Shown: piece by piece, positions 1 through 42,708 of the stretch
Position numbering within the stretch: position 1 is the stretch's first letter
Layout of the letters: each line of letters begins with the position of its first letter
Assembly (NCBI GenBank): GCA_042571515.1
Contig: JBHPHX010000003.1
Span: forward strand, 1-42,708
DNA: 42,708 bases
Direction of reading: 5' to 3'
Origin: Patescibacteria group bacterium
GTDB taxonomy: Bacteria > Patescibacteriota > WWE3 > UBA101185 > UBA10185
Made by a program: the position numbers and the translations under genes
Notes under the pieces: generated by a model
What the model was told of the DNA's origin: nothing
Databases searched by the model: none
The model's input: only the letters and a program-made list of their open reading frames with translations

Positions 1-3
1 GTT

Positions 4-822
4 ATGCTAACACCACAAGTATCTGTAATTGTTCCAACTAAAAACTCTTCAAAATATTTGGATGTGGTACTTAAAGCAGTACGTTCCCAAACATACGAAA
101 ACATAGAACTAATAGTTGTGGACAATAATTCAACAGATAACACTAAAAAAATTGCACGGAAATATACTCAAAACGTGTATAACAAAGGGCCTGAGCGTAG
201 CACTCAAAAGAATTATGGTGCCCATGTGGCAAATGGCACATATGTATTGTTTTTGGATTCAGATGCAGAACTAGGACCTCCAATAATAGAAGAATGTGTG
301 CTATTAGCAAATCAAGGTGCAGATATGGTTATTATCCCGGAAGAACATGTAGGTAAGGGCTTTTGGGTAAAGGCAAAAGGCTTGGAACGAAAATGTTTCT
401 TAAATGACAACTCTGTTGAAGCCCCTTGGTTTTTTAAGAAAGACATTTTTCTGGCGAAAGGTGGGTACAATGAAGAGATGTATGCAGGAGAGGATTGGGA
501 TTTGTTTGATAGGTTGCGAAAGGCAGACCACACATTTGCTAGGAATCAATCTTTTATTAGACATCATTTAAGGGAACTTGATCTTCCCACAATTTTTAAG
601 AAAAAATATTATTATGGTAAAAACCTTAGTGTTTTCATTTCCAAAAGTAACAACGATTTTATTAAAAGAATCCCCTTTTTTAGAAAGGCATATTTTACCA
701 ATTGGAAACTTTTGATCTCTAACCCGATACTAACAATGGGTTTTCTGTTTCTAAAATTGATTGAAAGCAGTGCTGTTGCAATAGGTATAATGTATTTCAA
801 AGTTTTTAAAGATGAAAATTGA
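4..822 (+). CDS. Glycosyltransferase family 2 (GT-A fold)
   Basis: 272-aa ORF. VSVIVPTKNSSKYLD...IELIVVDNNSTDNT N-terminus and FLDSDAE (DxD-type) motif are classic GT2 signatures. First of four ORFs with 4-11 nt overlaps. Confidence 0.85.
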   Translation: MLTPQVSVIVPTKNSSKYLDVVLKAVRSQTYENIELIVVDNNSTDNTKKIARKYTQNVYNKGPERSTQKNYGAHVANGTYVLFLDSDAELGPPIIEECVLLANQGADMVIIPEEHVGKGFWVKAKGLERKCFLNDNSVEAPWFFKKDIFLAKGGYNEEMYAGEDWDLFDRLRKADHTFARNQSFIRHHLRELDLPTIFKKKYYYGKNLSVFISKSNNDFIKRIPFFRKAYFTNWKLLISNPILTMGFLFLKLIESSAVAIGIMYFKVFKDEN

Positions 823-1810
823 TACAAACCAAATAATTAAACAAATAGTTTTAAAGGACTTTGGAAATATGGACAGGAATATTTTCTCACAAGTTAGATG
901 GAGTTCCCTTCTGAAGAAGGCCTCTTCAAACAGAGTACTTTATGTATTTGTACAAAATTTATACAAAAGTGACTTTTCTTTAAATCCAAAACAAAAAGAA
1001 GACCTTCAGAAAATAATTGAGGTCGGTAATCAAAAAACTAAGGCTTTTCGAGACACAATAGAATTTCTTAAGAAAAACCTGGGATTTCAAAACATACCGT
1101 ATCTGGTTGTAAAGACTTTCAAATACATAGATTATGTGACCTTTGATGTGGATGTTTTAGTACCTTATGAAAGCTTTGATGCCGCGCAAAAGGTTTTAGC
1201 CGACAATGGATGTCAAATTTGCCCACATCCTAGAAAGCAGGGATTCCATCAAAGAAACTGTGTAAAGGAAGGTCTTTTAAATATTGATTTACACAGAAAG
1301 TTTTATTGGCAAGGATTTGAACACATAGATCTTGATTTTGTCTGGAAAAATGCACGGACACGTATAATTAATGGTATTGAGTGCCCATGCCCTTCATTGG
1401 AAGCAGACTTTTTATTACATAATAAACAATTGGTTTATGAAAGGTATTACATTACATTATTAGATTTCTTGGCAGTAAAATTTGCTCGTAAATCTGCAAA
1501 TTTCGATATGGAAAGTGTTGTAACTCAAGTGGAAAAATACAAGTGGGCCAAATCCTTTAAAAACTTATTAGCGCATTTGAATACGATTGATACTGCTCTT
1601 TATAACAAAGGGTCTAATGCTATAGAAATGCCCTTTTTGTACCCATACATTCAAGTTTGGCAACAGTTTTTTGAAATAACCCAAGGTCAAAAAAACATAC
1701 CAGTTTATGACTTCTTGTATTATCATTTTGCCTTTGGAAGATACTATCTTTCCAAAAAAGCACGATTTCCCTACTATCAACATTGGTTTGACTTCGCTTT
1801 GCTCACATGA
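812..1810 (+). CDS. Uncharacterised nucleotidyltransferase-like protein (NTP_transf_5-like)
   Basis: 332-aa ORF overlapping the GT2 stop by 11 nt. FDVDVLVPYESFDAAQKVLADNG resembles the DxD-plus-helix signature of the uncharacterised nucleotidyltransferase family seen in modification clusters. Assigned from motif memory only. Confidence 0.55.
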   Translation: MKIDTNQIIKQIVLKDFGNMDRNIFSQVRWSSLLKKASSNRVLYVFVQNLYKSDFSLNPKQKEDLQKIIEVGNQKTKAFRDTIEFLKKNLGFQNIPYLVVKTFKYIDYVTFDVDVLVPYESFDAAQKVLADNGCQICPHPRKQGFHQRNCVKEGLLNIDLHRKFYWQGFEHIDLDFVWKNARTRIINGIECPCPSLEADFLLHNKQLVYERYYITLLDFLAVKFARKSANFDMESVVTQVEKYKWAKSFKNLLAHLNTIDTALYNKGSNAIEMPFLYPYIQVWQQFFEITQGQKNIPVYDFLYYHFAFGRYYLSKKARFPYYQHWFDFALLT

Positions 1811-2913
1811 AAAAAAAGAAAGTATTAGTAATTTGCAATAATCTAACACGCCCTGCAATTAATATGTCAGGAATAGCTGCCATACATGTCCTCTTAGTGG
1901 AACTTTCTAAACAGCAGGATTTAGATATCCATGTATTATCCTCTTTATCTTCTTCAAGTAAACCAGTTGTTGATACACATAACCTAACATTTCATTATGT
2001 ATCTGGGGGTAATTTGCTTTGGATTAGAATATTATTTTTTATCAAAGCAATATTTTTACATAGAAAATTTAAATTTGAAATTATTCATGATTATTCCTCA
2101 TTGCCAGTATTGATAGGAATTACTGGAATATTAGCGAAGTTATGTAAGTGTAAGGCCTTGCATACAATATGTACAATAAACACATCCTTTTTCGGTTCAG
2201 AAAGGTTTCTATTTGGAGCAAGGACAGTTAGCCATATTATTTGTACAGATTTGATAACAAAAAAACGTCTTTCAGAAAAAACAAAAAATGTAACGTATAT
2301 TCCCTTGGGGATTGATACAAAAAAATTTCAGGTACAACAGCAAGGGATATTGGAAAGGCCAAGCATTTTATTTTTAGGATCACTTGAAGAAAGGAAGGGT
2401 GCCTTTGTTTTAGCGGATGCCATATATCATGTAGTTGAATCATATCCCCAAATAATGTTTATTTTTGCTTCGTTTGGAAAGGAAGTACGAGATCCCTACT
2501 ATTCTAAAAACTTGGAAGATCTGAAAGCCAGGACACAATCAGTATCTAAAAATATAAAAATTCTCACTGGGTGGCAAAATGTTGCACAACTATTAAATAC
2601 AGCTTCAATATTTGTGCTACCTGCAGTGTCGCGGCACGGTACATTGGGACAACCGCTAACATTAATTGAAGCCATGTCATCCAAAACCCCCTGTATAGTA
2701 TCAGACATCCAAAAAGGAGATGGGTTGGTGGGGGGTGACAAGAACTGTCTATTATTTAAGTCGGGAAATTCGAAAGACCTAGCAGAAAAAATTACACACA
2801 TACTTTCTAATTCAGATGTAGCAAACAAGCTAGCGGATACTGCATATAATACTATAATGAGGGACTTTGACTTACAAATAGTAGCTAAGAAGGTATATAA
2901 TTTGTATCTATGA
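1807..2913 (+). CDS. Glycosyltransferase family 1 (GT-B, GT4-like)
   Basis: 368 aa. C-terminal EERKG...LPAVSRHGTLGQPLTLIEAMSSKTPCIVSD matches the Glycos_transf_1 signature. ATGA overlap with the upstream gene. Confidence 0.85.
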   Translation: MKKKKVLVICNNLTRPAINMSGIAAIHVLLVELSKQQDLDIHVLSSLSSSSKPVVDTHNLTFHYVSGGNLLWIRILFFIKAIFLHRKFKFEIIHDYSSLPVLIGITGILAKLCKCKALHTICTINTSFFGSERFLFGARTVSHIICTDLITKKRLSEKTKNVTYIPLGIDTKKFQVQQQGILERPSILFLGSLEERKGAFVLADAIYHVVESYPQIMFIFASFGKEVRDPYYSKNLEDLKARTQSVSKNIKILTGWQNVAQLLNTASIFVLPAVSRHGTLGQPLTLIEAMSSKTPCIVSDIQKGDGLVGGDKNCLLFKSGNSKDLAEKITHILSNSDVANKLADTAYNTIMRDFDLQIVAKKVYNLYL

Positions 2914-3530
2914 TAATTGTATTCTCTGGTGTTGATGGTTCAGGCAAGACTACGCTTGCACACAACTTAGTCAACAGATTGAAAAAGGAAAAAACACACG
3001 CTAAATACGTATATATGGGCAATTATTTCATCCTCACAGGTATTGTTAAATTTATACACTATGTGTATAGGCATATTAAAAAAACCCCTGTGGTGAGGGG
3101 GAATCCCCTTTTAGGTACTAAGGAAAAACCGATGTTAAGTAAATGTTGGTTATTTTTTTCTATACTTGAAAATCTCCTTGTATACATGAAATTGAAAATT
3201 CTTAGCATTTTGGGAATCGTAGTTATTTCTGACAGATATTTCTATGATAGGCTGCTTGGGTTAGAATATCATGGGTATTCTAGCAAGCTGCTTTCCCAAA
3301 TGTATCTGAAAATGACCCCACGCCCTACACATCTCTTCATGATAGATGTTGACGAAGAAGTTTCCTTACAAAGAGAAGTAAAAGAGAAACATCCATTAGA
3401 GTTTTACAAGTGTTTACGTCAAAAGTACATGAAACTTGCTACATTACTAAATGCAAAGGTACTTGATGGAAACATGTCAAAAGAAATAATGCTAGAAAAA
3501 GTTATGACTGAGATAAAAAATAAACCATAA
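2910..3530 (+). CDS. P-loop NMP-kinase-like protein (thymidylate-kinase-like fold)
   Basis: 206 aa. N-terminal Walker A IIVFSGVDGSGKTT and ISDRYFYD (DRY) motif as in dTMP-kinase-like proteins. ATGA overlap with the GT1 gene. Substrate unknown. Confidence 0.6.
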   Translation: MIIVFSGVDGSGKTTLAHNLVNRLKKEKTHAKYVYMGNYFILTGIVKFIHYVYRHIKKTPVVRGNPLLGTKEKPMLSKCWLFFSILENLLVYMKLKILSILGIVVISDRYFYDRLLGLEYHGYSSKLLSQMYLKMTPRPTHLFMIDVDEEVSLQREVKEKHPLEFYKCLRQKYMKLATLLNAKVLDGNMSKEIMLEKVMTEIKNKP

Positions 3531-3553
3531 GTAACAGATGGATATTACCAAAC

Positions 3554-4438
3554 TCATACATATTTCCACGCATCAACATTAAGTCCCATAACTTTTTCAA
3601 ACTTTTCAATATCATTCATATAATATGCAGTTAATATTCGCTTTTCTTTTTCCCCGAGAGGCTCATATGATTTGGAACGCGTATTTAAAAGGGTATATAA
3701 CCTGTATAATTTTCTATTCCCGGCAAGATATCTCTGATAGGCTGTTGCTGGCAATAATTTTTCTCCCATTTTTAACAAACGTGTACATGTATCTCTTAGT
3801 GTGTTAAATCTCGGTGCAAAAGCGGGATTGATACGCTTATTTAAACTTTGAGGTACAAAAGTGGTATCTACCCCTAGAAATGCATATAACTTCCTAAGTT
3901 CCATGCTTCTATCGTTAATGAAATTTTCAAGAATCATGAAGTGCATCTGTTTTTTTGGGAATAAGTCTAAAAATTTTTTAACATGTTCATAATATAAATA
4001 CTGTTTCATAAGGGGATGTTCCGTTTTTACTACCTCTTGAAACGTTTTTGGGACTGGGCTTTTCACACTGGATTTTAGGAAGGTATACATAGAATATACT
4101 GCTTTGGCGGGATTTCTAAAGACGCCAAGTATTTTAACATGTGGAAAATATTCATAAATTCTTTGAGCAGCTTTGGGGTCTGGTAAATAACTAACGCTAA
4201 ACTCACCTTGTATTTGGCGAGGCTTTAGATTATTAAATTGGCTATAATACCATTCAATTCCCTTATAGAATTCAGAGGTAAAGTCTTTATGTAACCCACC
4301 CCACGTAGGTGTATTAAAAAAGTTTACCTCTTTTGATATCTCTGGTAAAAAAATCTGAGGGTGTTCGCTAAGACATTGGGATATCCATGTAGTCCCACTT
4401 CTTGCAGCCCCAATTCCTATAAAATCAATTATTTTCAT
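3554..4438 (-). CDS. Sulfotransferase family protein
   Basis: 5'-PSB-like motif IGIGAARSGTTW and 3'-PB-like FRNPAKAVYS. Start placed at the internal MKIIDF (4438), because a TTGAAA-17-TATAAT promoter lies inside the longer track ORF (3554..4477). Confidence 0.8.
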   Translation of the reverse strand: MKIIDFIGIGAARSGTTWISQCLSEHPQIFLPEISKEVNFFNTPTWGGLHKDFTSEFYKGIEWYYSQFNNLKPRQIQGEFSVSYLPDPKAAQRIYEYFPHVKILGVFRNPAKAVYSMYTFLKSSVKSPVPKTFQEVVKTEHPLMKQYLYYEHVKKFLDLFPKKQMHFMILENFINDRSMELRKLYAFLGVDTTFVPQSLNKRINPAFAPRFNTLRDTCTRLLKMGEKLLPATAYQRYLAGNRKLYRLYTLLNTRSKSYEPLGEKEKRILTAYYMNDIEKFEKVMGLNVDAWKYV

Positions 4439-4448
4439 TAACGTTGGA

Positions 4449-4477
4449 ATTATACAAGTAACTAATAGGGCTTTCAA
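4449..4477 (-). promoter_or_regulatory. Sigma70-type promoter of the sulfotransferase gene
   Basis: Minus strand reads TTGAAA gccctattagttacttg TATAAT (17-nt spacer). The -10 box ends 10 nt before ATG 4438. Confidence 0.6.
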
Positions 4478-4522
4478 TTTACGCGTTTTTTACAGCAATC
4501 GTAGCTGTGGTAAACTACCACC

Positions 4523-5179
4523 ATGGACATCTGTTTGTCAGGTAGGCAAAAAAAATGGAAAACACTTCTACCAAATCTAAAGGATAAGGTGATTTTAGAT
4601 GTTGGCTGTTCATATGGCTGGCTCGAAGAAATTGTACTGGAGGCTGGGTGTAAAGAAATCTGGGGTATAGAACCGGATGGAAATAATCTGAAAGATGTTA
4701 GAAAGAAATATCCCCAAGCGCACTTTAAAAAGGGTTCCGTTTTTAACTTATCTTTTGCAGATAACACTTTTGATATTGTTGCATTATTTGATGTTATAGA
4801 ACATATCCCTAGAGGCACTGAACATAAGGCTTTAGTTGGAATCAGAAGAGTCCTTAAAAAAAATGGAACTTTGTGCCTGTCTACTCCGCATCAAAATATA
4901 TTGAGCAACGCATTAGATCCAGCATGGTATTTAGGACACAGACATTATTCTACAAAACGGATTATAGAACTCCTAACTAAGAGTGGTTTTACAGTAACTT
5001 TTGTAGATTATGGAGGAGGGCTAGCCTCCCAGCTCTACATGATTCTATTCTATTTGTATAAATTTGCTCTAAAACGAGATATGCACTTGTTTGAAAAACG
5101 GTTTAATAATATCCGTGAAAGGGAGTACTTATCGACTGGGGGCTATGTTACATTGTTTATAAAAGCAAATGCTTCGTAA
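4523..5179 (+). CDS. Class I SAM-dependent methyltransferase
   Basis: 218 aa. Motif I VILDVGCSYGW and post-I/II FDIVALFDVIEHIP are typical of Methyltransf_11/23-type enzymes. Confidence 0.85.
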   Translation: MDICLSGRQKKWKTLLPNLKDKVILDVGCSYGWLEEIVLEAGCKEIWGIEPDGNNLKDVRKKYPQAHFKKGSVFNLSFADNTFDIVALFDVIEHIPRGTEHKALVGIRRVLKKNGTLCLSTPHQNILSNALDPAWYLGHRHYSTKRIIELLTKSGFTVTFVDYGGGLASQLYMILFYLYKFALKRDMHLFEKRFNNIREREYLSTGGYVTLFIKANAS

Positions 5180-7631
5180 TAAAACTTTTTCATTTATGAA
5201 AACTAAGCATATACAAGATTTCCTAGCGCTATTTATAATCACACTGTTTTCGCTGATTTCATTAACATGGGGTAATACCAATACGTTGATTGGATCTGGT
5301 GATAATTTCAAATCTATTGACCTTTACAAATATTTGAATACCTTGAATACCTCCTGGAATGGGCTAACTAATACAGGTGCCCCTGAATATTCCTTAGAAT
5401 ATCACTTGCCGTTTTCATTGATCTATTTTCCTTTAGGTACACTTGGAATACATCCAGTTTTTATACAAAAGCTATGGTTGGTTTTATCCCTCCTATTACC
5501 AGCTTTTTTTATGTATAAGTTCATTACAAAGTTTTTGGGAAATAAAATTCCACTACCAATTAGAATAATCACATCTCTTTTTTATATATTTAACCCCTTG
5601 ATGATAAAACACCCTTATGGTATTAGTCTTGCTAAATTCCCAGTATATCTAGCATTACCTCTCCTATGTTATCTCTTAATATCTATTTTTGAGGCTACTC
5701 TATGGAGAGACAAATTAAAGTTTGCCATTGCTCTTAGTTTAGGTACCTTGCTTATGGCAGCATCTTTTGGAAATGTGGCCAATATAGCGTCTGCAATAAT
5801 CATTTTAGGATCCCTTTTTGTCTTTGAAGTATTTTCCCAAAAAAACAAGTTAAGGCATATAGCTCTTATTATAAAAGTAGGTATATTAAGTCTTTTCCTT
5901 AATTTTTGGTGGATCTACAGCTCTTTTTATAGTCAATTTATGAATAGAAACCGCTTTTATGAGAGGGTAACGGCTTTTAAAACCAATTCAATCATTTCCG
6001 ATTCATTACGCTTGTTAGGCAGTTGGTCTCTACGTGCTGGACATAGAGGCATTGCATATTTTCCCTTTGGCCAATCCTATTATATGCCTATAGGTATTCT
6101 TATGACATATCTTGTCACCCTACTAGCCTTCTCTTCTATTGTGTTTTTGATTATCTATAGAAATCGGCTAAATAGGGTTTTACGCCACAAGGTGCTTCTG
6201 TTTTTATTTCTATCTCTATTAGGCATATTTTTGGTGAAAGGATCTGGGCCTCCTTTCGGCAAATGGTACACACTAGCATATGAATTTCTTCCATGGTTTA
6301 GAATGTTTCGGGAACCGTATACGAAATTTAGTCTAATTACAATGTTTTCTTTTTGTATTGCCTTAACCTTTAGTGCATATGCTTTCTACACTCTTATCAG
6401 AAAGCATGTTAAATTCGCCGCTATATTCATCTCTGTTGTTTTTCTCAGCCTCTTTATTGGAGTTGCATACCCAATGTTTAATGGAAACATTGTAGTAACA
6501 CATACTAACGGAGTGATAAAGCAATCAACAGTTATGGTACCTAGTTACTGGGAGGAAATTTCAAGATTCACCAATACTTTCCAGTTACAGGGTAGGACAC
6601 TCATGGTACCTAATAGTGGCTATTATGGCGCAAGTTATATCTGGAAAAGTGGTTACTCTGGAAGACCTTTTACACTATATTACAATGGAAATACCGTAAC
6701 ACTTAAGAAAATTCCCCCACTTAATCCTGGTGATGTTTTAATTAAACATTTATATGAAAGTTTAGAGAGTTACTTACAAGATGGAAGCCTATTGGATTTT
6801 TACAGATTTATAAATTTAGCAAGAATCCTAAATATAGGAAATGTTTTACAACAAAATGACTTTGACTGGCGAAATATTTCATTTGAAAATCCTATTAATT
6901 GGTCTCCAAATAACATGGAGATCTTCTTCGAAAATAATAACGAATTCTTCTACCAATTAGCGTCTTTTGGAAAATTTACAGAAACATATCTCAAAAGCAT
7001 TCCTTATATACATGGTGGTGAAAATATTCACAGAATAGAGGGGGACCCCACTGAAGATGTATATCTCGCAGAACTCTTTGGCAAAAACGCCTTGGAGTTA
7101 TATTCCCTAAGAGATGATCTTAAACTCCCTAAAATCTATATTCCTAATCTGATAGAAACGTTTGAGAATGAGGAAACTTTTTTTAACACATTGGCAAATA
7201 CCAAATATTTCAATACAAAACCTCTATTTGTTTCTGACCCGCAACTTTCAACAATAGTACCTGACCAAAATATAGATATAACATATGAGAAAAAAAGTTA
7301 TACCCGGTATAGAGTATATTTTTCAACACCCCTTAAAGAGCTTTTACCGGTAGTTTTTAGTGAAACCTTTGATAAAGAATGGTATTTAGCTGAATCATGT
7401 GGAATATTGTCCTGTAAGAAATATGCCAACTCCAAACACTTTTTAGCAAATCAATATGCAAATGGATGGTTAATCAAACCAGGAGATGAGAAATTCGGCT
7501 TGGGATCTTTTTACATTGTCCATAAATCAGAATTTAGACTTAAGACGGGCTTAATCATATCTGGGGCATTCTTGCTATTTAGTCTATGTACCATAATAGG
7601 GATTGGTAGAAAGAGAAAAAAAACGCTATGA
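5169..7631 (+). CDS. Large polytopic membrane protein, GT-C-like (AftD/DUF3367-like architecture)
   Basis: 820 aa. The N-terminal half has more than 10 hydrophobic helices. It is followed by a large soluble region, then a terminal TM helix and a KRKK tail. Overlaps the methyltransferase stop by 11 nt. Function inferred from architecture only. Confidence 0.6.
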   Translation: MLRNKTFSFMKTKHIQDFLALFIITLFSLISLTWGNTNTLIGSGDNFKSIDLYKYLNTLNTSWNGLTNTGAPEYSLEYHLPFSLIYFPLGTLGIHPVFIQKLWLVLSLLLPAFFMYKFITKFLGNKIPLPIRIITSLFYIFNPLMIKHPYGISLAKFPVYLALPLLCYLLISIFEATLWRDKLKFAIALSLGTLLMAASFGNVANIASAIIILGSLFVFEVFSQKNKLRHIALIIKVGILSLFLNFWWIYSSFYSQFMNRNRFYERVTAFKTNSIISDSLRLLGSWSLRAGHRGIAYFPFGQSYYMPIGILMTYLVTLLAFSSIVFLIIYRNRLNRVLRHKVLLFLFLSLLGIFLVKGSGPPFGKWYTLAYEFLPWFRMFREPYTKFSLITMFSFCIALTFSAYAFYTLIRKHVKFAAIFISVVFLSLFIGVAYPMFNGNIVVTHTNGVIKQSTVMVPSYWEEISRFTNTFQLQGRTLMVPNSGYYGASYIWKSGYSGRPFTLYYNGNTVTLKKIPPLNPGDVLIKHLYESLESYLQDGSLLDFYRFINLARILNIGNVLQQNDFDWRNISFENPINWSPNNMEIFFENNNEFFYQLASFGKFTETYLKSIPYIHGGENIHRIEGDPTEDVYLAELFGKNALELYSLRDDLKLPKIYIPNLIETFENEETFFNTLANTKYFNTKPLFVSDPQLSTIVPDQNIDITYEKKSYTRYRVYFSTPLKELLPVVFSETFDKEWYLAESCGILSCKKYANSKHFLANQYANGWLIKPGDEKFGLGSFYIVHKSEFRLKTGLIISGAFLLFSLCTIIGIGRKRKKTL

Positions 7632-7807
7632 AATTTTTAGGCTTTATATCACTCGCAGCCTTTGGTTTAGGTGTTTTGAAAATAATACGAATTATTTTAT
7701 CCGTATATGATGAGGCAGATATATATGCCCAAAAAGCATTTATTTATTTTGTAATTTCTTTTGTTGTATTGGTAATAATGGAATTTAAAGAGAGGAAGGA
7801 AGAATAA
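7628..7807 (+). CDS. Small two-helix membrane protein (59 aa), hypothetical
   Basis: Not in the ORF track (below 60 aa). The ATG overlaps the upstream TGA (ATGA coupling). Sequence MKFLGFISLAAFGLGVLKII...FVISFVVLVIMEFKERKEE. Followed by a terminator hairpin. Confidence 0.4.
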   Translation: MKFLGFISLAAFGLGVLKIIRIILSVYDEADIYAQKAFIYFVISFVVLVIMEFKERKEE

Positions 7808-7851
7808 GGAAAAATGAATGCTGCCTTCCAATGAGAACATCAGAAGTGGAA

Positions 7852-7876
7852 ATGTCGCTTTATGCGACATTTTTGC
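7852..7876 (+). terminator. Rho-independent terminator of the glycan-tailoring operon
   Basis: ATGTCGC-tttat-GCGACAT perfect 7-bp stem followed by TTTT. Confidence 0.65.
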
Positions 7877-7880
7877 TTCT

Positions 7881-8031
7881 GGTGACCCTAGTGTCTGAAA
7901 AATGGAACACACTGGTCCCATCAATTATACAAATTTCCGAGGTGCTTTCCACCCCTAACAACACCACACCCCTTGCCTATAATTAGAGGAGATATACACA
8001 TGGTATTAATACCCAATAGTTAAGAGAACAC
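7881..8031 (-). repeat. 151-bp repeat copy 1 (tRNA-Glu-3'-end-like terminus on the minus strand)
   Basis: About 89% identical by eye (about 17 mismatches) to 8624..8774. The minus-strand end reads ...gtgtgttccatttttcagacactagggtcacca, resembling the tRNA-Glu T-arm/acceptor GGGGGTTCGATTCCCCCTGGGGTCACCA. Confidence 0.85.
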
Positions 8032-8049
8032 TAGATAACTAGTGTAGAA

Positions 8050-8090
8050 AAGAAAAACCACCGTAGGTTACATTTCCTTACGGCGGTTTT
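8050..8090 (-). terminator. Terminator hairpin after CDS 8129..8536 (bidirectional shape)
   Basis: Minus strand reads ACCGCCGTAAGG-aaatgta-ACCTACGGTGGT followed by TTTTTCTTTT. Confidence 0.65.
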
Positions 8091-8128
8091 AGTTTTTGCT
8101 AATAAGTTACAAAATATTTTTGTGTTAC

Positions 8129-8536
8129 TTATGACATGTAGAGCGGCCTTGTCCAGGTACAGATACGAATGAGAATCTCCCCAATTATAAATGCCAATGC
8201 AGCTAATAGCACCAAGCCTACAATAAGACCACTTTTGTCTTTGGAGTACTCTTCCTCGTAGTAGCGGTTCTTTCCTGGTTTAAACCAGAAAAATCCAACA
8301 TCTTGGAGCCATGAAGTTATGTATTCCAATGCCCATCCGCAAAACGCCGAGTATCCAATACGTGAGATGGCCAGTAAGGCCCAGAAGCCTACCAAGTTGT
8401 TAGGATAGAGGTTATCTATAAAGGCAAGAAACCCCGTAATTTTAAGCACCTGAGCCACAATAATGAGAAAGCCCACGATGAGTAACGCCAACAGAATACC
8501 CGTGATTGACTGAGTTAATTCCTTTAACAGTTTCAT
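8129..8536 (-). CDS. Hypothetical membrane protein (135 aa, about 4 TM helices)
   Basis: AAGGAG RBS 7 nt upstream of the ATG. Own TTGACA/TAATAT promoter and terminator. Bracketed by the two 151-bp repeats. Confidence 0.65.
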   Translation of the reverse strand: MKLLKELTQSITGILLALLIVGFLIIVAQVLKITGFLAFIDNLYPNNLVGFWALLAISRIGYSAFCGWALEYITSWLQDVGFFWFKPGKNRYYEEEYSKDKSGLIVGLVLLAALAFIIGEILIRICTWTRPLYMS

Positions 8537-8581
8537 TTTTATCTCTCCTTATACATTCTTTAGTTTATAATGTTAGTTGGT

Positions 8582-8610
8582 ATATTATATGATTTGAGGT
8601 TTTGTGTCAA
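8582..8610 (-). promoter_or_regulatory. Consensus-like sigma70 promoter (TTGACA-17-TAATAT) with conserved upstream TATCCTATAGT module
   Basis: Minus strand reads ccattatcctatagtTTGACAcaaaacctcaaatcataTAATAT. The 21-mer ccattatcctatagtttgaca recurs exactly at 14843..14863 (+). Confidence 0.7.
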
Positions 8611-8623
8611 ACTATAGGATAAT

Positions 8624-8774
8624 GGTGACCCTGGTGTCTGAAAAATGGAACACACTAATGCCATCAATTATACAAATTTCCGAGATGCTTCCCACCCCTA
8701 ACAACACCACACCCCTTGCCTATCGTTGAGAGAGATATATTTATAGTATTAATACCCAATAGCTAAGAGAACAC
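8624..8774 (-). repeat. 151-bp repeat copy 2 (tRNA-Glu-3'-end-like terminus)
   Basis: Paralog of 7881..8031. The minus-strand end ...cagacaccagggtcacca is immediately followed by ttatcctatagtTTGACA. Confidence 0.85.
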
Positions 8775-8800
8775 CGTGCAGGGAACAAGATATTTAGTAA

Positions 8801-9208
8801 TTAACCGCGCAAATCGAAATTTTTGTCAATGCTCTCTTCTATGACTCCCATCATAGCTTTTTTTACCTTGTCATCTTTTCCATAAGTTTCTGAACTAATT
8901 CCATATTTTTCTGCATTATAGAGCCTCTCACCGTTGACAAATCCAATAAAACCATCCATCCTTTCCAGAGGTACAGTTCCATCCTTATCTAGGCTTTCAC
9001 CAATTTCCACAAAAGCCTCATGAGCCTTTTTACTGTAAGATAAAAACGGGCTACCCTCCTTTGATGATAAAAACGGGTCATTTCCTCCTAATTTAGCTTC
9101 TAGGCTCTCTGCTTCCTTTTTAAACATTTCAGAGAGGTCTGATGACGAGAATTCCTTTTCGACTGATTCTCGAACTTCATCTGGAGTAATTTGTTCATTT
9201 TTTGACAT
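8801..9208 (-). CDS. Hypothetical acidic protein (135 aa)
   Basis: Long ORF with coding-like composition and no recognisable motif. A TATAAA-like -10 box lies about 5 nt before the ATG. Confidence 0.55.
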   Translation of the reverse strand: MSKNEQITPDEVRESVEKEFSSSDLSEMFKKEAESLEAKLGGNDPFLSSKEGSPFLSYSKKAHEAFVEIGESLDKDGTVPLERMDGFIGFVNGERLYNAEKYGISSETYGKDDKVKKAMMGVIEESIDKNFDLRG

Positions 9209-9370
9209 AATATTTTATACCTTCAATTATTTATACTATCTATATTCTACTAAAAATTGGCTAATACACAAATATTTGTGGTGTGGGGAGGGAATGAAAA
9301 GGAGAACGTTAGGCTATTTTTAATCCACTAATATTTTTGGTTAGGGTTTGTGCAAGTCATATTTATTGCG

Positions 9371-9415
9371 CAAAAAAAAACAGGCACCGCCTAGACATTG
9401 TCTAAGAAGTGCCTG
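9371..9415 (-). terminator. Rho-independent terminator after the Cys-rich peptide gene
   Basis: Minus strand reads CAGGCAC...(inner TAGACA/TGTCTA)...GTGCCTG followed by a T9 run. Confidence 0.75.
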
Positions 9416-9436
9416 AAAGGCATCGTTCCTTTTCAA

Positions 9437-9769
9437 TTATCCTCCGCAGCAGTCCCAAGAAGGGAGCTCGCTTCCGCAAGAGCAAGGACAACTGCAGAAT
9501 GCAGTATCTTTGTTGCAGGCGTAGCACCAGGCGGGGTCGTCGTATTCCTCAAAGTCATTCTCTGGGTAGCCGAGGTGGTCATCGGAAGAGGACCGTCCCT
9601 CCTCTATGGCTGCCAGGTTATTTTGCAGTCTGTCCATTTCTTCTTTGGGGACTATTTCATGCAACTGAATCATTGCTGAATTATAATCCGCTTCCTCAGG
9701 TGCATAAGGAGCAGCGTTTCTTATCGCTAGCTCTTGAACCTGTTCCTGCCATGTTTTATTGCTTGTCAT
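9437..9769 (-). CDS. Acidic 110-aa protein with Cys-rich C-terminus (9 Cys in the last 30 aa)
   Basis: AAGGAGG RBS 5 nt upstream of the ATG. Own consensus promoter and strong terminator. C-terminus WCYACNKDTAFCSCPCSCGSELPSWDCCGG. The local GC is clearly above the surroundings, so all three overlapping frames stay open. Confidence 0.7.
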   Translation of the reverse strand: MTSNKTWQEQVQELAIRNAAPYAPEEADYNSAMIQLHEIVPKEEMDRLQNNLAAIEEGRSSSDDHLGYPENDFEEYDDPAWCYACNKDTAFCSCPCSCGSELPSWDCCGG

Positions 9770-9820
9770 CTCAGCCTCCTTGGCTTTAAGATTGGTTAGT
9801 TACCTCATGTTCTTAATTTG

Positions 9821-9863
9821 AAAACAAAAAATGCCAAGTTTTGCTTGGAACTGTGGGCAAAAC
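9821..9863 (-). promoter_or_regulatory. Terminator-like hairpin with a competing upstream pairing in the 5' UTR (candidate attenuator)
   Basis: Minus strand reads CCAAG-caaaa-CTTGG then cATTTTTTGTTTT, 50 nt before the start codon. Upstream GTTTTGC (9863..9857) can pair with GCAAAAC, which overlaps the hairpin. Confidence 0.35.
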
Positions 9864-9904
9864 AGGTTCTACTCAAAACTCAGCGTTCTTTAACTTACAA
9901 GCTA

Positions 9905-9933
9905 ATTATAGTACATAACCCTAACTCTGTCAA
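9905..9933 (-). promoter_or_regulatory. Perfect consensus sigma70 promoter TTGACA-17-TATAAT
   Basis: Minus strand reads gctatcctatagtaTTGACAgagttagggttatgtacTATAAT. Carries the same TATCCTATAGT upstream module as the other two promoters. Confidence 0.7.
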
Positions 9934-10081
9934 TACTATAGGATAGCATGCTTAATTTATGCTAAACACGGTCAACTGGGGTACTATAGGTGTTAGTTTT
10001 GACGATTTGCTTGCTTAATAAGGCTATTTGCGTCGTTAAAGACCGATTATACGACGTTGTATTCGACTCCCATACAGAGCT

Positions 10082-10696
10082 TTATCCAGTCTGGCAATCT
10101 CTATGCTTAGCAGCATAATATGGGCCATAATTTTCACACTCCCTTAATATAGTTTTTTTGCGAGGATGTCTTGATGGTATTTGCTTTGCAAATATTTTCA
10201 TTTGTGTTGGATGGGTTATATCGAGATAGAACATTACTTTGTCCTTGGTACCTACCCTCCTCAACGCTGGGTATATCAGTAAAGGTTCCATAATCTTCGC
10301 TATCTTAATAAGGTTCTCTCGTCTTTTTTGGTAAATCATGATTTCGTATGTGTCTTTCTTTGTCCACTTACGCTTTCTTATAGAACCATCTGTGTCAAAC
10401 ACCCCAGCCACAAACTCCTCTGGATGTTTTAGTTTCGGTAAATGTAACCAGTAAAAGTTTTTCTTAAACGGAACGAACATGTGGTCACAAGGGTTTTTTG
10501 CTAAACCTGCATATATTCTATGGCAAGTTTCTTTTCCTCGTCCCAAACGTGGTTCCAATGATTGCATTAACTTCATCAAAACATCCCTATAGCCATCCTC
10601 AGCAGTAGTAATTTTTATCCCATATTTGTTATATGGGGTTCCATCCCCTAGGTAAACCCCCAATAAATATTCGTAGGTCCTTCTATCCATAACCAC
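10082..10696 (-). CDS. LAGLIDADG-family homing endonuclease (double-motif, free-standing)
   Basis: 204 aa. Two LAGLIDADG-type motifs, YLLGVYLGDGT and FVAGVFDTDGSI, about 85 aa apart. GTG (10696) or ATG (10690) start with a TATAAT box 9 nt upstream. Confidence 0.85.
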   Translation of the reverse strand: MVMDRRTYEYLLGVYLGDGTPYNKYGIKITTAEDGYRDVLMKLMQSLEPRLGRGKETCHRIYAGLAKNPCDHMFVPFKKNFYWLHLPKLKHPEEFVAGVFDTDGSIRKRKWTKKDTYEIMIYQKRRENLIKIAKIMEPLLIYPALRRVGTKDKVMFYLDITHPTQMKIFAKQIPSRHPRKKTILRECENYGPYYAAKHRDCQTG

Positions 10697-10717
10697 TATG
10701 CGCTGATTATACCAGGT

Positions 10718-10729
10718 GGGGGGGGGGGG
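10718..10729. repeat. G12/C12 homopolymer tract
   Basis: 12 consecutive G in an AT-rich intergenic region, starting 6 nt upstream of the LAGLIDADG -10 box (minus-strand sense). Confidence 0.95.
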
Positions 10730-10772
10730 TTATATACCGATTGTCCTGGCGATAATTATTAATTTATATTAG

Positions 10773-10839
10773 ACCTCACCAAAATGTACAATAATTTTTT
10801 TCAAAAAAGTTGCAAACATAGTCCGCTATGGTCGACCAG
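10773..10839 (+). repeat. Repeat blocks A+B upstream of the kinase gene
   Basis: A = acctcaccaaaatgtacaataattttttt. B = aaaagttgcaaacatagtccgctatggtcgaccag. Diverged copies of both follow the gene in the swapped order B' then A' (11722..11794). Confidence 0.8.
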
Positions 10840-10866
10840 GGTTTATATCCTGTTATAATCACTAAT

Positions 10867-11721
10867 GTGGTACATACTATGAGAGATTTTAAATCTGCAG
10901 CAAAACAAGCACTACCCAAACGTGTAAAGATAGAAAATACCCTTAAAATTCTATTAAGTCAGCCTGATAGAGCAATCTTTTTAGCAGAAGAGTCAAAACT
11001 TGTCTTAAAGGTATATAAAGATAAAAATGCCCTTGAAAAGGAATATCTGATGGCCCAAAAGGCACAAAAAATGGACATACCAGTACCAGAAATGATGGGC
11101 CTAGATGTTGGAAATCTAACAGTTCTTGTTATGAAATACGTAAATGGTTCCCCCTTAACCTCGAATAATGTCAAAGCTGCTTTAGAAGCTGGGAAATATC
11201 TTGAGTTATTCCACAGTATTGATACGGTGCTACCTTTCTCAGGAGGACAGAACTCATGGGATGAGTTTATCCTATGGTGGTCAGGCAAAGAACTGCAAAA
11301 AATAAAGCAGTTAGATATATTTGGTGGAACGGAAATACTAGAAATTGAAAATGAGCTTAGAGACTTACTCCCAACATTGGTGTCAAGACCAATCGTTACA
11401 CTCCACGGGGACTTGCAAGCAGAGCACATACTTGTTGATGCCCAACACGACAGGGTTCTTGCATTTCTTGATTTTGTAGACTCCCAACCCGGAGACCCAC
11501 TATTAGATATTGCGGTTCTCTCGTTGTGGGACAACAAACTCGCGGACTTGATTCTGGAGAGCTACAAAGGTATAGAAAATAGTACAAAAACTCAAAACTT
11601 ACTTGTAGGCTATCGTTTGTTACGCCACCTCGCAGTGATACCTTGGTTATCAGAGAGGGGTCGTCAGAAACAAGCAGAAAAAAGTGCTGTTGCCATTAGA
11701 ACACATCTCCTGGAAAAGTGA
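10867..11721 (+). CDS. Aminoglycoside/choline-kinase-like phosphotransferase (APH family)
   Basis: Brenner/catalytic motif LHGDLQAEHILVD and FLDFVDSQPGDPLLDIA (DxxxxGDPxxD). The track ORF starts at 10828, but that ATG lies inside repeat block B. A TATAAT box (10854..10859) sits 7 nt before the in-frame GTG at 10867. Confidence 0.75.
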   Translation: MVHTMRDFKSAAKQALPKRVKIENTLKILLSQPDRAIFLAEESKLVLKVYKDKNALEKEYLMAQKAQKMDIPVPEMMGLDVGNLTVLVMKYVNGSPLTSNNVKAALEAGKYLELFHSIDTVLPFSGGQNSWDEFILWWSGKELQKIKQLDIFGGTEILEIENELRDLLPTLVSRPIVTLHGDLQAEHILVDAQHDRVLAFLDFVDSQPGDPLLDIAVLSLWDNKLADLILESYKGIENSTKTQNLLVGYRLLRHLAVIPWLSERGRQKQAEKSAVAIRTHLLEK

Positions 11722-11794
11722 AAAAGTTACAAACATAGCCCGCTGTGGTCAACCAGTCATTTTAAACCTCACCAAATCGTGCAATAAATTTTTC
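11722..11794 (+). repeat. Repeat blocks B'+A' downstream of the kinase gene
   Basis: B' = aaaagttacaaacatagcccgctgtggtcaaccag, starting right after the stop codon. A' = acctcaccaaatcgtgcaataaatttttc. cctcacca resembles the tRNA-Lys 3' end CTCCCTCACCA. Confidence 0.8.
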
Positions 11795-11798
11795 TAAT

Positions 11799-11914
11799 TG
11801 ATGACCCCAGGGGGAAGAACGCGAAACTGCGTTTCGCTACCCTTTCTCTCGTTTCACTCGAAAAACGTAAGAACCCCCTGCTTCGCTAGAACTCTCACTT
11901 CCACTAAGGACATC
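11799..11914 (-). pseudogene. Truncated tRNA-Glu-like copy (D-arm to 3' end) with a ~56-nt GC-rich insert in the T-loop
   Basis: Minus strand reads GTCCTTAGTGGAAG...GGGGGTTC[ttacgtttttcgagtgaaacgagagaaagggtagcgaaacgcagtttcgcgttctt]CCCCCTGGGGTCATCA, against the real GGGGGTTCGATTCCCCCTGGGGTCACCA. No 5' acceptor strand is present. Confidence 0.7.
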
Positions 11915-11944
11915 AAAAAATATTGCTCACCACAAGGGCGAGCA
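11915..11944 (-). terminator. Terminator after tRNA-Glu
   Basis: Minus strand reads TGCTC-gcccttgtggt-GAGCA followed by ATATTTTTT, directly 3' of the tRNA. Confidence 0.55.
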
Positions 11945-11952
11945 CTATTTTC

Positions 11953-12027
11953 TGGTGACCCCAGGGGGAATCGAACCCCCGTTTACAGGATGAAAACCTG
12001 TTGTCCTAACCACTAGACGATGGGGCC
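11953..12027 (-). tRNA. tRNA-Glu (anticodon UUC), CCA encoded
   Basis: Manual cloverleaf: GGCCCCA TC GTCT AGTGGTTA GGAC A ACAGG TTTTCAT CCTGT AAAC GGGGG TTCGATT CCCCC TGGGGTC A CCA (75 nt). Confidence 0.9.
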
Positions 12028-12060
12028 CTACTACGCCGAGGCTTTGTAGGGCAAGCCAAG
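12028..12060 (+). repeat. Mini hairpin element abutting the tRNA-Glu 5' end
   Basis: CCCTAC-tacgccgaggcttt-GTAGGG-caagccaag. A near-identical element (TCCTAC-tacgccaaggcttc-GTAGGA-caag) is inserted in pseudo-tRNA-His copy 1 at 14032..14061. Confidence 0.75.
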
Positions 12061-12069
12061 TACCCCCGC

Positions 12070-12099
12070 ATTTTATCATCCCATTCTGCTAAAATACAA
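12070..12099 (-). promoter_or_regulatory. Candidate tRNA-Glu promoter
   Basis: Minus strand reads TTGTAT-18 nt-TAAAAT, about 40 nt upstream of the tRNA 5' end. Confidence 0.4.
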
Positions 12100-12101
12100 C
12101 T

Positions 12102-13526
12102 GTGAATCTAATATTAAACCTGTACACATATCTTACAACTCTGCTTTTGGCATTGGCCCCGTTTGTTCCCAGCTATACAGAAGGAGTTACTGGCCAGCCC
12201 GAATCCTTTCTACCAAGCCAAGCCACCTCAAGAACAGACAGAACCATCTCTGAGCTCATGTACAGGGGGCTTTTTAAATATGATATTTATGGCACTTTGG
12301 TTCCAGACCTAGTTTCTACATGGAGTATTTCAGAAGACGGTATGGTTTATACAATCACAATTAAAGAAAATCAATATTGGTCAAATGGTAAAAAAATTAC
12401 TGCCGATGATGTAATTTACACTTCTTATAGTGTTTCTAACTTGGCTGGGGTTGGAACAGATAAGGTTGATGATCTTACAGTAAGATTTTCTCTTCCCAAT
12501 AAATACTCTCCATTTTTAGGTTTACTGACTGTTGGAATCATGCCAGCGGGGGAAGTAGAAAAAGGAAATCCTATATTTCCAACTTCTAGTGGTCCATTTA
12601 GAGTTGCTAGAGTAGAAAGAGAAGGGCCCTTGATAAGAGAGGTTGTGCTTGTTCACAATAACAGGCAGGAAAAGATAAAAAGGTTGTCCTTTAGATTTTA
12701 TGCCAATGAGAAGGAGCTTGTTACCGCGGCAAGACTTGGCGATATAAATGGGTTTTTAGCGGGAAAAGAACATCAAATTGAGGGTTTTTCGGAGTATAAA
12801 TTTCCAGTGCAGGGTGTTTACTATGCGTTACATTTTAATTTGAGGGAGGAAAAATTTCAGGATTTGGTTTTCCGCCAGAAGTTAGCCAAAGTGTTACCCT
12901 TGGATGAACTTACCTTTAATAAAGGTATTCCAGTTGAGGGAGCCATTAGCCGTAGCGCATTTACTGACGACTCAATTAATTATGATTATTACGACGAAAC
13001 AGTTTCAGATGTTTTAAGTGATACTACGGTAATAATTTCAGTGCCGGATATAAAGGAACACCTACATTTAGCAAATGAGATCAAAAGGTTTTGGGAGGGA
13101 AGTTTAGGGCTAGATGTTAGAATTCGCCAAGTGGATCCAGATGAGATTGTGGAGGACGTTATAAATAAACGTGATTTTGAGGTACTTTTGTTTGGACAAG
13201 AGGTTAGTAGAGATCCAGATAGATATGTAAATTGGCATTCTACTCAAATAGATCCCCCAGGGTTAAATATTAGTGGTTTTGAGCATGTTAGAAGTGATAG
13301 GGCTTTAGAGGAGGGTAGAAATGAGCCTGATCAAGAGGCGAGAATTTCCCACTATAATCAGTTTCAAAATGTGATTCACGAACAGGTTCCAGCAATTTTC
13401 CTATACCACCCATTTGCAACATATTATGTTTCGGATTTTTATGAGGGTATTGGTGAGAAGCACACATTTACGCTTACGGATAGATTTTTAGATTTTGATA
13501 ACTGGGAGAGAGTTAAAACTAATTAG
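12102..13526 (+). CDS. ABC-transporter family 5 (peptide/nickel type) substrate-binding protein, orphan
   Basis: 474 aa. Hydrophobic N-terminal signal/anchor. TWSISEDGMVYTITIKENQYWSNGKKITADDVIYTS matches the SBP_bac_5 signature region. GTG start 6 nt after a TAAAAT box. No permease or ATPase genes adjacent. Confidence 0.8.
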   Translation: MNLILNLYTYLTTLLLALAPFVPSYTEGVTGQPESFLPSQATSRTDRTISELMYRGLFKYDIYGTLVPDLVSTWSISEDGMVYTITIKENQYWSNGKKITADDVIYTSYSVSNLAGVGTDKVDDLTVRFSLPNKYSPFLGLLTVGIMPAGEVEKGNPIFPTSSGPFRVARVEREGPLIREVVLVHNNRQEKIKRLSFRFYANEKELVTAARLGDINGFLAGKEHQIEGFSEYKFPVQGVYYALHFNLREEKFQDLVFRQKLAKVLPLDELTFNKGIPVEGAISRSAFTDDSINYDYYDETVSDVLSDTTVIISVPDIKEHLHLANEIKRFWEGSLGLDVRIRQVDPDEIVEDVINKRDFEVLLFGQEVSRDPDRYVNWHSTQIDPPGLNISGFEHVRSDRALEEGRNEPDQEARISHYNQFQNVIHEQVPAIFLYHPFATYYVSDFYEGIGEKHTFTLTDRFLDFDNWERVKTN

Positions 13527-13851
13527 TTGTTTTAAAATCCACTTTACTTAGTTTCGTTAAATTAAATATTTTTATTATAAAGTTTTGAGCTATTTCGTAA
13601 TCTTTTATATTTGTTATTTCCATTAACTTGTTTGTAGCATATTCTAATTTTTGTACGCCTTTTTTTCTACCCGAAAATTTTTTTTCAGCTTCAAATATGA
13701 TTTTTATTGCCACTTTTACATTTTCTTTTAAATTTTTCTCATTTCTATTTTTTGTGAGCTTCCTCCATACTTGAGAAGTAATAAACCCAAGTATAAATAA
13801 TAGAACTGCTGCTACTAGTTCAAATAGTATGTTAGAGAAATAATTTTCCAT
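13519..13851 (-). CDS. Small single-TM protein, LL-H-type holin-like (tentative)
   Basis: 110 aa. One N-terminal TM helix, then a charged helical region (KVAIKIIFEAEKKFSGRKKGVQKLEYATNKLMEI). Recalled from memory as similar to the Holin_LLH family. Not verified. Confidence 0.45.
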   Translation of the reverse strand: MENYFSNILFELVAAVLLFILGFITSQVWRKLTKNRNEKNLKENVKVAIKIIFEAEKKFSGRKKGVQKLEYATNKLMEITNIKDYEIAQNFIIKIFNLTKLSKVDFKTTN

Positions 13852-13871
13852 ACCTAAATGATAGCTTAGTT

Positions 13872-13900
13872 TTGTTTAATTTTAAATATGTCTGTATAAT
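13872..13900 (+). promoter_or_regulatory. Candidate promoter of the tRNA-His array
   Basis: TTGTTT-17 nt-TATAAT (with TG immediately 5' of the -10 box), ending 14 nt before the first pseudo-copy. Confidence 0.45.
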
Positions 13901-13914
13901 GGCGATGTTGTTAT

Positions 13915-13995
13915 GGTGACTGTTCATCTCGCCTGCTGGTGCAGGTTTGCTGGCGCCACCGCTTTGCGGGGTCTAATGTTCAGGGGGTAAGGACC
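13915..13995 (+). pseudogene. Pseudo-tRNA-His 5' fragment 0 (degenerate) with a 52-nt GC-rich insert after position ~8
   Basis: GGTGACTGT[tcatctcgcctgctggtgcaggtttgctggcgccaccgctttgcggggtcta]ATGTTCAGGGGGTAAGGACC, against the real GGTGACCGTAGTTCAGTGGTAGAACGCC. Confidence 0.6.
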
Positions 13996-14018
13996 TTCGC
14001 TCAGCCAAATGTTTGTTT

Positions 14019-14069
14019 GGTGACCGTAGTTTCCTACTACGCCAAGGCTTCGTAGGACAAGCAGTGGTA
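14019..14069 (+). pseudogene. Pseudo-tRNA-His 5' fragment 1 (positions -1..21) with a clean 30-nt hairpin insertion
   Basis: GGTGACCGTAGTT[tcctactacgccaaggcttcgtaggacaag]CAGTGGTA. The flanking 21 nt are identical to the real gene. Preceded by the same 17-nt leader, cagccaaatgtttgttt, as the real tRNA. Confidence 0.8.
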
Positions 14070-14124
14070 CAATACCTAATTGAGAGGCTACCTTGGCTTG
14101 CCACACGTAGCTTTAGCGAAGTAT

Positions 14125-14207
14125 GGTGACCGTAGTTCAGTGGTAAGAACCTTCGCTTCGCGAAGAACCTTTCCTTTTGCTTCGCAAAACGTAGAACGCC
14201 GCTCTGT
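14125..14207 (+). pseudogene. Pseudo-tRNA-His 5' fragment 2 (positions -1..~35) with a 46-nt insert in the D-loop flanked by a TA duplication
   Basis: GGTGACCGTAGTTCAGTGGTA[agaaccttcgcttcgcgaagaacctttccttttgcttcgcaaaacg]TAGAACGCCGCTCTGT, then diverges inside the anticodon loop. Confidence 0.8.
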
Positions 14208-14241
14208 TTAGAGTTATAATCTAACAGCCAAATGTTTGTTT

Positions 14242-14317
14242 GGTGACCGTAGTTCAGTGGTAGAACGCCGCTCTGTGGAGGCGGATGTCGTGGGTTCGAG
14301 TCCCATCGGTCACCCCA
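14242..14317 (+). tRNA. tRNA-His (anticodon GUG) with encoded G-1 and CCA
   Basis: G(-1) GTGACCG TA GTTC AGTGGTA GAAC G CCGCT CTGTGGA GGCGG ATGTC GTGGG TTCGAGT CCCAT CGGTCAC C CCA. Confidence 0.9.
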
Positions 14318-14383
14318 TTTTTAGAGGTTGTTATAACAACAATTCCAACGACCAATTAATATTCAGCTTGACAGCGGGTAGGG

Positions 14384-14737
14384 TTATAAAGATTTGGTAA
14401 ACACATAAATTGGAGTAATAGTACTGTTGATAAGAAAACCAGTAGCCAGCCCTGTAAAGATAAAGGAACCTATGGCCATAAAGATTCCTAATTTGTACAT
14501 CAAGTCACTTTTGTCTTTCAGTATAAGATTAAAATTTGCTAAAGCTACAAATATATTCACAATACCCAAAAAGATTAGTATAGCGAGGTATGGATATGAA
14601 ATATTAACTTCCGTTTCAACATCTAAGTTCGCGTACATATTCTGCAATCTAGGCATTGTAATGAACAAGTAAAAGAGACCCAGGGTCAGTTGAATAATAC
14701 CAAAAAAGGAATTAATCAAACCAATAATCTTTTTCAT
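14384..14737 (-). CDS. Hypothetical membrane protein (about 117 aa, 4 TM helices)
   Basis: Hydrophobic ORF. Start moved to ATG 14737 (MKKIIGL) because a TATAAT box ends 6 nt upstream. The track start at 14755 is a TTG. Confidence 0.55.
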   Translation of the reverse strand: MKKIIGLINSFFGIIQLTLGLFYLFITMPRLQNMYANLDVETEVNISYPYLAILIFLGIVNIFVALANFNLILKDKSDLMYKLGIFMAIGSFIFTGLATGFLINSTITPIYVFTKSL

Positions 14738-14789
14738 AGCGTAATTATACACCAACCGAAGAGACCAGTTTCCGCGCTAGGACGCCTTG

Positions 14790-14845
14790 CAATACTCCGA
14801 TTTTTGAATAAATCTGGTTCAAACTACCATTCACCAGCCACCCCA
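14790..14845 (+). repeat. R1: tRNA-His-3'-like intergenic repeat
   Basis: caatactccgatttttgaataaatctggttcaaactaccattcaccagccacccca. Family consensus is ...TGAATAAATnTGGTTCAAAnTAG...ATCAGCCACCCCA. Followed directly by the promoter module ttatcctatagtTTGACA. Confidence 0.8.
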
Positions 14846-14857
14846 TTATCCTATAGT

Positions 14858-14886
14858 TTGACACTGTATTGAGTTTGATATAGAAT
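14858..14886 (+). promoter_or_regulatory. Sigma70 promoter TTGACA-17-TAGAAT with the TATCCTATAGT module
   Basis: ccattatcctatagtTTGACActgtattgagtttgataTAGAAT. Drives CDS 14935..15234. Confidence 0.7.
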
Positions 14887-14934
14887 CACCGCAACGTAAA
14901 TCATTCCAAAATAACTAGTGAAAAGGAGAATTAG

Positions 14935-15234
14935 ATGAGATTAATAAATTATTTAAGTAGATTTTGGTTCAAATTATTTCCGTTAAAAAGACGTAGAAGT
15001 TTCAGTCCTCATAAAGTTGAGATAAGCATTAATCCGCCCGAAAACAGAAAAACCTTAAGAGGGCCTGTAGACATTTATTGGTTTGGACTAGTTTTCGAAG
15101 CATGTGAAATAAATTATGGAGATGAAAACGAGTGCCAATCAGTAGTTAAATTTCCAAACGGAAAATTTGGTTATGCTAACTATTCAAGAGATGATATTGA
15201 AGGCTTAAATAAAGACGATATCCATAGCTTGTAA
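14935..15234 (+). CDS. Hypothetical protein (99 aa)
   Basis: AAGGAG RBS 7 nt upstream. Own promoter and terminator. No recognisable motif. Confidence 0.6.
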   Translation: MRLINYLSRFWFKLFPLKRRRSFSPHKVEISINPPENRKTLRGPVDIYWFGLVFEACEINYGDENECQSVVKFPNGKFGYANYSRDDIEGLNKDDIHSL

Positions 15235-15264
15235 ATATAGAAAAGGAAATGAGATACAATTAAA

Positions 15265-15303
15265 AGGCCCATATAGGTTGTCCCGATGGGCCTTTTTCTT
15301 TTT
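15265..15303 (+). terminator. Rho-independent terminator
   Basis: AGGCCCAT-ataggttgtcccg-ATGGGCCT followed by TTTTTCTTTTTT. Confidence 0.75.
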
Positions 15304-15313
15304 TACACCAGAA

Positions 15314-15377
15314 CCTCCTGAAAAAACCCCAATTTCTGAATAAATTTGGTTCAAAGTAGCCCCCATCAACCACCCCA
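15314..15377 (+). repeat. R2: tRNA-His-3'-like intergenic repeat
   Basis: cctcctgaaaaaaccccaatttctgaataaatttggttcaaagtagcccccatcaaccacccca. Confidence 0.8.
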
Positions 15378-15411
15378 GGGTTTTTGGTTTTAATGGCAGT
15401 CTTTTAACCAC

Positions 15412-16071
15412 CTATATATTTCGTAAAGTCTCCAGTACGTGTGCGTTAGAAGAATCTATATTAGAAGGGTTGTACAAAACGGTTTTCCAACCCAACCCCC
15501 TCGCTGTCTCAATATGCGCATTACTATTTTCCACAAATAAAATTTTATCTGGAGAGGTTTTCGCTAAGCCAGAAGCTAGTTTAAATATCTCTGGTTGGGG
15601 TTTCTGGAAACCCACCTCACTTGAGTCTACAATTACGTCCCATTCAATGTTTGGTAGTAGTCCCTTGGATTCTATTGCACCCAACATTCCTGGATACATG
15701 TTTGTTAGCAGACCCACCTTGTATTTTCTTTTAAGTTCTAAAATTATTTCACCAAGCGATGGGTTAGGTTCAAAGCGATTAACAAAATCATTAAGGAGGG
15801 AATAATCCCCAGGGAGTTTCAGTTTAAACGTATTTTTTAGAATGCTAATAAAACTATCGGTTTCTTTATCACCAAGACAAAATTTAGATTCCTCAATGCT
15901 GAATAGTTGCCCTAATTTATCTCTATCCTCCTTGCGTACCCCCAACTCATCTAACATCCTCTCCCATTTATCAGTTTTAGAAAAATCTAGAATAACTACA
16001 CCGCCAACATCAAAGTATATAAACTCAATAGCCATCTCTTTCTCAATATTATTCCCTGAGGACTCTTCCAT
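15412..16071 (-). CDS. HAD-superfamily hydrolase (subfamily IA-like)
   Basis: Motif I FIYFDVGGVV (the DxGG variant seen in some IA phosphatases), GLLTNM (motif II region) and ILFVENSNAHIETARGLGW (motif III/IV region). An alternative start MAIEF lies at 16035. Confidence 0.75.
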   Translation of the reverse strand: MEESSGNNIEKEMAIEFIYFDVGGVVILDFSKTDKWERMLDELGVRKEDRDKLGQLFSIEESKFCLGDKETDSFISILKNTFKLKLPGDYSLLNDFVNRFEPNPSLGEIILELKRKYKVGLLTNMYPGMLGAIESKGLLPNIEWDVIVDSSEVGFQKPQPEIFKLASGLAKTSPDKILFVENSNAHIETARGLGWKTVLYNPSNIDSSNAHVLETLRNI

Positions 16072-16177
16072 ATCGCAAAGCCTTTCAACTATATAGACTT
16101 ATTATCATTATACATAACTGTACTCAAACTCAAAATTTTGTTGTCTAATTATCTAGCCTCAGGTACAATTACAGTGT

Positions 16178-16390
16178 ATGTCAAATGGTAGTGATGTAGA
16201 ACTTGGTAGTATGGATGCAAGCATCCGCGAAACTGATTTGGGAAACCCTGAGCAAGAGTACCATGACGAGCAGGAGGAGTTGAGGAGTGGTGTAACTCCT
16301 GAGGAAGAAGAGATGGAAAAGAGGGATTGGGATGAAAGAGAGCGAAAAAAATGGGACCCTGAGGCTGTAAAAGACGATAAGTCTAAGTAA
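16178..16390 (+). CDS. Small highly acidic hypothetical protein (70 aa)
   Basis: ORF with a TACAAT box 8 nt before the ATG. Low-complexity E/D-rich sequence, so coding status is uncertain. Confidence 0.4.
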   Translation: MSNGSDVELGSMDASIRETDLGNPEQEYHDEQEELRSGVTPEEEEMEKRDWDERERKKWDPEAVKDDKSK

Positions 16391-16391
16391 A

Positions 16392-16512
16392 CCCCTGAAA
16401 AACCTCAATTTCTGAATAAATAAGGTTCAAACTAGTACTTATCAGCCACCCCATATATAAAGGCTGTAACAACAGTGTTTTCAGAGATACCCAAACATAC
16501 AATTCGAACCAG
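16392..16512 (+). repeat. R3: tRNA-His-3'-like repeat plus a diverged copy of the tRNA-His downstream flank
   Basis: cccctgaaaaacctcaatttctgaataaataaggttcaaactagtacttatcagccacccca, then tatataaaggctgtaacaacagtg...gatacccaaacatacaattcgaacc (parallels R4). Confidence 0.8.
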
Positions 16513-16537
16513 ACCTTAATTGATATATAATATAAAT

Positions 16538-17278
16538 ATGAAGGATGCATACAATGATATTTTTAAAGATAAAGAAAGAATACTAGTAGTTTTCGCTCAC
16601 CCTGACGACGCGGAAATATATTGTGGGGGAACTATTGCACGATTAACTCAGGATAGTAAGAAAGTACGTATTGTGAAGGTGTCTTCAGGAAATAAGGGCT
16701 CTAGAGAGGACAATATCTCTGAAAGAGACCTCAAGGCATTAAGGGAAAAAGAAGATTCAGAAGCCATGAAGGTTTTAGGTATAGCCTCAGAAGACAATAT
16801 TTACTTAAACCTGGGGGATGGCGAAATCAATAACGATATAAAGACAATTGAGCTGCTAGCAAAGCAAATTAGAATATTCAAGCCTGATTTAATCATTACT
16901 CATAATCCAGAGGATGTGATTATTAAATTTGATGAAAATGATAGCTGGGTTAACCACAGGGACCATAGAAACACGGGCATTTCTGCAGTGGACGCCTCAT
17001 ATCCATATAGCAGAGATTTATTGTTTTTTCCCGAGCATTTTGATGATGAAAAAGCAACATCACATTCGGTAGTAGAATATCTTTTCGTTGACTCATACAA
17101 TCACGAGGACGAGATATTTATAAATGTAACGGATACCGCTGGAACGAGAACAAAGGCAACAGCAAGCCACGCATCTCAATACTCAGAGGAATATTCAAAA
17201 GAAACAACGGATTATTTTACAATTAGAGAAGGTTCAAATAAAAGATGGGAGCGATTTAGGTACGTAAAGGCAGATTAA
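16538..17278 (+). CDS. PIG-L/LmbE-family N-acetylglucosaminyl deacetylase
   Basis: VVFAHPDDAEIYCGGT and NHRDHRNTG (HxDH) motifs. Start set at ATG 16538, 6 nt after TATAAT (16526..16531). The track start at 16520 is a TTG. Confidence 0.8.
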   Translation: MKDAYNDIFKDKERILVVFAHPDDAEIYCGGTIARLTQDSKKVRIVKVSSGNKGSREDNISERDLKALREKEDSEAMKVLGIASEDNIYLNLGDGEINNDIKTIELLAKQIRIFKPDLIITHNPEDVIIKFDENDSWVNHRDHRNTGISAVDASYPYSRDLLFFPEHFDDEKATSHSVVEYLFVDSYNHEDEIFINVTDTAGTRTKATASHASQYSEEYSKETTDYFTIREGSNKRWERFRYVKAD

Positions 17279-17295
17279 ACTAAAAGCGTAGAAAA

Positions 17296-17408
17296 CACTT
17301 CAATCTCCTCATAAATCTGGTTCAAAGTAGCACTCATCAGCCACCCCATTTTTAGAGGTTGTTATAACAACGTTTCCGAAGATACCCAAACGATACCTCG
17401 AACCAAAA
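17296..17408 (+). repeat. R4: tRNA-His-3'-like repeat carrying an exact 30-nt copy of the tRNA-His 3' boundary
   Basis: 17342..17371 (caccccatttttagaggttgttataacaac) is identical to 14311..14340, the last 7 nt of tRNA-His plus 23 nt of its downstream flank. Upstream part: cataaatctggttcaaagtagcactcatcagc. Confidence 0.9.
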
Positions 17409-17497
17409 CTATATAATCTGTAAAACTTACAACCTGCTTTGTTGTATAATGCAGCCAAATGAGATGAGTGGAATAATCTGACTGAAAGGAGGTTGAG

Positions 17498-17839
17498 ATG
17501 GACTGGAAAGGTAAGATTGGTGAACATCATGATGGCGAAGAGGGTAGGTTGGCTATAGAAAAAGAAGTGGAATATGAAGCTAATTTAAAAAAGTACAGGA
17601 TAAGATTTAGGTGCCCCGTGTGTGGCGTTGAGCCAAAAGGGCCTAGGAAGGGAATGCTTCGGCCAGTACCCCTTAATGGTGCAGGAACTTGGACCTCTCT
17701 TGATAATAACAAACCCTCTCCGATTACTTATTGGACCTCACCCCCAAAAGGATATTGGCAGTGCACCTCTTGTAAGTTATGGGCATGCCCTAATTGTATA
17801 TATCGTGAAATTTGCAAAACCTGTGCTGAGAAACTGTAA
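17498..17839 (+). CDS. Zinc-ribbon / Cys-rich hypothetical protein (113 aa)
   Basis: AAGGAGG RBS 5 nt upstream. CPVCG ... CTSCKLWACPNCIYREICKTCAEK gives several CxxC pairs. Confidence 0.65.
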   Translation: MDWKGKIGEHHDGEEGRLAIEKEVEYEANLKKYRIRFRCPVCGVEPKGPRKGMLRPVPLNGAGTWTSLDNNKPSPITYWTSPPKGYWQCTSCKLWACPNCIYREICKTCAEKL

Positions 17840-17864
17840 CCACCCAACACCAAATAAGTCGAAT

Positions 17865-17910
17865 GACCCCCTTAGTTCTAAATGAGCCTTTGGGGGTTGT
17901 TTCTTTTCTA
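17865..17910 (+). terminator. Candidate terminator
   Basis: ACCCCC-20 nt loop-GGGGGT followed by TGTTTCTTTT. The large loop keeps confidence moderate. Confidence 0.45.
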
Positions 17911-17918
17911 CACAAAAA

Positions 17919-17980
17919 CCTCTTGAAAAACCTCAATTTCTGAATAAATTTGGATCAATTATTGATTATCAGCCACCCTA
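17919..17980 (+). repeat. R5: tRNA-His-3'-like intergenic repeat (most diverged 3' end)
   Basis: cctcttgaaaaacctcaatttctgaataaatttggatcaattattgattatcagccacccta. Confidence 0.75.
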
Positions 17981-18024
17981 AGTGCTTCCTCGCAAACTCC
18001 TCTATTCGAGTAGCACCCAAATAG

Positions 18025-18834
18025 TTACTTAAGGATGCTTTCCCCTGCCTCTTTTATTTCAGAATCCCTTTGCCTATCTATCCAGTATTTTATTGCATTT
18101 TCGCTACCATCAACACTGTTATTAACTAATTGCTTTAATACAGTTAAAACAGCTTTTCTTTCCCCTGTGTTTCCCTTCTTAAATAAAATGGTTAGCAGTA
18201 TAAAGATGCTACTTCCCACCCTAGCTATTGGGTGTTTCTCAGCCTCTCTGGTATTAGGGTGCCCAACATACGCCACAACCTCCTCTTTATCCGCTAGGAG
18301 CATCTCTGTAAGTCTATGAGAACCATCTAGTATATGTATTTTCCCATCCTGTTCCTTCATAAGGAGTTTCTCAAAAACCATTTTTTTACCTGAAGGTTTA
18401 TATGAGAGCAGGCCTTCTGGATCACTGTCGTCTGCCTTTTCGAAATAATTTAATAGGTAATTCTTGAATTTAAGAGAGTCACCATTTACCTTGTCTGAAA
18501 ATATAACCTTATTTGCCCTGGAATCCATTCCGGTAAGAATTAGGTCTTTCACATGCCAGATTTCCTCGTTCCAAGTATAGCTATCTCTACCTATAATATA
18601 AAAAACCCCGTTTAAGCGGAATGTAAACGAAATTGCTTCTAAAAGTGCCCAAATTTTATTGGTGGGTAGCTCCTGAATGGTTTTTACAATAGCTTCTGAA
18701 ACCTCATTAGTAGTTGGATCTTTAAAAATATTAGAAAATTCTACTTCTAGGTAATATCGGGCCACGTCTACTGATGGGACATTTTCCACAATTATTTTTA
18801 TTGGTTTTGTAGCGGGTTGGGGCTTGTCTTCCAT
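18025..18834 (-). CDS. Hypothetical protein with ParB/Srx-like (DGQHR-like) domain
   Basis: KIHILDGSHRLTEMLLADKEEVVAYVG resembles the ParB N-terminal/DndB-type DGxHR motif. Start set at ATG 18834, 6 nt after a TATAAT box. The track start at 18843 overlaps that -10 box. Confidence 0.55.
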   Translation of the reverse strand: MEDKPQPATKPIKIIVENVPSVDVARYYLEVEFSNIFKDPTTNEVSEAIVKTIQELPTNKIWALLEAISFTFRLNGVFYIIGRDSYTWNEEIWHVKDLILTGMDSRANKVIFSDKVNGDSLKFKNYLLNYFEKADDSDPEGLLSYKPSGKKMVFEKLLMKEQDGKIHILDGSHRLTEMLLADKEEVVAYVGHPNTREAEKHPIARVGSSIFILLTILFKKGNTGERKAVLTVLKQLVNNSVDGSENAIKYWIDRQRDSEIKEAGESILK

Positions 18835-18996
18835 GTTTCCCATTATACCTTAAGAAACTACAACCATTTGGCTACAAACCAGTCATTGTACGTACTAAAA
18901 CATTATCGCCCTCTTTAATACCCATCACCCTTATTGCTGCATCGTAAACAAAAAGGGCCCATGAATTTGATTCACAAACCCTTATCGAGAGCTTCA

Positions 18997-19131
18997 TTAT
19001 AGGAAAATCGATTCTAATGAGGAATTATTTATCAACTCTCCTATTATCATCCCAAATATTATAATGAAAAATACAGCTATTATTACTCTTGCGATCCACC
19101 TCCCAACTGTTTTATAGCGTTTCCTCTTCAT
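18997..19131 (-). CDS. Possible 44-aa single-TM peptide
   Basis: Not in the track. MKRKRYKTVGRWIARVIIAVFFIIIFGMIIGELINNSSLESIFL. GGAG lies 6 nt upstream of the ATG. Confidence 0.3.
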   Translation of the reverse strand: MKRKRYKTVGRWIARVIIAVFFIIIFGMIIGELINNSSLESIFL

Positions 19132-19217
19132 CTTTTTCTCCAATTCTATTATATTTTCAATGATTGCTGCTGTGTATTATAACATATCTTATAGTATTTA
19201 AACGGGGGGAACTTTTC

Positions 19218-20792
19218 TTATTTGTAGTTACTCTCGTGAATTTGATTTAACCTTTTGTAAACAAACCAATAATCAAAACCATTAATTTTCACAGTATCCA
19301 GTAATTCATACTTTTGTGTACAAGTCCTGGTAAGAGGGCCGTCAAGCGCAAAGGTAATTACATAATCTGTCACACAACTTGGAAATCTAGAAAACCTACC
19401 TCCCGAAGAAATTGCTTTAATAGACTTGGATCCAGAAATTGTATAAAAACCATAATACCCGCTATTTTCCATATCCTTTTTTGCAATATTAAACGCCTCA
19501 TAACTTCCAATTCCAAATGGATCATTGTCCAGAACCTGAAGTCTTTTTTCAATACCCCCTAGAAGTGGATTTGAATATGCAAGATAGTATGGATGGTATG
19601 GGCCCAACTCAAATAGCACTAAGCCGGTATATAAAACAGCGAGAGGAACCGCAAAGTAAACCTTTAATCTAGCTAAAAAATTAGCAATCACAAACACAAG
19701 GAACGGAAAAACTATAATTATATATCTGTCAGACTTTTTAACAGGAATGGTTAGGGCAATAATAATGGCTATAGAACAAAGAACAGCCCAAAAATTAATC
19801 CAGAAATCTGTTGAAATTTCAAAATTTTTCAATTCTTTTAAAGGTCGAAGAATGAAGGCGCCTAACGTTATAGCAAGTAAAAAGCCCCCAGCCATGGAAA
19901 ACCTCATAAATATAGATTGAAAGTAAAAATTATAGTCCTTTTCTGAATGAATCTCATCAAGTAAGACATTTGGGCCTTTCCCGGAGGTTCCCATTTCTTT
20001 TTTACCCTCAACCCCAATATCTGTAATCCCATAAATTATCTTTTCGTAGTACTTAGGAATAGATTTAACTGGGTTTTTCCATATAGGAGGAAAAAGTGCA
20101 TATATGAATATTAGTGTTGATAAGGTGAGTACCAAAATCCCAACTATTTTCTTTGGAATTGTGGGTTTCCCAACTAATAAAATAACAAGTAAAGCTGGGA
20201 GCATAATTACCGCTGTTATTTTTGTAAGTAGAGATAAAGCTAAAAACAAGCCAGCAAACATAGCAAAAATCCATTTTGAAGATTTGTAAGTGTAAAAAAG
20301 GATTAGTAAAAAGCTAAGAAACAGTAGAGAAGTCATTAAATAATCCAAATGGTAGAGCCTGCGCATTCCAATAATAAAAGGTTCTAGTGTAAGAATAATG
20401 GAGTAAAAAAGAGCAGATTTAAAACCGAGAAGTTTCCATAAAACAACCAGTGTAAGCGCAAAGATAAATGCCCCAAAAATTACAACCGAAAGTTTTGCTT
20501 GATAGTCTCTCATTAGAAATGTGTCTTTGGAAATTTCTACATCATTTTTAAATGCATTGGATAGTGGCCCTGAAATCCACATAAGTGTAGTGCCGGGATG
20601 ATACGATTGGAAAGTGTCGCTTAAAGTGTTGTCCCAAAGCGCCTCAGTAAAGATTTGAGTCCTCGTGTGCCAATTTATTCCGTCTGGATTTATGACATCA
20701 ATATAAAGATCTTTTACAGACAAAAACAAATATATGGAAGCAAAAAATATAAGTATCAGGGTTTTGCGTAATCTCACATTACTAGTATACAT
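19218..20792 (-). CDS. Polytopic membrane glycosyltransferase, ArnT/PMT (GT39/GT83)-like
   Basis: 524 aa with more than 10 hydrophobic helices. Its early loop and overall architecture resemble PMT_2-type lipid-linked sugar transferases. Inferred from architecture. Confidence 0.65.
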   Translation of the reverse strand: MYTSNVRLRKTLILIFFASIYLFLSVKDLYIDVINPDGINWHTRTQIFTEALWDNTLSDTFQSYHPGTTLMWISGPLSNAFKNDVEISKDTFLMRDYQAKLSVVIFGAFIFALTLVVLWKLLGFKSALFYSIILTLEPFIIGMRRLYHLDYLMTSLLFLSFLLILFYTYKSSKWIFAMFAGLFLALSLLTKITAVIMLPALLVILLVGKPTIPKKIVGILVLTLSTLIFIYALFPPIWKNPVKSIPKYYEKIIYGITDIGVEGKKEMGTSGKGPNVLLDEIHSEKDYNFYFQSIFMRFSMAGGFLLAITLGAFILRPLKELKNFEISTDFWINFWAVLCSIAIIIALTIPVKKSDRYIIIVFPFLVFVIANFLARLKVYFAVPLAVLYTGLVLFELGPYHPYYLAYSNPLLGGIEKRLQVLDNDPFGIGSYEAFNIAKKDMENSGYYGFYTISGSKSIKAISSGGRFSRFPSCVTDYVITFALDGPLTRTCTQKYELLDTVKINGFDYWFVYKRLNQIHESNYK

Positions 20793-20818
20793 CAGGCAAA
20801 ATATGTATAATTTATGTA

Positions 20819-21508
20819 ATGCCCGTGGAAATATCTACAATCAAAGAAATTAAAGAAAAACATACCTGTTGCTCACATACTCTTTTCCTTAAAATTTTTT
20901 GTATTTTTCTAATTTTAGTAGTAGTTGGTGCTGGTGCTTTTATTTTCTATTTCTATCAAAATTATATAAATTCTGAAGATTCCGATAAGGCGATGGAGAT
21001 ATGCTCAATCCCAGAACAAATTGAGGTCCTCCCTGAGCCTGAGGATGAATATTCCACTGCAAATTTAGGAGCTTTTAGTTTTGAATATCCAATTGGTTGG
21101 CACGTAGGGGATATTTGGCCCCAAGATTTAGAAAATATGCCAATTTCAACTTGGATTGACCCCAAACCTATAAATACTGCACCCCGTGGTGGTCCAGCAG
21201 CAGCAATAGCGTTTAATCGATGGATTCAGCCTGAAAATCCCGACGAGTTACTTGCACAAAAAATGGAGGAAGCCAAAGATCGTTACGAAGACTTATCTGA
21301 GGAAGTTATAGAAACAGACTACACTACTGTTTACCACTATTCCGGTACAGAAAACATTTTTGAGGAAGATATGCAATCTGAAGTTTATGTCTTCACTATG
21401 GAAACTGCGGAGGGGGAAGTAACAATCTTTGAGGTTTTCCCAAACTTCTTTGAACCCGATTATAAAGATGAAGCCGGCCATGTTGCAACAAGCTTCAAAC
21501 CCCAGTAA
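20819..21508 (+). CDS. Membrane-anchored hypothetical protein (229 aa)
   Basis: One N-terminal TM helix and an acidic extracytoplasmic domain. ATG lies 7 nt after TATAAT (20806..20811). Confidence 0.6.
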   Translation: MPVEISTIKEIKEKHTCCSHTLFLKIFCIFLILVVVGAGAFIFYFYQNYINSEDSDKAMEICSIPEQIEVLPEPEDEYSTANLGAFSFEYPIGWHVGDIWPQDLENMPISTWIDPKPINTAPRGGPAAAIAFNRWIQPENPDELLAQKMEEAKDRYEDLSEEVIETDYTTVYHYSGTENIFEEDMQSEVYVFTMETAEGEVTIFEVFPNFFEPDYKDEAGHVATSFKPQ

Positions 21509-21529
21509 TTACCGTGCTAATATAACTTT

Positions 21530-22996
21530 ATGTTGAAATCAAAGCTAGGGGCTGTGGATTGGGGTTTGGTGATTGTGTTTGTTGTTACATTTTTCTTAAG
21601 AATCATTAATTTAGGATATTCCGACTACATTTCCGATGAACCTGGAACATTTTTTTATAGAGGCTATGGTGTTAATTCCCATCTCTCACATTGGGAATTT
21701 CTTTTGCACCAACGAAAGGGCCCTCTTCAGATACTAATTGGCTATATTCCTTATTCAATATTTGGTAATTATGACCATGAATTTGCTCAAAGACTGCCAT
21801 TTGCGCTCTTTGGAGCCTTCGCTGTAATAATTTTGTATAAACTAATTGAAAAACTGACCTCAGATAAGCTTGTAGCCCTTATAGGATCCTTTTTATTAGC
21901 TACAAACGGTCTCATGGTAGCCTATGGTCGTATAGCCCAATATCAAAACCTCAACCTTTTCTTTTCTCTTTCTGCATTGTATTTTTACGCCCATTTTAAA
22001 GAAAAACCCCTAAAAAACAGCCTACTTGGAACACTAATGTTTTGTATTTCGGCATACGCGCACACGGATGCAATTTACATTTTGATTCCAATTTTGTATG
22101 TGCTAATCAAAAATTTCAGGTTATTAAATATTAAAATTATTCTTCTAAATTTATTTCTGATGATTGTTGTTCTGTGCCCCTTTTTTGTTCCATATATTAA
22201 ATACCAACAAGCTTCCGCTGAAAGTATGGGGTATCTTGGGTCAATTGTAGGAAAAGGACTTCCCTTTACGAGACGGCCAGATATAAGGCAGTTTAATTTA
22301 TACAATCCTTTTTTGACACTACCATTTTACTTAATTTTGGGTGTAATTGGGCTAACTAAAAAGAAGGCAACATTATTTTCAATTTGGTTTTTTGTAATTT
22401 TAGCAATTTTTAGGTTTGGAATAAGTTACTCTGGGTTGCATTTCTATAATATCTTTATACCTCTTGTAGTTTTGGCGGGTTTTGGGGTTAGAAGGTTATT
22501 AGATTTTACACTCAAATTAAGGTATCTAATATTCCTTGTTGTTACAGTGTTTCTAGCCTTCTTTTTCTTCTTTTATCAATCGTATATGTTATTTGTAGAC
22601 CATACCAAGGAGTACCCGGTTGAAAGTGAGAATATTTTGTGGTGGAAAGCGGAGAAGAAAGAACGTGAGGATGATTACAGACATAAAACAGGATTTCCAC
22701 ACAAAAGGTACTGGCACCAAATAAGTGAATTTATAAATGGGCAGAATATGGCAAGGGGAGAAGACTACGGGTATGTGACAAATGAAAATAGAGTTGACCA
22801 ATATTATATGGACGTGGAATATAGAAATAGTAATGGTTACTATGTCATAGGCATTAAACGCCCACTTTCCCTAACCTACGATTATAAATTTCCCCATATA
22901 AAAAACAAGAGCACTGTGCAAAAAATTAAAAACGGGGCAGGGGATACTGTGGTGCAAATTTGGAGGGTGGAAGCAAAATATGAAGTTTCAAATTAA
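21530..22996 (+). CDS. ArnT/PMT_2-like membrane glycosyltransferase (GT39/83-like)
   Basis: FLRIINLGYSDY...QRKGPLQ...RLPFALFGAFAVIILYKLIEKL...ATNGLMVAYGRIAQYQ. Clear paralog of 35224..36759. ATG lies 6 nt after a TAATAT box. Confidence 0.75.
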   Translation: MLKSKLGAVDWGLVIVFVVTFFLRIINLGYSDYISDEPGTFFYRGYGVNSHLSHWEFLLHQRKGPLQILIGYIPYSIFGNYDHEFAQRLPFALFGAFAVIILYKLIEKLTSDKLVALIGSFLLATNGLMVAYGRIAQYQNLNLFFSLSALYFYAHFKEKPLKNSLLGTLMFCISAYAHTDAIYILIPILYVLIKNFRLLNIKIILLNLFLMIVVLCPFFVPYIKYQQASAESMGYLGSIVGKGLPFTRRPDIRQFNLYNPFLTLPFYLILGVIGLTKKKATLFSIWFFVILAIFRFGISYSGLHFYNIFIPLVVLAGFGVRRLLDFTLKLRYLIFLVVTVFLAFFFFFYQSYMLFVDHTKEYPVESENILWWKAEKKEREDDYRHKTGFPHKRYWHQISEFINGQNMARGEDYGYVTNENRVDQYYMDVEYRNSNGYYVIGIKRPLSLTYDYKFPHIKNKSTVQKIKNGAGDTVVQIWRVEAKYEVSN

Positions 22997-24569
22997 TAAA
23001 ACACACCTATACCAAATACTTTTTTGCCTATTTCTGTTTCTGCTTCTTCTTCCTATATCGTCAGAGATTAACTTTATGCAAAATGATGATTGGATACATT
23101 ACAAGCAGGTTAGGTCATTTATGCAGGGTGATTTCAAACTGGACCCATATTTTGGACCAACATTTTACACCCAAGGTTTGATTGGAGTTTCTTTTGCTAA
23201 GATTTTTTCTGTTGAGAAACTGCCAATTTTAACACTTGTCATCTCGATATCTACTTTATTCGTGTTTCTTGAGATTTTAACAAAATACTTCGATAAATCT
23301 ATTGAGGAATCTGTTTTTCTGGGGCTGCTTATGTTTTTTAACCCTATATACCTTTACTCTATTTGGGGGTTTATGACCGAGGCATACTTTTTATTTTTTC
23401 TTATTCTCTCCTTCTACCTATTTTTGAAATTTAATTCAAAAAAAACTCCCAAAAACTTCAGCATCTTATACCTGTTTTTGTGGATTTCGTTATTTCTAAA
23501 GCAAATAACTTTGGTTTTTCCATTATCTTTGGCTGTTTATTACCTTATTAACAGAAAGTTCAAACTTTTTATATCCAACGTCGTTATGTTTCTAGCCATG
23601 CTTGTGTTTTATATGCTCTACTTTCCTCAGACAGCGGCCATGGTCAATAAAAGCTTTGCCCTTAACCACTTACTTGAGCCCCAGTACACCTTTTCCTTAA
23701 TTTGGGGCGTGCTTATTTTGTTGACTGCCCTACTTTTTCCCTTACTTCTAACGATATTTAGTAAAAAACAACTATTATCAAATAAATATAAGTTATTGGC
23801 ATTTATAGGTCTTAGTGTCGTTTTATTTTTAATTCTAAACGCAAATTTTCGCCCTCATGGGGTATTTAAAGGTGAGTTCCCATACTTTGGAAATGTTTTC
23901 GAGCGTACAGGGTTATATCCGAGCGGTATTCATGGTACAAAATACCAGTTTAAAGGCAATTACGATCTCTATAAATTCTGGGATTTGGGTGCAAAAGTCT
24001 TGCTTACGCTTCTTGTTTCATATTGGACGGTATTTATTAGGAAATTTAATAATTTTTTTCTAATTTTTTCTATTATCTATCTGGGAACAATGGTTACAAC
24101 ATTTGTTTTTTACGATAGATATATCTTATTACTACTACCGGCAGTAATTATCTATTTTGCTCATATATCAAAAATAAACTTGTATTTCAGAACTATATTG
24201 ATAACGTTCACACTTTTTTTAGGATTTTATGGCTATCAATTTACAATGGATTTTATTCTAGCGAATAGCTATGTTTGGGAAAGATCTGTCCAGCTTGTAG
24301 AAAATGAGGGTGTTGTACCCAAAAGAATTCATGGGACCAATGCCTGGAAACTAAAACATAGAAACTTGGAAAAAGACTATTTATATACTTTTTCGTACGA
24401 TAATCAGAAAATAAACGAGGAACTTGCTTGTTGTTATGATTTGATTGATTCGCATGAGATTCGGTATCCATTTAGCCTTTTTATCAAGCCAAAAATATAT
24501 TTATATAAAATGATCAAAGATCCAAAGGTATTTCTTGTGGATACACCCGATTATCAATATAAAAACTAA
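22980..24569 (+). CDS. Polytopic GT-C-like membrane protein
   Basis: 529 aa with about 12 hydrophobic helices and a soluble C-terminal ~95 aa. Overlaps the upstream gene by 17 nt. Confidence 0.65.
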   Translation: MKFQINKTHLYQILFCLFLFLLLLPISSEINFMQNDDWIHYKQVRSFMQGDFKLDPYFGPTFYTQGLIGVSFAKIFSVEKLPILTLVISISTLFVFLEILTKYFDKSIEESVFLGLLMFFNPIYLYSIWGFMTEAYFLFFLILSFYLFLKFNSKKTPKNFSILYLFLWISLFLKQITLVFPLSLAVYYLINRKFKLFISNVVMFLAMLVFYMLYFPQTAAMVNKSFALNHLLEPQYTFSLIWGVLILLTALLFPLLLTIFSKKQLLSNKYKLLAFIGLSVVLFLILNANFRPHGVFKGEFPYFGNVFERTGLYPSGIHGTKYQFKGNYDLYKFWDLGAKVLLTLLVSYWTVFIRKFNNFFLIFSIIYLGTMVTTFVFYDRYILLLLPAVIIYFAHISKINLYFRTILITFTLFLGFYGYQFTMDFILANSYVWERSVQLVENEGVVPKRIHGTNAWKLKHRNLEKDYLYTFSYDNQKINEELACCYDLIDSHEIRYPFSLFIKPKIYLYKMIKDPKVFLVDTPDYQYKN

Positions 24570-24581
24570 ACGGAAATTTGA

Positions 24582-24974
24582 TTTCTACTTCTTCAACCTG
24601 TTATATACCTTACCTCATTTTCAAAACCTAGCAAAGCCTTAGTTGGGGTCTTTATCATATTTCTTGGGTTTTCTGGATACCAACTATCCATGGATTTTAT
24701 ATCAACAAATAAATATGTATGGAAAAGATCGCAGGAATTAGTTGCATTTGATATGGTAGCACCAGAGCAAATTCATGGAAGTAATGCGTGGAAGCTAAAT
24801 AACAAAAACCTCAGCAGGGATTACCTATACAATTTTTCTTACGATACTCCAGAAATGAACGAGGGGTTTGCGCAACATTACAAATTGATTGAAATCCACG
24901 AAACCAAATACCCGCTCAACATCTTCATCAAACCAAATATTTATTTGTACGAGAAAGTAGAGCCACTAAATTAG
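24582..24974 (+). pseudogene. Duplicated C-terminal fragment of the preceding GT-C-like gene
   Basis: The in-frame stretch from 24582 (...LVGVFIIFLGFSGYQLSMDFISTNKYVWKRS...) parallels ...ITFTLFLGFYGYQFTMDFILANSYVWERS... of 22980..24569, about half identical by eye. Only the last 94 codons follow an ATG (24690). Confidence 0.6.
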
Positions 24975-25222
24975 TTCTCTTCTCTAGGTCTAGCTTCAGA
25001 AACTTTTAGATTTCTGCCGTCTATTTCTTTTCCTTCCATTCCAGCCATGGCAGCATCAGCAGCCTCATCTTCTAATTCAACAAAGCCAAAACCTTTACTC
25101 CTACCGCTATACTTATCAGTAATAACGATGGCAGATAGAACTTCACCAAACTCGGTGAATAATTCAGAAAGTTGTTCACTAGTAACACTATAAGGGAGAT
25201 TCCCTACGTATAATTTTTTCAC
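24971..25222 (-). CDS. RRM-type RNA-binding protein
   Basis: RNP-2 LYVGNL and RNP-1 KGFGFVE motifs. 83 aa. GTG start with AAGGTGG upstream. Confidence 0.85.
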   Translation of the reverse strand: MKKLYVGNLPYSVTSEQLSELFTEFGEVLSAIVITDKYSGRSKGFGFVELEDEAADAAMAGMEGKEIDGRNLKVSEARPREEN

Positions 25223-25354
25223 TTATTAATCACACCACCTTTCATATGGTAACTATTGTCTCTTTAATGAAGGGCGTGTAATTAACGGTACAAGCTGACA
25301 TTAAAGATTTACCAGGACATTGTAACACTTTGGAAATTTTCTTCAATACTCTTT

Positions 25355-26428
25355 TTAGAGCCTAAAAACCTTAACAATTAACCTTGAAAACAGATCCTCA
25401 CCCTTCTTGGCATGAATTCTAGCGGGGATTATTACATCTAGTACTAACCCCATTGAGCTTGCTACTACCATGGCAAACAGCTTTAGCCTTGGGAAAAACA
25501 AGAAAACTATGATCAAAACTGTAGTAAAAGTGATAAATTTAACCAAGTCGTCCTTGGTATCTGCAAAACTTTTTCTAACTGAGTTTTTGATGTGATTTAC
25601 CCTTGAATCTTCGGTATGTGTTTGATTAAAATAGGAAATTGCTCCAACCACAACCCTAATTACATTTCTTAAGATTTCTATACTTATTGCAATAGTAACG
25701 AGTAAAACGGTAACGTCAGCTTGGTGTGTAACGTCGGCGCCTCGCAACATGAGGTCCACGCTACCCAGGTGCGCACGAATTGGCACGTTTAAATGTTTGG
25801 GCAGGAAAAATAGATTAGTTGAATCCATAGTTAGGAAGAAAATAAAAACTATAATTTCAAATGAGTCTGCAAAATATCTCTTGAATTTAGCCCTGCATTG
25901 ACCTTTCCATGAATCGTCAGGCCTTTTGTTGTCCAGTGGAATATTTAACACAGCTACAACAACCATCATTACTGCTGTTAAAATAACAGTCATAATCGTA
26001 ACATCGTTTTCCTTACCCACATTTTTGTATAAAAGCAAAATTCCAAAGTAAATTAAAAAGGACAAACCGCTAGCTATTACAGGCATTATAAATAATATAA
26101 AATCCTTTAATAACAACACAAAGGAGGCGTACAGTTTCTTAATGAGCTCAACTGCATCAATGATTGTTAAGGACCCCTCAAGCATGACGTCTAAAAATTT
26201 GCTCACTTCTTCCCTAAGACCAATTACAACCAAAAATCCAAGTACGAGGAACACGGTAACAATTAATATTAGGAAAATCCATAAAAAGTTAATAACTACA
26301 AAAAACGCAGTTGGAAAAACTAAAGCCAGAAAACCCAAAAATACACCAATTCCAAACAGTATAGCCAAAATGTTAAACGCTCCTTTATTTACTTTTTCTG
26401 GGTTTTTTATACCCCCTAGTATACTCAT
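25355..26428 (-). CDS. Hypothetical polytopic membrane protein (357 aa)
   Basis: Multiple hydrophobic helices. Starts 2 nt after the map stop (same operon). Confidence 0.6.
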   Translation of the reverse strand: MSILGGIKNPEKVNKGAFNILAILFGIGVFLGFLALVFPTAFFVVINFLWIFLILIVTVFLVLGFLVVIGLREEVSKFLDVMLEGSLTIIDAVELIKKLYASFVLLLKDFILFIMPVIASGLSFLIYFGILLLYKNVGKENDVTIMTVILTAVMMVVVAVLNIPLDNKRPDDSWKGQCRAKFKRYFADSFEIIVFIFFLTMDSTNLFFLPKHLNVPIRAHLGSVDLMLRGADVTHQADVTVLLVTIAISIEILRNVIRVVVGAISYFNQTHTEDSRVNHIKNSVRKSFADTKDDLVKFITFTTVLIIVFLFFPRLKLFAMVVASSMGLVLDVIIPARIHAKKGEDLFSRLIVKVFRL

Positions 26429-26430
26429 CG

Positions 26431-27198
26431 TTATAGCCTTGTTAGTACCTCATGGCCAATTTCAGTAACCAGAACGGTGTGCTCAATCTGGGCAAAGTCA
26501 CCTCCGTCCACTGTTCTAGTTTCCCAGCCGTCATTATACTTTAACCTGCTGTTTTTTTCACAAATAAGTGGTTCAATTGCAATAGTCATGCCAGGTTTTA
26601 GTTTAACCCCAGAATTTTTCTTACCATAACAAGGTATGTCGGGCCCTTCGTGTATCATTCTCCCTATTCCGTGGCCAGCATAGTCTGTTAGAACAGAATA
26701 ACCAGCGTTTCCGACTATCTTTTCAATTGTATTTGAAATAACGCCGGTTTTTATTCCAGGTTTTACTTTACTAATTGCTTGGTCTAACGCTAACTGTGTA
26801 GTATCTATTAATCTTTTTCTACTTTCCGAAATTTCTCCTACACCAAGAGTAATTGCTGAGTCAATATATGTGTTTTCATATCCCACTATCGTATCCAGCT
26901 TAAGCAAGTCTCCTTCATTTAGAATTTCTCCCTCTCTTACATAGCAGTGAACTGACTGATCATTAATCCCAAGACACAATCCTGTTGGAAAGGGTGCTAA
27001 TCCTACGGGAGCGTAGCCCTTACAGGAAGGTTCTAGATTGTTATCTTGGCAGAAGCTAATAAATAGCTTTTCTAATTCCCATGCCTCTAAGCCGGGTTTT
27101 ACCGCGGATCTAAGCACATTAAATGCCTCAGCCAAAAACCTGCCAGCCTTACGCATACTTTCTATCTCAGTATCAGTTTTGATTATAATGTCTTTCAC
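26431..27198 (-). CDS. map: Methionine aminopeptidase, type I
   Basis: 255 aa. YAGHGIGRMIHEGPDIPCYG, the metal-ligand context D..D..H..E..E, and TIAIEP/QIEHTVLVT are typical of MetAP-I. GTG start 6 nt after a TATAAT box. Confidence 0.9.
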   Translation of the reverse strand: MKDIIIKTDTEIESMRKAGRFLAEAFNVLRSAVKPGLEAWELEKLFISFCQDNNLEPSCKGYAPVGLAPFPTGLCLGINDQSVHCYVREGEILNEGDLLKLDTIVGYENTYIDSAITLGVGEISESRKRLIDTTQLALDQAISKVKPGIKTGVISNTIEKIVGNAGYSVLTDYAGHGIGRMIHEGPDIPCYGKKNSGVKLKPGMTIAIEPLICEKNSRLKYNDGWETRTVDGGDFAQIEHTVLVTEIGHEVLTRL

Positions 27199-27204
27199 CC
27201 AGCA

Positions 27205-27221
27205 ATTATATCAGCTATAAT
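27205..27221. promoter_or_regulatory. Back-to-back -10 boxes for divergent leaderless-type transcripts
   Basis: The intergenic region is 29 nt. Minus-strand TATAAT (27205..27210) lies 6 nt before GTG 27198. Plus-strand TATAAT (27216..27221) lies 6 nt before ATG 27228. No SD sequence on either side. Confidence 0.55.
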
Positions 27222-27227
27222 CTTAAT

Positions 27228-27926
27228 ATGAATAAACTTATTAATATAATAAAATCCAAAATTATTGTCTATAAAATTCCTATAATCGCTGTTTTAATAT
27301 ATTTTGCAGCTCTCTCAATTTTTGGAAAACCCAGACAAATTACTGTACTGGGAACACATACTGATATTCGTTCAAATGAGATTGCATCCTTTAATATAAC
27401 GGTCAGTACTGAGGATGAGGATAAGGATTACGTATCTAGACAAACAGAAATAAAATCAAAAGATATTACAGATGCAGCCAGGGAATTTGGAATTGACCCA
27501 ATGGAAGTAAAAACCACTAACTTTAGTTTATATGATTTGGAGGATAGAGATGGTAAGAAATATTGGGTAGCGTCCAACAGTATACAGATTAAGCTAAGAG
27601 ATATAGGTAGAATTGAGGAATTTGTCAACCTTATGTCTAGTATCACAGACGCCGAAATGTATGGGCCAAACTTTTCAGTTGACCAAGAGGTTTTAGATGA
27701 AGGTATGTTAATTTCCAAGGCTGTAGAAGACGCAAGAGGAAAAGCTGAATTTGTTGCAAAATCTACTGGAAGTAGATTAGGTAAAATTTTGGATATTAAT
27801 GAGTCACCAAATAGTGTTCTCTATCCCAGATATGGAGGATTAGGAGATGCTGGTGGGGGAATAGGAATTGCCCCAGGCTCTACTCCTGTCATAAGGTCGG
27901 TAATTGTTACATTTGAGCTTAAATGA
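27228..27926 (+). CDS. SIMPL/DUF541-domain protein
   Basis: 232 aa. N-terminal anchor. Organisation and AVEDARGKAEFVAKSTGSRLGKIL segment resemble the 26-kDa periplasmic immunogenic protein family. Confidence 0.65.
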   Translation: MNKLINIIKSKIIVYKIPIIAVLIYFAALSIFGKPRQITVLGTHTDIRSNEIASFNITVSTEDEDKDYVSRQTEIKSKDITDAAREFGIDPMEVKTTNFSLYDLEDRDGKKYWVASNSIQIKLRDIGRIEEFVNLMSSITDAEMYGPNFSVDQEVLDEGMLISKAVEDARGKAEFVAKSTGSRLGKILDINESPNSVLYPRYGGLGDAGGGIGIAPGSTPVIRSVIVTFELK

Positions 27927-28642
27927 ATATTGACGAAACTGTAAAAGTTCTTACGGACAGAACCAATGAGCTGAAAAGTGTTCAGAAAAAACTCCTTAAG
28001 GAGTTGAAAGAGAAACACAAAGAGGTCTATGAGTGGTTACAGGAAAATAACATAGACCTAAATGAGTTAGGCGTTTATGTAAAGCAGATTGCTGCTGCAC
28101 TGGTGATTACTATAAGTTTGATTTCCACTCCCGCGTCTTTAGAAAAAAGAATGCAGTTAGATGCAGCTCGGCATTTCACACACATTAGGGAACGGGATTT
28201 TAGCTACCTACCAGAGATTGAAAAAAAAGCCATACTAACATGGCAAAATTATGGAAATCACATAATAGATTCGTCTCAGAAATATGATGTGGAACCTGAG
28301 CTCATCTTCGCCACTATTATGGTTGAGTCTGTGGGAAATCCCAAAGCTACAAGGTATGAACCCTCTTTGGGCGAGTCTAGTTGGGGGCTTGGACAGCTTT
28401 TATATAGTACTGCAAGGTGGATAGGTTTTGAAGGAACAACCAAAGAGTTAGTAGACCCGGCAGTAAATATAGACCTTATTGCAAGGTATCATCGAAGAAA
28501 TTTGGATGCCTTTGGTAAACTTTCAGCAGAAGAGTTAGCAACAGCATATAATTCAGGGTCTCCATATAGAGGTGCAATATATGGACACGTGGATAAGTTT
28601 ATGAATTGGTATAACAAAGCAGAAAATTACATGGTAACTTAA
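27923..28642 (+). CDS. Lytic transglycosylase (SLT domain) with N-terminal anchor
   Basis: IMVESVGNPKATRY...SSWGLGQLLYSTA...AYNSG matches the SLT catalytic Glu, GLMQ-like and AYNxG motifs. Confidence 0.75.
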   Translation: MNIDETVKVLTDRTNELKSVQKKLLKELKEKHKEVYEWLQENNIDLNELGVYVKQIAAALVITISLISTPASLEKRMQLDAARHFTHIRERDFSYLPEIEKKAILTWQNYGNHIIDSSQKYDVEPELIFATIMVESVGNPKATRYEPSLGESSWGLGQLLYSTARWIGFEGTTKELVDPAVNIDLIARYHRRNLDAFGKLSAEELATAYNSGSPYRGAIYGHVDKFMNWYNKAENYMVT

Positions 28643-28646
28643 ACAT

Positions 28647-28829
28647 ATGGAAAAACCGAAAAACCAAGAACAAAATCAGCAAGAAAGATTAAAATCGGCT
28701 GAAAAAGCTTATCAAAACAAGCGTAAAAATACACATTCATTAACTGGTTTTATGGCTGTTTTAAATCGTGCGGAAAAGAGGGGATTAAATAAACTAGAAA
28801 TAACAAAAGGTATTTTTAAGAAGAAGTAA
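28647..28829 (+). CDS. Possible small basic protein (60 aa)
   Basis: K/R/Q-rich ORF with no clear RBS. Its 3' end overlaps the leuS stop by 14 nt (convergent). Confidence 0.3.
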   Translation: MEKPKNQEQNQQERLKSAEKAYQNKRKNTHSLTGFMAVLNRAEKRGLNKLEITKGIFKKK

Positions 28830-31227
28830 CAATATTTGCAATTTTCCCCGGAACATAGATAAATTTCTCAATAGTTTTATCAGAAATATATTTTTTAACA
28901 TTTGGATCTGCTAGGGACTTTTCCTTTATAGATTCCTCAGGTTCGTTTGTTTTTGCTTCAATTTCCCCCCTAACCTTGCCGTTTACTTGAATTGCTATGG
29001 TTAGAATGTCATCTTTTGCTAAAATTTCATTAAATTTGGGCCAAGATTGTAGATGAACGCTATTTTCATTTTTCCATCTTTTAAAACCGTTTAATTTCTG
29101 CCAGACTTCTTCTGCAACAAAGGGTGCGTATGGCGCTACCACTTTGACAAACCCCATGTAAATATCCTCATCTATATAGTCTTTGGTTTTAATTACATTT
29201 ATAAACTTCATAAACTCTGCTACAGCAGTGTTCATTTTGAGTTTCTCATTCATTGAGGTTATTTTTTTAAGCATTTTGTGATAGGCCTTGGTAACTTCAA
29301 TGTCCTCCACATCCTTTTTTACTTTTTCACTTAACTCAAAAATATTTCTTACAAATCTAAAACACGCTTTAATTCCATTGTCATTCCAAGGATACGTATC
29401 TTCATAGGGTCCAATAAAGGCTAAATATACTCGTGTTGCGTCCGCCCCATAGCTTTCTATTACGTCTTTTGGATCAACTACAAATTCCGGACGAGATTTG
29501 GACATCTTCTTATTGTCTGCACCCAAAAGTATCCCCCCACTCATCCGCCACTTTATGGGTTCTTTAACTGGTAAGTAACCTTCGTCGTATAAAAATCTGC
29601 ACCAGAATCTTGTGTAAAGCAGATGTGCAGTGGTATGTCCCGCATCACCAAAATATTTATCAACCGGTAACCAATATTTTAGTTTTTCTTGATCGGCAAA
29701 TTCTTTGTCATTACCTGGATCAATATAGCGTAAGTAGTACCAATTGGAACCGGCCCAAGTTGGCATGGTGTCAGTTTCTCGTTTTGCTGGCGAACCGTCT
29801 TTGGCTTTCGTGGTGTACCATTTGGACATTTTTTCTAAGGGGGCTTTTCCGTTTTCCGGAAGAAAATTTTCTAGTTTGGGTAATTCCACGGGTAAATCAT
29901 AATCAGCTTCTATTGTTCCATCTTCCTTATAAATTAGGGGGATGGGGTCGCCCCAGTATCTTTGCCTGGACCAAATTTGATCCCTCATCCTGTAAGTTGT
30001 GGTTTTTTCACCCCAACCTTTTTCTTCCAAATATTGTGTTATTTTCTCTATAGCATCTTTGGTTTCCAACCCATTTAGAAATTCCGAATTAACCGCAATT
30101 CCACTTTCCTCATATGGTAAATCTTCTTCCGATTCCACAACTCTAATAATTTCCAAATCAAACTTGGTAGCGAATTCAAAATCGCGTTTGTCGTGTCCTG
30201 GAACACCAACCACTGCACCTGTCCCATATCCCTCTAAAACAAAATCTGCCACCCAAATAGGCATTTTCTTTTCAGTTAACCTATTTACTGCATAAAAACC
30301 GGTAAAAACCCCGGTTTTCTCTCCTTTTTCTTCTAGTCTTTCTAGCTCAGACTTAGAAATTGCAGATTCCACGTACTTCTTAACTTTCTCATCCTCAATT
30401 TTTTGTACAAATGGGTGTTCTGGTGCCAAAACTATGAATGTAGCGCCAAAATTAGTGTCTGGACGCGTGGTGAAACAACATATCTCTTCATCTGTGTCCT
30501 CAACGGGGTAGGATATATTTACTCCTTCTTTTTTACCCACCCAATTCCTTTGGCTTTCTTTTACAGATTCGGTGTAATCAACCTCATCTAGCCCATCTAG
30601 TAATTTGTCAGCATATTCAGTTATTTTTAAAACCCACTGTTTTAAAGTTTTTCTATATACAGGGTACCCATCTCTTTCAGATTTTTTGCCTGTGGGGCTA
30701 CTAGGGTCTGGGAGTACCTCTTCGTCTGCTAACACGCCAAGCTCTTTACACCACCACACTGGCATCTCTTTTTGTGTCACCAAACCCTTTTCCCACATTT
30801 TAATAAACGCCCATTGCGTCCATTTATAAAATTCAGGTTCTGCTGTGTTTATTTCACGGTTCCAGTCTATGGCATAGCCCATATCCTGCATGGATTTCCT
30901 AAAGTTTGGGGTAGCCTCCTTTATTACTTGTTGGGGAGTTCTATTAGTTTTTATTGCGTTGGTTTCGGCAGGTAACCCAAAGCTATCCCATCCCATTGGA
31001 AATAGTACGTTGTAACCCTGCATTCTCAGAAATCGTGAATATATCTCTGGCACGGTGTAGCGCATCATGTGCCCAACGTGTAAATAATCTCCGGATGGAT
31101 AGGGGAGTTCGGCTAAAATGTATTTTTTGGGTTTGTCAGAAAAATCTATGCCTTCATAAATGTTGTTGCCAAACCACTTGGATTTCCATTTTTTTTCAAT
31201 TGTTTTGTGATTGTATGTTTTGGCCAT
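28816..31227 (-). CDS. leuS: Leucine--tRNA ligase (bacterial type)
   Basis: HIGH-type motif YLHVGHMMRY, KMSKS motif KKMSKSRPE, and CP1/editing-region conservation. Start set at MAKTYNHKTIEKKW (31227). The 11-codon upstream extension in the track looks non-native. Confidence 0.93.
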   Translation of the reverse strand: MAKTYNHKTIEKKWKSKWFGNNIYEGIDFSDKPKKYILAELPYPSGDYLHVGHMMRYTVPEIYSRFLRMQGYNVLFPMGWDSFGLPAETNAIKTNRTPQQVIKEATPNFRKSMQDMGYAIDWNREINTAEPEFYKWTQWAFIKMWEKGLVTQKEMPVWWCKELGVLADEEVLPDPSSPTGKKSERDGYPVYRKTLKQWVLKITEYADKLLDGLDEVDYTESVKESQRNWVGKKEGVNISYPVEDTDEEICCFTTRPDTNFGATFIVLAPEHPFVQKIEDEKVKKYVESAISKSELERLEEKGEKTGVFTGFYAVNRLTEKKMPIWVADFVLEGYGTGAVVGVPGHDKRDFEFATKFDLEIIRVVESEEDLPYEESGIAVNSEFLNGLETKDAIEKITQYLEEKGWGEKTTTYRMRDQIWSRQRYWGDPIPLIYKEDGTIEADYDLPVELPKLENFLPENGKAPLEKMSKWYTTKAKDGSPAKRETDTMPTWAGSNWYYLRYIDPGNDKEFADQEKLKYWLPVDKYFGDAGHTTAHLLYTRFWCRFLYDEGYLPVKEPIKWRMSGGILLGADNKKMSKSRPEFVVDPKDVIESYGADATRVYLAFIGPYEDTYPWNDNGIKACFRFVRNIFELSEKVKKDVEDIEVTKAYHKMLKKITSMNEKLKMNTAVAEFMKFINVIKTKDYIDEDIYMGFVKVVAPYAPFVAEEVWQKLNGFKRWKNENSVHLQSWPKFNEILAKDDILTIAIQVNGKVRGEIEAKTNEPEESIKEKSLADPNVKKYISDKTIEKFIYVPGKIANIVTSS

Positions 31228-31271
31228 AGTTATTGAAAATATAACATAATTGTAATACACTCCACTATGTT

Positions 31272-31445
31272 ATGGCGAAAAAGGGAAATAGAGTTTTAAT
31301 AGGTCTTGAGTGTACCGAAACGGGTATGCGAACATATGTGTCTCAGAAAAACAAGGTTAATTCTACAGAAAAGCTTCAGTTAATGAAGTATAATCCTAGA
31401 CTTCGCAAGCATACTCTTCACAAAGAAGTTTCTAAGTTAAAATAA
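31272..31445 (+). CDS. rpmG: 50S ribosomal protein L33 (Cys-poor form)
   Basis: Not in the track (57 aa). MAKKGNRVLIGLECTETGMRTYVSQKNKVNSTEKLQLMKYNPRLRKHTLHKEVSKLK matches the L33 pattern (KNK.N..EKL.L.KY.P..RKHT.HKE.K). Confidence 0.85.
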   Translation: MAKKGNRVLIGLECTETGMRTYVSQKNKVNSTEKLQLMKYNPRLRKHTLHKEVSKLK

Positions 31446-31467
31446 AATTCTCTGATATACTTTACCC

Positions 31468-31644
31468 ATGTCTAAGGTGTTGGTGGTACTTACAGCTGTA
31501 ATGTTCATGTTTATGTTTTTGTTGATATTTAGTATTAACATAATTACCTTTAGGCACATCAAAAATAGCGTCAACCCATCAAACTATACTCCAACAGACT
31601 TCGGTGCTGTTGTTTTAGGCGTGTTTGACAAATTAGACGAGTAA
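31468..31644 (+). CDS. Possible small membrane protein (58 aa)
   Basis: Not in the track. MSKVLVVLTAVMFMFMFLLIFSINIITFRH... gives one TM helix. Lies directly downstream of rpmG. Confidence 0.35.
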   Translation: MSKVLVVLTAVMFMFMFLLIFSINIITFRHIKNSVNPSNYTPTDFGAVVLGVFDKLDE

Positions 31645-31675
31645 TCTCTATATATAGACAATTATCGATAGATTA

Positions 31676-31704
31676 TTGACATACTACAACATATAGGATT
31701 TAAT
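31676..31704 (+). promoter_or_regulatory. Sigma70 promoter TTGACA-17-TTTAAT (leaderless-type)
   Basis: The -10 box ends 7 nt before ATG 31712, with no SD sequence. Confidence 0.6.
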
Positions 31705-31711
31705 ACCACTC

Positions 31712-32485
31712 ATGGCAAATAAAAATACGTCTAAAAATTATACTAAAGGTTTTGTGAGCCTGTTAACAAATTCACTTTTTCTTTCCAATTTTGTAACAAG
31801 TTTTGTAATAGTTTTATTAATTGCAGCCGCTTATTATATTGGTGTCTTAAACACCAAACTAAGCTTCTATGACACTGATGGTAGAACAGAGGAAATGGGT
31901 GCTCTCGAGGAAGGGACAAACCCTCTAGAAAATCTTCCGGGCATAGCAAAGGCTTTAAATCTCAATAAATCTAAATTCGCTTCCTGTCTTGAAAGCGAGG
32001 GAATAAAACAAAAAGTTGCTGATCAGACTGCCTCAGGAACCGCAATTGGTGTTAACGGCACACCCGGTAGTTTTTTAGTTAATGTTGAAAACGGGAAAAC
32101 TATTAAGTTAAGGGGCGCAGTACCTACATCAGAAATTATTGAAAATGTTGATAAATTGCTAAACGACACAGTTTTAGATGAAGAATTGTTTACAGATGCG
32201 GTAGTTACAATTAACGATGGGGATCACATTGTAGGTACAAAAGAGGCCAAGATCTTTTTAATTGAATACTCTGACTTGCAATGCCCATTCTGCCAAAATT
32301 TCCACATATCCGCCAAGGAAGCTGTCACACAAAAACCTCGCGACCTAGCCTGGGTATACAGGCACTTCCCACTGGATCGTATACACCCCCTAGCAAGAGC
32401 AGGTGCTGAGGCTAGTGAGTGTGCTGCAGAGGTGGGTGGGGAAGAAGCTTTCTGGAAATTCCTAGACCTTGCCTTTGGTCTGTAA
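31712..32485 (+). CDS. Membrane-anchored DsbA-like thiol:disulfide oxidoreductase with apparently permuted domain order
   Basis: CxxC active site in IFLIEYSDLQCPFCQNFH lies near the C-terminus. The segment that normally ends DsbA-family proteins (KFASCLES...IGVNGTPGSFLVN) lies N-terminal to it. Confidence 0.7.
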   Translation: MANKNTSKNYTKGFVSLLTNSLFLSNFVTSFVIVLLIAAAYYIGVLNTKLSFYDTDGRTEEMGALEEGTNPLENLPGIAKALNLNKSKFASCLESEGIKQKVADQTASGTAIGVNGTPGSFLVNVENGKTIKLRGAVPTSEIIENVDKLLNDTVLDEELFTDAVVTINDGDHIVGTKEAKIFLIEYSDLQCPFCQNFHISAKEAVTQKPRDLAWVYRHFPLDRIHPLARAGAEASECAAEVGGEEAFWKFLDLAFGL

Positions 32486-32496
32486 ATAAGAAGAAA

Positions 32497-33225
32497 ATGA
32501 CAGGAATACTATATATTGTTGCTACGCCAATTGGTAATCTTAGTGATATATCCAATCGCGCCTTAGAAACCCTAAAAAACGTAGACTATATATTATCCGA
32601 GGACACAAGAGAAACACAAAAATTACTTGCAAGGTACGATATACAAGCTTCGCAGCTTATTTACACTGATCAGAAGCACACCAAAACACTCCCGAAGATA
32701 ATAAAACTATTACAAGAAGGTAAAAATCTAGCGTTAGTTTCCGATAGTGGTATGCCAGTGATATCAGACCCAGGTTACAAATTAATCAGAGAACTTCGCA
32801 GGTTAGATATAAATATTGATGTAATACCTGGGCCCGATGCTATTACTTCAGCTCTTGCTATTAGTGGTTTGCCCACCGATAAGTTTGTTTTTTTGGGTTT
32901 TTTACCCAAAGGCAGCTCCCAACGTAAAAAGATTCTCGAAAAGTACGGAAAGCTTGATGCTACCTTGACAATCTTTGAGTCACCCTATAGACTGGGAGGA
33001 TTGGTGCAAGATATTTTTGATGTTTTGGGCCACCGAGAAGTTTCCTTAGTAAAAGATTTGACCAAAAAGCATCAGAAAGTCATAACTCTACCCATAAAAG
33101 ACGTTTTAGCTAAACTAGACGACGTAAAAAAGAAAGGGGAATATGTTGTGCTTGTAGCCAAAGAAGGGTTTTGCCTCAGAGATGAATCAGGAAGTTCTAA
33201 ATCAGGAAAAGTCTCACCTCGCTAA
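32497..33225 (+). CDS. rsmI: 16S rRNA (cytidine1402-2'-O)-methyltransferase
   Basis: MTGILYIVATPIGNLSDISNRALETLKNVDYILSEDTR and ISDPGYKLI are typical RsmI/tetrapyrrole-methylase-fold motifs. The track start at 32419 overlaps the upstream gene, so the internal ATG was chosen. Confidence 0.85.
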   Translation: MTGILYIVATPIGNLSDISNRALETLKNVDYILSEDTRETQKLLARYDIQASQLIYTDQKHTKTLPKIIKLLQEGKNLALVSDSGMPVISDPGYKLIRELRRLDINIDVIPGPDAITSALAISGLPTDKFVFLGFLPKGSSQRKKILEKYGKLDATLTIFESPYRLGGLVQDIFDVLGHREVSLVKDLTKKHQKVITLPIKDVLAKLDDVKKKGEYVVLVAKEGFCLRDESGSSKSGKVSPR

Positions 33226-35227
33226 AGTCCTTTCAAAACTAAGGGGGGCTAAAGACGTTCTGGAACGGAGCCTTGATACTGTAGGAAAAACCAACCTAGA
33301 GAAGTTAAAGGACCTCCGCGAAAACCCTGAAACAAGTGGTGCAGACTTCCACTTTTTCCTGGACCAACTCCAACAAGAAAACCTCACATTTAATATTAAG
33401 GATAAATATAAGAGATTAGATGAGTTTAACCTTCTTGTTAACGAACCATATTTTGCCAGAATAGATTTAAAAGATTCTAATCTTAATACCACTCAAGAAT
33501 TATATATTGGTAAGTTTGGTTACACAGAAAATGAACCAGTAGTTATTGACTGGCGGGCTAAAATTGCCTCGGTTTACTACCGTTATAGATACCCTCAAAA
33601 GAATGTTTCATATAATACACCCCTAGGCAAGGAGGAAAAAGACCTGCTTTTAAAAAGAACCTTTGAAATAGACGACACATCGTTGGTTAAATACTATAAT
33701 AACGATCTTCAGCTCGATGAAAGCGAGATTATCTCCGAGAAAATCGAGCATAGAACTGGGGGTGTGTTAGAAGATATAGTAGAAACCATTCAAATTTCTC
33801 AGTTAGATATAATTGAGGCTGATCCACGTCAAATTTGTATTGTACAGGGCTGTGTGGGAAGTGGAAAAAGCACAGTTGCAATTCATAAACTATCTCATAT
33901 CTTTTTTAACTACCCTAAGTTGATAAAACCAGAAAGATGTATCTTGATTGCAAAAAACCAGATTTTGGTTGGCTATCTTTCAACCCTATTTCCCAAACTT
34001 GGTATTTTTGATGTGAACTATAAAACTATTCGCGAACTTTTATTCCAGCTAATTTTTAGGGAAGAACTTAATCTAAGCGTAGATTTTGATCTAAATAATG
34101 ATGTTTCCAGGTTCACCTTATCTGATATGAGAAAGCTGCAAAACGGGATAGATAAAATTCATGAGGAGTATGCTAGAAAAATAAAACAGGTACTAGACAA
34201 GGATGAGTATGAGGGGTTTGCAAGCTTTAAATACAGTAAGAATCAGGCAGTATACGAAAATATATCTGATATTGTTAGTGAGCTTGAGGAAGAGTTGGAA
34301 CTGCAAAAGGAGGCTATTAAAGAAAGTCCCAAATCCATTAGAGCCCTACTACACAAAGAAAATATTAAAACTATTAAAAAGATGTTGGGCGAAACAAAGA
34401 AACTAAGAGCGGGGCTAAAAACCACTACAATGGCAAAATTCCTAAAGGATCTAAGCATTTCTCGTAAAGAGAAACTTGGTTATTTGCAGACTCTAATATA
34501 TATCTATACCTACTTTGAGTTAGTGGGCTTACGTGCCTACAAAAAATATGAATACTGTGTAGTTGATGAGGGTCAGGATTTCAATACATTAGAGTACGCG
34601 GTTTTGGGCAAATTGGTTCTTCACGGCAGGTTTTCGATTTTGGGAGATCTAAATCAGGCAAACAAAGAGGAGGGGATTGTAGGTTGGAGTGAGATTGCTG
34701 AAGTGGTTAAAGAGGCAAGACAAGCTCACACTTTTACTTTAGATACAAATTATAGGAGTACAAAACCAATTATTGATCTGGCTAACAAGATTTTAGGTCC
34801 TTACACTAAAGATTATTTGCCAAAATCTATAAATAGAAAGGGACCAGAACCTGAAATAGTTAATTTTTCTACAAAAGAGAAGATGTTAGATCACTTTGGT
34901 AATGTGTTTGCGGAAGATTTAAGTCCCTTGGAAAAAAGCATTGGGGTTATTTGTTTTGACATTGAAACTTTTAATAGGGCCAAAGAGGTGATCAGCAAGC
35001 AAGATTTTGATAAAACTCGTTTTATTGAACTTGAGGAACACTCAAGGATTACATATATACCCAAGGGAATCTATTTAACCATGTTTGAAAACTCAAAAGG
35101 TTTGGAATTTGCCAAAGTGTATGTGTTAGATTTAAACTTAGATAGGATATCAAATTTTAAACAAGCAAAGGAGGCTTTTGTAGCTACAACTCGTGCCATG
35201 AACGAACTACACGTATATTCTGCATGA
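33182..35227 (+). CDS. helD: UvrD-like superfamily 1 helicase, HelD-like
   Basis: 681 aa. Walker A GCVGSGKST, motif II VVDEGQDF, and NYRSTKPI. The N-terminal coiled-coil and EPYFARIDL segment resemble HelD/helicase IV. Confidence 0.7.
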   Translation: MNQEVLNQEKSHLAKVLSKLRGAKDVLERSLDTVGKTNLEKLKDLRENPETSGADFHFFLDQLQQENLTFNIKDKYKRLDEFNLLVNEPYFARIDLKDSNLNTTQELYIGKFGYTENEPVVIDWRAKIASVYYRYRYPQKNVSYNTPLGKEEKDLLLKRTFEIDDTSLVKYYNNDLQLDESEIISEKIEHRTGGVLEDIVETIQISQLDIIEADPRQICIVQGCVGSGKSTVAIHKLSHIFFNYPKLIKPERCILIAKNQILVGYLSTLFPKLGIFDVNYKTIRELLFQLIFREELNLSVDFDLNNDVSRFTLSDMRKLQNGIDKIHEEYARKIKQVLDKDEYEGFASFKYSKNQAVYENISDIVSELEEELELQKEAIKESPKSIRALLHKENIKTIKKMLGETKKLRAGLKTTTMAKFLKDLSISRKEKLGYLQTLIYIYTYFELVGLRAYKKYEYCVVDEGQDFNTLEYAVLGKLVLHGRFSILGDLNQANKEEGIVGWSEIAEVVKEARQAHTFTLDTNYRSTKPIIDLANKILGPYTKDYLPKSINRKGPEPEIVNFSTKEKMLDHFGNVFAEDLSPLEKSIGVICFDIETFNRAKEVISKQDFDKTRFIELEEHSRITYIPKGIYLTMFENSKGLEFAKVYVLDLNLDRISNFKQAKEAFVATTRAMNELHVYSA

Positions 35228-36759
35228 ATAAAAAGATAAGAAAAAAATTAAACCTAGTTGTTAAAACTTTACCCCTTTCAATTGTTGTTTTTGCCGCTTT
35301 TACCTTAAGGGTAATTAATCTTGGGTATTCTGACTATCAGGGAGACGAAATAAAGGCTTTCCTAAGACCGGCTGAAAATCAGAGTGCAGTGGATTTCCTA
35401 CTAAATCAACGCAAAGGTCCAGGACAATTTATTATTACTTCTTTTACTGAACTATTTAATACAAATTATGAAAATGAATTTCTAACTAGAATTCCCTTCG
35501 CCTTAGCAGGAGCATTCGCAGTTTACTTTTTCTATAAACTTTTAAGACAACATTTCGGTGATAAGGTTGCCTTTTTTGCCTCCCTATTTTTTGCTACAAA
35601 TGGATTTTTAGTTGCGTTATCTAGGATTGCCCAATATCAGGCATTTGTAATTTTATTTATGATCTTAGCTTTGTATATGTTTTCTAACAAGAAGCTATAT
35701 CACGGGTTTATATTTTGGGCATTTTCAATGCTATTTCATTATGATGGGCTTTTCATTGCTCCGTTTGCTCTTTATTTAATTTTTAGCAATAAACCCAAAA
35801 TCAAGATAAAGGATTTAATCAAACCAGTACTTATATCTGGCGTTATTCTTGCGGTGTTTTATATTCCTTTCATAGTAAACATTAGCCAAAAAACGCTAGA
35901 GTACTGGGGTGGCAGGGTAACAGGCGATGTTTCATCAAAAATTTCAAGTTCTAAATACCTGTTTACAGTTTACCAACCAATTTATGTGGTCCATTTTTAT
36001 ACAATTTTAGCTTTTGTTGGTTTTGGAGCTTTTATAATGTCCAAATTTGTTCATAAATTTCCCAAAATTGCCGATTTTAGTGTTGAGAAGAAAACTTGGG
36101 TTAAGTTTGTGTATATTTTCTTGTGGTTTTTTATTCCATTTGTTTTTCTTGAGGGGTTAATTTATATACCTGGAACTCATATCTATACGTATTTGATACC
36201 ATTATTTGTGTTTTTAGGGCTTGCGCTAGAGTTTGGATGGTTGGTTTTAAAAAGGTTTAAGGACTTTTTTATTCCTGAAGTTATTTACGGATTTTCACTA
36301 ATTATTATGTTTAGTTTTATTTACCTGCAATCTTATGCGATTTTTGTTGATAATAAGAAGGAATATCCGTGGGAAAGTGAAGAGTTTTTGGTTTGGGAAT
36401 TCCACCAACCAACTCCTATATACCACTTGAGTATGTTTGGATTTCCCTATTATAGAAATTGGGAGGGGATTGGAGAGGCTGTAATGACAGGGGATCATAA
36501 TGGTTATTATTCCACAAATGAGCGTAAAAGCATTGCTAGGTACTATGTGCCTTTGGAAAAAAGTACTGACGATGCTGGTCATTATATCCATATCCTAAAT
36601 TCACAAAGTTTTACTGACAAAATTCAGCAAGAAAAAGCAGCTTATTGGGCTCAGAGGTACAATCCTATTTATACATATTCTAGAAATGGGCAAGATTTGG
36701 TGAGAGTTTACAAAATGGAACCAGGCACAATTTATGAAATTCAAGATCGCGGCTACTAG
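35224..36759 (+). CDS. ArnT/PMT_2-like membrane glycosyltransferase (paralog of 21530..22996)
   Basis: LRVINLGYSDYQGDE...QRKGPGQ...RIPFALAGAFAVYFFYKLL...ATNGFLVALSRIAQYQ. The C-terminal FVDNKKEYPWESE also parallels the paralog. Confidence 0.75.
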   Translation: MNKKIRKKLNLVVKTLPLSIVVFAAFTLRVINLGYSDYQGDEIKAFLRPAENQSAVDFLLNQRKGPGQFIITSFTELFNTNYENEFLTRIPFALAGAFAVYFFYKLLRQHFGDKVAFFASLFFATNGFLVALSRIAQYQAFVILFMILALYMFSNKKLYHGFIFWAFSMLFHYDGLFIAPFALYLIFSNKPKIKIKDLIKPVLISGVILAVFYIPFIVNISQKTLEYWGGRVTGDVSSKISSSKYLFTVYQPIYVVHFYTILAFVGFGAFIMSKFVHKFPKIADFSVEKKTWVKFVYIFLWFFIPFVFLEGLIYIPGTHIYTYLIPLFVFLGLALEFGWLVLKRFKDFFIPEVIYGFSLIIMFSFIYLQSYAIFVDNKKEYPWESEEFLVWEFHQPTPIYHLSMFGFPYYRNWEGIGEAVMTGDHNGYYSTNERKSIARYYVPLEKSTDDAGHYIHILNSQSFTDKIQQEKAAYWAQRYNPIYTYSRNGQDLVRVYKMEPGTIYEIQDRGY

Positions 36760-36829
36760 ATTTTTCATCTATTTTTCATTATAATCACAATTAACATAAA
36801 ACTATATTTGACCTGCGGGAGGTGTATAG

Positions 36830-37039
36830 ATGAACGAAAAGGAGGCAAGGGCTATAATAGGCGATTTAGCCAAAAGGTTTGCAAAGTCCGGAGAAAAAGT
36901 TAATATTTCTGATTTCCAATCGAGCAGTGATGGAAGTTATTGGAAAGCGAATTTAAGGAAAGTCATAAACGATTGTGAAATCACGGCCTTAGCAATAGCT
37001 TGTCGACGGTACGGGGCTGTTTTAATTCTAAATGCCTAG
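36830..37039 (+). CDS. Hypothetical protein (69 aa)
   Basis: GGGAGG RBS 7 nt upstream and a terminator downstream. Confidence 0.5.
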   Translation: MNEKEARAIIGDLAKRFAKSGEKVNISDFQSSSDGSYWKANLRKVINDCEITALAIACRRYGAVLILNA

Positions 37040-37047
37040 TCCTCAAC

Positions 37048-37086
37048 CTCCCTGTTACATATCCATAGCAGGGAGATTTGCTTTTT
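37048..37086. terminator. Hairpin terminator between convergent genes
   Basis: CTCCCTG-ttacatatccatag-CAGGGAG followed by ATTTGCTTTTT. Confidence 0.65.
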
Positions 37087-37471
37087 ATAAAACTAATAAT
37101 AGTAGGGGTTGGGAAAAGATTAGAATCATATTAATCAGCGCAGTAACAGCTGATATCAACACAAATCCCGCTGAGACATCCTTTATAACCTTAACCACCT
37201 CTTGATGCTCTTTAAATAATGCATCCATAACATTTTCAATAACAGTATTTATCATCTCAGCGGAAAGCAAAATTCCCATGGAAAGAGTTAGTATAGCCCA
37301 CTCTGTGGTGCTTATTTTCAAATAAATTCCCAAAGACAGTGCAATAAGAGCAATAGTTAACTGAACCCTAAAGTTTGCTTCATGTAGCATGGCGTGGAAA
37401 ATACCCTGAAACGCAAATTTGAAACTTTTAATTTGTCTTCGGGGGTGGTGAGTGTGCAGGATTTTTTTCAT
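37085..37471 (-). CDS. dgkA: Diacylglycerol/undecaprenol kinase (DgkA family)
   Basis: 128 aa with 3 TM helices. FKFAFQGI...EANFR and SAEMINTVIENVMD match the DAGK_prokar signature (E..NTAIE..VD). Confidence 0.8.
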   Translation of the reverse strand: MKKILHTHHPRRQIKSFKFAFQGIFHAMLHEANFRVQLTIALIALSLGIYLKISTTEWAILTLSMGILLSAEMINTVIENVMDALFKEHQEVVKVIKDVSAGFVLISAVTALINMILIFSQPLLLLVL

Positions 37472-37517
37472 ATTATCTATTATAATACCACCAAATATTG
37501 ATGAGAGGAGAAATACT

Positions 37518-37724
37518 ATGGAAGTTTATTACTATAGCAAAAAATTGGGTTTATTGTGCCACGATTCACGTAACATTGTACGGGATATAAACGAAGCTTT
37601 GGGGGAACATTTACCAGATTGTTGGTCAGGTCCAGTTATTAAAAGACCAACGGGGGATTGGAAAATTATTAGTGTAAAGAAATTACTAGATTTGGCAGGT
37701 ATAAAAGTTCCAGCTGCAAATTAG
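37518..37724 (+). CDS. Hypothetical protein (68 aa)
   Basis: GAGGAG RBS 7 nt before ATG 37518. The track start at 37452 overlaps the dgkA start region. Confidence 0.5.
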   Translation: MEVYYYSKKLGLLCHDSRNIVRDINEALGEHLPDCWSGPVIKRPTGDWKIISVKKLLDLAGIKVPAAN

Positions 37725-37731
37725 AAAATGT

Positions 37732-37771
37732 AAAGCCCTTGTGATTAATCAACCTCAAGGGCTTTATTTTT
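37732..37771 (+). terminator. Rho-independent terminator
   Basis: AAAGCCCTTG-tgattaatcaacct-CAAGGGCTTT followed by ATTTTT. Confidence 0.75.
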
Positions 37772-37806
37772 GCTATTTAAAACTGATATGATAATATTGA
37801 TCGGTT

Positions 37807-38868
37807 ATGAACAAAAGAAAAAAGATTATAATTATTGGTGTTGTGGTGGTAGTGGCTATCGGTTTTCTCTTCCTCAAAAATAAAAACGGTGCAATTCCCG
37901 TTAAAGAAATTGAAATTAAACACAAGGTTGTTAAAAGAACTGTCAGTGCAAGCGGCGAGGTTAAGTCCCATCGGGAAGCAGGGCTTTCGTTCCCGTTAAT
38001 TGGTCGCCTTGCAAAATTGTATGTTAAAAAAGGAGAAGAAGTTAAAAAGGGCCAGCTTCTAGCCTATGTTCAAAATTATTCAGACTCACAGACAGCTCAA
38101 TACTACAAAGATGCTAGAGATGTAACCTTAAGAGATATTGATAAATATGTTGAAAATTATGAATCTAACCTACAGGGTGCGGGCGGTGCAGATGAATATG
38201 CTATTGAACTAAGAAGGCTAAACGAGTTAACCAGCAAAGCTGAGGCTGCTTACCAATCACAACTTGGAACTCTTGATAAAACTTATTCCTACGCGCCTTT
38301 TGACGGTACAGTGGTAGATATATATCTAGAAGAGGGGGAAACTGTATTGGCTGGCACAGATGTTATTAAGGTGGCTAATTTAGATGAATTGGTTTTTGAG
38401 ATAGATCTTGACCAAGAAGATTTTGGATTATTAAAAATAGATCAGCAAGTGGAAATTACTTTGGATCCTTACGAAGGGGAAGAGTTTGTGGGCGTAGTTA
38501 AGGAACTTCCATACTATGTAGAAGAATCGGGTTCAGATTTTGTTATCGAAGTTGAATTTGATGGTGAGAACAAAGACAAGGTTCTTCTTGGCATGAGTGG
38601 TGACGCCTATGTTGTTTTATCCAAAACAAACTCAGAGGTAAATGCACTTACATTTGATGAGATTTATTATGATCTTGAAGATGAGCCCTTTGTATACACC
38701 CTCGAAGGTGACTATTTGGAAAAAACATATTTAGATCTAGGCCTTGAGGGGGATATATACACTGAAATTATAAATTCAATTGATGGGAAAATAATCGTTG
38801 ACAAAACCAGGGATAAAGATGAGTTAGATGTAGGTAAAAAAGCAAAAATAGTAACCAATGGCAAATAA
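37807..38868 (+). CDS. HlyD/MacA-type periplasmic adaptor (membrane fusion protein)
   Basis: 353 aa. N-terminal anchor, lipoyl-like GEVKS...GQLLA and FDGTVVDIYLEEGE segments, coiled-coil middle. First gene of an adaptor-ABC-FtsX operon. Confidence 0.75.
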   Translation: MNKRKKIIIIGVVVVVAIGFLFLKNKNGAIPVKEIEIKHKVVKRTVSASGEVKSHREAGLSFPLIGRLAKLYVKKGEEVKKGQLLAYVQNYSDSQTAQYYKDARDVTLRDIDKYVENYESNLQGAGGADEYAIELRRLNELTSKAEAAYQSQLGTLDKTYSYAPFDGTVVDIYLEEGETVLAGTDVIKVANLDELVFEIDLDQEDFGLLKIDQQVEITLDPYEGEEFVGVVKELPYYVEESGSDFVIEVEFDGENKDKVLLGMSGDAYVVLSKTNSEVNALTFDEIYYDLEDEPFVYTLEGDYLEKTYLDLGLEGDIYTEIINSIDGKIIVDKTRDKDELDVGKKAKIVTNGK

Positions 38869-39550
38869 AACTCCAATAGTAAAAACAGAAAACATAACCA
38901 AGGTTTACCAACTTGGGGATACAACAATAGCAGCGTTATCTGGAATAACACTGGAAATATTTGAGGGCGAGCTCGTTGCCATAATTGGCAAATCTGGCTC
39001 TGGTAAATCCACTTTAATGCACGTTCTAGGTTTATTAGACACACCTACTGAAGGTATCGTCTATTTAAATGGTAAAAAAGTTAATAATTACTCTGAAAAC
39101 GAATTGGCAAAAATTAGAAATAAAGAAATTGGTTTTGTTTTTCAATCTTTCAACTTGCTACCCAGAGCTAGTGCTTTGGGAAATGTGATGTTACCTCTTC
39201 AATATAGTTCGATTTCAAGGAGAAAGTGGGCAAAAATGGCAGAAGATACATTAAAGTTAGTAGAGCTGGGCGATAGGTTGGACAATAAGTCAAACGAGCT
39301 TTCTGGGGGGCAAAGACAAAGGGTGGCCATTGCACGAGCCTTAGTCACACAACCCTCACTAGTTTTCGCCGATGAGCCCACCGGCAATTTAGACACTAAA
39401 ACTGGGGATGAGATTGAGAAGTTATTTAAAAAGCTAAATGATCAAGGAAAAACAATTGTGATTGTTACACATGATGAAGACTTAGCAAAAATTGCCAAAA
39501 GAAAAATAATTTTAAGTGACGGGAAAATCATAAGTGATTCAACTAGCTGA
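38858..39550 (+). CDS. ABC transporter ATP-binding protein (MacB/LolD/FtsE class)
   Basis: Walker [10 protein letters not shown], signature [15 protein letters not shown], Walker [13 protein letters not shown], and H-loop VTHD. Confidence 0.9.
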
Positions 39551-40718
39551 AACATACAAAACTGCACATAGATCTTTGTGGGCTAATAAAATTAGGTCTA
39601 CGCTAACTATGATGGGGGTTATTATTGGGGTTTTCGCTGTTGTTAGCTTAGTTTCTCTGGGGATTGGTGTCCAAAATTGGATTCAGGATCAATTTGAATC
39701 GTTAGGTTCAAACTTAATTTTTGTGGTTCCTGGAAGTATTGACTTTGCAGATGACCCGGCAAAAAACTTTGGTAATAACAAGCTAGATGAGAAACATGTT
39801 GAGTTAATTGAAAAATACGCTGGTGATTATGTTGAGAATCCAACCGGTTCAATTAGATCCTCAAAAACCACAAAATATAAAACTAAAAAGTATTTGGCCA
39901 CAGTGTCTGGGGCTGGATACGCATTTGGAGAAATATTAAACATTGAACTTGAGTCGGGCAGGTTTTACACAGAGACTGAACAAGATAACTCAGCTAGGGT
40001 AATTGTAATAGGCCCTTTTGTAGCTGATGAGTTATTTGCAAGTAGAAATCCAATTGGACAAAAAATAAAGGTTGATGATAAGTCGTATGAGGTCATAGGG
40101 CTGGCAATAGAAAAAGGTCCTGATTTTGATGACAACATATATATGCCATATACAACTTATAGGAAATACATTGGTGATGAGAATTTCGCCAGCATTGCTA
40201 TGAACGCTAAAAACTCTGATAATCTTGATTTGGTCATGAAAAACGTGGAACTAGCTTTACTAAATGATCTGAAAAGTGATGAGTTTTCTGTTGTTTCGCA
40301 AGAAGACCTACTTTCCTCATTTCAAGATATTTTGGCTATTCTCACAACTGCAATTTCTGCCATTGCAGGAATTTCACTGCTCGTTGGCGGAATCGGTATC
40401 ATGAATATAATGCTTGTTTCTGTGACTGAGAGAACAAGAGAAGTGGGGCTTAGGAAAGCGTTGGGAGCAACCCCACTTGATATTACAACCCAATTTTTAT
40501 TTGAATCAATTATGTTAAGTGTCGGTGGAGGAATGATTGGTTTGTTCTTTGGCTGGGTAGCAGCAAGAATAGGATCTAATTATATTAGAACGGAAGTTCC
40601 TATGTGGACTATAGTGATTGCATTTGGTTTTTCGGTACTTGTTGGTGTAATTTTTGGAACTTATCCCGCTATTAAGGCCGGTAAAAAAGATCCTATTGAG
40701 GCTCTTCGATACGAGTAA
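39534..40718 (+). CDS. ABC transporter permease, FtsX/MacB type
   Basis: 394 aa. N-terminal TM helix, MacB_PCD-like periplasmic domain, and a C-terminal FtsX domain (GIGIMNIMLVSVTERTREVGLRKALGA). GTG start. Confidence 0.85.
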   Translation: MIQLAETYKTAHRSLWANKIRSTLTMMGVIIGVFAVVSLVSLGIGVQNWIQDQFESLGSNLIFVVPGSIDFADDPAKNFGNNKLDEKHVELIEKYAGDYVENPTGSIRSSKTTKYKTKKYLATVSGAGYAFGEILNIELESGRFYTETEQDNSARVIVIGPFVADELFASRNPIGQKIKVDDKSYEVIGLAIEKGPDFDDNIYMPYTTYRKYIGDENFASIAMNAKNSDNLDLVMKNVELALLNDLKSDEFSVVSQEDLLSSFQDILAILTTAISAIAGISLLVGGIGIMNIMLVSVTERTREVGLRKALGATPLDITTQFLFESIMLSVGGGMIGLFFGWVAARIGSNYIRTEVPMWTIVIAFGFSVLVGVIFGTYPAIKAGKKDPIEALRYE

Positions 40719-41139
40719 AAACTAATTTGTAGTTTGTTTCATCAGTTAAATGCAAGCCTTTTAATTCTCCTTTGTATGGTTTATCTTCAATGTATGATAC
40801 CCACTCGTAATTCTCGTTTGCGTAGATATTATTAACATGTAGAAACCTAGTGCCATAAATGTATTCGTTAAGTTCATATTTAATTAGTCCTTGGTCATGT
40901 AGAGCCTCGAGAAAATCTAGAAAAGTATTATTGTTTTGCATTCTTTCCGTAAATTGCTGATCTCCAATAAACAAATGGACTTTTGCAGGTTTTATTTCAA
41001 TGATGTTTGGGTTTTCTGTATCTTTTTTTCCAACTTCTAGGCCCCTGGCTGTTAGTATATTGTGAACAAACAACGCTCCCAATACCAAAAATATTACATA
41101 TCCAATAATAAATTTATCCTTATATTTTTCTAGAAACAC
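40693..41139 (-). CDS. Membrane-anchored hypothetical protein (DUF4430-like, tentative)
   Basis: 148 aa with an N-terminal TM helix. NNTFLDFLEALHDQGLIKYELNEYIYGTRFLHVNNI is recalled as DUF4430-like. GTG start 6 nt after TACAAT (with TG upstream). Confidence 0.5.
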   Translation of the reverse strand: MFLEKYKDKFIIGYVIFLVLGALFVHNILTARGLEVGKKDTENPNIIEIKPAKVHLFIGDQQFTERMQNNNTFLDFLEALHDQGLIKYELNEYIYGTRFLHVNNIYANENYEWVSYIEDKPYKGELKGLHLTDETNYKLVFTRIEEPQ

Positions 41140-41251
41140 TGTTCTATTGTAACAAATTAAGGGGAGGGCCCAAACCTAGGTTTCTTGTGTATTTTGATGT
41201 TAGTTATAGTACAATATCGGGGTAAGAAAGGGCCCAAACCTATCTTATCAT

Positions 41252-41322
41252 GCCTCTGTCTGACTCGCGTCGCTCGTCAGCGATCTCGCTGCGCTCGATC
41301 TAGTGCTCAATGAATAGAGCAC
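41252..41322 (+). pseudogene. Pseudo-tRNA-Arg 5' fragment with a 43-nt GC-rich insert after position ~8
   Basis: GCCTCTGT[ctgactcgcgtcgctcgtcagcgatctcgctgcgctcgatcta]GTGCTCAATGAATAGAGCAC, against the real GCCTCCGTGGCTCAATGGATAGAGCAC. The same cat leader triplet precedes both. Confidence 0.7.
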
Positions 41323-41341
41323 CAGTCAGGAGAGAAACCAT

Positions 41342-41417
41342 GCCTCCGTGGCTCAATGGATAGAGCACTCGGCTTCGAACCGAGGGGTTGGGGGTTCGAG
41401 TCCCTCCGGAGGCGCCA
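41342..41417 (+). tRNA. tRNA-Arg (anticodon UCG), CCA encoded
   Basis: GCCTCCG TG GCTC AATGGATA GAGC A CTCGG CTTCGAA CCGAG GGGTT GGGGG TTCGAGT CCCTC CGGAGGC G CCA. Confidence 0.9.
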
Positions 41418-41457
41418 TCCTTCGCTCTTAATAGAGCTACGGATGGTAAACCATTTT

Positions 41458-41520
41458 GGGGGAGTCTGCTTCGTTGCACTACGCAGCGTTTCGCTACGCG
41501 AAACTAATGCTCAGTGATTA
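41458..41520 (+). pseudogene. Pseudo-tRNA-Lys 5' fragment 1 with a 41-nt GC-rich insert
   Basis: GGGGGAGT[ctgcttcgttgcactacgcagcgtttcgctacgcgaaacta]ATGCTCAGTGATTA, against the real GGGGGAGTAGCTCAGTGGTAGAGC. The insert contains the perfect hairpin GTTTCGC-tac-GCGAAAC. Confidence 0.7.
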
Positions 41521-41565
41521 TGTACGATTGACAATATAGTCTTAAGTTTATTCAATCTTCAATCT

Positions 41566-41646
41566 GGGGGAGTCTAGTTCGCTTTACTCACTAGCGACCT
41601 CACTTTGTTCGGTCTAATGCTCAGTGGTTGAGCAATCGGACCTTAA
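41566..41646 (+). pseudogene. Pseudo-tRNA-Lys 5' fragment 2 (to the anticodon loop) with a 43-nt insert
   Basis: GGGGGAGT[ctagttcgctttactcactagcgacctcactttgttcggtcta]ATGCTCAGTGGTTGAGCAATCGGACCTTAA, against the real ...GCTCAGTGGTAGAGCAATCGGCTCTTAA. Homology ends in the anticodon loop. Confidence 0.75.
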
Positions 41647-41662
41647 ATTAATTAAGAAACTA

Positions 41663-41737
41663 GGGGGAGTAGCTCAGTGGTAGAGCAATCGGCTCTTAAC
41701 CGATCGGTCGTGGGTTCGAATCCCACCTCCCTCACCA
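41663..41737 (+). tRNA. tRNA-Lys (anticodon CUU), CCA encoded
   Basis: GGGGGAG TA GCTC AGTGGTA GAGC A ATCGG CTCTTAA CCGAT CGGTC GTGGG TTCGAAT CCCAC CTCCCTC A CCA. Confidence 0.9.
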
Positions 41738-41782
41738 ATCTCTAATTTTAACCACAAACAACCTACGTGTTAAAATCAAGGT

Positions 41783-42292
41783 ATGAAGCTAACACTTTAT
41801 ATGGCGATATCTGTAGATGGAAAAATCACTCGAGGTGAAACTGATAGTGATTGGGTATCCGAAACGGACTGGGATCAGTTTTATCAATATGTAACTGGAT
41901 CGGATGCTGTAATAATGGGAAGAAAAACGATGGATCAATTTGAAGGGGACGATTTTCCAATGAAAGGACCTGTAAATATTGTGTTAACAAGGAATAAAAA
42001 TTTACATAACGAAACCGAAACTGAAATAATAAGTGACCGTAGTCCAAAAGAAATAATGGCTCTAGCTAAAGAAAAGGGTTGGGAAAACCTTTTACTTATT
42101 GGTGGCGAAGACATTAATGGTCAGTTCTTAGAAGAAAATCTAATTGATGAGATGGTTCTTAGTGTGCATCCTCTGATAATCGGGGAGGGTTTAACATTAT
42201 TTAGTAAAGATGTTTCTGCAGATTTAGAAAGATTGGGCACAACAGAGCTTGAAGATGGTTTAATACAGGTCAGATATAAAGTTAAAAAGTAA
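41783..42292 (+). CDS. RibD C-terminal domain / dihydrofolate-reductase-like protein
   Basis: 169 aa. MKLTLYMAISVDGKIT N-terminus and LLLIGGEDINGQFLEENLIDEMVLSVHPLIIGEG are typical of the RibD_C/DHFR-like family. ATG lies 6 nt after a TAAAAT box. Confidence 0.75.
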   Translation: MKLTLYMAISVDGKITRGETDSDWVSETDWDQFYQYVTGSDAVIMGRKTMDQFEGDDFPMKGPVNIVLTRNKNLHNETETEIISDRSPKEIMALAKEKGWENLLLIGGEDINGQFLEENLIDEMVLSVHPLIIGEGLTLFSKDVSADLERLGTTELEDGLIQVRYKVKK

Positions 42293-42293
42293 T

Positions 42294-42708
42294 ATGAATC
42301 AAGAAGAAAAATATATAAAACTTGCAATAAAAACAGCAAATGAGAGTGGGTCCGCTATGGGCGCAGTTCTTGTCAAAGATTATAAGGTCGTCGCAGTTGG
42401 AAACCCCCAAGTTAAACAAATAAAGGATCCTACAGCACATGGTGAATGTGTGTGTATGCGTAAAGCTTGTCAAAAACTTGATACTGTAAACCTAACGGGC
42501 TGTACTTTATATACAACTCTAGAGCCCTGCTCTATGTGCTTGGCGTGTGCGTCTTGGTCGAAAGTATCCAAAATAGTTTTCGGGGCGTACCAAGAAGATA
42601 TTCCTCCAAATCCCTATGAGATAACAGACTACCATGCAGAAGAGCATGCGAAAAAGTTGAATCCTCCGATAGAAATAGTTGGGGGAGTTTTAAGAAAAGA
42701 ATGTGCGA
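42294..42708 (+). CDS. CMP/dCMP-type zinc deaminase (TadA/guanine-deaminase-like), 3'-truncated by the window end
   Basis: Open to the window edge, so absent from the track. MNQEEKYIKLAIKTANES...DPTAHGECVCMRKA...TLEPCSMCLACAS carries the H(A/G)E and PCxxC zinc motifs. Confidence 0.8.
   Translation, partial: MNQEEKYIKLAIKTANESGSAMGAVLVKDYKVVAVGNPQVKQIKDPTAHGECVCMRKACQKLDTVNLTGCTLYTTLEPCSMCLACASWSKVSKIVFGAYQEDIPPNPYEITDYHAEEHAKKLNPPIEIVGGVLRKECA

Follow-up and report, generated by a model that had tools for sequence, protein, structure and literature searches.

The window analysed here, that is, the whole stretch of DNA under study, corresponds to an entire 42.7-kb contig (42,708 nucleotides) of a candidate-division-WWE3 (Patescibacteria/CPR) bacterium. 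ARAGORN and Rfam identified four tRNAs in it, those for Glu, His, Arg and Lys. The 35 open reading frames that we scanned are chromosomal genes of ordinary kinds (among them glycosyltransferases, LeuRS and an ABC exporter), and the Pfam scan found no recombinase, transposase or reverse transcriptase among them, nor any gene for a RAYT (Y1 HUH) transposase. The gene for a substrate-binding protein (SBP), whose top matches are in WWE3 genomes with identities of at most 71%, is followed by an intact tRNA-His(GTG) gene in which both G-1 and CCA are encoded. This tRNA-His is preceded by three partial copies of its own 5' part, each split by a different GC-rich insert that forms hairpins; we call them units 0, 1 and 2. 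Partial copies with hairpin inserts accompany 4/4 of the window's tRNAs, and the corresponding features are the following (M1 and M2 designate hairpin modules described below):

11799-11915, minus strand: degenerate tRNA-Glu copy, downstream of tRNA-Glu and a terminator hairpin
11953-12027, minus strand: tRNA-Glu (ARAGORN, Rfam)
12026-12057, plus strand: second copy of the M1 hairpin (27/30 vs 14033-14062), abutting the 5' end of tRNA-Glu and antisense to it
12102-13526, plus strand: SBP gene
13872-13900, plus strand: promoter-like TTGTTT (13872-77), 17-nt spacer and TATAAT (13895-13900), upstream of the array
13915-14018, plus strand: unit 0 (decayed 5' end, insert, degenerate D-arm, leader)
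14019-14124, plus strand: unit 1 (exact 5' end, M1 hairpin, tRNA nt 13-23, M2 loop)
14125-14241, plus strand: unit 2 (tRNA -1 to 20, insert, tRNA 18-34, -10-like box, leader)
14242-14317, plus strand: intact tRNA-His (called by ARAGORN and Infernal as 14243-14317, with G-1 at 14242)
41252-41322, plus strand: partial tRNA-Arg 5' copy (GCCTCTGT, 44-nt two-hairpin insert, D-arm), upstream of tRNA-Arg
41342-41417, plus strand: tRNA-Arg (ARAGORN, Rfam)
41458-41519 and 41566-41646 (within 41458-41646), plus strand: two partial tRNA-Lys 5' copies, upstream of tRNA-Lys
41663-41737, plus strand: tRNA-Lys (ARAGORN, Rfam)

The three broken copies of tRNA-His had been described in a sequence-only reading of this DNA, and the repeats were confirmed at 13915, 14019 and 14125. 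Unit 0 opens with a decayed 5' end, GGTGACTGT, at 13915-23, which agrees with tRNA-His at 8/9 positions. After nt 8 it carries a GC-rich insert with two hairpins and a CTAAT end; the decayed end and the place of the insert were as first described, but the insert is 54 nt long (13924-77), not 52. A degenerate D-arm (13978-14001) and a 17-nt leader (14002-18) complete the unit. In unit 1, 14019-31 is identical to tRNA-His -1 to 12 (13/13). The clean 30-nt insertion claimed for this copy is the M1 hairpin at 14032-61, after which the tRNA resumes in register with CAGTGGTAcAA (nt 13-23, 14062-72, 10/11); the unit also contains CCTTGGCTTGCC at 14091-102 and the M2 loop, GTAGCTTTAGCGAAG, at 14107-21. 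Unit 2 is a split D-loop copy, as had been noticed, in which 14125-14145 equals tRNA-His -1 to 20 (21/21) and 14191-14207 equals tRNA-His 18-34 (17/17). Its insert of two GC-TTC-GC hairpins measures 45 nt (14146-90), not 46, and the sequence repeated at its flanks is GTA, not TA. A -10-like TTATAAT (14214-20) and the second occurrence of the 17-nt leader (14225-41) complete unit 2, in front of the gene. The leader is thus indeed duplicated in front of copy 1 and of the real gene and, together with the 5' end that follows it, is identical between the two places (14002-14031 vs 14225-14254, 30/30). A derived string, TAAGAACCTTCGCT, is common to units 0 and 2.

The claim that the inserts are GC-rich relative to their surroundings held: their GC content is 0.47-0.61, against 0.25-0.35 in the flanks and 0.36 in the whole window, and all of them fold into one or two hairpins. 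Direct repeats of 17-30 nt inside 330 nt greatly exceed what chance would give, and the differences between the units make a collapsed or duplicated assembly unlikely. The only match of the array in the rest of the window, by BLAST, was the second M1 copy. ARAGORN and Infernal, as the sequence-only reading had suggested running them, called one tRNA-His and none of the copies; between 13700 and 14450 neither ARAGORN nor the Rfam tRNA model (E<=10) found anything tRNA-like beyond tRNA-His. Considered as functional or intron-containing tRNAs, the three units show no cloverleaf to either method. Considered as MITEs, the inserts have no terminal inverted repeats, and the GTA duplication occurs at copy 2 alone, with none at copy 1.

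The promoter TTGTTT-17-TATAAT proposed upstream of the array fared less well: both motifs are present, but a consensus promoter scan did not call it and the -35 box matches at just 3/6 positions. In relatives, a TATAAT box occupies the equivalent place immediately before tRNA-His. The window's motif is therefore probably the native tRNA-His promoter, now joined to the oldest displaced fragment. Since the array lies between this -10 box and tRNA-His with no terminator, it probably belongs to the precursor, from which RNase P would remove it.

The same design was recovered at the other three tRNAs of the window, as well as in related and unrelated genomes, which answers the question of recurrence positively. 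In the tRNA-Glu copy, a two-hairpin insert of 53 nt interrupts the T-arm, and the final stretch is TTCCCCCTGGGGTCAtCA, the last 18 nt of the gene with one mismatch. The inserts of both tRNA-Lys copies, 43-45 nt long with two hairpins, follow nt 8 and end in CTAAT. The insert lies after nt 8 in four pseudo-copies of three tRNAs, ending in CTAAT in unit 0 and in the two tRNA-Lys copies and in CTAGT in the tRNA-Arg copy. Those of tRNA-Arg and tRNA-Lys begin with CTnnnTCG and that of unit 0 with TCATCTCG. Most hairpins of these inserts follow one plan (outer stem, GA, 2 bp, 3-base loop, 2 bp, GA(G), outer stem), with the purine-rich strand opposite the tRNA strand. In its 42.7 kb the window contains two M1 copies and five motif hairpins, all adjoining tRNAs, and folding confirmed the palindromes.

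We compared 77 WWE3 loci around the SBP gene, in which the gene order tRNA-Glu(-), SBP(+), tRNA-His(+) is kept (here and below, loci from other genomes are designated by L and a number). As the alignment of orthologous loci suggested by the sequence-only reading made visible, relatives occur without arrays: their tRNA-His lies 40-100 nt past the SBP stop codon, right behind the TATAAT box, against 715 nt in the window. The flanks of tRNA-Arg and tRNA-Lys are clean in relatives whose flanking proteins are 58-74% identical; the partial tRNA-Arg copy is absent in L225, L228 and L229, and the tRNA-Lys copies are absent from relatives. In L225, the closest of these relatives, the real tRNA-Arg 5' end is GCCTCTGT, which corresponds to the window's displaced fragment and not to its working gene. 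At tRNA-Glu of L030 and tRNA-His of L048, a 5' fragment of 12-13 nt directly follows the native upstream flank and promoter, and after it come a hairpin insert and then the intact gene; in L035 the conserved native tRNA-His trailer sits after the distal 3' repeat. As native flanks adjoin the distal copies in these three loci, the outer copy is the displaced original end and the inner one that of the working gene. By this comparison of orthologous loci, the arrays are lineage-specific insertions, with filled and empty sites seen between species.

Direct repeats like those of integrase-type elements, running from a tRNA loop to the gene end and flanking inserted DNA, are present in units 1 and 2 of the window and in L030, L048, L116, L154 and, on the 3' side, 14 tRNA-Glu loci. 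Among matches of at least 10 nt to the tRNA in its surroundings, 73 are on the same strand and 31 on the opposite one, and all the long ones are same-strand. The 3'-end repeat consists of the last 13-21 nt of the gene, from T-loop to CCA, and was found in 14 tRNA-Glu loci and four tRNA-His loci, mostly 120-175 nt downstream (the tRNA-His repeat of L063 is at just 42 nt). Related genomes often have 18-21 nt of a tRNA 3' end repeated at that distance of 120-175 nt, and sometimes a 12-14-nt repeat of the tRNA 5' end upstream. The distal tRNA-Glu repeat, of which at least 7 sequence variants occur, matches the genome's own tRNA perfectly in 12/14 genomes, the exceptions being the window, with one mismatch, and L018, whose copy is only 11 nt long. 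Such tracking requires recent or recurrent events, homogenisation, or selection, the last of which would point to a function. L026, L028 and L030 have closely similar flanks, yet their interiors between tRNA-Glu and repeat differ, which indicates turnover; in L030 the entire 146-nt unit is present in tandem. Large integrated elements were also considered between the SBP gene and tRNA-His of other WWE3 genomes and set aside: they are not accompanied by displaced tRNA-His fragments and their genes are ordinary.

The copy-1 insert belongs to a 26-nt hairpin family, M1. Our search pattern, CTACGCCNAGGCTTNGTAGG, matched at least 120 metagenome stretches, and M1 occurs in at least 100 distinct metagenome contexts. 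Among the 100 contexts listed, one free position is A in 94/100 and the other C in 97/100, and the 5-bp stem is followed by a covarying sixth pair (C-G 48, G-C 30, T-A 14), where pairing ends. In the same 100 contexts locus GC ranges from 0.32 to 0.63, seven copies lie within 150 nt of a tRNA, and flanking direct repeats, short and mostly internal, were seen in 11, two tRNA cases included. Many M1 copies are located at contig ends among the matches listed. The orientation of genes around M1 was uninformative because 47/100 contexts lie at locus edges. In L116, the M1 hairpin comes after a 14-nt copy of the tRNA-Ser 5' end. In L154, tRNA-Gly is followed by M1, an AT-rich stem, a GTAGCTTTAGCGAA hairpin, which occurs in the window too (14107-21), and 16 nt repeated from the tRNA 3' end, so that the M1...M2 design of unit 1 recurs beside this tRNA-Gly. 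In GC-rich contigs, M1 is part of tandem three-hairpin units directly behind tRNA genes.

In 475 kb of WWE3 loci, 13 of the 17 hairpins of M1-like, M2-like and GAGCGAAGCGAG types lie within 300 nt of tRNAs, a zone that makes up 18% of the sequence. Their orientation is fixed: they are on the tRNA strand if downstream and on the opposite strand if upstream. Several genomes have the hairpin loops in common while the stems differ. Searches of the window, the WWE3 loci and the M1 loci against Rfam 15, with gathering as well as permissive thresholds (E<=1 to 10), returned only tRNAs and TPP riboswitches. M1 was found neither in 2.9 million viral contigs nor in plasmid and phage collections, so no vector is known. 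No paper containing the M1 or M2 sequences emerged from a literature search, and a keyword search for a description in Patescibacteria gave nothing relevant. Some other candidates were discarded. The 18 matches of the family-2 pattern in viral contigs all come from GC-rich phages and are due to chance, as are the matches of AATGCCGGA in L059, L035 and L004. The idea that the stems are made of inverted target copies suits some cases, L154 and family 2 among them, but does not hold throughout and was dropped. The reverse complement of M1 could be read as a tmRNA-like tag (…PYEALA-stop-stop); we rejected this reading in view of the covarying stem and of the absence of any tmRNA call by ARAGORN.

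The explanation that we favour, to which we would give an even chance, is that the array consists of the scars of small gene-less mobile hairpin elements that entered tRNA genes serially, the gene end being re-created each time. Two of the possibilities raised by the sequence-only reading are upheld in outline, the footprints of a small hairpin element at tRNA sequence and the scars of serial insertion at the 5' half: the copy-1 insert belongs to a dispersed hairpin family, the design recurs at other tRNAs, and the arrays are lineage-specific in orthologous loci. The points of entry would be exposed parts of the tRNA gene: the position behind nt 8, the junction of D-stem and D-loop, or one of the D-, anticodon and T-loops. 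The gene would survive, as the terminal tRNA segment recurs between the insert and the remainder of the gene, either carried by the element, as in an integrase model, or duplicated at insertion. The old end would be displaced outward and decay, and the free pseudo-copies may later acquire more hairpin modules. The array would grow by repeated events and by unequal exchange between repeats. Since the native promoter remains attached to the oldest fragment, transcription probably runs through the whole array and yields a long structured 5' leader; RNase P would remove this leader, the array itself being functionless.

The repeats, the recurrence of the inserts as hairpin families, the polarity of insertion in orthologous loci and the lineage specificity are observed; mobility of the modules, the way in which the gene end is re-created and co-transcription are all inferred. 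Ends at mature termini, including G-1, inner ends in loops and the involvement of four different tRNAs would suit a process guided by tRNA structure or by tRNA fragments. That no recombinase, transposase or reverse transcriptase was found in the 35 scanned frames of the window or inside the elements counts against this explanation, as do the missing terminal inverted repeats, the short duplication at copy 2 alone, the scarcity of flanking repeats around M1 and the failure to find M1 in viral, plasmid and phage collections. Furthermore, mobile hairpins do not explain why the distal 3' repeats match the tRNA of each genome perfectly, nor do they explain the mirrored purine-rich loops, which are on the strand running away from the tRNA on both sides.

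More tentatively, these scars could represent a new class of gene-less mini-elements, built from hairpin modules of about 26 nt, that enter exposed tRNA loops and duplicate the exact mature terminal segment, a possibility about which we remain doubtful. In such a class, one module would be conserved nearly base for base across unrelated uncultivated bacteria, insertion would be guided by tRNA structure or templated by tRNA fragments without a known enzyme, and the conserved purine-rich internal loops might be the recognition feature.

Classical site-specific integration is a specific form of the mobile-hairpin explanation. It would involve attachment-site-only mini-elements, or remnants, served by a tyrosine integrase in trans, and we consider it unlikely. 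That such elements carry a tRNA end with a promoter or terminator, their hairpins being arm-type protein-binding sites, seems equally unlikely to us. This reading agrees with repeats that span from a tRNA loop to the exact mature end and, on the 3' side, begin in the T-loop, the usual integrase sublocation; with the imperfect 5' strand of the T-stem before the distal repeat, as expected of attR; and with proximal copies that have their own terminator (L035, L028) or their own -10 box (14214-20 in the window). Different elements at one site among loci with closely similar flanks are likewise in its favour. However, no integrase was found in the window or adjoining any element, and the elements, just 45-170 nt long, are too short to encode a protein. 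M1 sits exactly at the junction, where a seamless join would be expected, and tRNA-Ser, -His, -Glu and -Gly would each require a separate tRNA-specific lineage. The family-2 pattern, with its chance matches only in viral contigs, lends no help, and use of the 5' end is, to our knowledge, atypical of bacterial integrases, which also counts against integration.

It is improbable, in our opinion, that the arrays are functional structured leaders or trailers that control how the tRNA matures, serve as a lure for processing enzymes or tRNA-targeting nucleases, or make the transcript more stable. The probable presence of the array in the precursor, the conservation of hairpin loops with covarying stems and the way in which the distal 3' repeat tracks each genome's tRNA speak for a function, and the purine-rich loops on the 3' side (tandem G-A, GUA/GAA internal loops) are on the tRNA strand. 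Nevertheless, arrays are missing in close relatives, the units differ in content and are decaying, and the RNA fold of the whole array region is no more stable than shuffles (z -1.25). On the 5' side it is the antisense strand that has the conserved loops, strong terminators precede many 3' elements, and there was no match to an Rfam family. The idea of a tRNA mimic or decoy, raised by the sequence-only reading, found no support in this analysis, in which the pseudo-copies scored as nothing in tRNA models.

Local tandem duplication of promoter, leader and 5' half by slippage or unequal exchange, followed by neutral decay, with hairpins arising in place, has in our view only a small chance of being correct. 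The joint between copy 2 and the gene, which runs from nt 34 to -34 and includes the -10 box and the 17-nt leader, does fit a 70-nt tandem duplication, so unequal exchange probably contributes to the array that we attribute to mobile hairpins; the derived string common to units 0 and 2 and the tandemly duplicated units of L030 and L018 are in line with this. By contrast, the copy-1 insert recurs once more in the window and in at least 100 contexts elsewhere; as a member of such a dispersed family, it did not arise in place. Neither would in-place origin lead us to expect an insert after nt 8 in four independent pseudo-copies of three tRNAs (CTAAT three times, CTAGT once), nor loops common between genomes in which stems differ. 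Finally, we give very little credence to an RNA-mediated origin, in which cDNA of tRNA fragments or precursors and hairpin RNAs, joined by template switching, would have recombined into the gene, much as in the integration of the Neurospora mitochondrial retroplasmid at tRNA genes: repeats do end at mature termini, including the G-1 of tRNA-His and CCA, and their inner ends lie in loops (nt 8-9, D-loop, nt 35-37, nt 55-59), presumably sites at which tRNA fragments are cleaved and reverse transcriptases halt at modified bases, but CCA is genome-encoded and so does not discriminate, the 17-nt leader, outside the mature tRNA, is duplicated as well, and no reverse transcriptase was found in the window.

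The statement of the sequence-only reading that no described system fits was too strong, as there are analogues in integration-derived tRNA fragments, REP/BIME and mitochondrial GC clusters. Fragments of tRNA left by integrative elements can be mis-called as tRNAs (PMC9897764). They resemble the present ones in their direct repeats from loop to end, a rebuilt working gene, a displaced end left behind and arrays formed by repeated events. They differ in that here the elements measure 45-170 nt, with neither integrase nor cargo, hairpins stand at the junctions, and the 5' end is used, at nt 8, nt 12-14 and nt 20. REP/BIME (REPIN) sequences, which are extragenic and present in many copies, are likewise GC-rich imperfect palindromes of ~25-40 nt in mosaic combinations, and the tetranucleotides GTAG/CTAC are also found in M1. 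However, REP/BIME families are species-specific and moved by RAYT transposases, whereas M1 is near-identical across contigs with GC 0.32-0.63, the window has no RAYT gene, and the WWE3 modules are nearly confined to tRNA flanks and accompanied by duplications of tRNA ends.

Mitochondrial GC clusters merge and shuffle in yeast (GC42; PMC4478555), Neurospora mitochondrial PstI palindromes flank tRNA genes according to Yin et al. (1981, as cited in PMC4478555), and sponge mitochondria contain repetitive hairpin-forming elements (PMC2800124). These are also short, mosaic GC-rich hairpins with no known transposase that invade a compact AT-rich genome near tRNA genes, but they belong to organelle genomes, their sequences are unrelated, and partial tRNA duplications are not described there. 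The Neurospora Mauriceville/Varkud retroplasmid reportedly copies tRNA sequence into mobile DNA, and recombination at a mitochondrial tRNA gene is said to duplicate a tRNA segment; unlike the present case, it needs a plasmid-encoded reverse transcriptase, and none was seen in the window. In the split tRNA genes of Nanoarchaeum equitans, GC-rich sequence comes after a tRNA 5' half, which recalls our units; here, however, we deal with a bacterium whose intact gene is present, and BLAST of the array against the window revealed no separate 3' half with a complementary leader. What is new compared with these systems is the combination, in a bacterial lineage, of mini-hairpin modules with precise duplications of tRNA termini, the 5' end being used, and the conservation of one module across unrelated environmental genomes.

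Patescibacteria have very small, gene-dense genomes that are thought to be poor in repetitive DNA. Here, duplicated gene ends and hairpin modules surround all four tRNAs of the contig, as well as many tRNAs of related genomes. Provided that the modules are mobile, they would form a new family of small elements with an unusual target, the loops of tRNAs, and a mechanism without known enzyme. The 26-nt M1 hairpin is widely spread and unannotated, and something holds it constant across very different base compositions. In practice, such scars can cause errors in tRNA annotation and interrupt assemblies. Longer pre-tRNA leaders are a further consequence, relevant to the maturation of tRNA-His, whose G-1 must be retained. 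A prophage remnant was also considered and rejected: its sole candidate was a holin-like ORF at 13519-13851 (PF09682, 27 bits), and the homologues of this ORF are ordinary stand-alone chromosomal genes in two loci, in one of them beside gyrA.

The 26-nt hairpin M1, which forms the insert of unit 1 in the array of partial tRNA-His copies, has a further copy in the window:

12026-12057, 26-nt hairpin M1, of the form N-CCTAC-TACGCCAAGGCTTC-GTAGG-N'

The hairpin was sampled from this copy and from the metagenome loci L100-L219. Among the matches listed, it exhibited almost no variation over at least 100 distinct metagenome contexts, whose GC ranged from 0.32 to 0.63, together with covariation at one stem pair, and its copies frequently lay at contig ends or in arrays of other GC-rich hairpins. 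We recovered no match to M1 in viral contigs, plasmids, phages or Rfam, and it was not found in the literature searched.

Two of the metagenome loci (L102 and L165, GC about 0.6) carry tandem units of ~125 nt with three hairpins each, directly 3' of tRNA-Cys, tRNA-Thr and tRNA-Leu. The units begin immediately 3' of the tRNA CCA end, and among their loops are GAGCNNNGCGAG and M1 in antisense orientation. Hairpin arrays 3' of tRNAs thus also occur outside Patescibacteria-like genomes.

A second element family was observed 57-65 nt downstream of tRNA-His (loci L015, L035 and L053) and of tRNA-Glu (L028), so that one family stands behind two different tRNAs. In all four loci, the element opens with a copy of the local T-arm in inverted orientation, runs on as GAATGCCGGA...GGCGGGGTCG...CGTGACCGA, where a long-range stem covaries, and closes with the direct repeat of the tRNA 3' end. 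In another locus (L229, 8320-8375), tRNA-Leu(GAG) is followed by a hairpin with a GAGCAAAGCGA loop and then by TGGCACCA, which represents the 3' terminus of a neighbour, tRNA-Leu(CAG), and not that of the adjacent gene.

The displaced 5' fragments of tRNA-His unit 0 (13915-13923) and of the tRNA-Arg copy (41252-41259) both have T at position 6; in the working tRNA-His and tRNA-Arg genes of the window this position is C, paired to G. The real tRNA-Arg of the closest relative (L225) has T, like the displaced fragments. This suggests that the fragments have kept an older state, or else that they underwent C-to-T decay. For the tRNA-His region, the closest relative is L001/L002; at 41 nt upstream of the tRNA gene it carries a brief pseudo 5' end, atatGGTGGTTGT, followed by 28 nt (CTGGCTTGAAG...) and the real gene (atatGGTGGTCGT). 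This arrangement may be a small or decayed form of the insertion after nt 8.

Two ORFs on the minus strand of the window were also noted:

13519-13851, membrane protein of 110 aa, weak match to holin (PF09682)
10082-10696, free-standing LAGLIDADG-like ORF (PF14528, E 1e-9)

The membrane protein gene sits between the substrate-binding protein gene and the array, and the stops of these two genes overlap. Homologues with 53-56% identity occur in two loci, one set beside gyrA, as chromosomal genes that stand alone, and none lies in a prophage. Neither rRNA nor intron was detected near the LAGLIDADG-like ORF, and the neighbouring 8-13 kb region has raised GC (0.38-0.43) and several ORFs without a family match.

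Downstream, the intact tRNA-His is followed by its trailer:

14318-14345, hairpin GGTTG(N)..CAACA, then CCCTAA(t/c)G.TAAATTGAACC

Both parts are kept in distant WWE3 species (L017, L018, L043 and L048), and the hairpin may act as a terminator or as a signal for processing.

Follow-up and report, generated by a model that had tools for sequence, protein, structure and literature searches.

Arrays of small integrase-less cassettes beside two tRNA genes of a Patescibacteria genome: a possible product of serial insertion

At the ssrA islands of Dehalococcoides, DsiB/DsiA are associated with tandem arrays that include integrase-less units (PMC3146451). These units follow one another downstream of a single-copy tRNA-like gene. 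The border of each is a direct repeat matching the gene's 3' end, and ahead of this repeat stands a conserved motif of the element side that cannot be aligned to the gene; some units have no integration module and are read as cis-mobilizable. The ORF of a large serine recombinase extends over attL and into the target gene, and a second, small serine recombinase lies beside it (PMC3146451). Staphylococcal SCC composite islands and pseudo-SCC elements (CcrAB/CcrC) are also arrays of cassettes; their borders are direct repeats matching the 3' end of a single chromosomal gene, and trans mobilization is assumed for members without ccr genes (PMC7029136; bioRxiv 10.1101/336396). In tycheposons (bioRxiv 10.1101/2020.12.28.424599) and Islander-type islands (PMC4383910), new material is found beside a tRNA and older material is moved distally, with partial tRNA copies at the boundaries, a content that varies among relatives and a streamlined host genome. 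In the accretion-mobilization of streptococcal ICEs, CIMEs are att-flanked units without integration or transfer genes, placed in tandem at the attachment site, and they are defined by a neighbouring ICE giving the integrase in cis on a composite element (PMC5704250). Finally, integron cassettes of about 0.5-1 kb each close with a recombination-site-like repeat of about 50-60 bp, beside a fixed entry site.

The Patescibacteria locus described here shares the traits listed above for the ssrA units and SCC borders, including members without recombinase. However, ssrA units measure 10-30 kb, with an integration module in 16 identified islands, and target tmRNA, and SCC units are multi-kb and target rlmH; here, the units are single-gene, measure 0.5-1.1 kb in the tRNA-His array, carry no recombinase and stand at tRNA-His and tRNA-Glu. 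Growth next to a tRNA, partial tRNA copies, variable content and a streamlined genome are also found here, whereas tycheposons and Islander-type islands have tyrosine recombinases, several-kb elements and partial tRNAs that are plain displaced fragments, and the present repeats form a conserved family of their own with altered spacing, around units with modular ends. The units resemble CIMEs in layout, but no partner ICE is present. Cassette size, closing repeat and fixed entry site recall integrons, although the array has no IntI and no attC hairpin, its entry site is a tRNA gene end, and its cassettes have their own promoters and occur in both orientations. The integron-like label of an earlier sequence-only reading thus does not hold as family membership. 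Tandem accretion at a tRNA 3' end, its established alternative, is the better match, with the closest precedents among integrase-less units of serine-recombinase-driven composite islands.

The window, i.e. the whole 42.7-kb stretch of DNA analysed, carries the following features from tRNA-His onwards.

14243..14317, + strand: tRNA-His(GTG), proposed fixed entry site (ARAGORN, Rfam)
14318..14340, +: type A left end, directly 3' of the tRNA CCA, with the 14-bp palindrome GTTGTTATAACAAC; identical to the R4 flank
14384..14737, -: cassette 1, gene for a small membrane protein, running antisense to tRNA-His (ORF list, sequence reading); no family found in Pfam and NCBIfam
14785..14845, +: R1; next comes TTATCCTATAGTTTGACAC, a type B left end that holds a promoter-like site (11/12 consensus matches)
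14935..15234, +: cassette 2, 99-aa protein, with RBS and visible terminator hairpin
15317..15377, +: R2
15412..16071, -: cassette 3, gene 1, HAD-family hydrolase, antisense to the tRNA (Pfam PF00702/PF13419, 9e-8)
16178..16390, +: cassette 3, gene 2, 70-aa acidic ORF; a family match was sought and none found
16393..16453, +: R3, then a type A left end including a promoter-like site
16538..17278, +: cassette 4, PIG-L/LmbE-family deacetylase (Pfam PF02585, 1e-27)
17288..17348, +: R4; its left part and the R downstream of PIG-L in L036 are homologous
17349..17371, +: left end (type A) belonging to cassette 5, the same sequence as 14318-14340
17498..17839, +: cassette 5, 113-aa Cys-rich (zinc-ribbon-like) protein, with terminator hairpin
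17920..17980, +: R5, the most decayed copy (GGATCAAT..., CCACCCTA)
18025..18843, -: 272-aa protein beyond R5, weak ParB/Srx-fold match

All five repeats lie on the + strand, 3' of tRNA-His, between units of one or two genes, as had been read from the sequence, the start coordinates then given being off by a few bases. An nhmmer profile of R run on the whole window retrieves R1-R5 alone (E 5e-9 to 6e-11 for R1-R4, 0.02 for R5), the R motif gives 4 matches in each of two scans vs 0 expected (100 shuffles), and neither approach finds further copies in the 42.7 kb. The 61-nt repeats are 73-85% identical in pairs, and over the last 31 nt their identity to the 3' end of tRNA-His is 77-81% (R1-R4) and 63% (R5), these last figures holding only with a 5-nt gap permitted. 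Hence, formal alignment bears out that the copies are closer to one another than to the tRNA. The exact 30-nt copy (17342-17371 = 14311-14340) is found again on reading the sequence, and R3 does carry a diverged version of the tRNA-His flank (67% over 48 nt). CACCCCA, the final bases of tRNA-His, is common to all R copies, and ACCCCA is unchanged across all R types and all tRNA-His genes. A generic intergenic repeat is excluded, R being a family tied to the tRNA-His 3' end. As for the genes, the HAD, acidic, PIG-L, 99-aa, Cys-rich and membrane proteins stand as first listed, but the ParB-like assignment comes down to a weak ParB-N/sulfiredoxin fold match (AF2 pLDDT 90; Foldseek E 9e-3). Whereas R orientation is constant in the tRNA-His region, gene orientation is mixed, with three antisense units.

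The array is not confined to tRNA-His, as first thought: tRNA-Glu, divergent from tRNA-His, has its own array on the other side, with E repeats that end in the tRNA-Glu 3' end (in the window and also in L020).

11953..12027, -: tRNA-Glu(TTC), anchor of the second, leftward array (ARAGORN, Rfam)
11799..11880, -: tRNA-Glu pseudo 3' end, 154 nt downstream of tRNA-Glu: GGGGGTTC, an insert of about 50 nt, then TTCCCCCTGGGGTCATCA; equivalents in L020, L022 and L024
8129..11721, mixed strands: cargo of the tRNA-Glu array, with the features in the next five lines
10828-11721, +: APH-family kinase
10082-10696, -: free-standing LAGLIDADG endonuclease
9933-9905, -: promoter match (12/12) within a type B left end
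9437-9769, -: 110-aa Cys-rich protein
8801-9208 and 8129-8536, -: two 135-aa proteins
8623..8774, -: E repeat 1 (E1), 152 nt, terminating in AGGGTCACCA, then TTATCCTATAGTTTGACAC
7880..8031, -: E repeat 2, 89% identical to E1, distal end of the array

The same 19-mer, TTATCCTATAGTTTGACAC, thus stands 3' of both E1 and R1. Identity of right flanks extends over 23 nt (tRNA flank and R4 flank) or 19 nt (R1 flank and E1 flank) and then gives way to sharp divergence; these modules have about the length expected of the other half-site of a recombination site.

In about ten related WWE3/Patescibacteria genomes, the hub made of tRNA-Glu, SBP and tRNA-His is kept, with 0 to at least 7 differing cassettes. 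Ahead of the ParB-like gene, there are 0 units in L030-35, 1 in L022, 3 in L028 and 5 in the window; another species has 7 (L003 plus L014), and L012 carries a mixed array with a HAD homologue at its head. R lies downstream of tRNA-His at every locus with visible context (L003, L004, L005, L018, L028, L036). In relatives, the conserved neighbour on the distal side of tRNA-His is the 272-aa protein, which has R copies as its borders in L005 and L028. With unchanged flanking genes at the same site, and a number and kind of units that differ between relatives, the units do act as cassettes, and this polymorphism is the opposite of identical, syntenic content, the outcome named beforehand as contrary to the cassette reading. 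Counting from tRNA-His, orthologues of the PIG-L gene (74-82% identity) hold position 1 in L036 and L037 and position 3 in L039, and the window has the gene at position 4. In the window and in L036, the PIG-L unit has a common left end, starting exactly after CCACCCCA, together with the left part of the next R; both cassette ends are shown to be co-inherited with the gene. We infer that cassettes move, or moved until recently, as whole units.

Between two strains of 99.8% identity there are 6 differences, and 4 of these fall in R copies or next to them. No cassette gain or loss was seen between near-identical strains, cassette order is the same in five contigs of the L003 species, and neither circular forms nor empty sites were seen. 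In L039 the genes are kept and R is absent; therefore, arrays can become fixed and repeats can decay. R was not found in 2.9 million viral contigs.

The distance from the GGTTC box to CCA is 25 nt in 11/11 tRNA-His genes and 30 nt in 32/32 R copies, a count inflated by an R set partly gathered with a fixed-spacing pattern (about 11 copies were found independently of it). The E repeats show 29 nt vs 24 in tRNA-Glu, in two genomes. In large serine integrases, the zinc-ribbon-domain motif is shifted 5 bp outward in attP vs attB half-sites (PMC3783163); by analogy, the offset between R and tRNA matches this geometry, and R would be the element-side (attP-type) half-site. Conservation of R extends to the left about 20 nt beyond the needs of a 25-bp half-site, and a consistent inverted GGTTCAA box was not found in the right flanks. 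At positions 67 and 69 the tRNA-His acceptor (GTGACCG/CGGTCAC) and R (CAGCCAC) do not agree, and the 5' strand of the tRNA compensates; the exchange would therefore have to lie 3' of position 69. This 5-bp spacing difference and the tRNA-Glu array were both overlooked in the sequence-only reading.

We tentatively favour the view that the region is a tRNA-anchored accretion array, built by serial insertion of integrase-less cassettes by a recombinase acting in trans, most likely a CcrB/DsiB-like one. Each cassette would consist of a conserved, promoter-bearing left end of 19-23 bp, one or two genes, often with a terminator, and a right end R of about 50-60 bp closing with the last bases of tRNA-His. 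Successive cassettes would be site-specifically recombined into CACCCCA, the invariant end of the tRNA-His gene, the newest entering beside the tRNA and displacing older ones distally; the tRNA would stay intact because exchange is limited to its last few invariant bases. With the tRNA-Glu-specific repeat E, the same process would have built the array across the SBP gene. Because the cassettes encode no recombinase, the enzyme would act in trans. Indeed, the absence of a visible integrase, noted from the sequence, extends to the whole window: no recombinase domain was found in the 50 ORFs scanned over the 42.7 kb, and tblastn found no serine-recombinase remnant. The enzyme is probably a serine recombinase, and the likeliest family would be that of the CcrB/DsiB-like large serine recombinases adjoining tRNA genes in relatives, a link drawn through genomes whose SBP is just 57-62% identical. 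In L025/L024, a 524-aa serine recombinase, its ORF running antisense through tRNA-His, and a 145-aa small serine recombinase adjoin the tRNA; in L030, a 513-aa homologue adjoins tRNA-Lys, again antisense through the tRNA. Both cases, tRNA-His of L025 and tRNA-Lys of L030, show exactly the ssrA layout of Dehalococcoides. The best NCBIfam match of the 524-aa protein is CcrB (E 5e-32), though distant (111 bits vs a cutoff of 900), which adds to the likeness with SCC. To our knowledge, attP and attL are not a substrate pair for canonical large serine integrases; repeated entry would hence need an assumed, Ccr-like relaxed specificity. The array of this ultra-small genome would then be a compact variant of tRNA-anchored genomic islands, with its recombinase outside the window.

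Alternatively, the units could be remnants of full-size elements or prophages with their own integrase, nearly all deleted, R being an attR scar and the small units never having been mobile as such. This is unlikely but by no means far-fetched: full-size serine-recombinase elements are present at tRNA-His and tRNA-Lys in relatives, very short scars exist (exact repeats from T-loop to CCA, lying 67-162 nt 3' of tRNA-Glu and, in L022, 148 nt 3' of tRNA-His), R5 is decayed, R is entirely lost in L039, and the tycheposon model describes a like build-up of degenerate material beside tRNAs (10.1101/2020.12.28.424599). However, many independent deletions would be needed, in at least 6 genomes, each leaving untouched one or two genes, the left end with its promoter and the whole of R. 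No integrase fragment was found within any array, the PIG-L unit has both its ends in two genomes, and a displaced tRNA end would show the tRNA's 25-nt spacing, not 30.

The same accretion could be driven by a tyrosine integrase encoded elsewhere, CACCCCA being a 7-bp overlap and R plus flank the core and arm sites. We regard this as rather improbable. The majority of known tRNA-targeting integrases are tyrosine recombinases (Islander, PMC4383910; tycheposons, 10.1101/2020.12.28.424599), the invariant 7-bp block suits a typical overlap region, and tandem arrays form easily because the core is regenerated. Nevertheless, no tyrosine recombinase was seen beside any tRNA-His or tRNA-Glu locus examined, CACCCCA has no inverted core-type repeats around it, and the 5-bp spacing rule is left without explanation.

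Without a dedicated recombinase, related cells could exchange cassettes through DNA uptake with homologous recombination or gene conversion, the tRNA, R and the left ends serving as portable homology. Such exchange spreads and homogenises arrangements but does not generate new junctions placed precisely at the CCA terminus in two distinct tRNAs; repeat families that are specific to a tRNA and keep a constant 5-bp offset are left unexplained, and the homology tracts are short (20-60 nt). It seems doubtful as the origin of the array, even if R copies within an array are more alike than those of orthologous cassettes across genomes (window R4 vs L036 R), the centre of one R in the L003 species is identical to another R in one strain only, resembling a conversion tract, junctions show exact identities of 19-30 nt, and natural competence is reported in cultivated Saccharibacteria (PMC10633639).

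A role for R at the RNA or transcription level (as a 3' processing signal like that of a tRNA, or as a terminator punctuating transcripts), which would make the cassette look incidental, is very improbable: R resembles a tRNA 3' end terminating in CCA and every cassette gene of the L003 species points in the tRNA's direction, but the fold energies of 12 copies are no better than shuffles (z -0.9 to +1.3), Rfam gives no match at E values as high as 10, R shows neither a hairpin nor a structure of the attC type, possible stems are not preserved from copy to copy on inspection, R orientation is fixed where gene orientation varies, and the L039 genes persist without R.

Arrays of single-gene cassettes with modular ends are anchored at two tRNAs of the window, and several relatives have such arrays at these same tRNAs; the architecture is genuine and recurrent. 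The window is chromosomal DNA of low GC content (36.5%) from a member of the Patescibacteria. It encodes LeuRS, a methionine aminopeptidase, a UvrD-like helicase, a MacB-type ABC exporter, many glycosyltransferases of the GT-C/PMT type and four tRNAs, and two of its proteins have their closest named homologues in 'candidate division WWE3'. Two related MAG contigs are labelled Saccharibacteria. At tRNA-His, direct repeats of the 3' end (R1 to R5) come after the intact tRNA gene on the same strand and bound foreign units. At tRNA-Glu, an intact tRNA is likewise followed by 3'-end repeats (E1 and E2). The features are as follows.

Features of the two tRNA-anchored arrays in the window
14243-14317, tRNA-His
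14785-14845, same strand as tRNA-His, repeat R1
15317-15377, same strand as tRNA-His, repeat R2
16393-16453, same strand as tRNA-His, repeat R3
17288-17348, same strand as tRNA-His, repeat R4
17920-17980, same strand as tRNA-His, repeat R5
7880-12027, minus strand, second cassette array, downstream of tRNA-Glu
11953-12027, minus strand, tRNA-Glu, pointing away from tRNA-His with one gene (SBP) between them
11799-11880, downstream of tRNA-Glu at lower coordinates, pseudo 3' end of this tRNA, interrupted in the T-loop
8623-8774, repeat E1, 152 nt, 89% identical to E2
7880-8031, repeat E2, 152 nt, 89% identical to E1

The five repeats linked to tRNA-His in the sequence-only reading are real: two motif searches gave four matches each against none in 100 shuffles, and a profile built from R copies matched the window five times, at R1 to R5 only, with nothing outside 14785-17980. 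It was also right that these repeats resemble one another (73-85% identity over 61 nt) more than the tRNA (63-81% over the last 31 nt); alignment of these 31 nt with the 3' end of tRNA-His works only with a 5-nt gap. The exact 30-nt copy of the tRNA boundary in R4 (14311-14340 = 17342-17371) was confirmed, and the genes between the repeats are those previously described. R is oriented like the tRNA, independently of the neighbouring genes, three units of the tRNA-His region being antisense. The best promoter matches of the region fall in the left ends of the cassettes. A candidate for a sixth, decayed R copy at about 18912-18941, past the ParB-like gene, does not stand out from chance: 38% of shuffles reach its score. 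The base composition of the arrays (0.374 and 0.397) is not distinct from that of the window (0.365).

The tie to tRNA-His is real, without being the only one, the tRNA-Glu array having been overlooked. The tRNA-Glu terminus AGGGTCACCA closes both E1 and E2. Directly after E1 stands the 19-mer TTATCCTATAGTTTGACAC, and an identical 19-mer follows R1. Within the window, this left end (type B) is restricted to the arrays; of the two strongest promoter matches in the region, it includes one. The cargo of the tRNA-Glu array consists of an APH-type kinase, a free-standing LAGLIDADG endonuclease and three small ORFs. The homing-endonuclease gene lies at 10082-10696 on the minus strand. The kinase gene is flanked by two pairs of direct repeats of about 35 nt in the order A-B-gene-B-A (10766-10845 and 11720-11793), one B copy overlapping its promoter-like site.

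Relatives were found by scanning species-representative genomes and JGI metagenomes with R-derived patterns. A few contigs were returned, all Patescibacteria-like apart from two probable chance matches: L002 (Verrucomicrobiota), one of the three matches of the genome scan, looks like chance, and L017, from the metagenome scan, was discarded because its match lies inside a 740-aa ORF. In one species (contigs L003, L004, L009, L010, L014 and L018), tRNA-His is followed by seven R copies, 0.5-1.5 kb apart, with one or two small genes in each interval, among them genes for a membrane-anchored protein, an HIT-like protein with an HxHxH motif and a zinc-ribbon protein; beyond the array, core genes are syntenic with the window. 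The array of L012 is mixed. A second type of repeat (cAGTTCTAACTTCCTCCACyACGTGACCCCA), equal to canonical R in length and likewise ending in ACCCCA, is present in several copies, with one canonical R among them; the cargo is three HAD hydrolases, an S51 peptidase and a DUF3800 protein. In the other contigs with visible context, the position of R is downstream of tRNA-His.

Context look-ups through the SBP, ParB-like and PIG-L deacetylase proteins showed that tRNA-Glu, SBP and tRNA-His form a conserved hub among relatives. No near-identical strain is present among the relatives compared, the SBP protein being 71% identical to the closest one found, and exact look-ups of three proteins of the window matched no contig. 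Cassette content varies at syntenic flanks, as expected of an island built by tandem integration at a tRNA, and units differ in number and kind. The ParB-like gene directly follows tRNA-His in L030-L035; in L005 it also comes first, and a single R follows it. One small gene follows tRNA-His in L022, three cassettes in L028 and five in the window. In L024/L025, what follows this tRNA is an element that carries a serine recombinase together with a type I restriction system. The PIG-L orthologues are 74-82% identical, above the best value of the core SBP protein (71%), and their rank after tRNA-His changes: first in L036 and L037, third in L039, fourth in the window. Between the window and L036, homology extends from immediately past CCACCCCA up to the PIG-L start codon, and the left part of the R downstream of PIG-L is also homologous. 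Since both ends are shared, the cassette together with its two ends is a conserved unit; newer units stand between it and the tRNA. In L039, the genes are retained with no detectable R.

Within the seven-copy species, contigs from several metagenomes have an identical cassette order at 99.8% identity, and no direct sign of cassette mobility was seen. When L009 (5974-5978 and 4695) is compared with L003 (99.8% identical over 2.9 kb), four of the six differences lie in or beside R copies. In one case, the changed R centre in L003 equals another R of the same array, which looks like a conversion tract.

R is best read as a site in duplex DNA, a reading suggested by its tRNA orientation, its lack of an RNA fold or Rfam match, and its absence from IMG/VR. 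An RNA element was dropped because no Rfam family matches R and 12 R copies folded no better than shuffles (z -0.9 to +1.3); stems found by hand (CTGGT/ACCAG in R1, a minihelix in E2) are absent from other copies. Four R-derived pattern scans of IMG/VR gave nothing, or 14 chance matches without the 3' part of R, and a phage database search of the region returned tRNAs only. Capture of the Xer/dif type was set aside because there are two repeat families, each specific to its own tRNA, and a dif-like dyad is lacking. A generic intergenic repeat (REP/MITE-like) does not fit, R being confined to 14785-17980 in the window rather than scattered.

Where the exchange takes place is constrained by the tRNA itself. 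ACCCCA is the sole block invariant across every R type and every tRNA-His. The tRNA-His of the window (14243-14317) has two compensated acceptor changes (GTGACCG/CGGTCAC); the commonest acceptor among the genes compared is GTGGCTG/CAGCCAC, which R copies keep. Hence, this tRNA pairs A4-T69 and C6-G67, and R has the clade-typical C69 and A67. As a crossover 5' of position 70 would break the acceptor stem, the exchange would be confined to CACCCCA or the first bases past it. To the right of CCA, identity is perfect over 23 nt between the tRNA and R4 flanks and over 19 nt between the R1 and E1 flanks, and then stops abruptly. If the crossover were placed in the T-loop and R taken as an entire attP, the local dyad AATTTG-GTT-CAAATT and the extent of R (about 50 bp) would be accounted for; this geometry was ranked lower because the essential tRNA would be left with a 12-nt T-loop.

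Comparison with known systems bears first on the suggestion that the array is integron-like, which does not hold. Integrons have an IntI-type tyrosine recombinase beside attI, whereas none is found in the window, L014 or L012. In attC sites, imperfect inverted repeats form hairpins in single-stranded DNA; R has no such fold, and its candidate stems are not kept from copy to copy. Integron cassettes are promoterless, in one orientation and driven by Pc, whereas promoter matches occur here in the left ends and three units are antisense. The absence of an integrase was correctly noted: a scan of 50 ORFs spread over the 42.7-kb window detected no recombinase domain, nor was one seen adjoining the arrays of L014 and L012. 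No integrase gene lies inside the islands of the window; one is present at the same tRNA in L024/L025. Units of this kind have precedents. In Dehalococcoides, tandem islands are bounded by 3'-end repeats that follow a non-aligning conserved motif, and some units have no integration module (PMC3146451). A second precedent is provided by SCC composite islands with ccr-less pseudo-SCC units. The window cassettes are also CIME-like, being flanked by att-type sites without integration or transfer genes, although no adjacent ICE/IME partner was found in the window. Serial site-specific integration at the tRNA terminus, probably by an enzyme acting in trans, finds good support in the comparative anatomy of the arrays, which are best classed as accretion of the SCC/ssrA-island or tRNA-island type in a miniature form without an integrase.

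Three observations point, by analogy, to a large serine recombinase as the enzyme: the spacing within the repeats, a recombinase pair at tRNA-His and a homologue at tRNA-Lys. A (G/A)(G/A)TT(C/T)NA box starts 30 nt before the CCA end in 32 of 32 R copies, about two thirds of which came from a search with a fixed-spacing pattern; the copies from the window, L028 and L036, and those of the second type in L012, were gathered independently of it. The corresponding figure for the T-loop box of tRNA-His genes is 25 nt (11 of 11). In two genomes, the E repeats have 29 nt where tRNA-Glu has 24 nt. In serine integrases, the outer motif lies 5 bp further out in the attP than in the attB half-site (Rutherford et al., PMC3783163), and the offset of R and E, in an R sample partly selected by pattern, would be the displacement predicted from this. 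No mirrored GGTTCAA box occurs at any consistent distance in the right flanks.

In L025/L024, a 524-aa protein with Resolvase and Recombinase domains and a 145-aa resolvase-domain protein directly adjoin tRNA-His. The best NCBIfam match of the former is CcrB (E 5e-32), far below the family cutoff. Its ORF in L025 (3115-5131) extends antisense through the whole tRNA-His, and a 513-aa homologue in L030 (14633-16187), uncalled in the source annotation, likewise runs antisense through tRNA-Lys. This is the layout of the Dehalococcoides ssrA islands, where DsiB/DsiA are found at the tmRNA gene with the large ORF reading into the target (McMurdie et al., PMC3146451). The last 28 residues or so of the L025 and L030 recombinases are encoded by the tRNA complement, as reported for DsiB. 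A CcrB/DsiB-like recombinase with its small partner is absent from the window; its link to R is drawn from analogy and from the relatives, and assigning the array to a serine recombinase is an inference, though a specific one that can be tested. A canonical serine integrase would not act on attL again.

A broader reading, possible though rather unlikely in our view, is that of a WWE3 gene-capture platform. The 3' ends of tRNAs (at least His and Glu, which stand back to back on either side of a core gene) would be fixed entry sites for promoter-bearing single-gene cassettes with a tRNA-derived attP-type site of about 50 bp, and a CcrB/DsiB-like recombinase, encoded elsewhere or on larger elements, would insert, excise and reshuffle them, a function analogous to that of integrons made with other parts. 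To our knowledge, patescibacterial genomes are tiny, few mobile elements have been recognised in them and genetic tools are almost lacking; little is understood of how this group acquires and sheds accessory genes. If true, this reading would give ultra-small genomes a compact, rapidly exchangeable store of accessory genes. A recurrent, two-faced hot spot stacking cassettes at tRNA-Glu and tRNA-His would be a concrete, testable route of gene flux. If the serine enzyme of the relatives is the recombinase, then the enzyme, the R of about 50 bp and the tRNA end would make a minimal integration system, and the biology of islands of the SCC/ssrA type would reach tRNA targets as well as cassettes of a size known elsewhere from integrons only. 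A literature search turned up no account of arrays like these in Patescibacteria.

Other features lie close to these tRNAs. The 'ParB-like' label of the gene after R5 (18025-18843) is weakly supported, by fold: its family (35 clusters) has no Pfam or NCBIfam match, and a confident AF2 model gives a weak ParB-N/sulfiredoxin fold match. Because that match is weak and recombinase features are lacking, the protein was rejected as the recombinase. In the five genomes examined, the gene lies within about 4 kb downstream of tRNA-His, always antisense to it; we treat it as an old distal neighbour or the first cassette. In L005, a histidyl-tRNA synthetase-like fragment (motif 3 region; 1-670, minus strand), judged by translation only and with no obvious N-terminal part, stands right after the single R, next to tRNA-His. 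Between SBP and tRNA-His, the window encodes a holin-like protein of 110 aa (13519-13851, minus strand; Phage_holin_6_1, 5e-6), in a gap with no called gene in the relatives examined.

Upstream of tRNA-His, tRNA-Arg and tRNA-Lys are partial 5'-half copies (14002-14207, 41250-41340 and 41440-41660), interrupted by GC-rich inserts of roughly 40-50 nt that are rich in TTCGC/GCGAA hairpins. The tRNA-His leader with the first 13 nt of the gene is duplicated exactly (14002-14031 = 14225-14254). Beside this tRNA-His 5' fragment, a 30-nt piece of the upstream leader of tRNA-Glu, a CCTAC...GTAGG hairpin, is copied at 90% identity (14033-14062 vs. 12027-12056), which hints at a rearrangement between the two divergent tRNA loci. 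Finally, short scars are found at 11799-11880 in the window, 67-162 nt past tRNA-Glu in L020, L022 and L024, and at 11691-11717 in L022. Each consists of an insert some tens of bases long and then an exact copy, 18-21 nt in length, of the stretch from T-loop to CCA. Their spacing is that of the tRNA itself, in contrast to R and E, and they suggest a second kind of event, with a putative crossover in the T-loop.

Follow-up and report, generated by a model that had tools for sequence, protein, structure and literature searches.

Partial tRNA gene copies with GC-rich double-hairpin inserts beside the tRNA genes of a WWE3 bacterium

The genomes of CPR bacteria (Patescibacteria) are about 1 Mb in size, have single-copy tRNA genes and are usually viewed as streamlined. 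In archaea, split and intron-containing tRNA genes carry GC-rich structured inserts at non-canonical positions, and their 5' halves end at the anticodon loop. The anticodon loop and the T loop are the classic crossover sites of tRNA-targeting integrases. In Neurospora, GC-rich palindromes reportedly flank tRNA genes, as Yin et al. are said to have described in 1981. AT-rich mitochondrial genomes contain mobile GC-rich double-hairpin elements (DHEs) and GC clusters (PMC10085805, PMC4478555), named examples being the DHEs of Allomyces and Schizosaccharomyces (PMC10085805) and GC42 of yeast (PMC4478555). SegB, a free-standing GIY-YIG homing endonuclease of phages T4/T6, cuts inside tRNA genes at a conserved motif of the T loop and drives a segmental amplification of tRNA segments that depends on recombination (PMC2330249, PMC13096335). 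Dada DNA transposons of eukaryotes target a fixed site within tRNA genes, TAGCTC at positions 8-13 (PMC3706591).

The window analysed here, by which we mean the whole 42.7-kb stretch of DNA, is one metagenomic contig from WWE3 (Patescibacteria) with a GC content of 36.5%; a scan for partial self-copies finds them adjacent to 4/4 of its tRNA genes, on the same strand as the gene. The arrangement is like that of SegB: a small GIY-YIG gene lies among tRNA genes, in a related genome (L010) where it is flanked by a partial and a full tRNA-Arg, and, as in SegB break repair, which duplicates neighbouring tRNA segments in tandem, there is a partial copy of the target while one intact copy is kept. Unlike SegB, which belongs to T-even phages, the setting is a cellular CPR chromosome; the L010 protein consists of an 83-aa catalytic domain only, with predicted activity, and the window lacks this nuclease, which was either lost or never present. 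SegB-driven repeats also carry whole tRNA genes, unlike the 5' halves with hairpin inserts seen in the window.

By their form, the inserts resemble mitochondrial DHEs and GC clusters: they are about 40 nt long and GC-rich, lie in a small AT-rich genome and consist of two adjacent, structurally constrained hairpins. Further likenesses are the identity of some copies across genomes, the association with tRNA genes and the occasional insertion into structural-RNA genes. Unlike mitochondrial DHEs, which are dispersed and intergenic, the window's family is bacterial and so far found only between positions 8 and 9 of tRNA fragments, and no AG-type target duplication is evident in it. Orthologous loci in relatives lack the whole fragment, not the insert alone.

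The likeness to integrase att remnants, as in pelagiphage HTVC011P (10.1101/410191), lies in the partial tRNA copies in direct orientation beside an intact gene and in break points within the anticodon or T loop; unlike such remnants, the locus has no integrase and no intervening element, its fragments are mostly 5' parts, and the inserts sit inside the fragments. Dada shares site-specific insertion into the same conserved stretch of the tRNA gene; unlike the window's inserts, Dada elements are eukaryotic and kilobase-sized, encode a DDE transposase, make 6-7-bp target duplications and depend on hundreds of tRNA gene copies. Non-canonical, GC-rich structured interruptions and 5' halves that end at the anticodon loop recall the archaeal split and intron-containing genes; unlike those, the fragments are in a bacterium, beside intact genes, with no 3' partner halves and no splicing endonuclease context.

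Partial copies upstream of tRNA-Arg and tRNA-Lys

Both ARAGORN and Rfam identify intact genes for tRNA-Arg(TCG) (41342-41417; 69.9 bits) and tRNA-Lys(CTT) (41663-41737; 75.9 bits) on the plus strand, as are all features in this section; both genes encode CCA. Each is single-copy and is preceded by partial 5' copies of itself, one at Arg and two at Lys. An earlier note on this DNA, made from the sequence alone, had placed these fragments at 41252, 41458 and 41566, ahead of the intact genes, and this is where they lie.

The Arg copy begins with a CAT leader followed by the acceptor 5' strand and U8 (41249-41259, with GCCTCTGT at 41252-41259); compared to GCCTCCGT in the real gene, C6 is changed to T. 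There follows a 43-nt GC-rich double-hairpin insert between tRNA positions 8 and 9 (41260-41302; 59.8 bits with R1, the covariance model described below), and then G9, an extra T and the D arm as far as position 27 (41303-41322), a stretch that can fold locally into a 6-bp hairpin, GTGCTC/GAGCAC. The D arm, GCTCAATGAATAGAGCAC (41305-41322), is identical to that of the intact gene at 17/18 positions. The spacer CAGTCAGGAGAGAAACCAT that leads to tRNA-Arg (41323-41341) contains an inverted complement of CTCTGTCTGACT (41255-41266), namely AGTCAGGAGAG (41324-41334), which closes the pseudo-Arg into a single structured module.

At tRNA-Lys, the acceptor 5' strand with U8, GGGGGAGT, is found twice, in pseudo-Lys1 (41458-41465), where it is 8/8 identical to the real tRNA-Lys, and in pseudo-Lys2 (41566-41573). 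The Lys1 insert is a 41-nt double hairpin (41466-41506; 51.1 bits with R1), after which come A9, an extra T, the start of the D arm, GCTCAGTG, and a strongly decayed AT-rich tail (41507-41565). The Lys2 insert is a 43-nt double hairpin (41574-41616; 60.3 bits with R1), followed by A9, an extra T and GCTCAGTGGTTGAGCAATCGGACCTTAA, comprising the D arm, the 5' strand of the anticodon stem and the anticodon loop ACCTTAA (41617-41646). Homology to the real tRNA-Lys stops after the anticodon loop, at 41646. That the Lys1 copy is a decayed full-length copy is suggested by TTCAATCT, which resembles a T loop or 3' end, but this is not demonstrable.

The three inserts all begin with CT and end with CTA. 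Because the base 3' of each insert is the real position 9, G in the Arg copy and A in the Lys and His copies, the insertion lies exactly between positions 8 and 9. One additional T precedes G10 in 4/4 copies with an insert at this position (Arg, Lys1, Lys2 and His-A, the first of the tRNA-His copies described below). Shuffled sequence seldom reproduces such a layout: 8-mers of the acceptor and of the D arm, 35-61 nt apart and with up to one mismatch each, occurred together within the 340 nt upstream in 10-33 of 20,000 shuffles per locus, compared to one observed occurrence at Arg, two at Lys and one at His. The gap between fragment and intact gene is only 16-34 nt.

The common layout described in the earlier note (acceptor 5' strand plus T, a GC-rich CT...CTA insert and a D arm) is thus borne out, with inserts of 41-43 nt, as is the end of pseudo-Lys2 at the anticodon loop. 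Its term pseudo-halves is also a fair name: none of the fragments is a functional or split tRNA. We rejected functional, split and intron-containing tRNAs, as no cloverleaf is recoverable and the copies stop at position 27 or in the anticodon loop; no separate 3' half gene is present within the window, where the only complementary 3' strands are those of the intact genes themselves. Membership of a known RNA family was likewise rejected: Rfam, at gathering and permissive thresholds (E up to 10), gives four tRNAs only, and ARAGORN finds no tRNA in the window beyond these four intact genes. We also dropped the idea that an orphan ribosome-binding site and ATG before tRNA-Arg are the remnant of a lost ORF, because the leader, CAT followed by GCC, is ancestral (it is conserved in L072/L073, from more distant WWE3 genomes).

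Upstream of the array, a 14-nt direct repeat, AGGGCCCAAACCTA, occurs exactly twice, at 41165-41178, where it overlaps a 12-nt palindrome, AAACCTAGGTTT (41172-41183), and at 41229-41242, 10 nt upstream of pseudo-Arg; two or more matches with up to two mismatches are found in 3/100 shuffles. The earlier note had both copies and the start of the second, and had placed the first at 41166, one position too far downstream.

A family of double-hairpin inserts

The inserts that follow position 8, in the Arg, Lys1, Lys2 and His-A copies, form a family of four members, 41-52 nt long with a GC content of 45-62%. Their alignment has 17 invariant columns and two helices that covary. In these helices, 88.6% of cells are paired, compared to 18-37% in slid controls; both sides have changed in 6/9 pairs, and 0/500 shuffles are as good. 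Covariance model R1 gives the four copies 45-60 bits and everything else in the window at most 9.7 bits. There is no match to R1 in 147 kb of sequence from relatives, and members of the family are found only within tRNA fragments.

The insert ends allow no consistent parse of a target-site duplication: the junctions read T8, then CT...CTA, then N9 and the extra T. Nor do the inserts carry a REP, MITE or BIME signature; terminal inverted repeats and target duplications are lacking, and the copies are confined to tRNA fragments. CRISPR-like ectopic spacer integration and a long transposase target-site duplication were rejected because the insert sits inside the copy, not between copies, an order of repeated and variable blocks that neither fits. 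Counting all insert types, the seven insertion sites (four between positions 8 and 9, those in the D loop or at its edge, and those in the T loop of two genomes) are all unpaired or at the edge of a stem in the cloverleaf.

Some of these sequences have counterparts elsewhere. Loop 1 of the Lys2 insert, AGTTCGCTTTACTCACTA, matches at 17/18 nt a sequence just downstream of tRNA-Leu in the related contigs L013-15. An rRNA origin of the inserts was tried and rejected: there is a single 13-mer match, CGCGAAGAACCTT, to positions 970-982 of E. coli 16S, which is probably coincidental, and the remaining inserts have none. The inserts are rich in short TCGC/GCGAA repeats and in mini-hairpins of the GCGAAGC type.

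Other tRNA loci and related genomes

Three 5' partial copies of tRNA-His, units A, B and C, lie at 13915-14241 on the plus strand, and the leader CAGCCAAATGTTTGTTT of these copies occurs twice. Unit A carries the fourth member of the insert family after position 8 (13924-13975), unit B a 32-nt hairpin insert near the start of the D loop (14032-14063) and unit C a 46-nt insert in the D loop (14146-14191), continuing to the anticodon loop (14207). The B insert matches at 27/30 nt a sequence abutting tRNA-Glu, and a 26-mer of the C insert is identical in two other CPR-like contigs. On the 3' side of tRNA-His is an array of tandem single-gene cassettes, each bounded by a repeat of about 60 nt with a tRNA-His-like 3' end; the array is also present in L018. 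At tRNA-Glu, on the minus strand, the copy is of the 3' part and lies downstream of the intact gene (11800-11905), with a 52-nt insert of two hairpins in the T loop (11819-11870). A LAGLIDADG ORF is located about 1.1 kb from this fragment.

In the closest relative (one genome, represented by L016, L017 and L039), partial copies are found at tRNA-Glu and tRNA-His. The scan of relatives flagged only the tRNA-Glu copy of this genome, the short tRNA-His copy being spotted by eye. Both fragments are base-for-base identical in the independently assembled L016 (Logan) and L017 (JGI). Among the window's inserts outside the position-8 family, a 14-mer is shared with the relative's Glu insert.

At the orthologous locus in L072/L073, a clean tRNA-Arg is followed by 105 nt and tRNA-Lys. 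In L069, tRNA-Lys has no copies, L013-15 have no partial copies, and in L009 tRNA-Arg is inverted. The orthologous locus in L010-12 is organised in another way: tRNA-Arg positions 1-24, a hairpin CCTGCC-TGCC-GGCAGG, an 83-aa ORF and then the intact tRNA-Arg, so that positions 1-24 are repeated identically on either side of the ORF. The ORF encodes a GIY-YIG domain (PF01541, 60.7 bits) and is, from its sequence, a predicted nuclease. The Arg locus of the window has this same layout of a partial and an intact copy without the ORF, and tblastn finds no remnant of the ORF in the window. The GIY-YIG link comes from one related genome in three samples, whose tRNA-Arg copy has no position-8 insert.

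No nuclease, integrase, transposase or reverse transcriptase lies next to the Arg/Lys array, and no ORF in the window has a Pfam match to a recombinase. We rejected a phage origin because patterns built from the Lys fragment and the CCTAC hairpin match no viral contigs and no viral relative of the L010 GIY-YIG protein was found. Searches for conspecific contigs gave none, and there were no exact-protein matches to the window in other samples. The pseudo-Lys layout has 0 matches in public metagenomes; a scan of these with the 19-nt motif shared by the inserts gave 47 loci, mostly chance matches in high-GC coding DNA, of which only 4-5 low-GC contigs are informative.

Origin of the fragments

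The earlier note had argued for a systematic process rather than chance decay, citing 5' copies at several tRNA identities and a 3' variant at tRNA-Glu. The copies at Arg, Lys and His and the 3' copy at Glu agree with this, and the survey it proposed of other tRNA loci for partial self-copies finds them at 4/4 loci in the window and at Glu and His in the nearest relative. Loci free of copies, or inserts with no alignable family or structure, would have spoken for decay; since the other loci do carry copies and the inserts align as a covarying family, a systematic process is supported. The anatomy of the fragments, the insert family with its covarying hairpins, the lineage-specific presence of the copies and the arrangement around the relative's GIY-YIG gene are direct observations.

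Comparison of the loci suggests that tRNA genes have been acted on by mobile nuclease cassettes and hairpin elements. We favour, with moderate confidence, the reading that the fragments are non-functional remnants of such activity aimed at tRNA genes, of which one intact copy was always kept. Small free-standing nuclease cassettes would settle in or beside a tRNA gene, with L010 as a live example. The nuclease would then cut conserved tRNA sequence, and recombinational repair would duplicate part of the gene, such that one intact copy always survives; that the breaks were made by a nuclease is suggested by the GIY-YIG arrangement. The redundant fragment would be free to gain GC-rich hairpin inserts at loops and junctions (between positions 8 and 9, in the D loop and in the T loop), and could be re-duplicated in tandem while the nuclease gene is lost. 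On this reading, the events would have followed this order, and the hairpin elements would be mobile rather than functional. The remnants are now located within the 5' leaders of intact tRNA genes, with which they probably share a transcript.

Such a position raises the alternative that pseudo-5' half and double hairpin together are a functional structured leader, a cis-acting pre-tRNA module for RNase P processing, stability or folding, in which the acceptor-like strand pairs with its 3' counterpart in the downstream tRNA or the hairpins bind a factor. We consider this unlikely, although several signs are also compatible with function at the RNA level. The two hairpins covary over four copies, but mobile hairpin elements, of which only folded copies propagate, predict covariation as well. 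The shared change of C6 to U is the sole one in three independent pseudo-acceptor strands and keeps a G-U pair with the real 3' strand, and the pseudo-acceptor of tRNA-His is not the same in L016 as in the window, each following the real tRNA of its own genome. Pseudo-Arg folds closed (11-bp closing stem, z = -2.3), leaving the acceptor stem of the tRNA undisturbed; the fold of the Lys array surpasses that of shuffles (z = -3.3), and in it the pseudo-acceptor strands compete for the real 3' strand. Between Lys1 and Lys2, the acceptor and D-arm blocks are perfectly kept while the remainder is about 40% diverged. Against this, none of the other relatives sampled has the module in front of these tRNAs, so that it cannot be generally required; the number of copies and the points of truncation vary, Lys1 is visibly decaying, and there is no Rfam family match.

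A distinctly unlikely account is that the fragments are attachment-site scars, left by repeated integration and loss of elements whose attP carries the 5' part (Arg, Lys, His) or the 3' part (Glu) of a tRNA. Fragments do end in the anticodon loop, as in Lys2 and His-C, or in the T loop, as in Glu; the tandem cassettes with tRNA-like boundary repeats 3' of tRNA-His, in the window and in L018, would suit such elements, and pelagiphages are documented to integrate in such a way that a 5' tRNA fragment is left upstream while the gene downstream is intact (10.1101/410191). But the window has no integrase gene, the short distance from fragment to gene means that no element is left between them, and fragment-derived patterns are unmatched in viral contigs; the insert at exactly the same junction in four fragments would be left unexplained.

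We regard a purely local origin as improbable. Such an origin would involve neither a mobile element nor a nuclease, but slippage during replication or a switch of template at tRNA genes, which are highly transcribed and prone to hairpins. It would fit copies that are tandem and on the same strand, the duplication of the leader together with part of the gene at tRNA-His and tRNA-Arg, and inserts full of short repeats and mini-hairpins. Independent filler, however, would not give inserts that align as a family at three different tRNAs, with shared ends, a shared position and covarying helices, nor 26-mers identical to other genomes; the same insert sequences at unrelated loci or in other genomes, which would speak against a local origin, have already been observed in part. 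An assembly artefact, with a metagenome assembler looping through short tRNA repeats or chaining strain variants, is highly improbable even though just one metagenomic contig, from one sample, covers the window and all three L010-12 contigs end inside tRNA-Arg, given that the blocks repeated at Arg and Lys, of only 8-13 nt, are shorter than assembler k-mers, and that analogous Glu and His fragments are identical in the independent assemblies L016 and L017.

On the favoured reading, remnants of nuclease cassettes and hairpin elements, the window suggests that CPR tRNA loci can be hot spots of selfish DNA, with a signature of partial self-copies beside the gene and GC-rich double hairpins at fixed cloverleaf positions. 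If true, SegB-type biology, the nuclease-driven duplication of tRNA segments, would reach from phages to cellular genomes, mitochondrial-type double-hairpin elements would extend to bacteria, and there would be a concrete, testable candidate for a mechanism of insertion specific to tRNA positions. A bolder form of the idea, possible but doubtful, is that a bacterial double-hairpin element, or an RNA- or structure-guided insertion process, recognises the folded tRNA gene and inserts exactly at the junction of positions 8 and 9, perhaps with mobilisation in trans by small GIY-YIG nucleases, and that cells survive this only through a coupled partial gene duplication, or alternatively that decoy 5' halves were co-opted as leader modules which, by pairing with the acceptor 3' strand, would gate how the downstream tRNA matures. 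In practice, such fragments can mislead tRNA annotation and break assemblies, as in the three related contigs that end inside a tRNA, and they may affect pre-tRNA processing.

A further GC hairpin, CCATCC...GGATGG with a TTCGCT loop motif (41415-41446, plus strand), begins within the CCA end of tRNA-Arg; the bases after it are ATTTT.

Partial copies upstream of tRNA-Arg and tRNA-Lys

The window is ordinary chromosomal DNA (36.5% GC), with genes that include glycosyltransferases, LeuRS, and ABC transporters, and with no integrase, transposase, or reverse transcriptase among them. Its proteins are nearest to those of candidate division WWE3 (Katanobacteria, Patescibacteria), in which homologues of the MacB-type permease and the SBP_bac_5 protein are 53-74% identical, and a WWE3 MAG ranks first among the matches to the genome collection. 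There are four intact tRNA genes: tRNA-Glu(TTC) (11953-12027, minus strand), tRNA-His(GTG) (14243-14317), tRNA-Arg(TCG) (41342-41417), and tRNA-Lys(CTT) (41663-41737).

An earlier note had described insert-bearing 5' pseudo-halves upstream of tRNA-Arg and tRNA-Lys, and we confirmed both the layout and its positions. In the copy of tRNA-Arg (pseudo-Arg), the acceptor part GCCTCTGT (41252-41259), preceded by the leader CAT, is followed by a 43-nt insert (41260-41302) and then by G, T, and GCTCAATGAATAGAGCAC, ending at 41322, which is tRNA position 27. The first copy of tRNA-Lys (pseudo-Lys1) consists of the acceptor part GGGGGAGT (41458-41465), a 41-nt insert (41466-41506), and A, T, and GCTCAGTG, running into a decayed AT-rich tail; the second (pseudo-Lys2) has the same acceptor part (41566-41573), a 43-nt insert (41574-41616), and A, T, and tRNA sequence through the anticodon loop, ending at 41646 with 16 nt between it and the intact gene. 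Given that the nucleotide directly 3' of the insert is the true nucleotide 9 (G, A, and A for Arg, Lys1, and Lys2), the inserts are placed exactly between positions 8 and 9 (8|9). Every copy also carries a single extra T before G10. As tRNAs, the partial copies are non-functional.

The split-copy layout arose in 10-33 of 20,000 shuffles per locus and so is far from chance. A 14-nt direct repeat reported upstream of the array is present as well, at 41165 and 41229 (AGGGCCCAAACCTA), its first copy starting one nucleotide before the reported 41166; it is a weak feature located in the divergent promoter region. In the pseudo-acceptor strands of the window's Arg and His copies and of the His copy in the closest relative (L016), the sole difference from the real gene is a change of C6 to T (window 41257, window 13921, and L016 about 6406), and in all three independent strands G-U pairing with the real 3' strand is thereby preserved. 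These changes are unlikely to stem from CpG decay, because the adjoining inserts retain many CpGs.

Inserts at fixed cloverleaf positions

Three 5' partial copies (units A-C) also lie upstream of tRNA-His, where a 17-nt leader was copied together with the gene part. In unit A, homology to the gene reaches position 27 and is interrupted after position 8 by an insert of 52 nt. The insert of unit B is a 32-nt hairpin placed close to where the D loop begins; that of unit C, 46 nt long, lies within the D loop, and this unit ends in the anticodon loop. The partial copy at tRNA-Glu is a 3' one, lies downstream of the gene, and is split in the T loop by 52 nt that form two hairpins. In a scan of 30 tRNA genes, from the window and from loci of relatives, we found adjacent partial self-copies at all four genes of the window and, among the relatives, only at the tRNA-Glu of the closest one. 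With respect to the cloverleaf, every insert falls at an unpaired position or the edge of a stem: four lie at 8|9, and the rest in or at the edge of the D loop or in the T loop.

Aligned with MAFFT, the four position-8 inserts (Arg, Lys1, Lys2, and His-A) form a family with 17 invariant columns (GT, TCG, GCG, C.CT, and CTA.T) and two covarying helices. With the helices placed on this alignment, which was not fitted to any structure, 88.6% of cells are paired, both sides are changed in 6 of 9 pairs, and 0 of 500 shuffles reached the observed covariation; these statistics come from four sequences only and a structure derived from those same sequences. When the helix partners are slid by 1-3 columns, pairing falls to 18-37%. 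A covariance model built from the alignment gives 45-60 bits for the four inserts, nothing above 9.7 bits in the rest of the window, and no match among related and CPR-like loci totalling 147 kb, so the family has so far been seen only at tRNA position 8|9. These results show that the inserts are structured, related sequences at fixed positions of the cloverleaf. Together with the partial self-copies at the other tRNA loci, they support the proposal of the earlier note that a systematic process, not chance decay, was at work.

The remaining inserts fall into looser families. The Lys1 and Glu inserts have permuted arms of one hairpin in common (GTTTCGC/GCGAAAC), and loop 1 of the Lys2 insert matches, at 17 of 18 nt, a sequence just 3' of tRNA-Leu in the relatives L013-15. 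The His-C insert contains a 26-mer, AGAACCTTCGCTTCGCGAAGAACCTT (window 14146-14171), built as a hairpin (CTTCGC-TTC-GCGAAG) between AGAACC direct repeats; identical copies lie just past stop codons in two unrelated low-GC contigs (L027, about 799-824; L035, about 2359-2384), and there is a variant in L050 (about 164-190). Within it, the 13-mer CGCGAAGAACCTT has the sequence of the universal 16S rRNA segment at E. coli positions 970-982, a match that is probably coincidental. A 14-mer of the His-C insert is also present in the closest relative's Glu insert, and TTCGCT is enriched at tRNA loci (7 of 18 occurrences within about 1 kb).

We also observed a 41-nt GC-rich hairpin element (window 12027-12067) that directly adjoins the 5' end of intact tRNA-Glu and to which the His-B insert is related, with a match at 27 of 30 nt. 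About 1.1 kb from the tRNA-Glu fragment is a free-standing LAGLIDADG_3 ORF (204 aa, 10082-10696, minus strand), adjoined by a G run of about 12 nt (about 10718-10729).

The same loci in other WWE3 genomes

In L072/L073 (MacB 60% identical), the locus reads small ORF, tRNA-Arg, 105 nt, and tRNA-Lys, without partial copies and with the leader CAT|GCC already present; this is probably the ancestral state. Copies are likewise missing from L013-15 (MacB 57%), with an ORF between tRNA-Arg and tRNA-Lys, from L069 (RibD_C 78%), with tRNA-Lys immediately upstream of RibD_C, and from L009 (MacB 74%), where tRNA-Arg is inverted. In other WWE3 genomes the locus is clean, and the fragments are additions specific to the window's lineage.

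One further relative, represented by three samples (L010-12, MacB 61%), has a promoter, tRNA-Arg positions 1-24, a hairpin (CCTGCC-TGCC-GGCAGG) similar to the inner one in the His-A insert (CCTGC-TGGT-GCAGG), a GIY-YIG ORF, and intact tRNA-Arg. The ORF (83 aa) matches PF01541 with 60.7 bits (E = 1.7e-16) and runs into the intact tRNA-Arg, with its last codons overlapping the start of that gene and its stop codon within the tRNA; in L010 the arrangement is at 6070-6417, and L011 and L012 have it too. These contigs show that the locus in a relative holds a GIY-YIG cassette with a partial tRNA-Arg on one side and the full gene on the other; the arrangement is that of the window, with a nuclease gene still present. 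All three contigs terminate inside tRNA-Arg, pointing to heterogeneity among strains or to an assembly break induced by a repeat.

The Glu/His locus of the closest relative (SBP 71%) is covered by two independent assemblies, L016 and L017. They contain a tRNA-Glu 3' fragment with a T-loop insert of different sequence at the same site as in the window, and in each genome the fragment matches that genome's own tRNA-Glu. They also contain a short tRNA-His 5' fragment, ATGGTGGTTGT|CT.... About 60 nt past tRNA-His, the L017 contig ends in a GC-rich low-complexity stretch (2440-2497, GTAGCGAGCGAAGGCGAGCGAGAGGGGGTCGACGG...) with a composition like that of the pseudo-Arg insert. In L070, a 62% relative, a 190-nt cluster of four GC-rich hairpins upstream of RibD_C (9760-9950) occupies the place of the tRNA-Lys found in other genomes; its fold has z = -5.5, Rfam has no match for it, and one of its loops, GAGCGAAAGCGA, resembles motifs in the window inserts.

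Possible origins of the copies and inserts

SegB, a GIY-YIG endonuclease of T-even phages, cleaves within tRNA genes, recognising the conserved motif of the T loop, and its breaks lead to recombination-dependent tandem amplification of tRNA-containing segments (PMC2330249, PMC13096335). AT-rich mitochondrial genomes contain double-hairpin elements and GC clusters, likewise GC-rich, that are mobile and under structural constraint; some of these are identical across species (PMC10085805, PMC4478555). We give an even chance to the reading that the partial copies and inserts come from nuclease cassettes and hairpin elements targeting tRNA genes in this lineage. Such elements would target conserved tRNA sequence and, because each tRNA gene is single-copy and essential, only events sparing one intact copy would survive, which would explain why a disrupted partial copy always sits beside an intact gene. 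The redundant copy would then gather further inserts, be re-duplicated (Lys1/Lys2; His A-C), and lose the nuclease gene.

The copies might instead form a functional leader module, which we think unlikely. In favour of such a module are the covarying helices of the inserts, the folding of pseudo-Arg as a self-contained unit, the conservation of the acceptor and D-arm blocks, and the repeated change of C6 to U; against it, none of the other relatives sampled has the module, and the decay of Lys1 is plain to see.

Downstream of tRNA-His (window 14318-17990), about five single-gene cassettes are arrayed in tandem; they comprise a 123-aa membrane protein, a 99-aa ORF, a HAD hydrolase, a PIG-L deacetylase, and a 113-aa ORF. 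A direct repeat of 60-100 nt bounds each of them, and its end, ...TGGTTCAAAnTAG..CATCAGCCACCCCA, mimics the 3' end of a tRNA-His with an acceptor stem of the type seen in L018, a 61% relative, not the window's own. Small cassettes seem to have been integrated here one after another at tRNA-His; a search for an integrase found none. At the tRNA-His position, L018 has a 'mini' gene, GGTGGCTGTAGTTCAGTG|ATCAGCCACCCCA (2993-3023), in which the 5' 18 nt of tRNA-His are fused to its 3' 13 nt; next comes a cassette with bounding repeats of this type (3500-3550), and ARAGORN found no intact tRNA-His on this 7.4-kb contig. The array fits a reading of the partial copies as scars of integrase attachment sites, as do the end points in the anticodon loop and T loop. 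We find this slightly more doubtful than a leader, since it leaves the position-8 inserts unexplained, and equally the lack of any integrase and of an element separating fragment from gene.

Purely local slippage or template switching is improbable, as it explains neither the alignable insert family nor the sequences common to other genomes. An assembly artefact is hardly credible, with repeat blocks of just 8-13 nt and the relative's fragments identical in two independent assemblies.

The components are of known kinds: homing-endonuclease-driven partial duplications, double-hairpin or GC-cluster elements, and tRNA attachment-site remnants. A full-text literature search returned no account of hairpin-split partial copies adjoining tRNAs in Patescibacteria, and we consider new both the combination of these components in one CPR chromosome and the hairpin family's exact specificity for position 8|9. 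Elsewhere in the window, two ORFs of equal length (135 aa, 8129-8536 and 8801-9208), for which a Pfam search gave no match, are accompanied by a 152-nt direct repeat with 89% identity between its copies (7880-8031 and 8623-8774).
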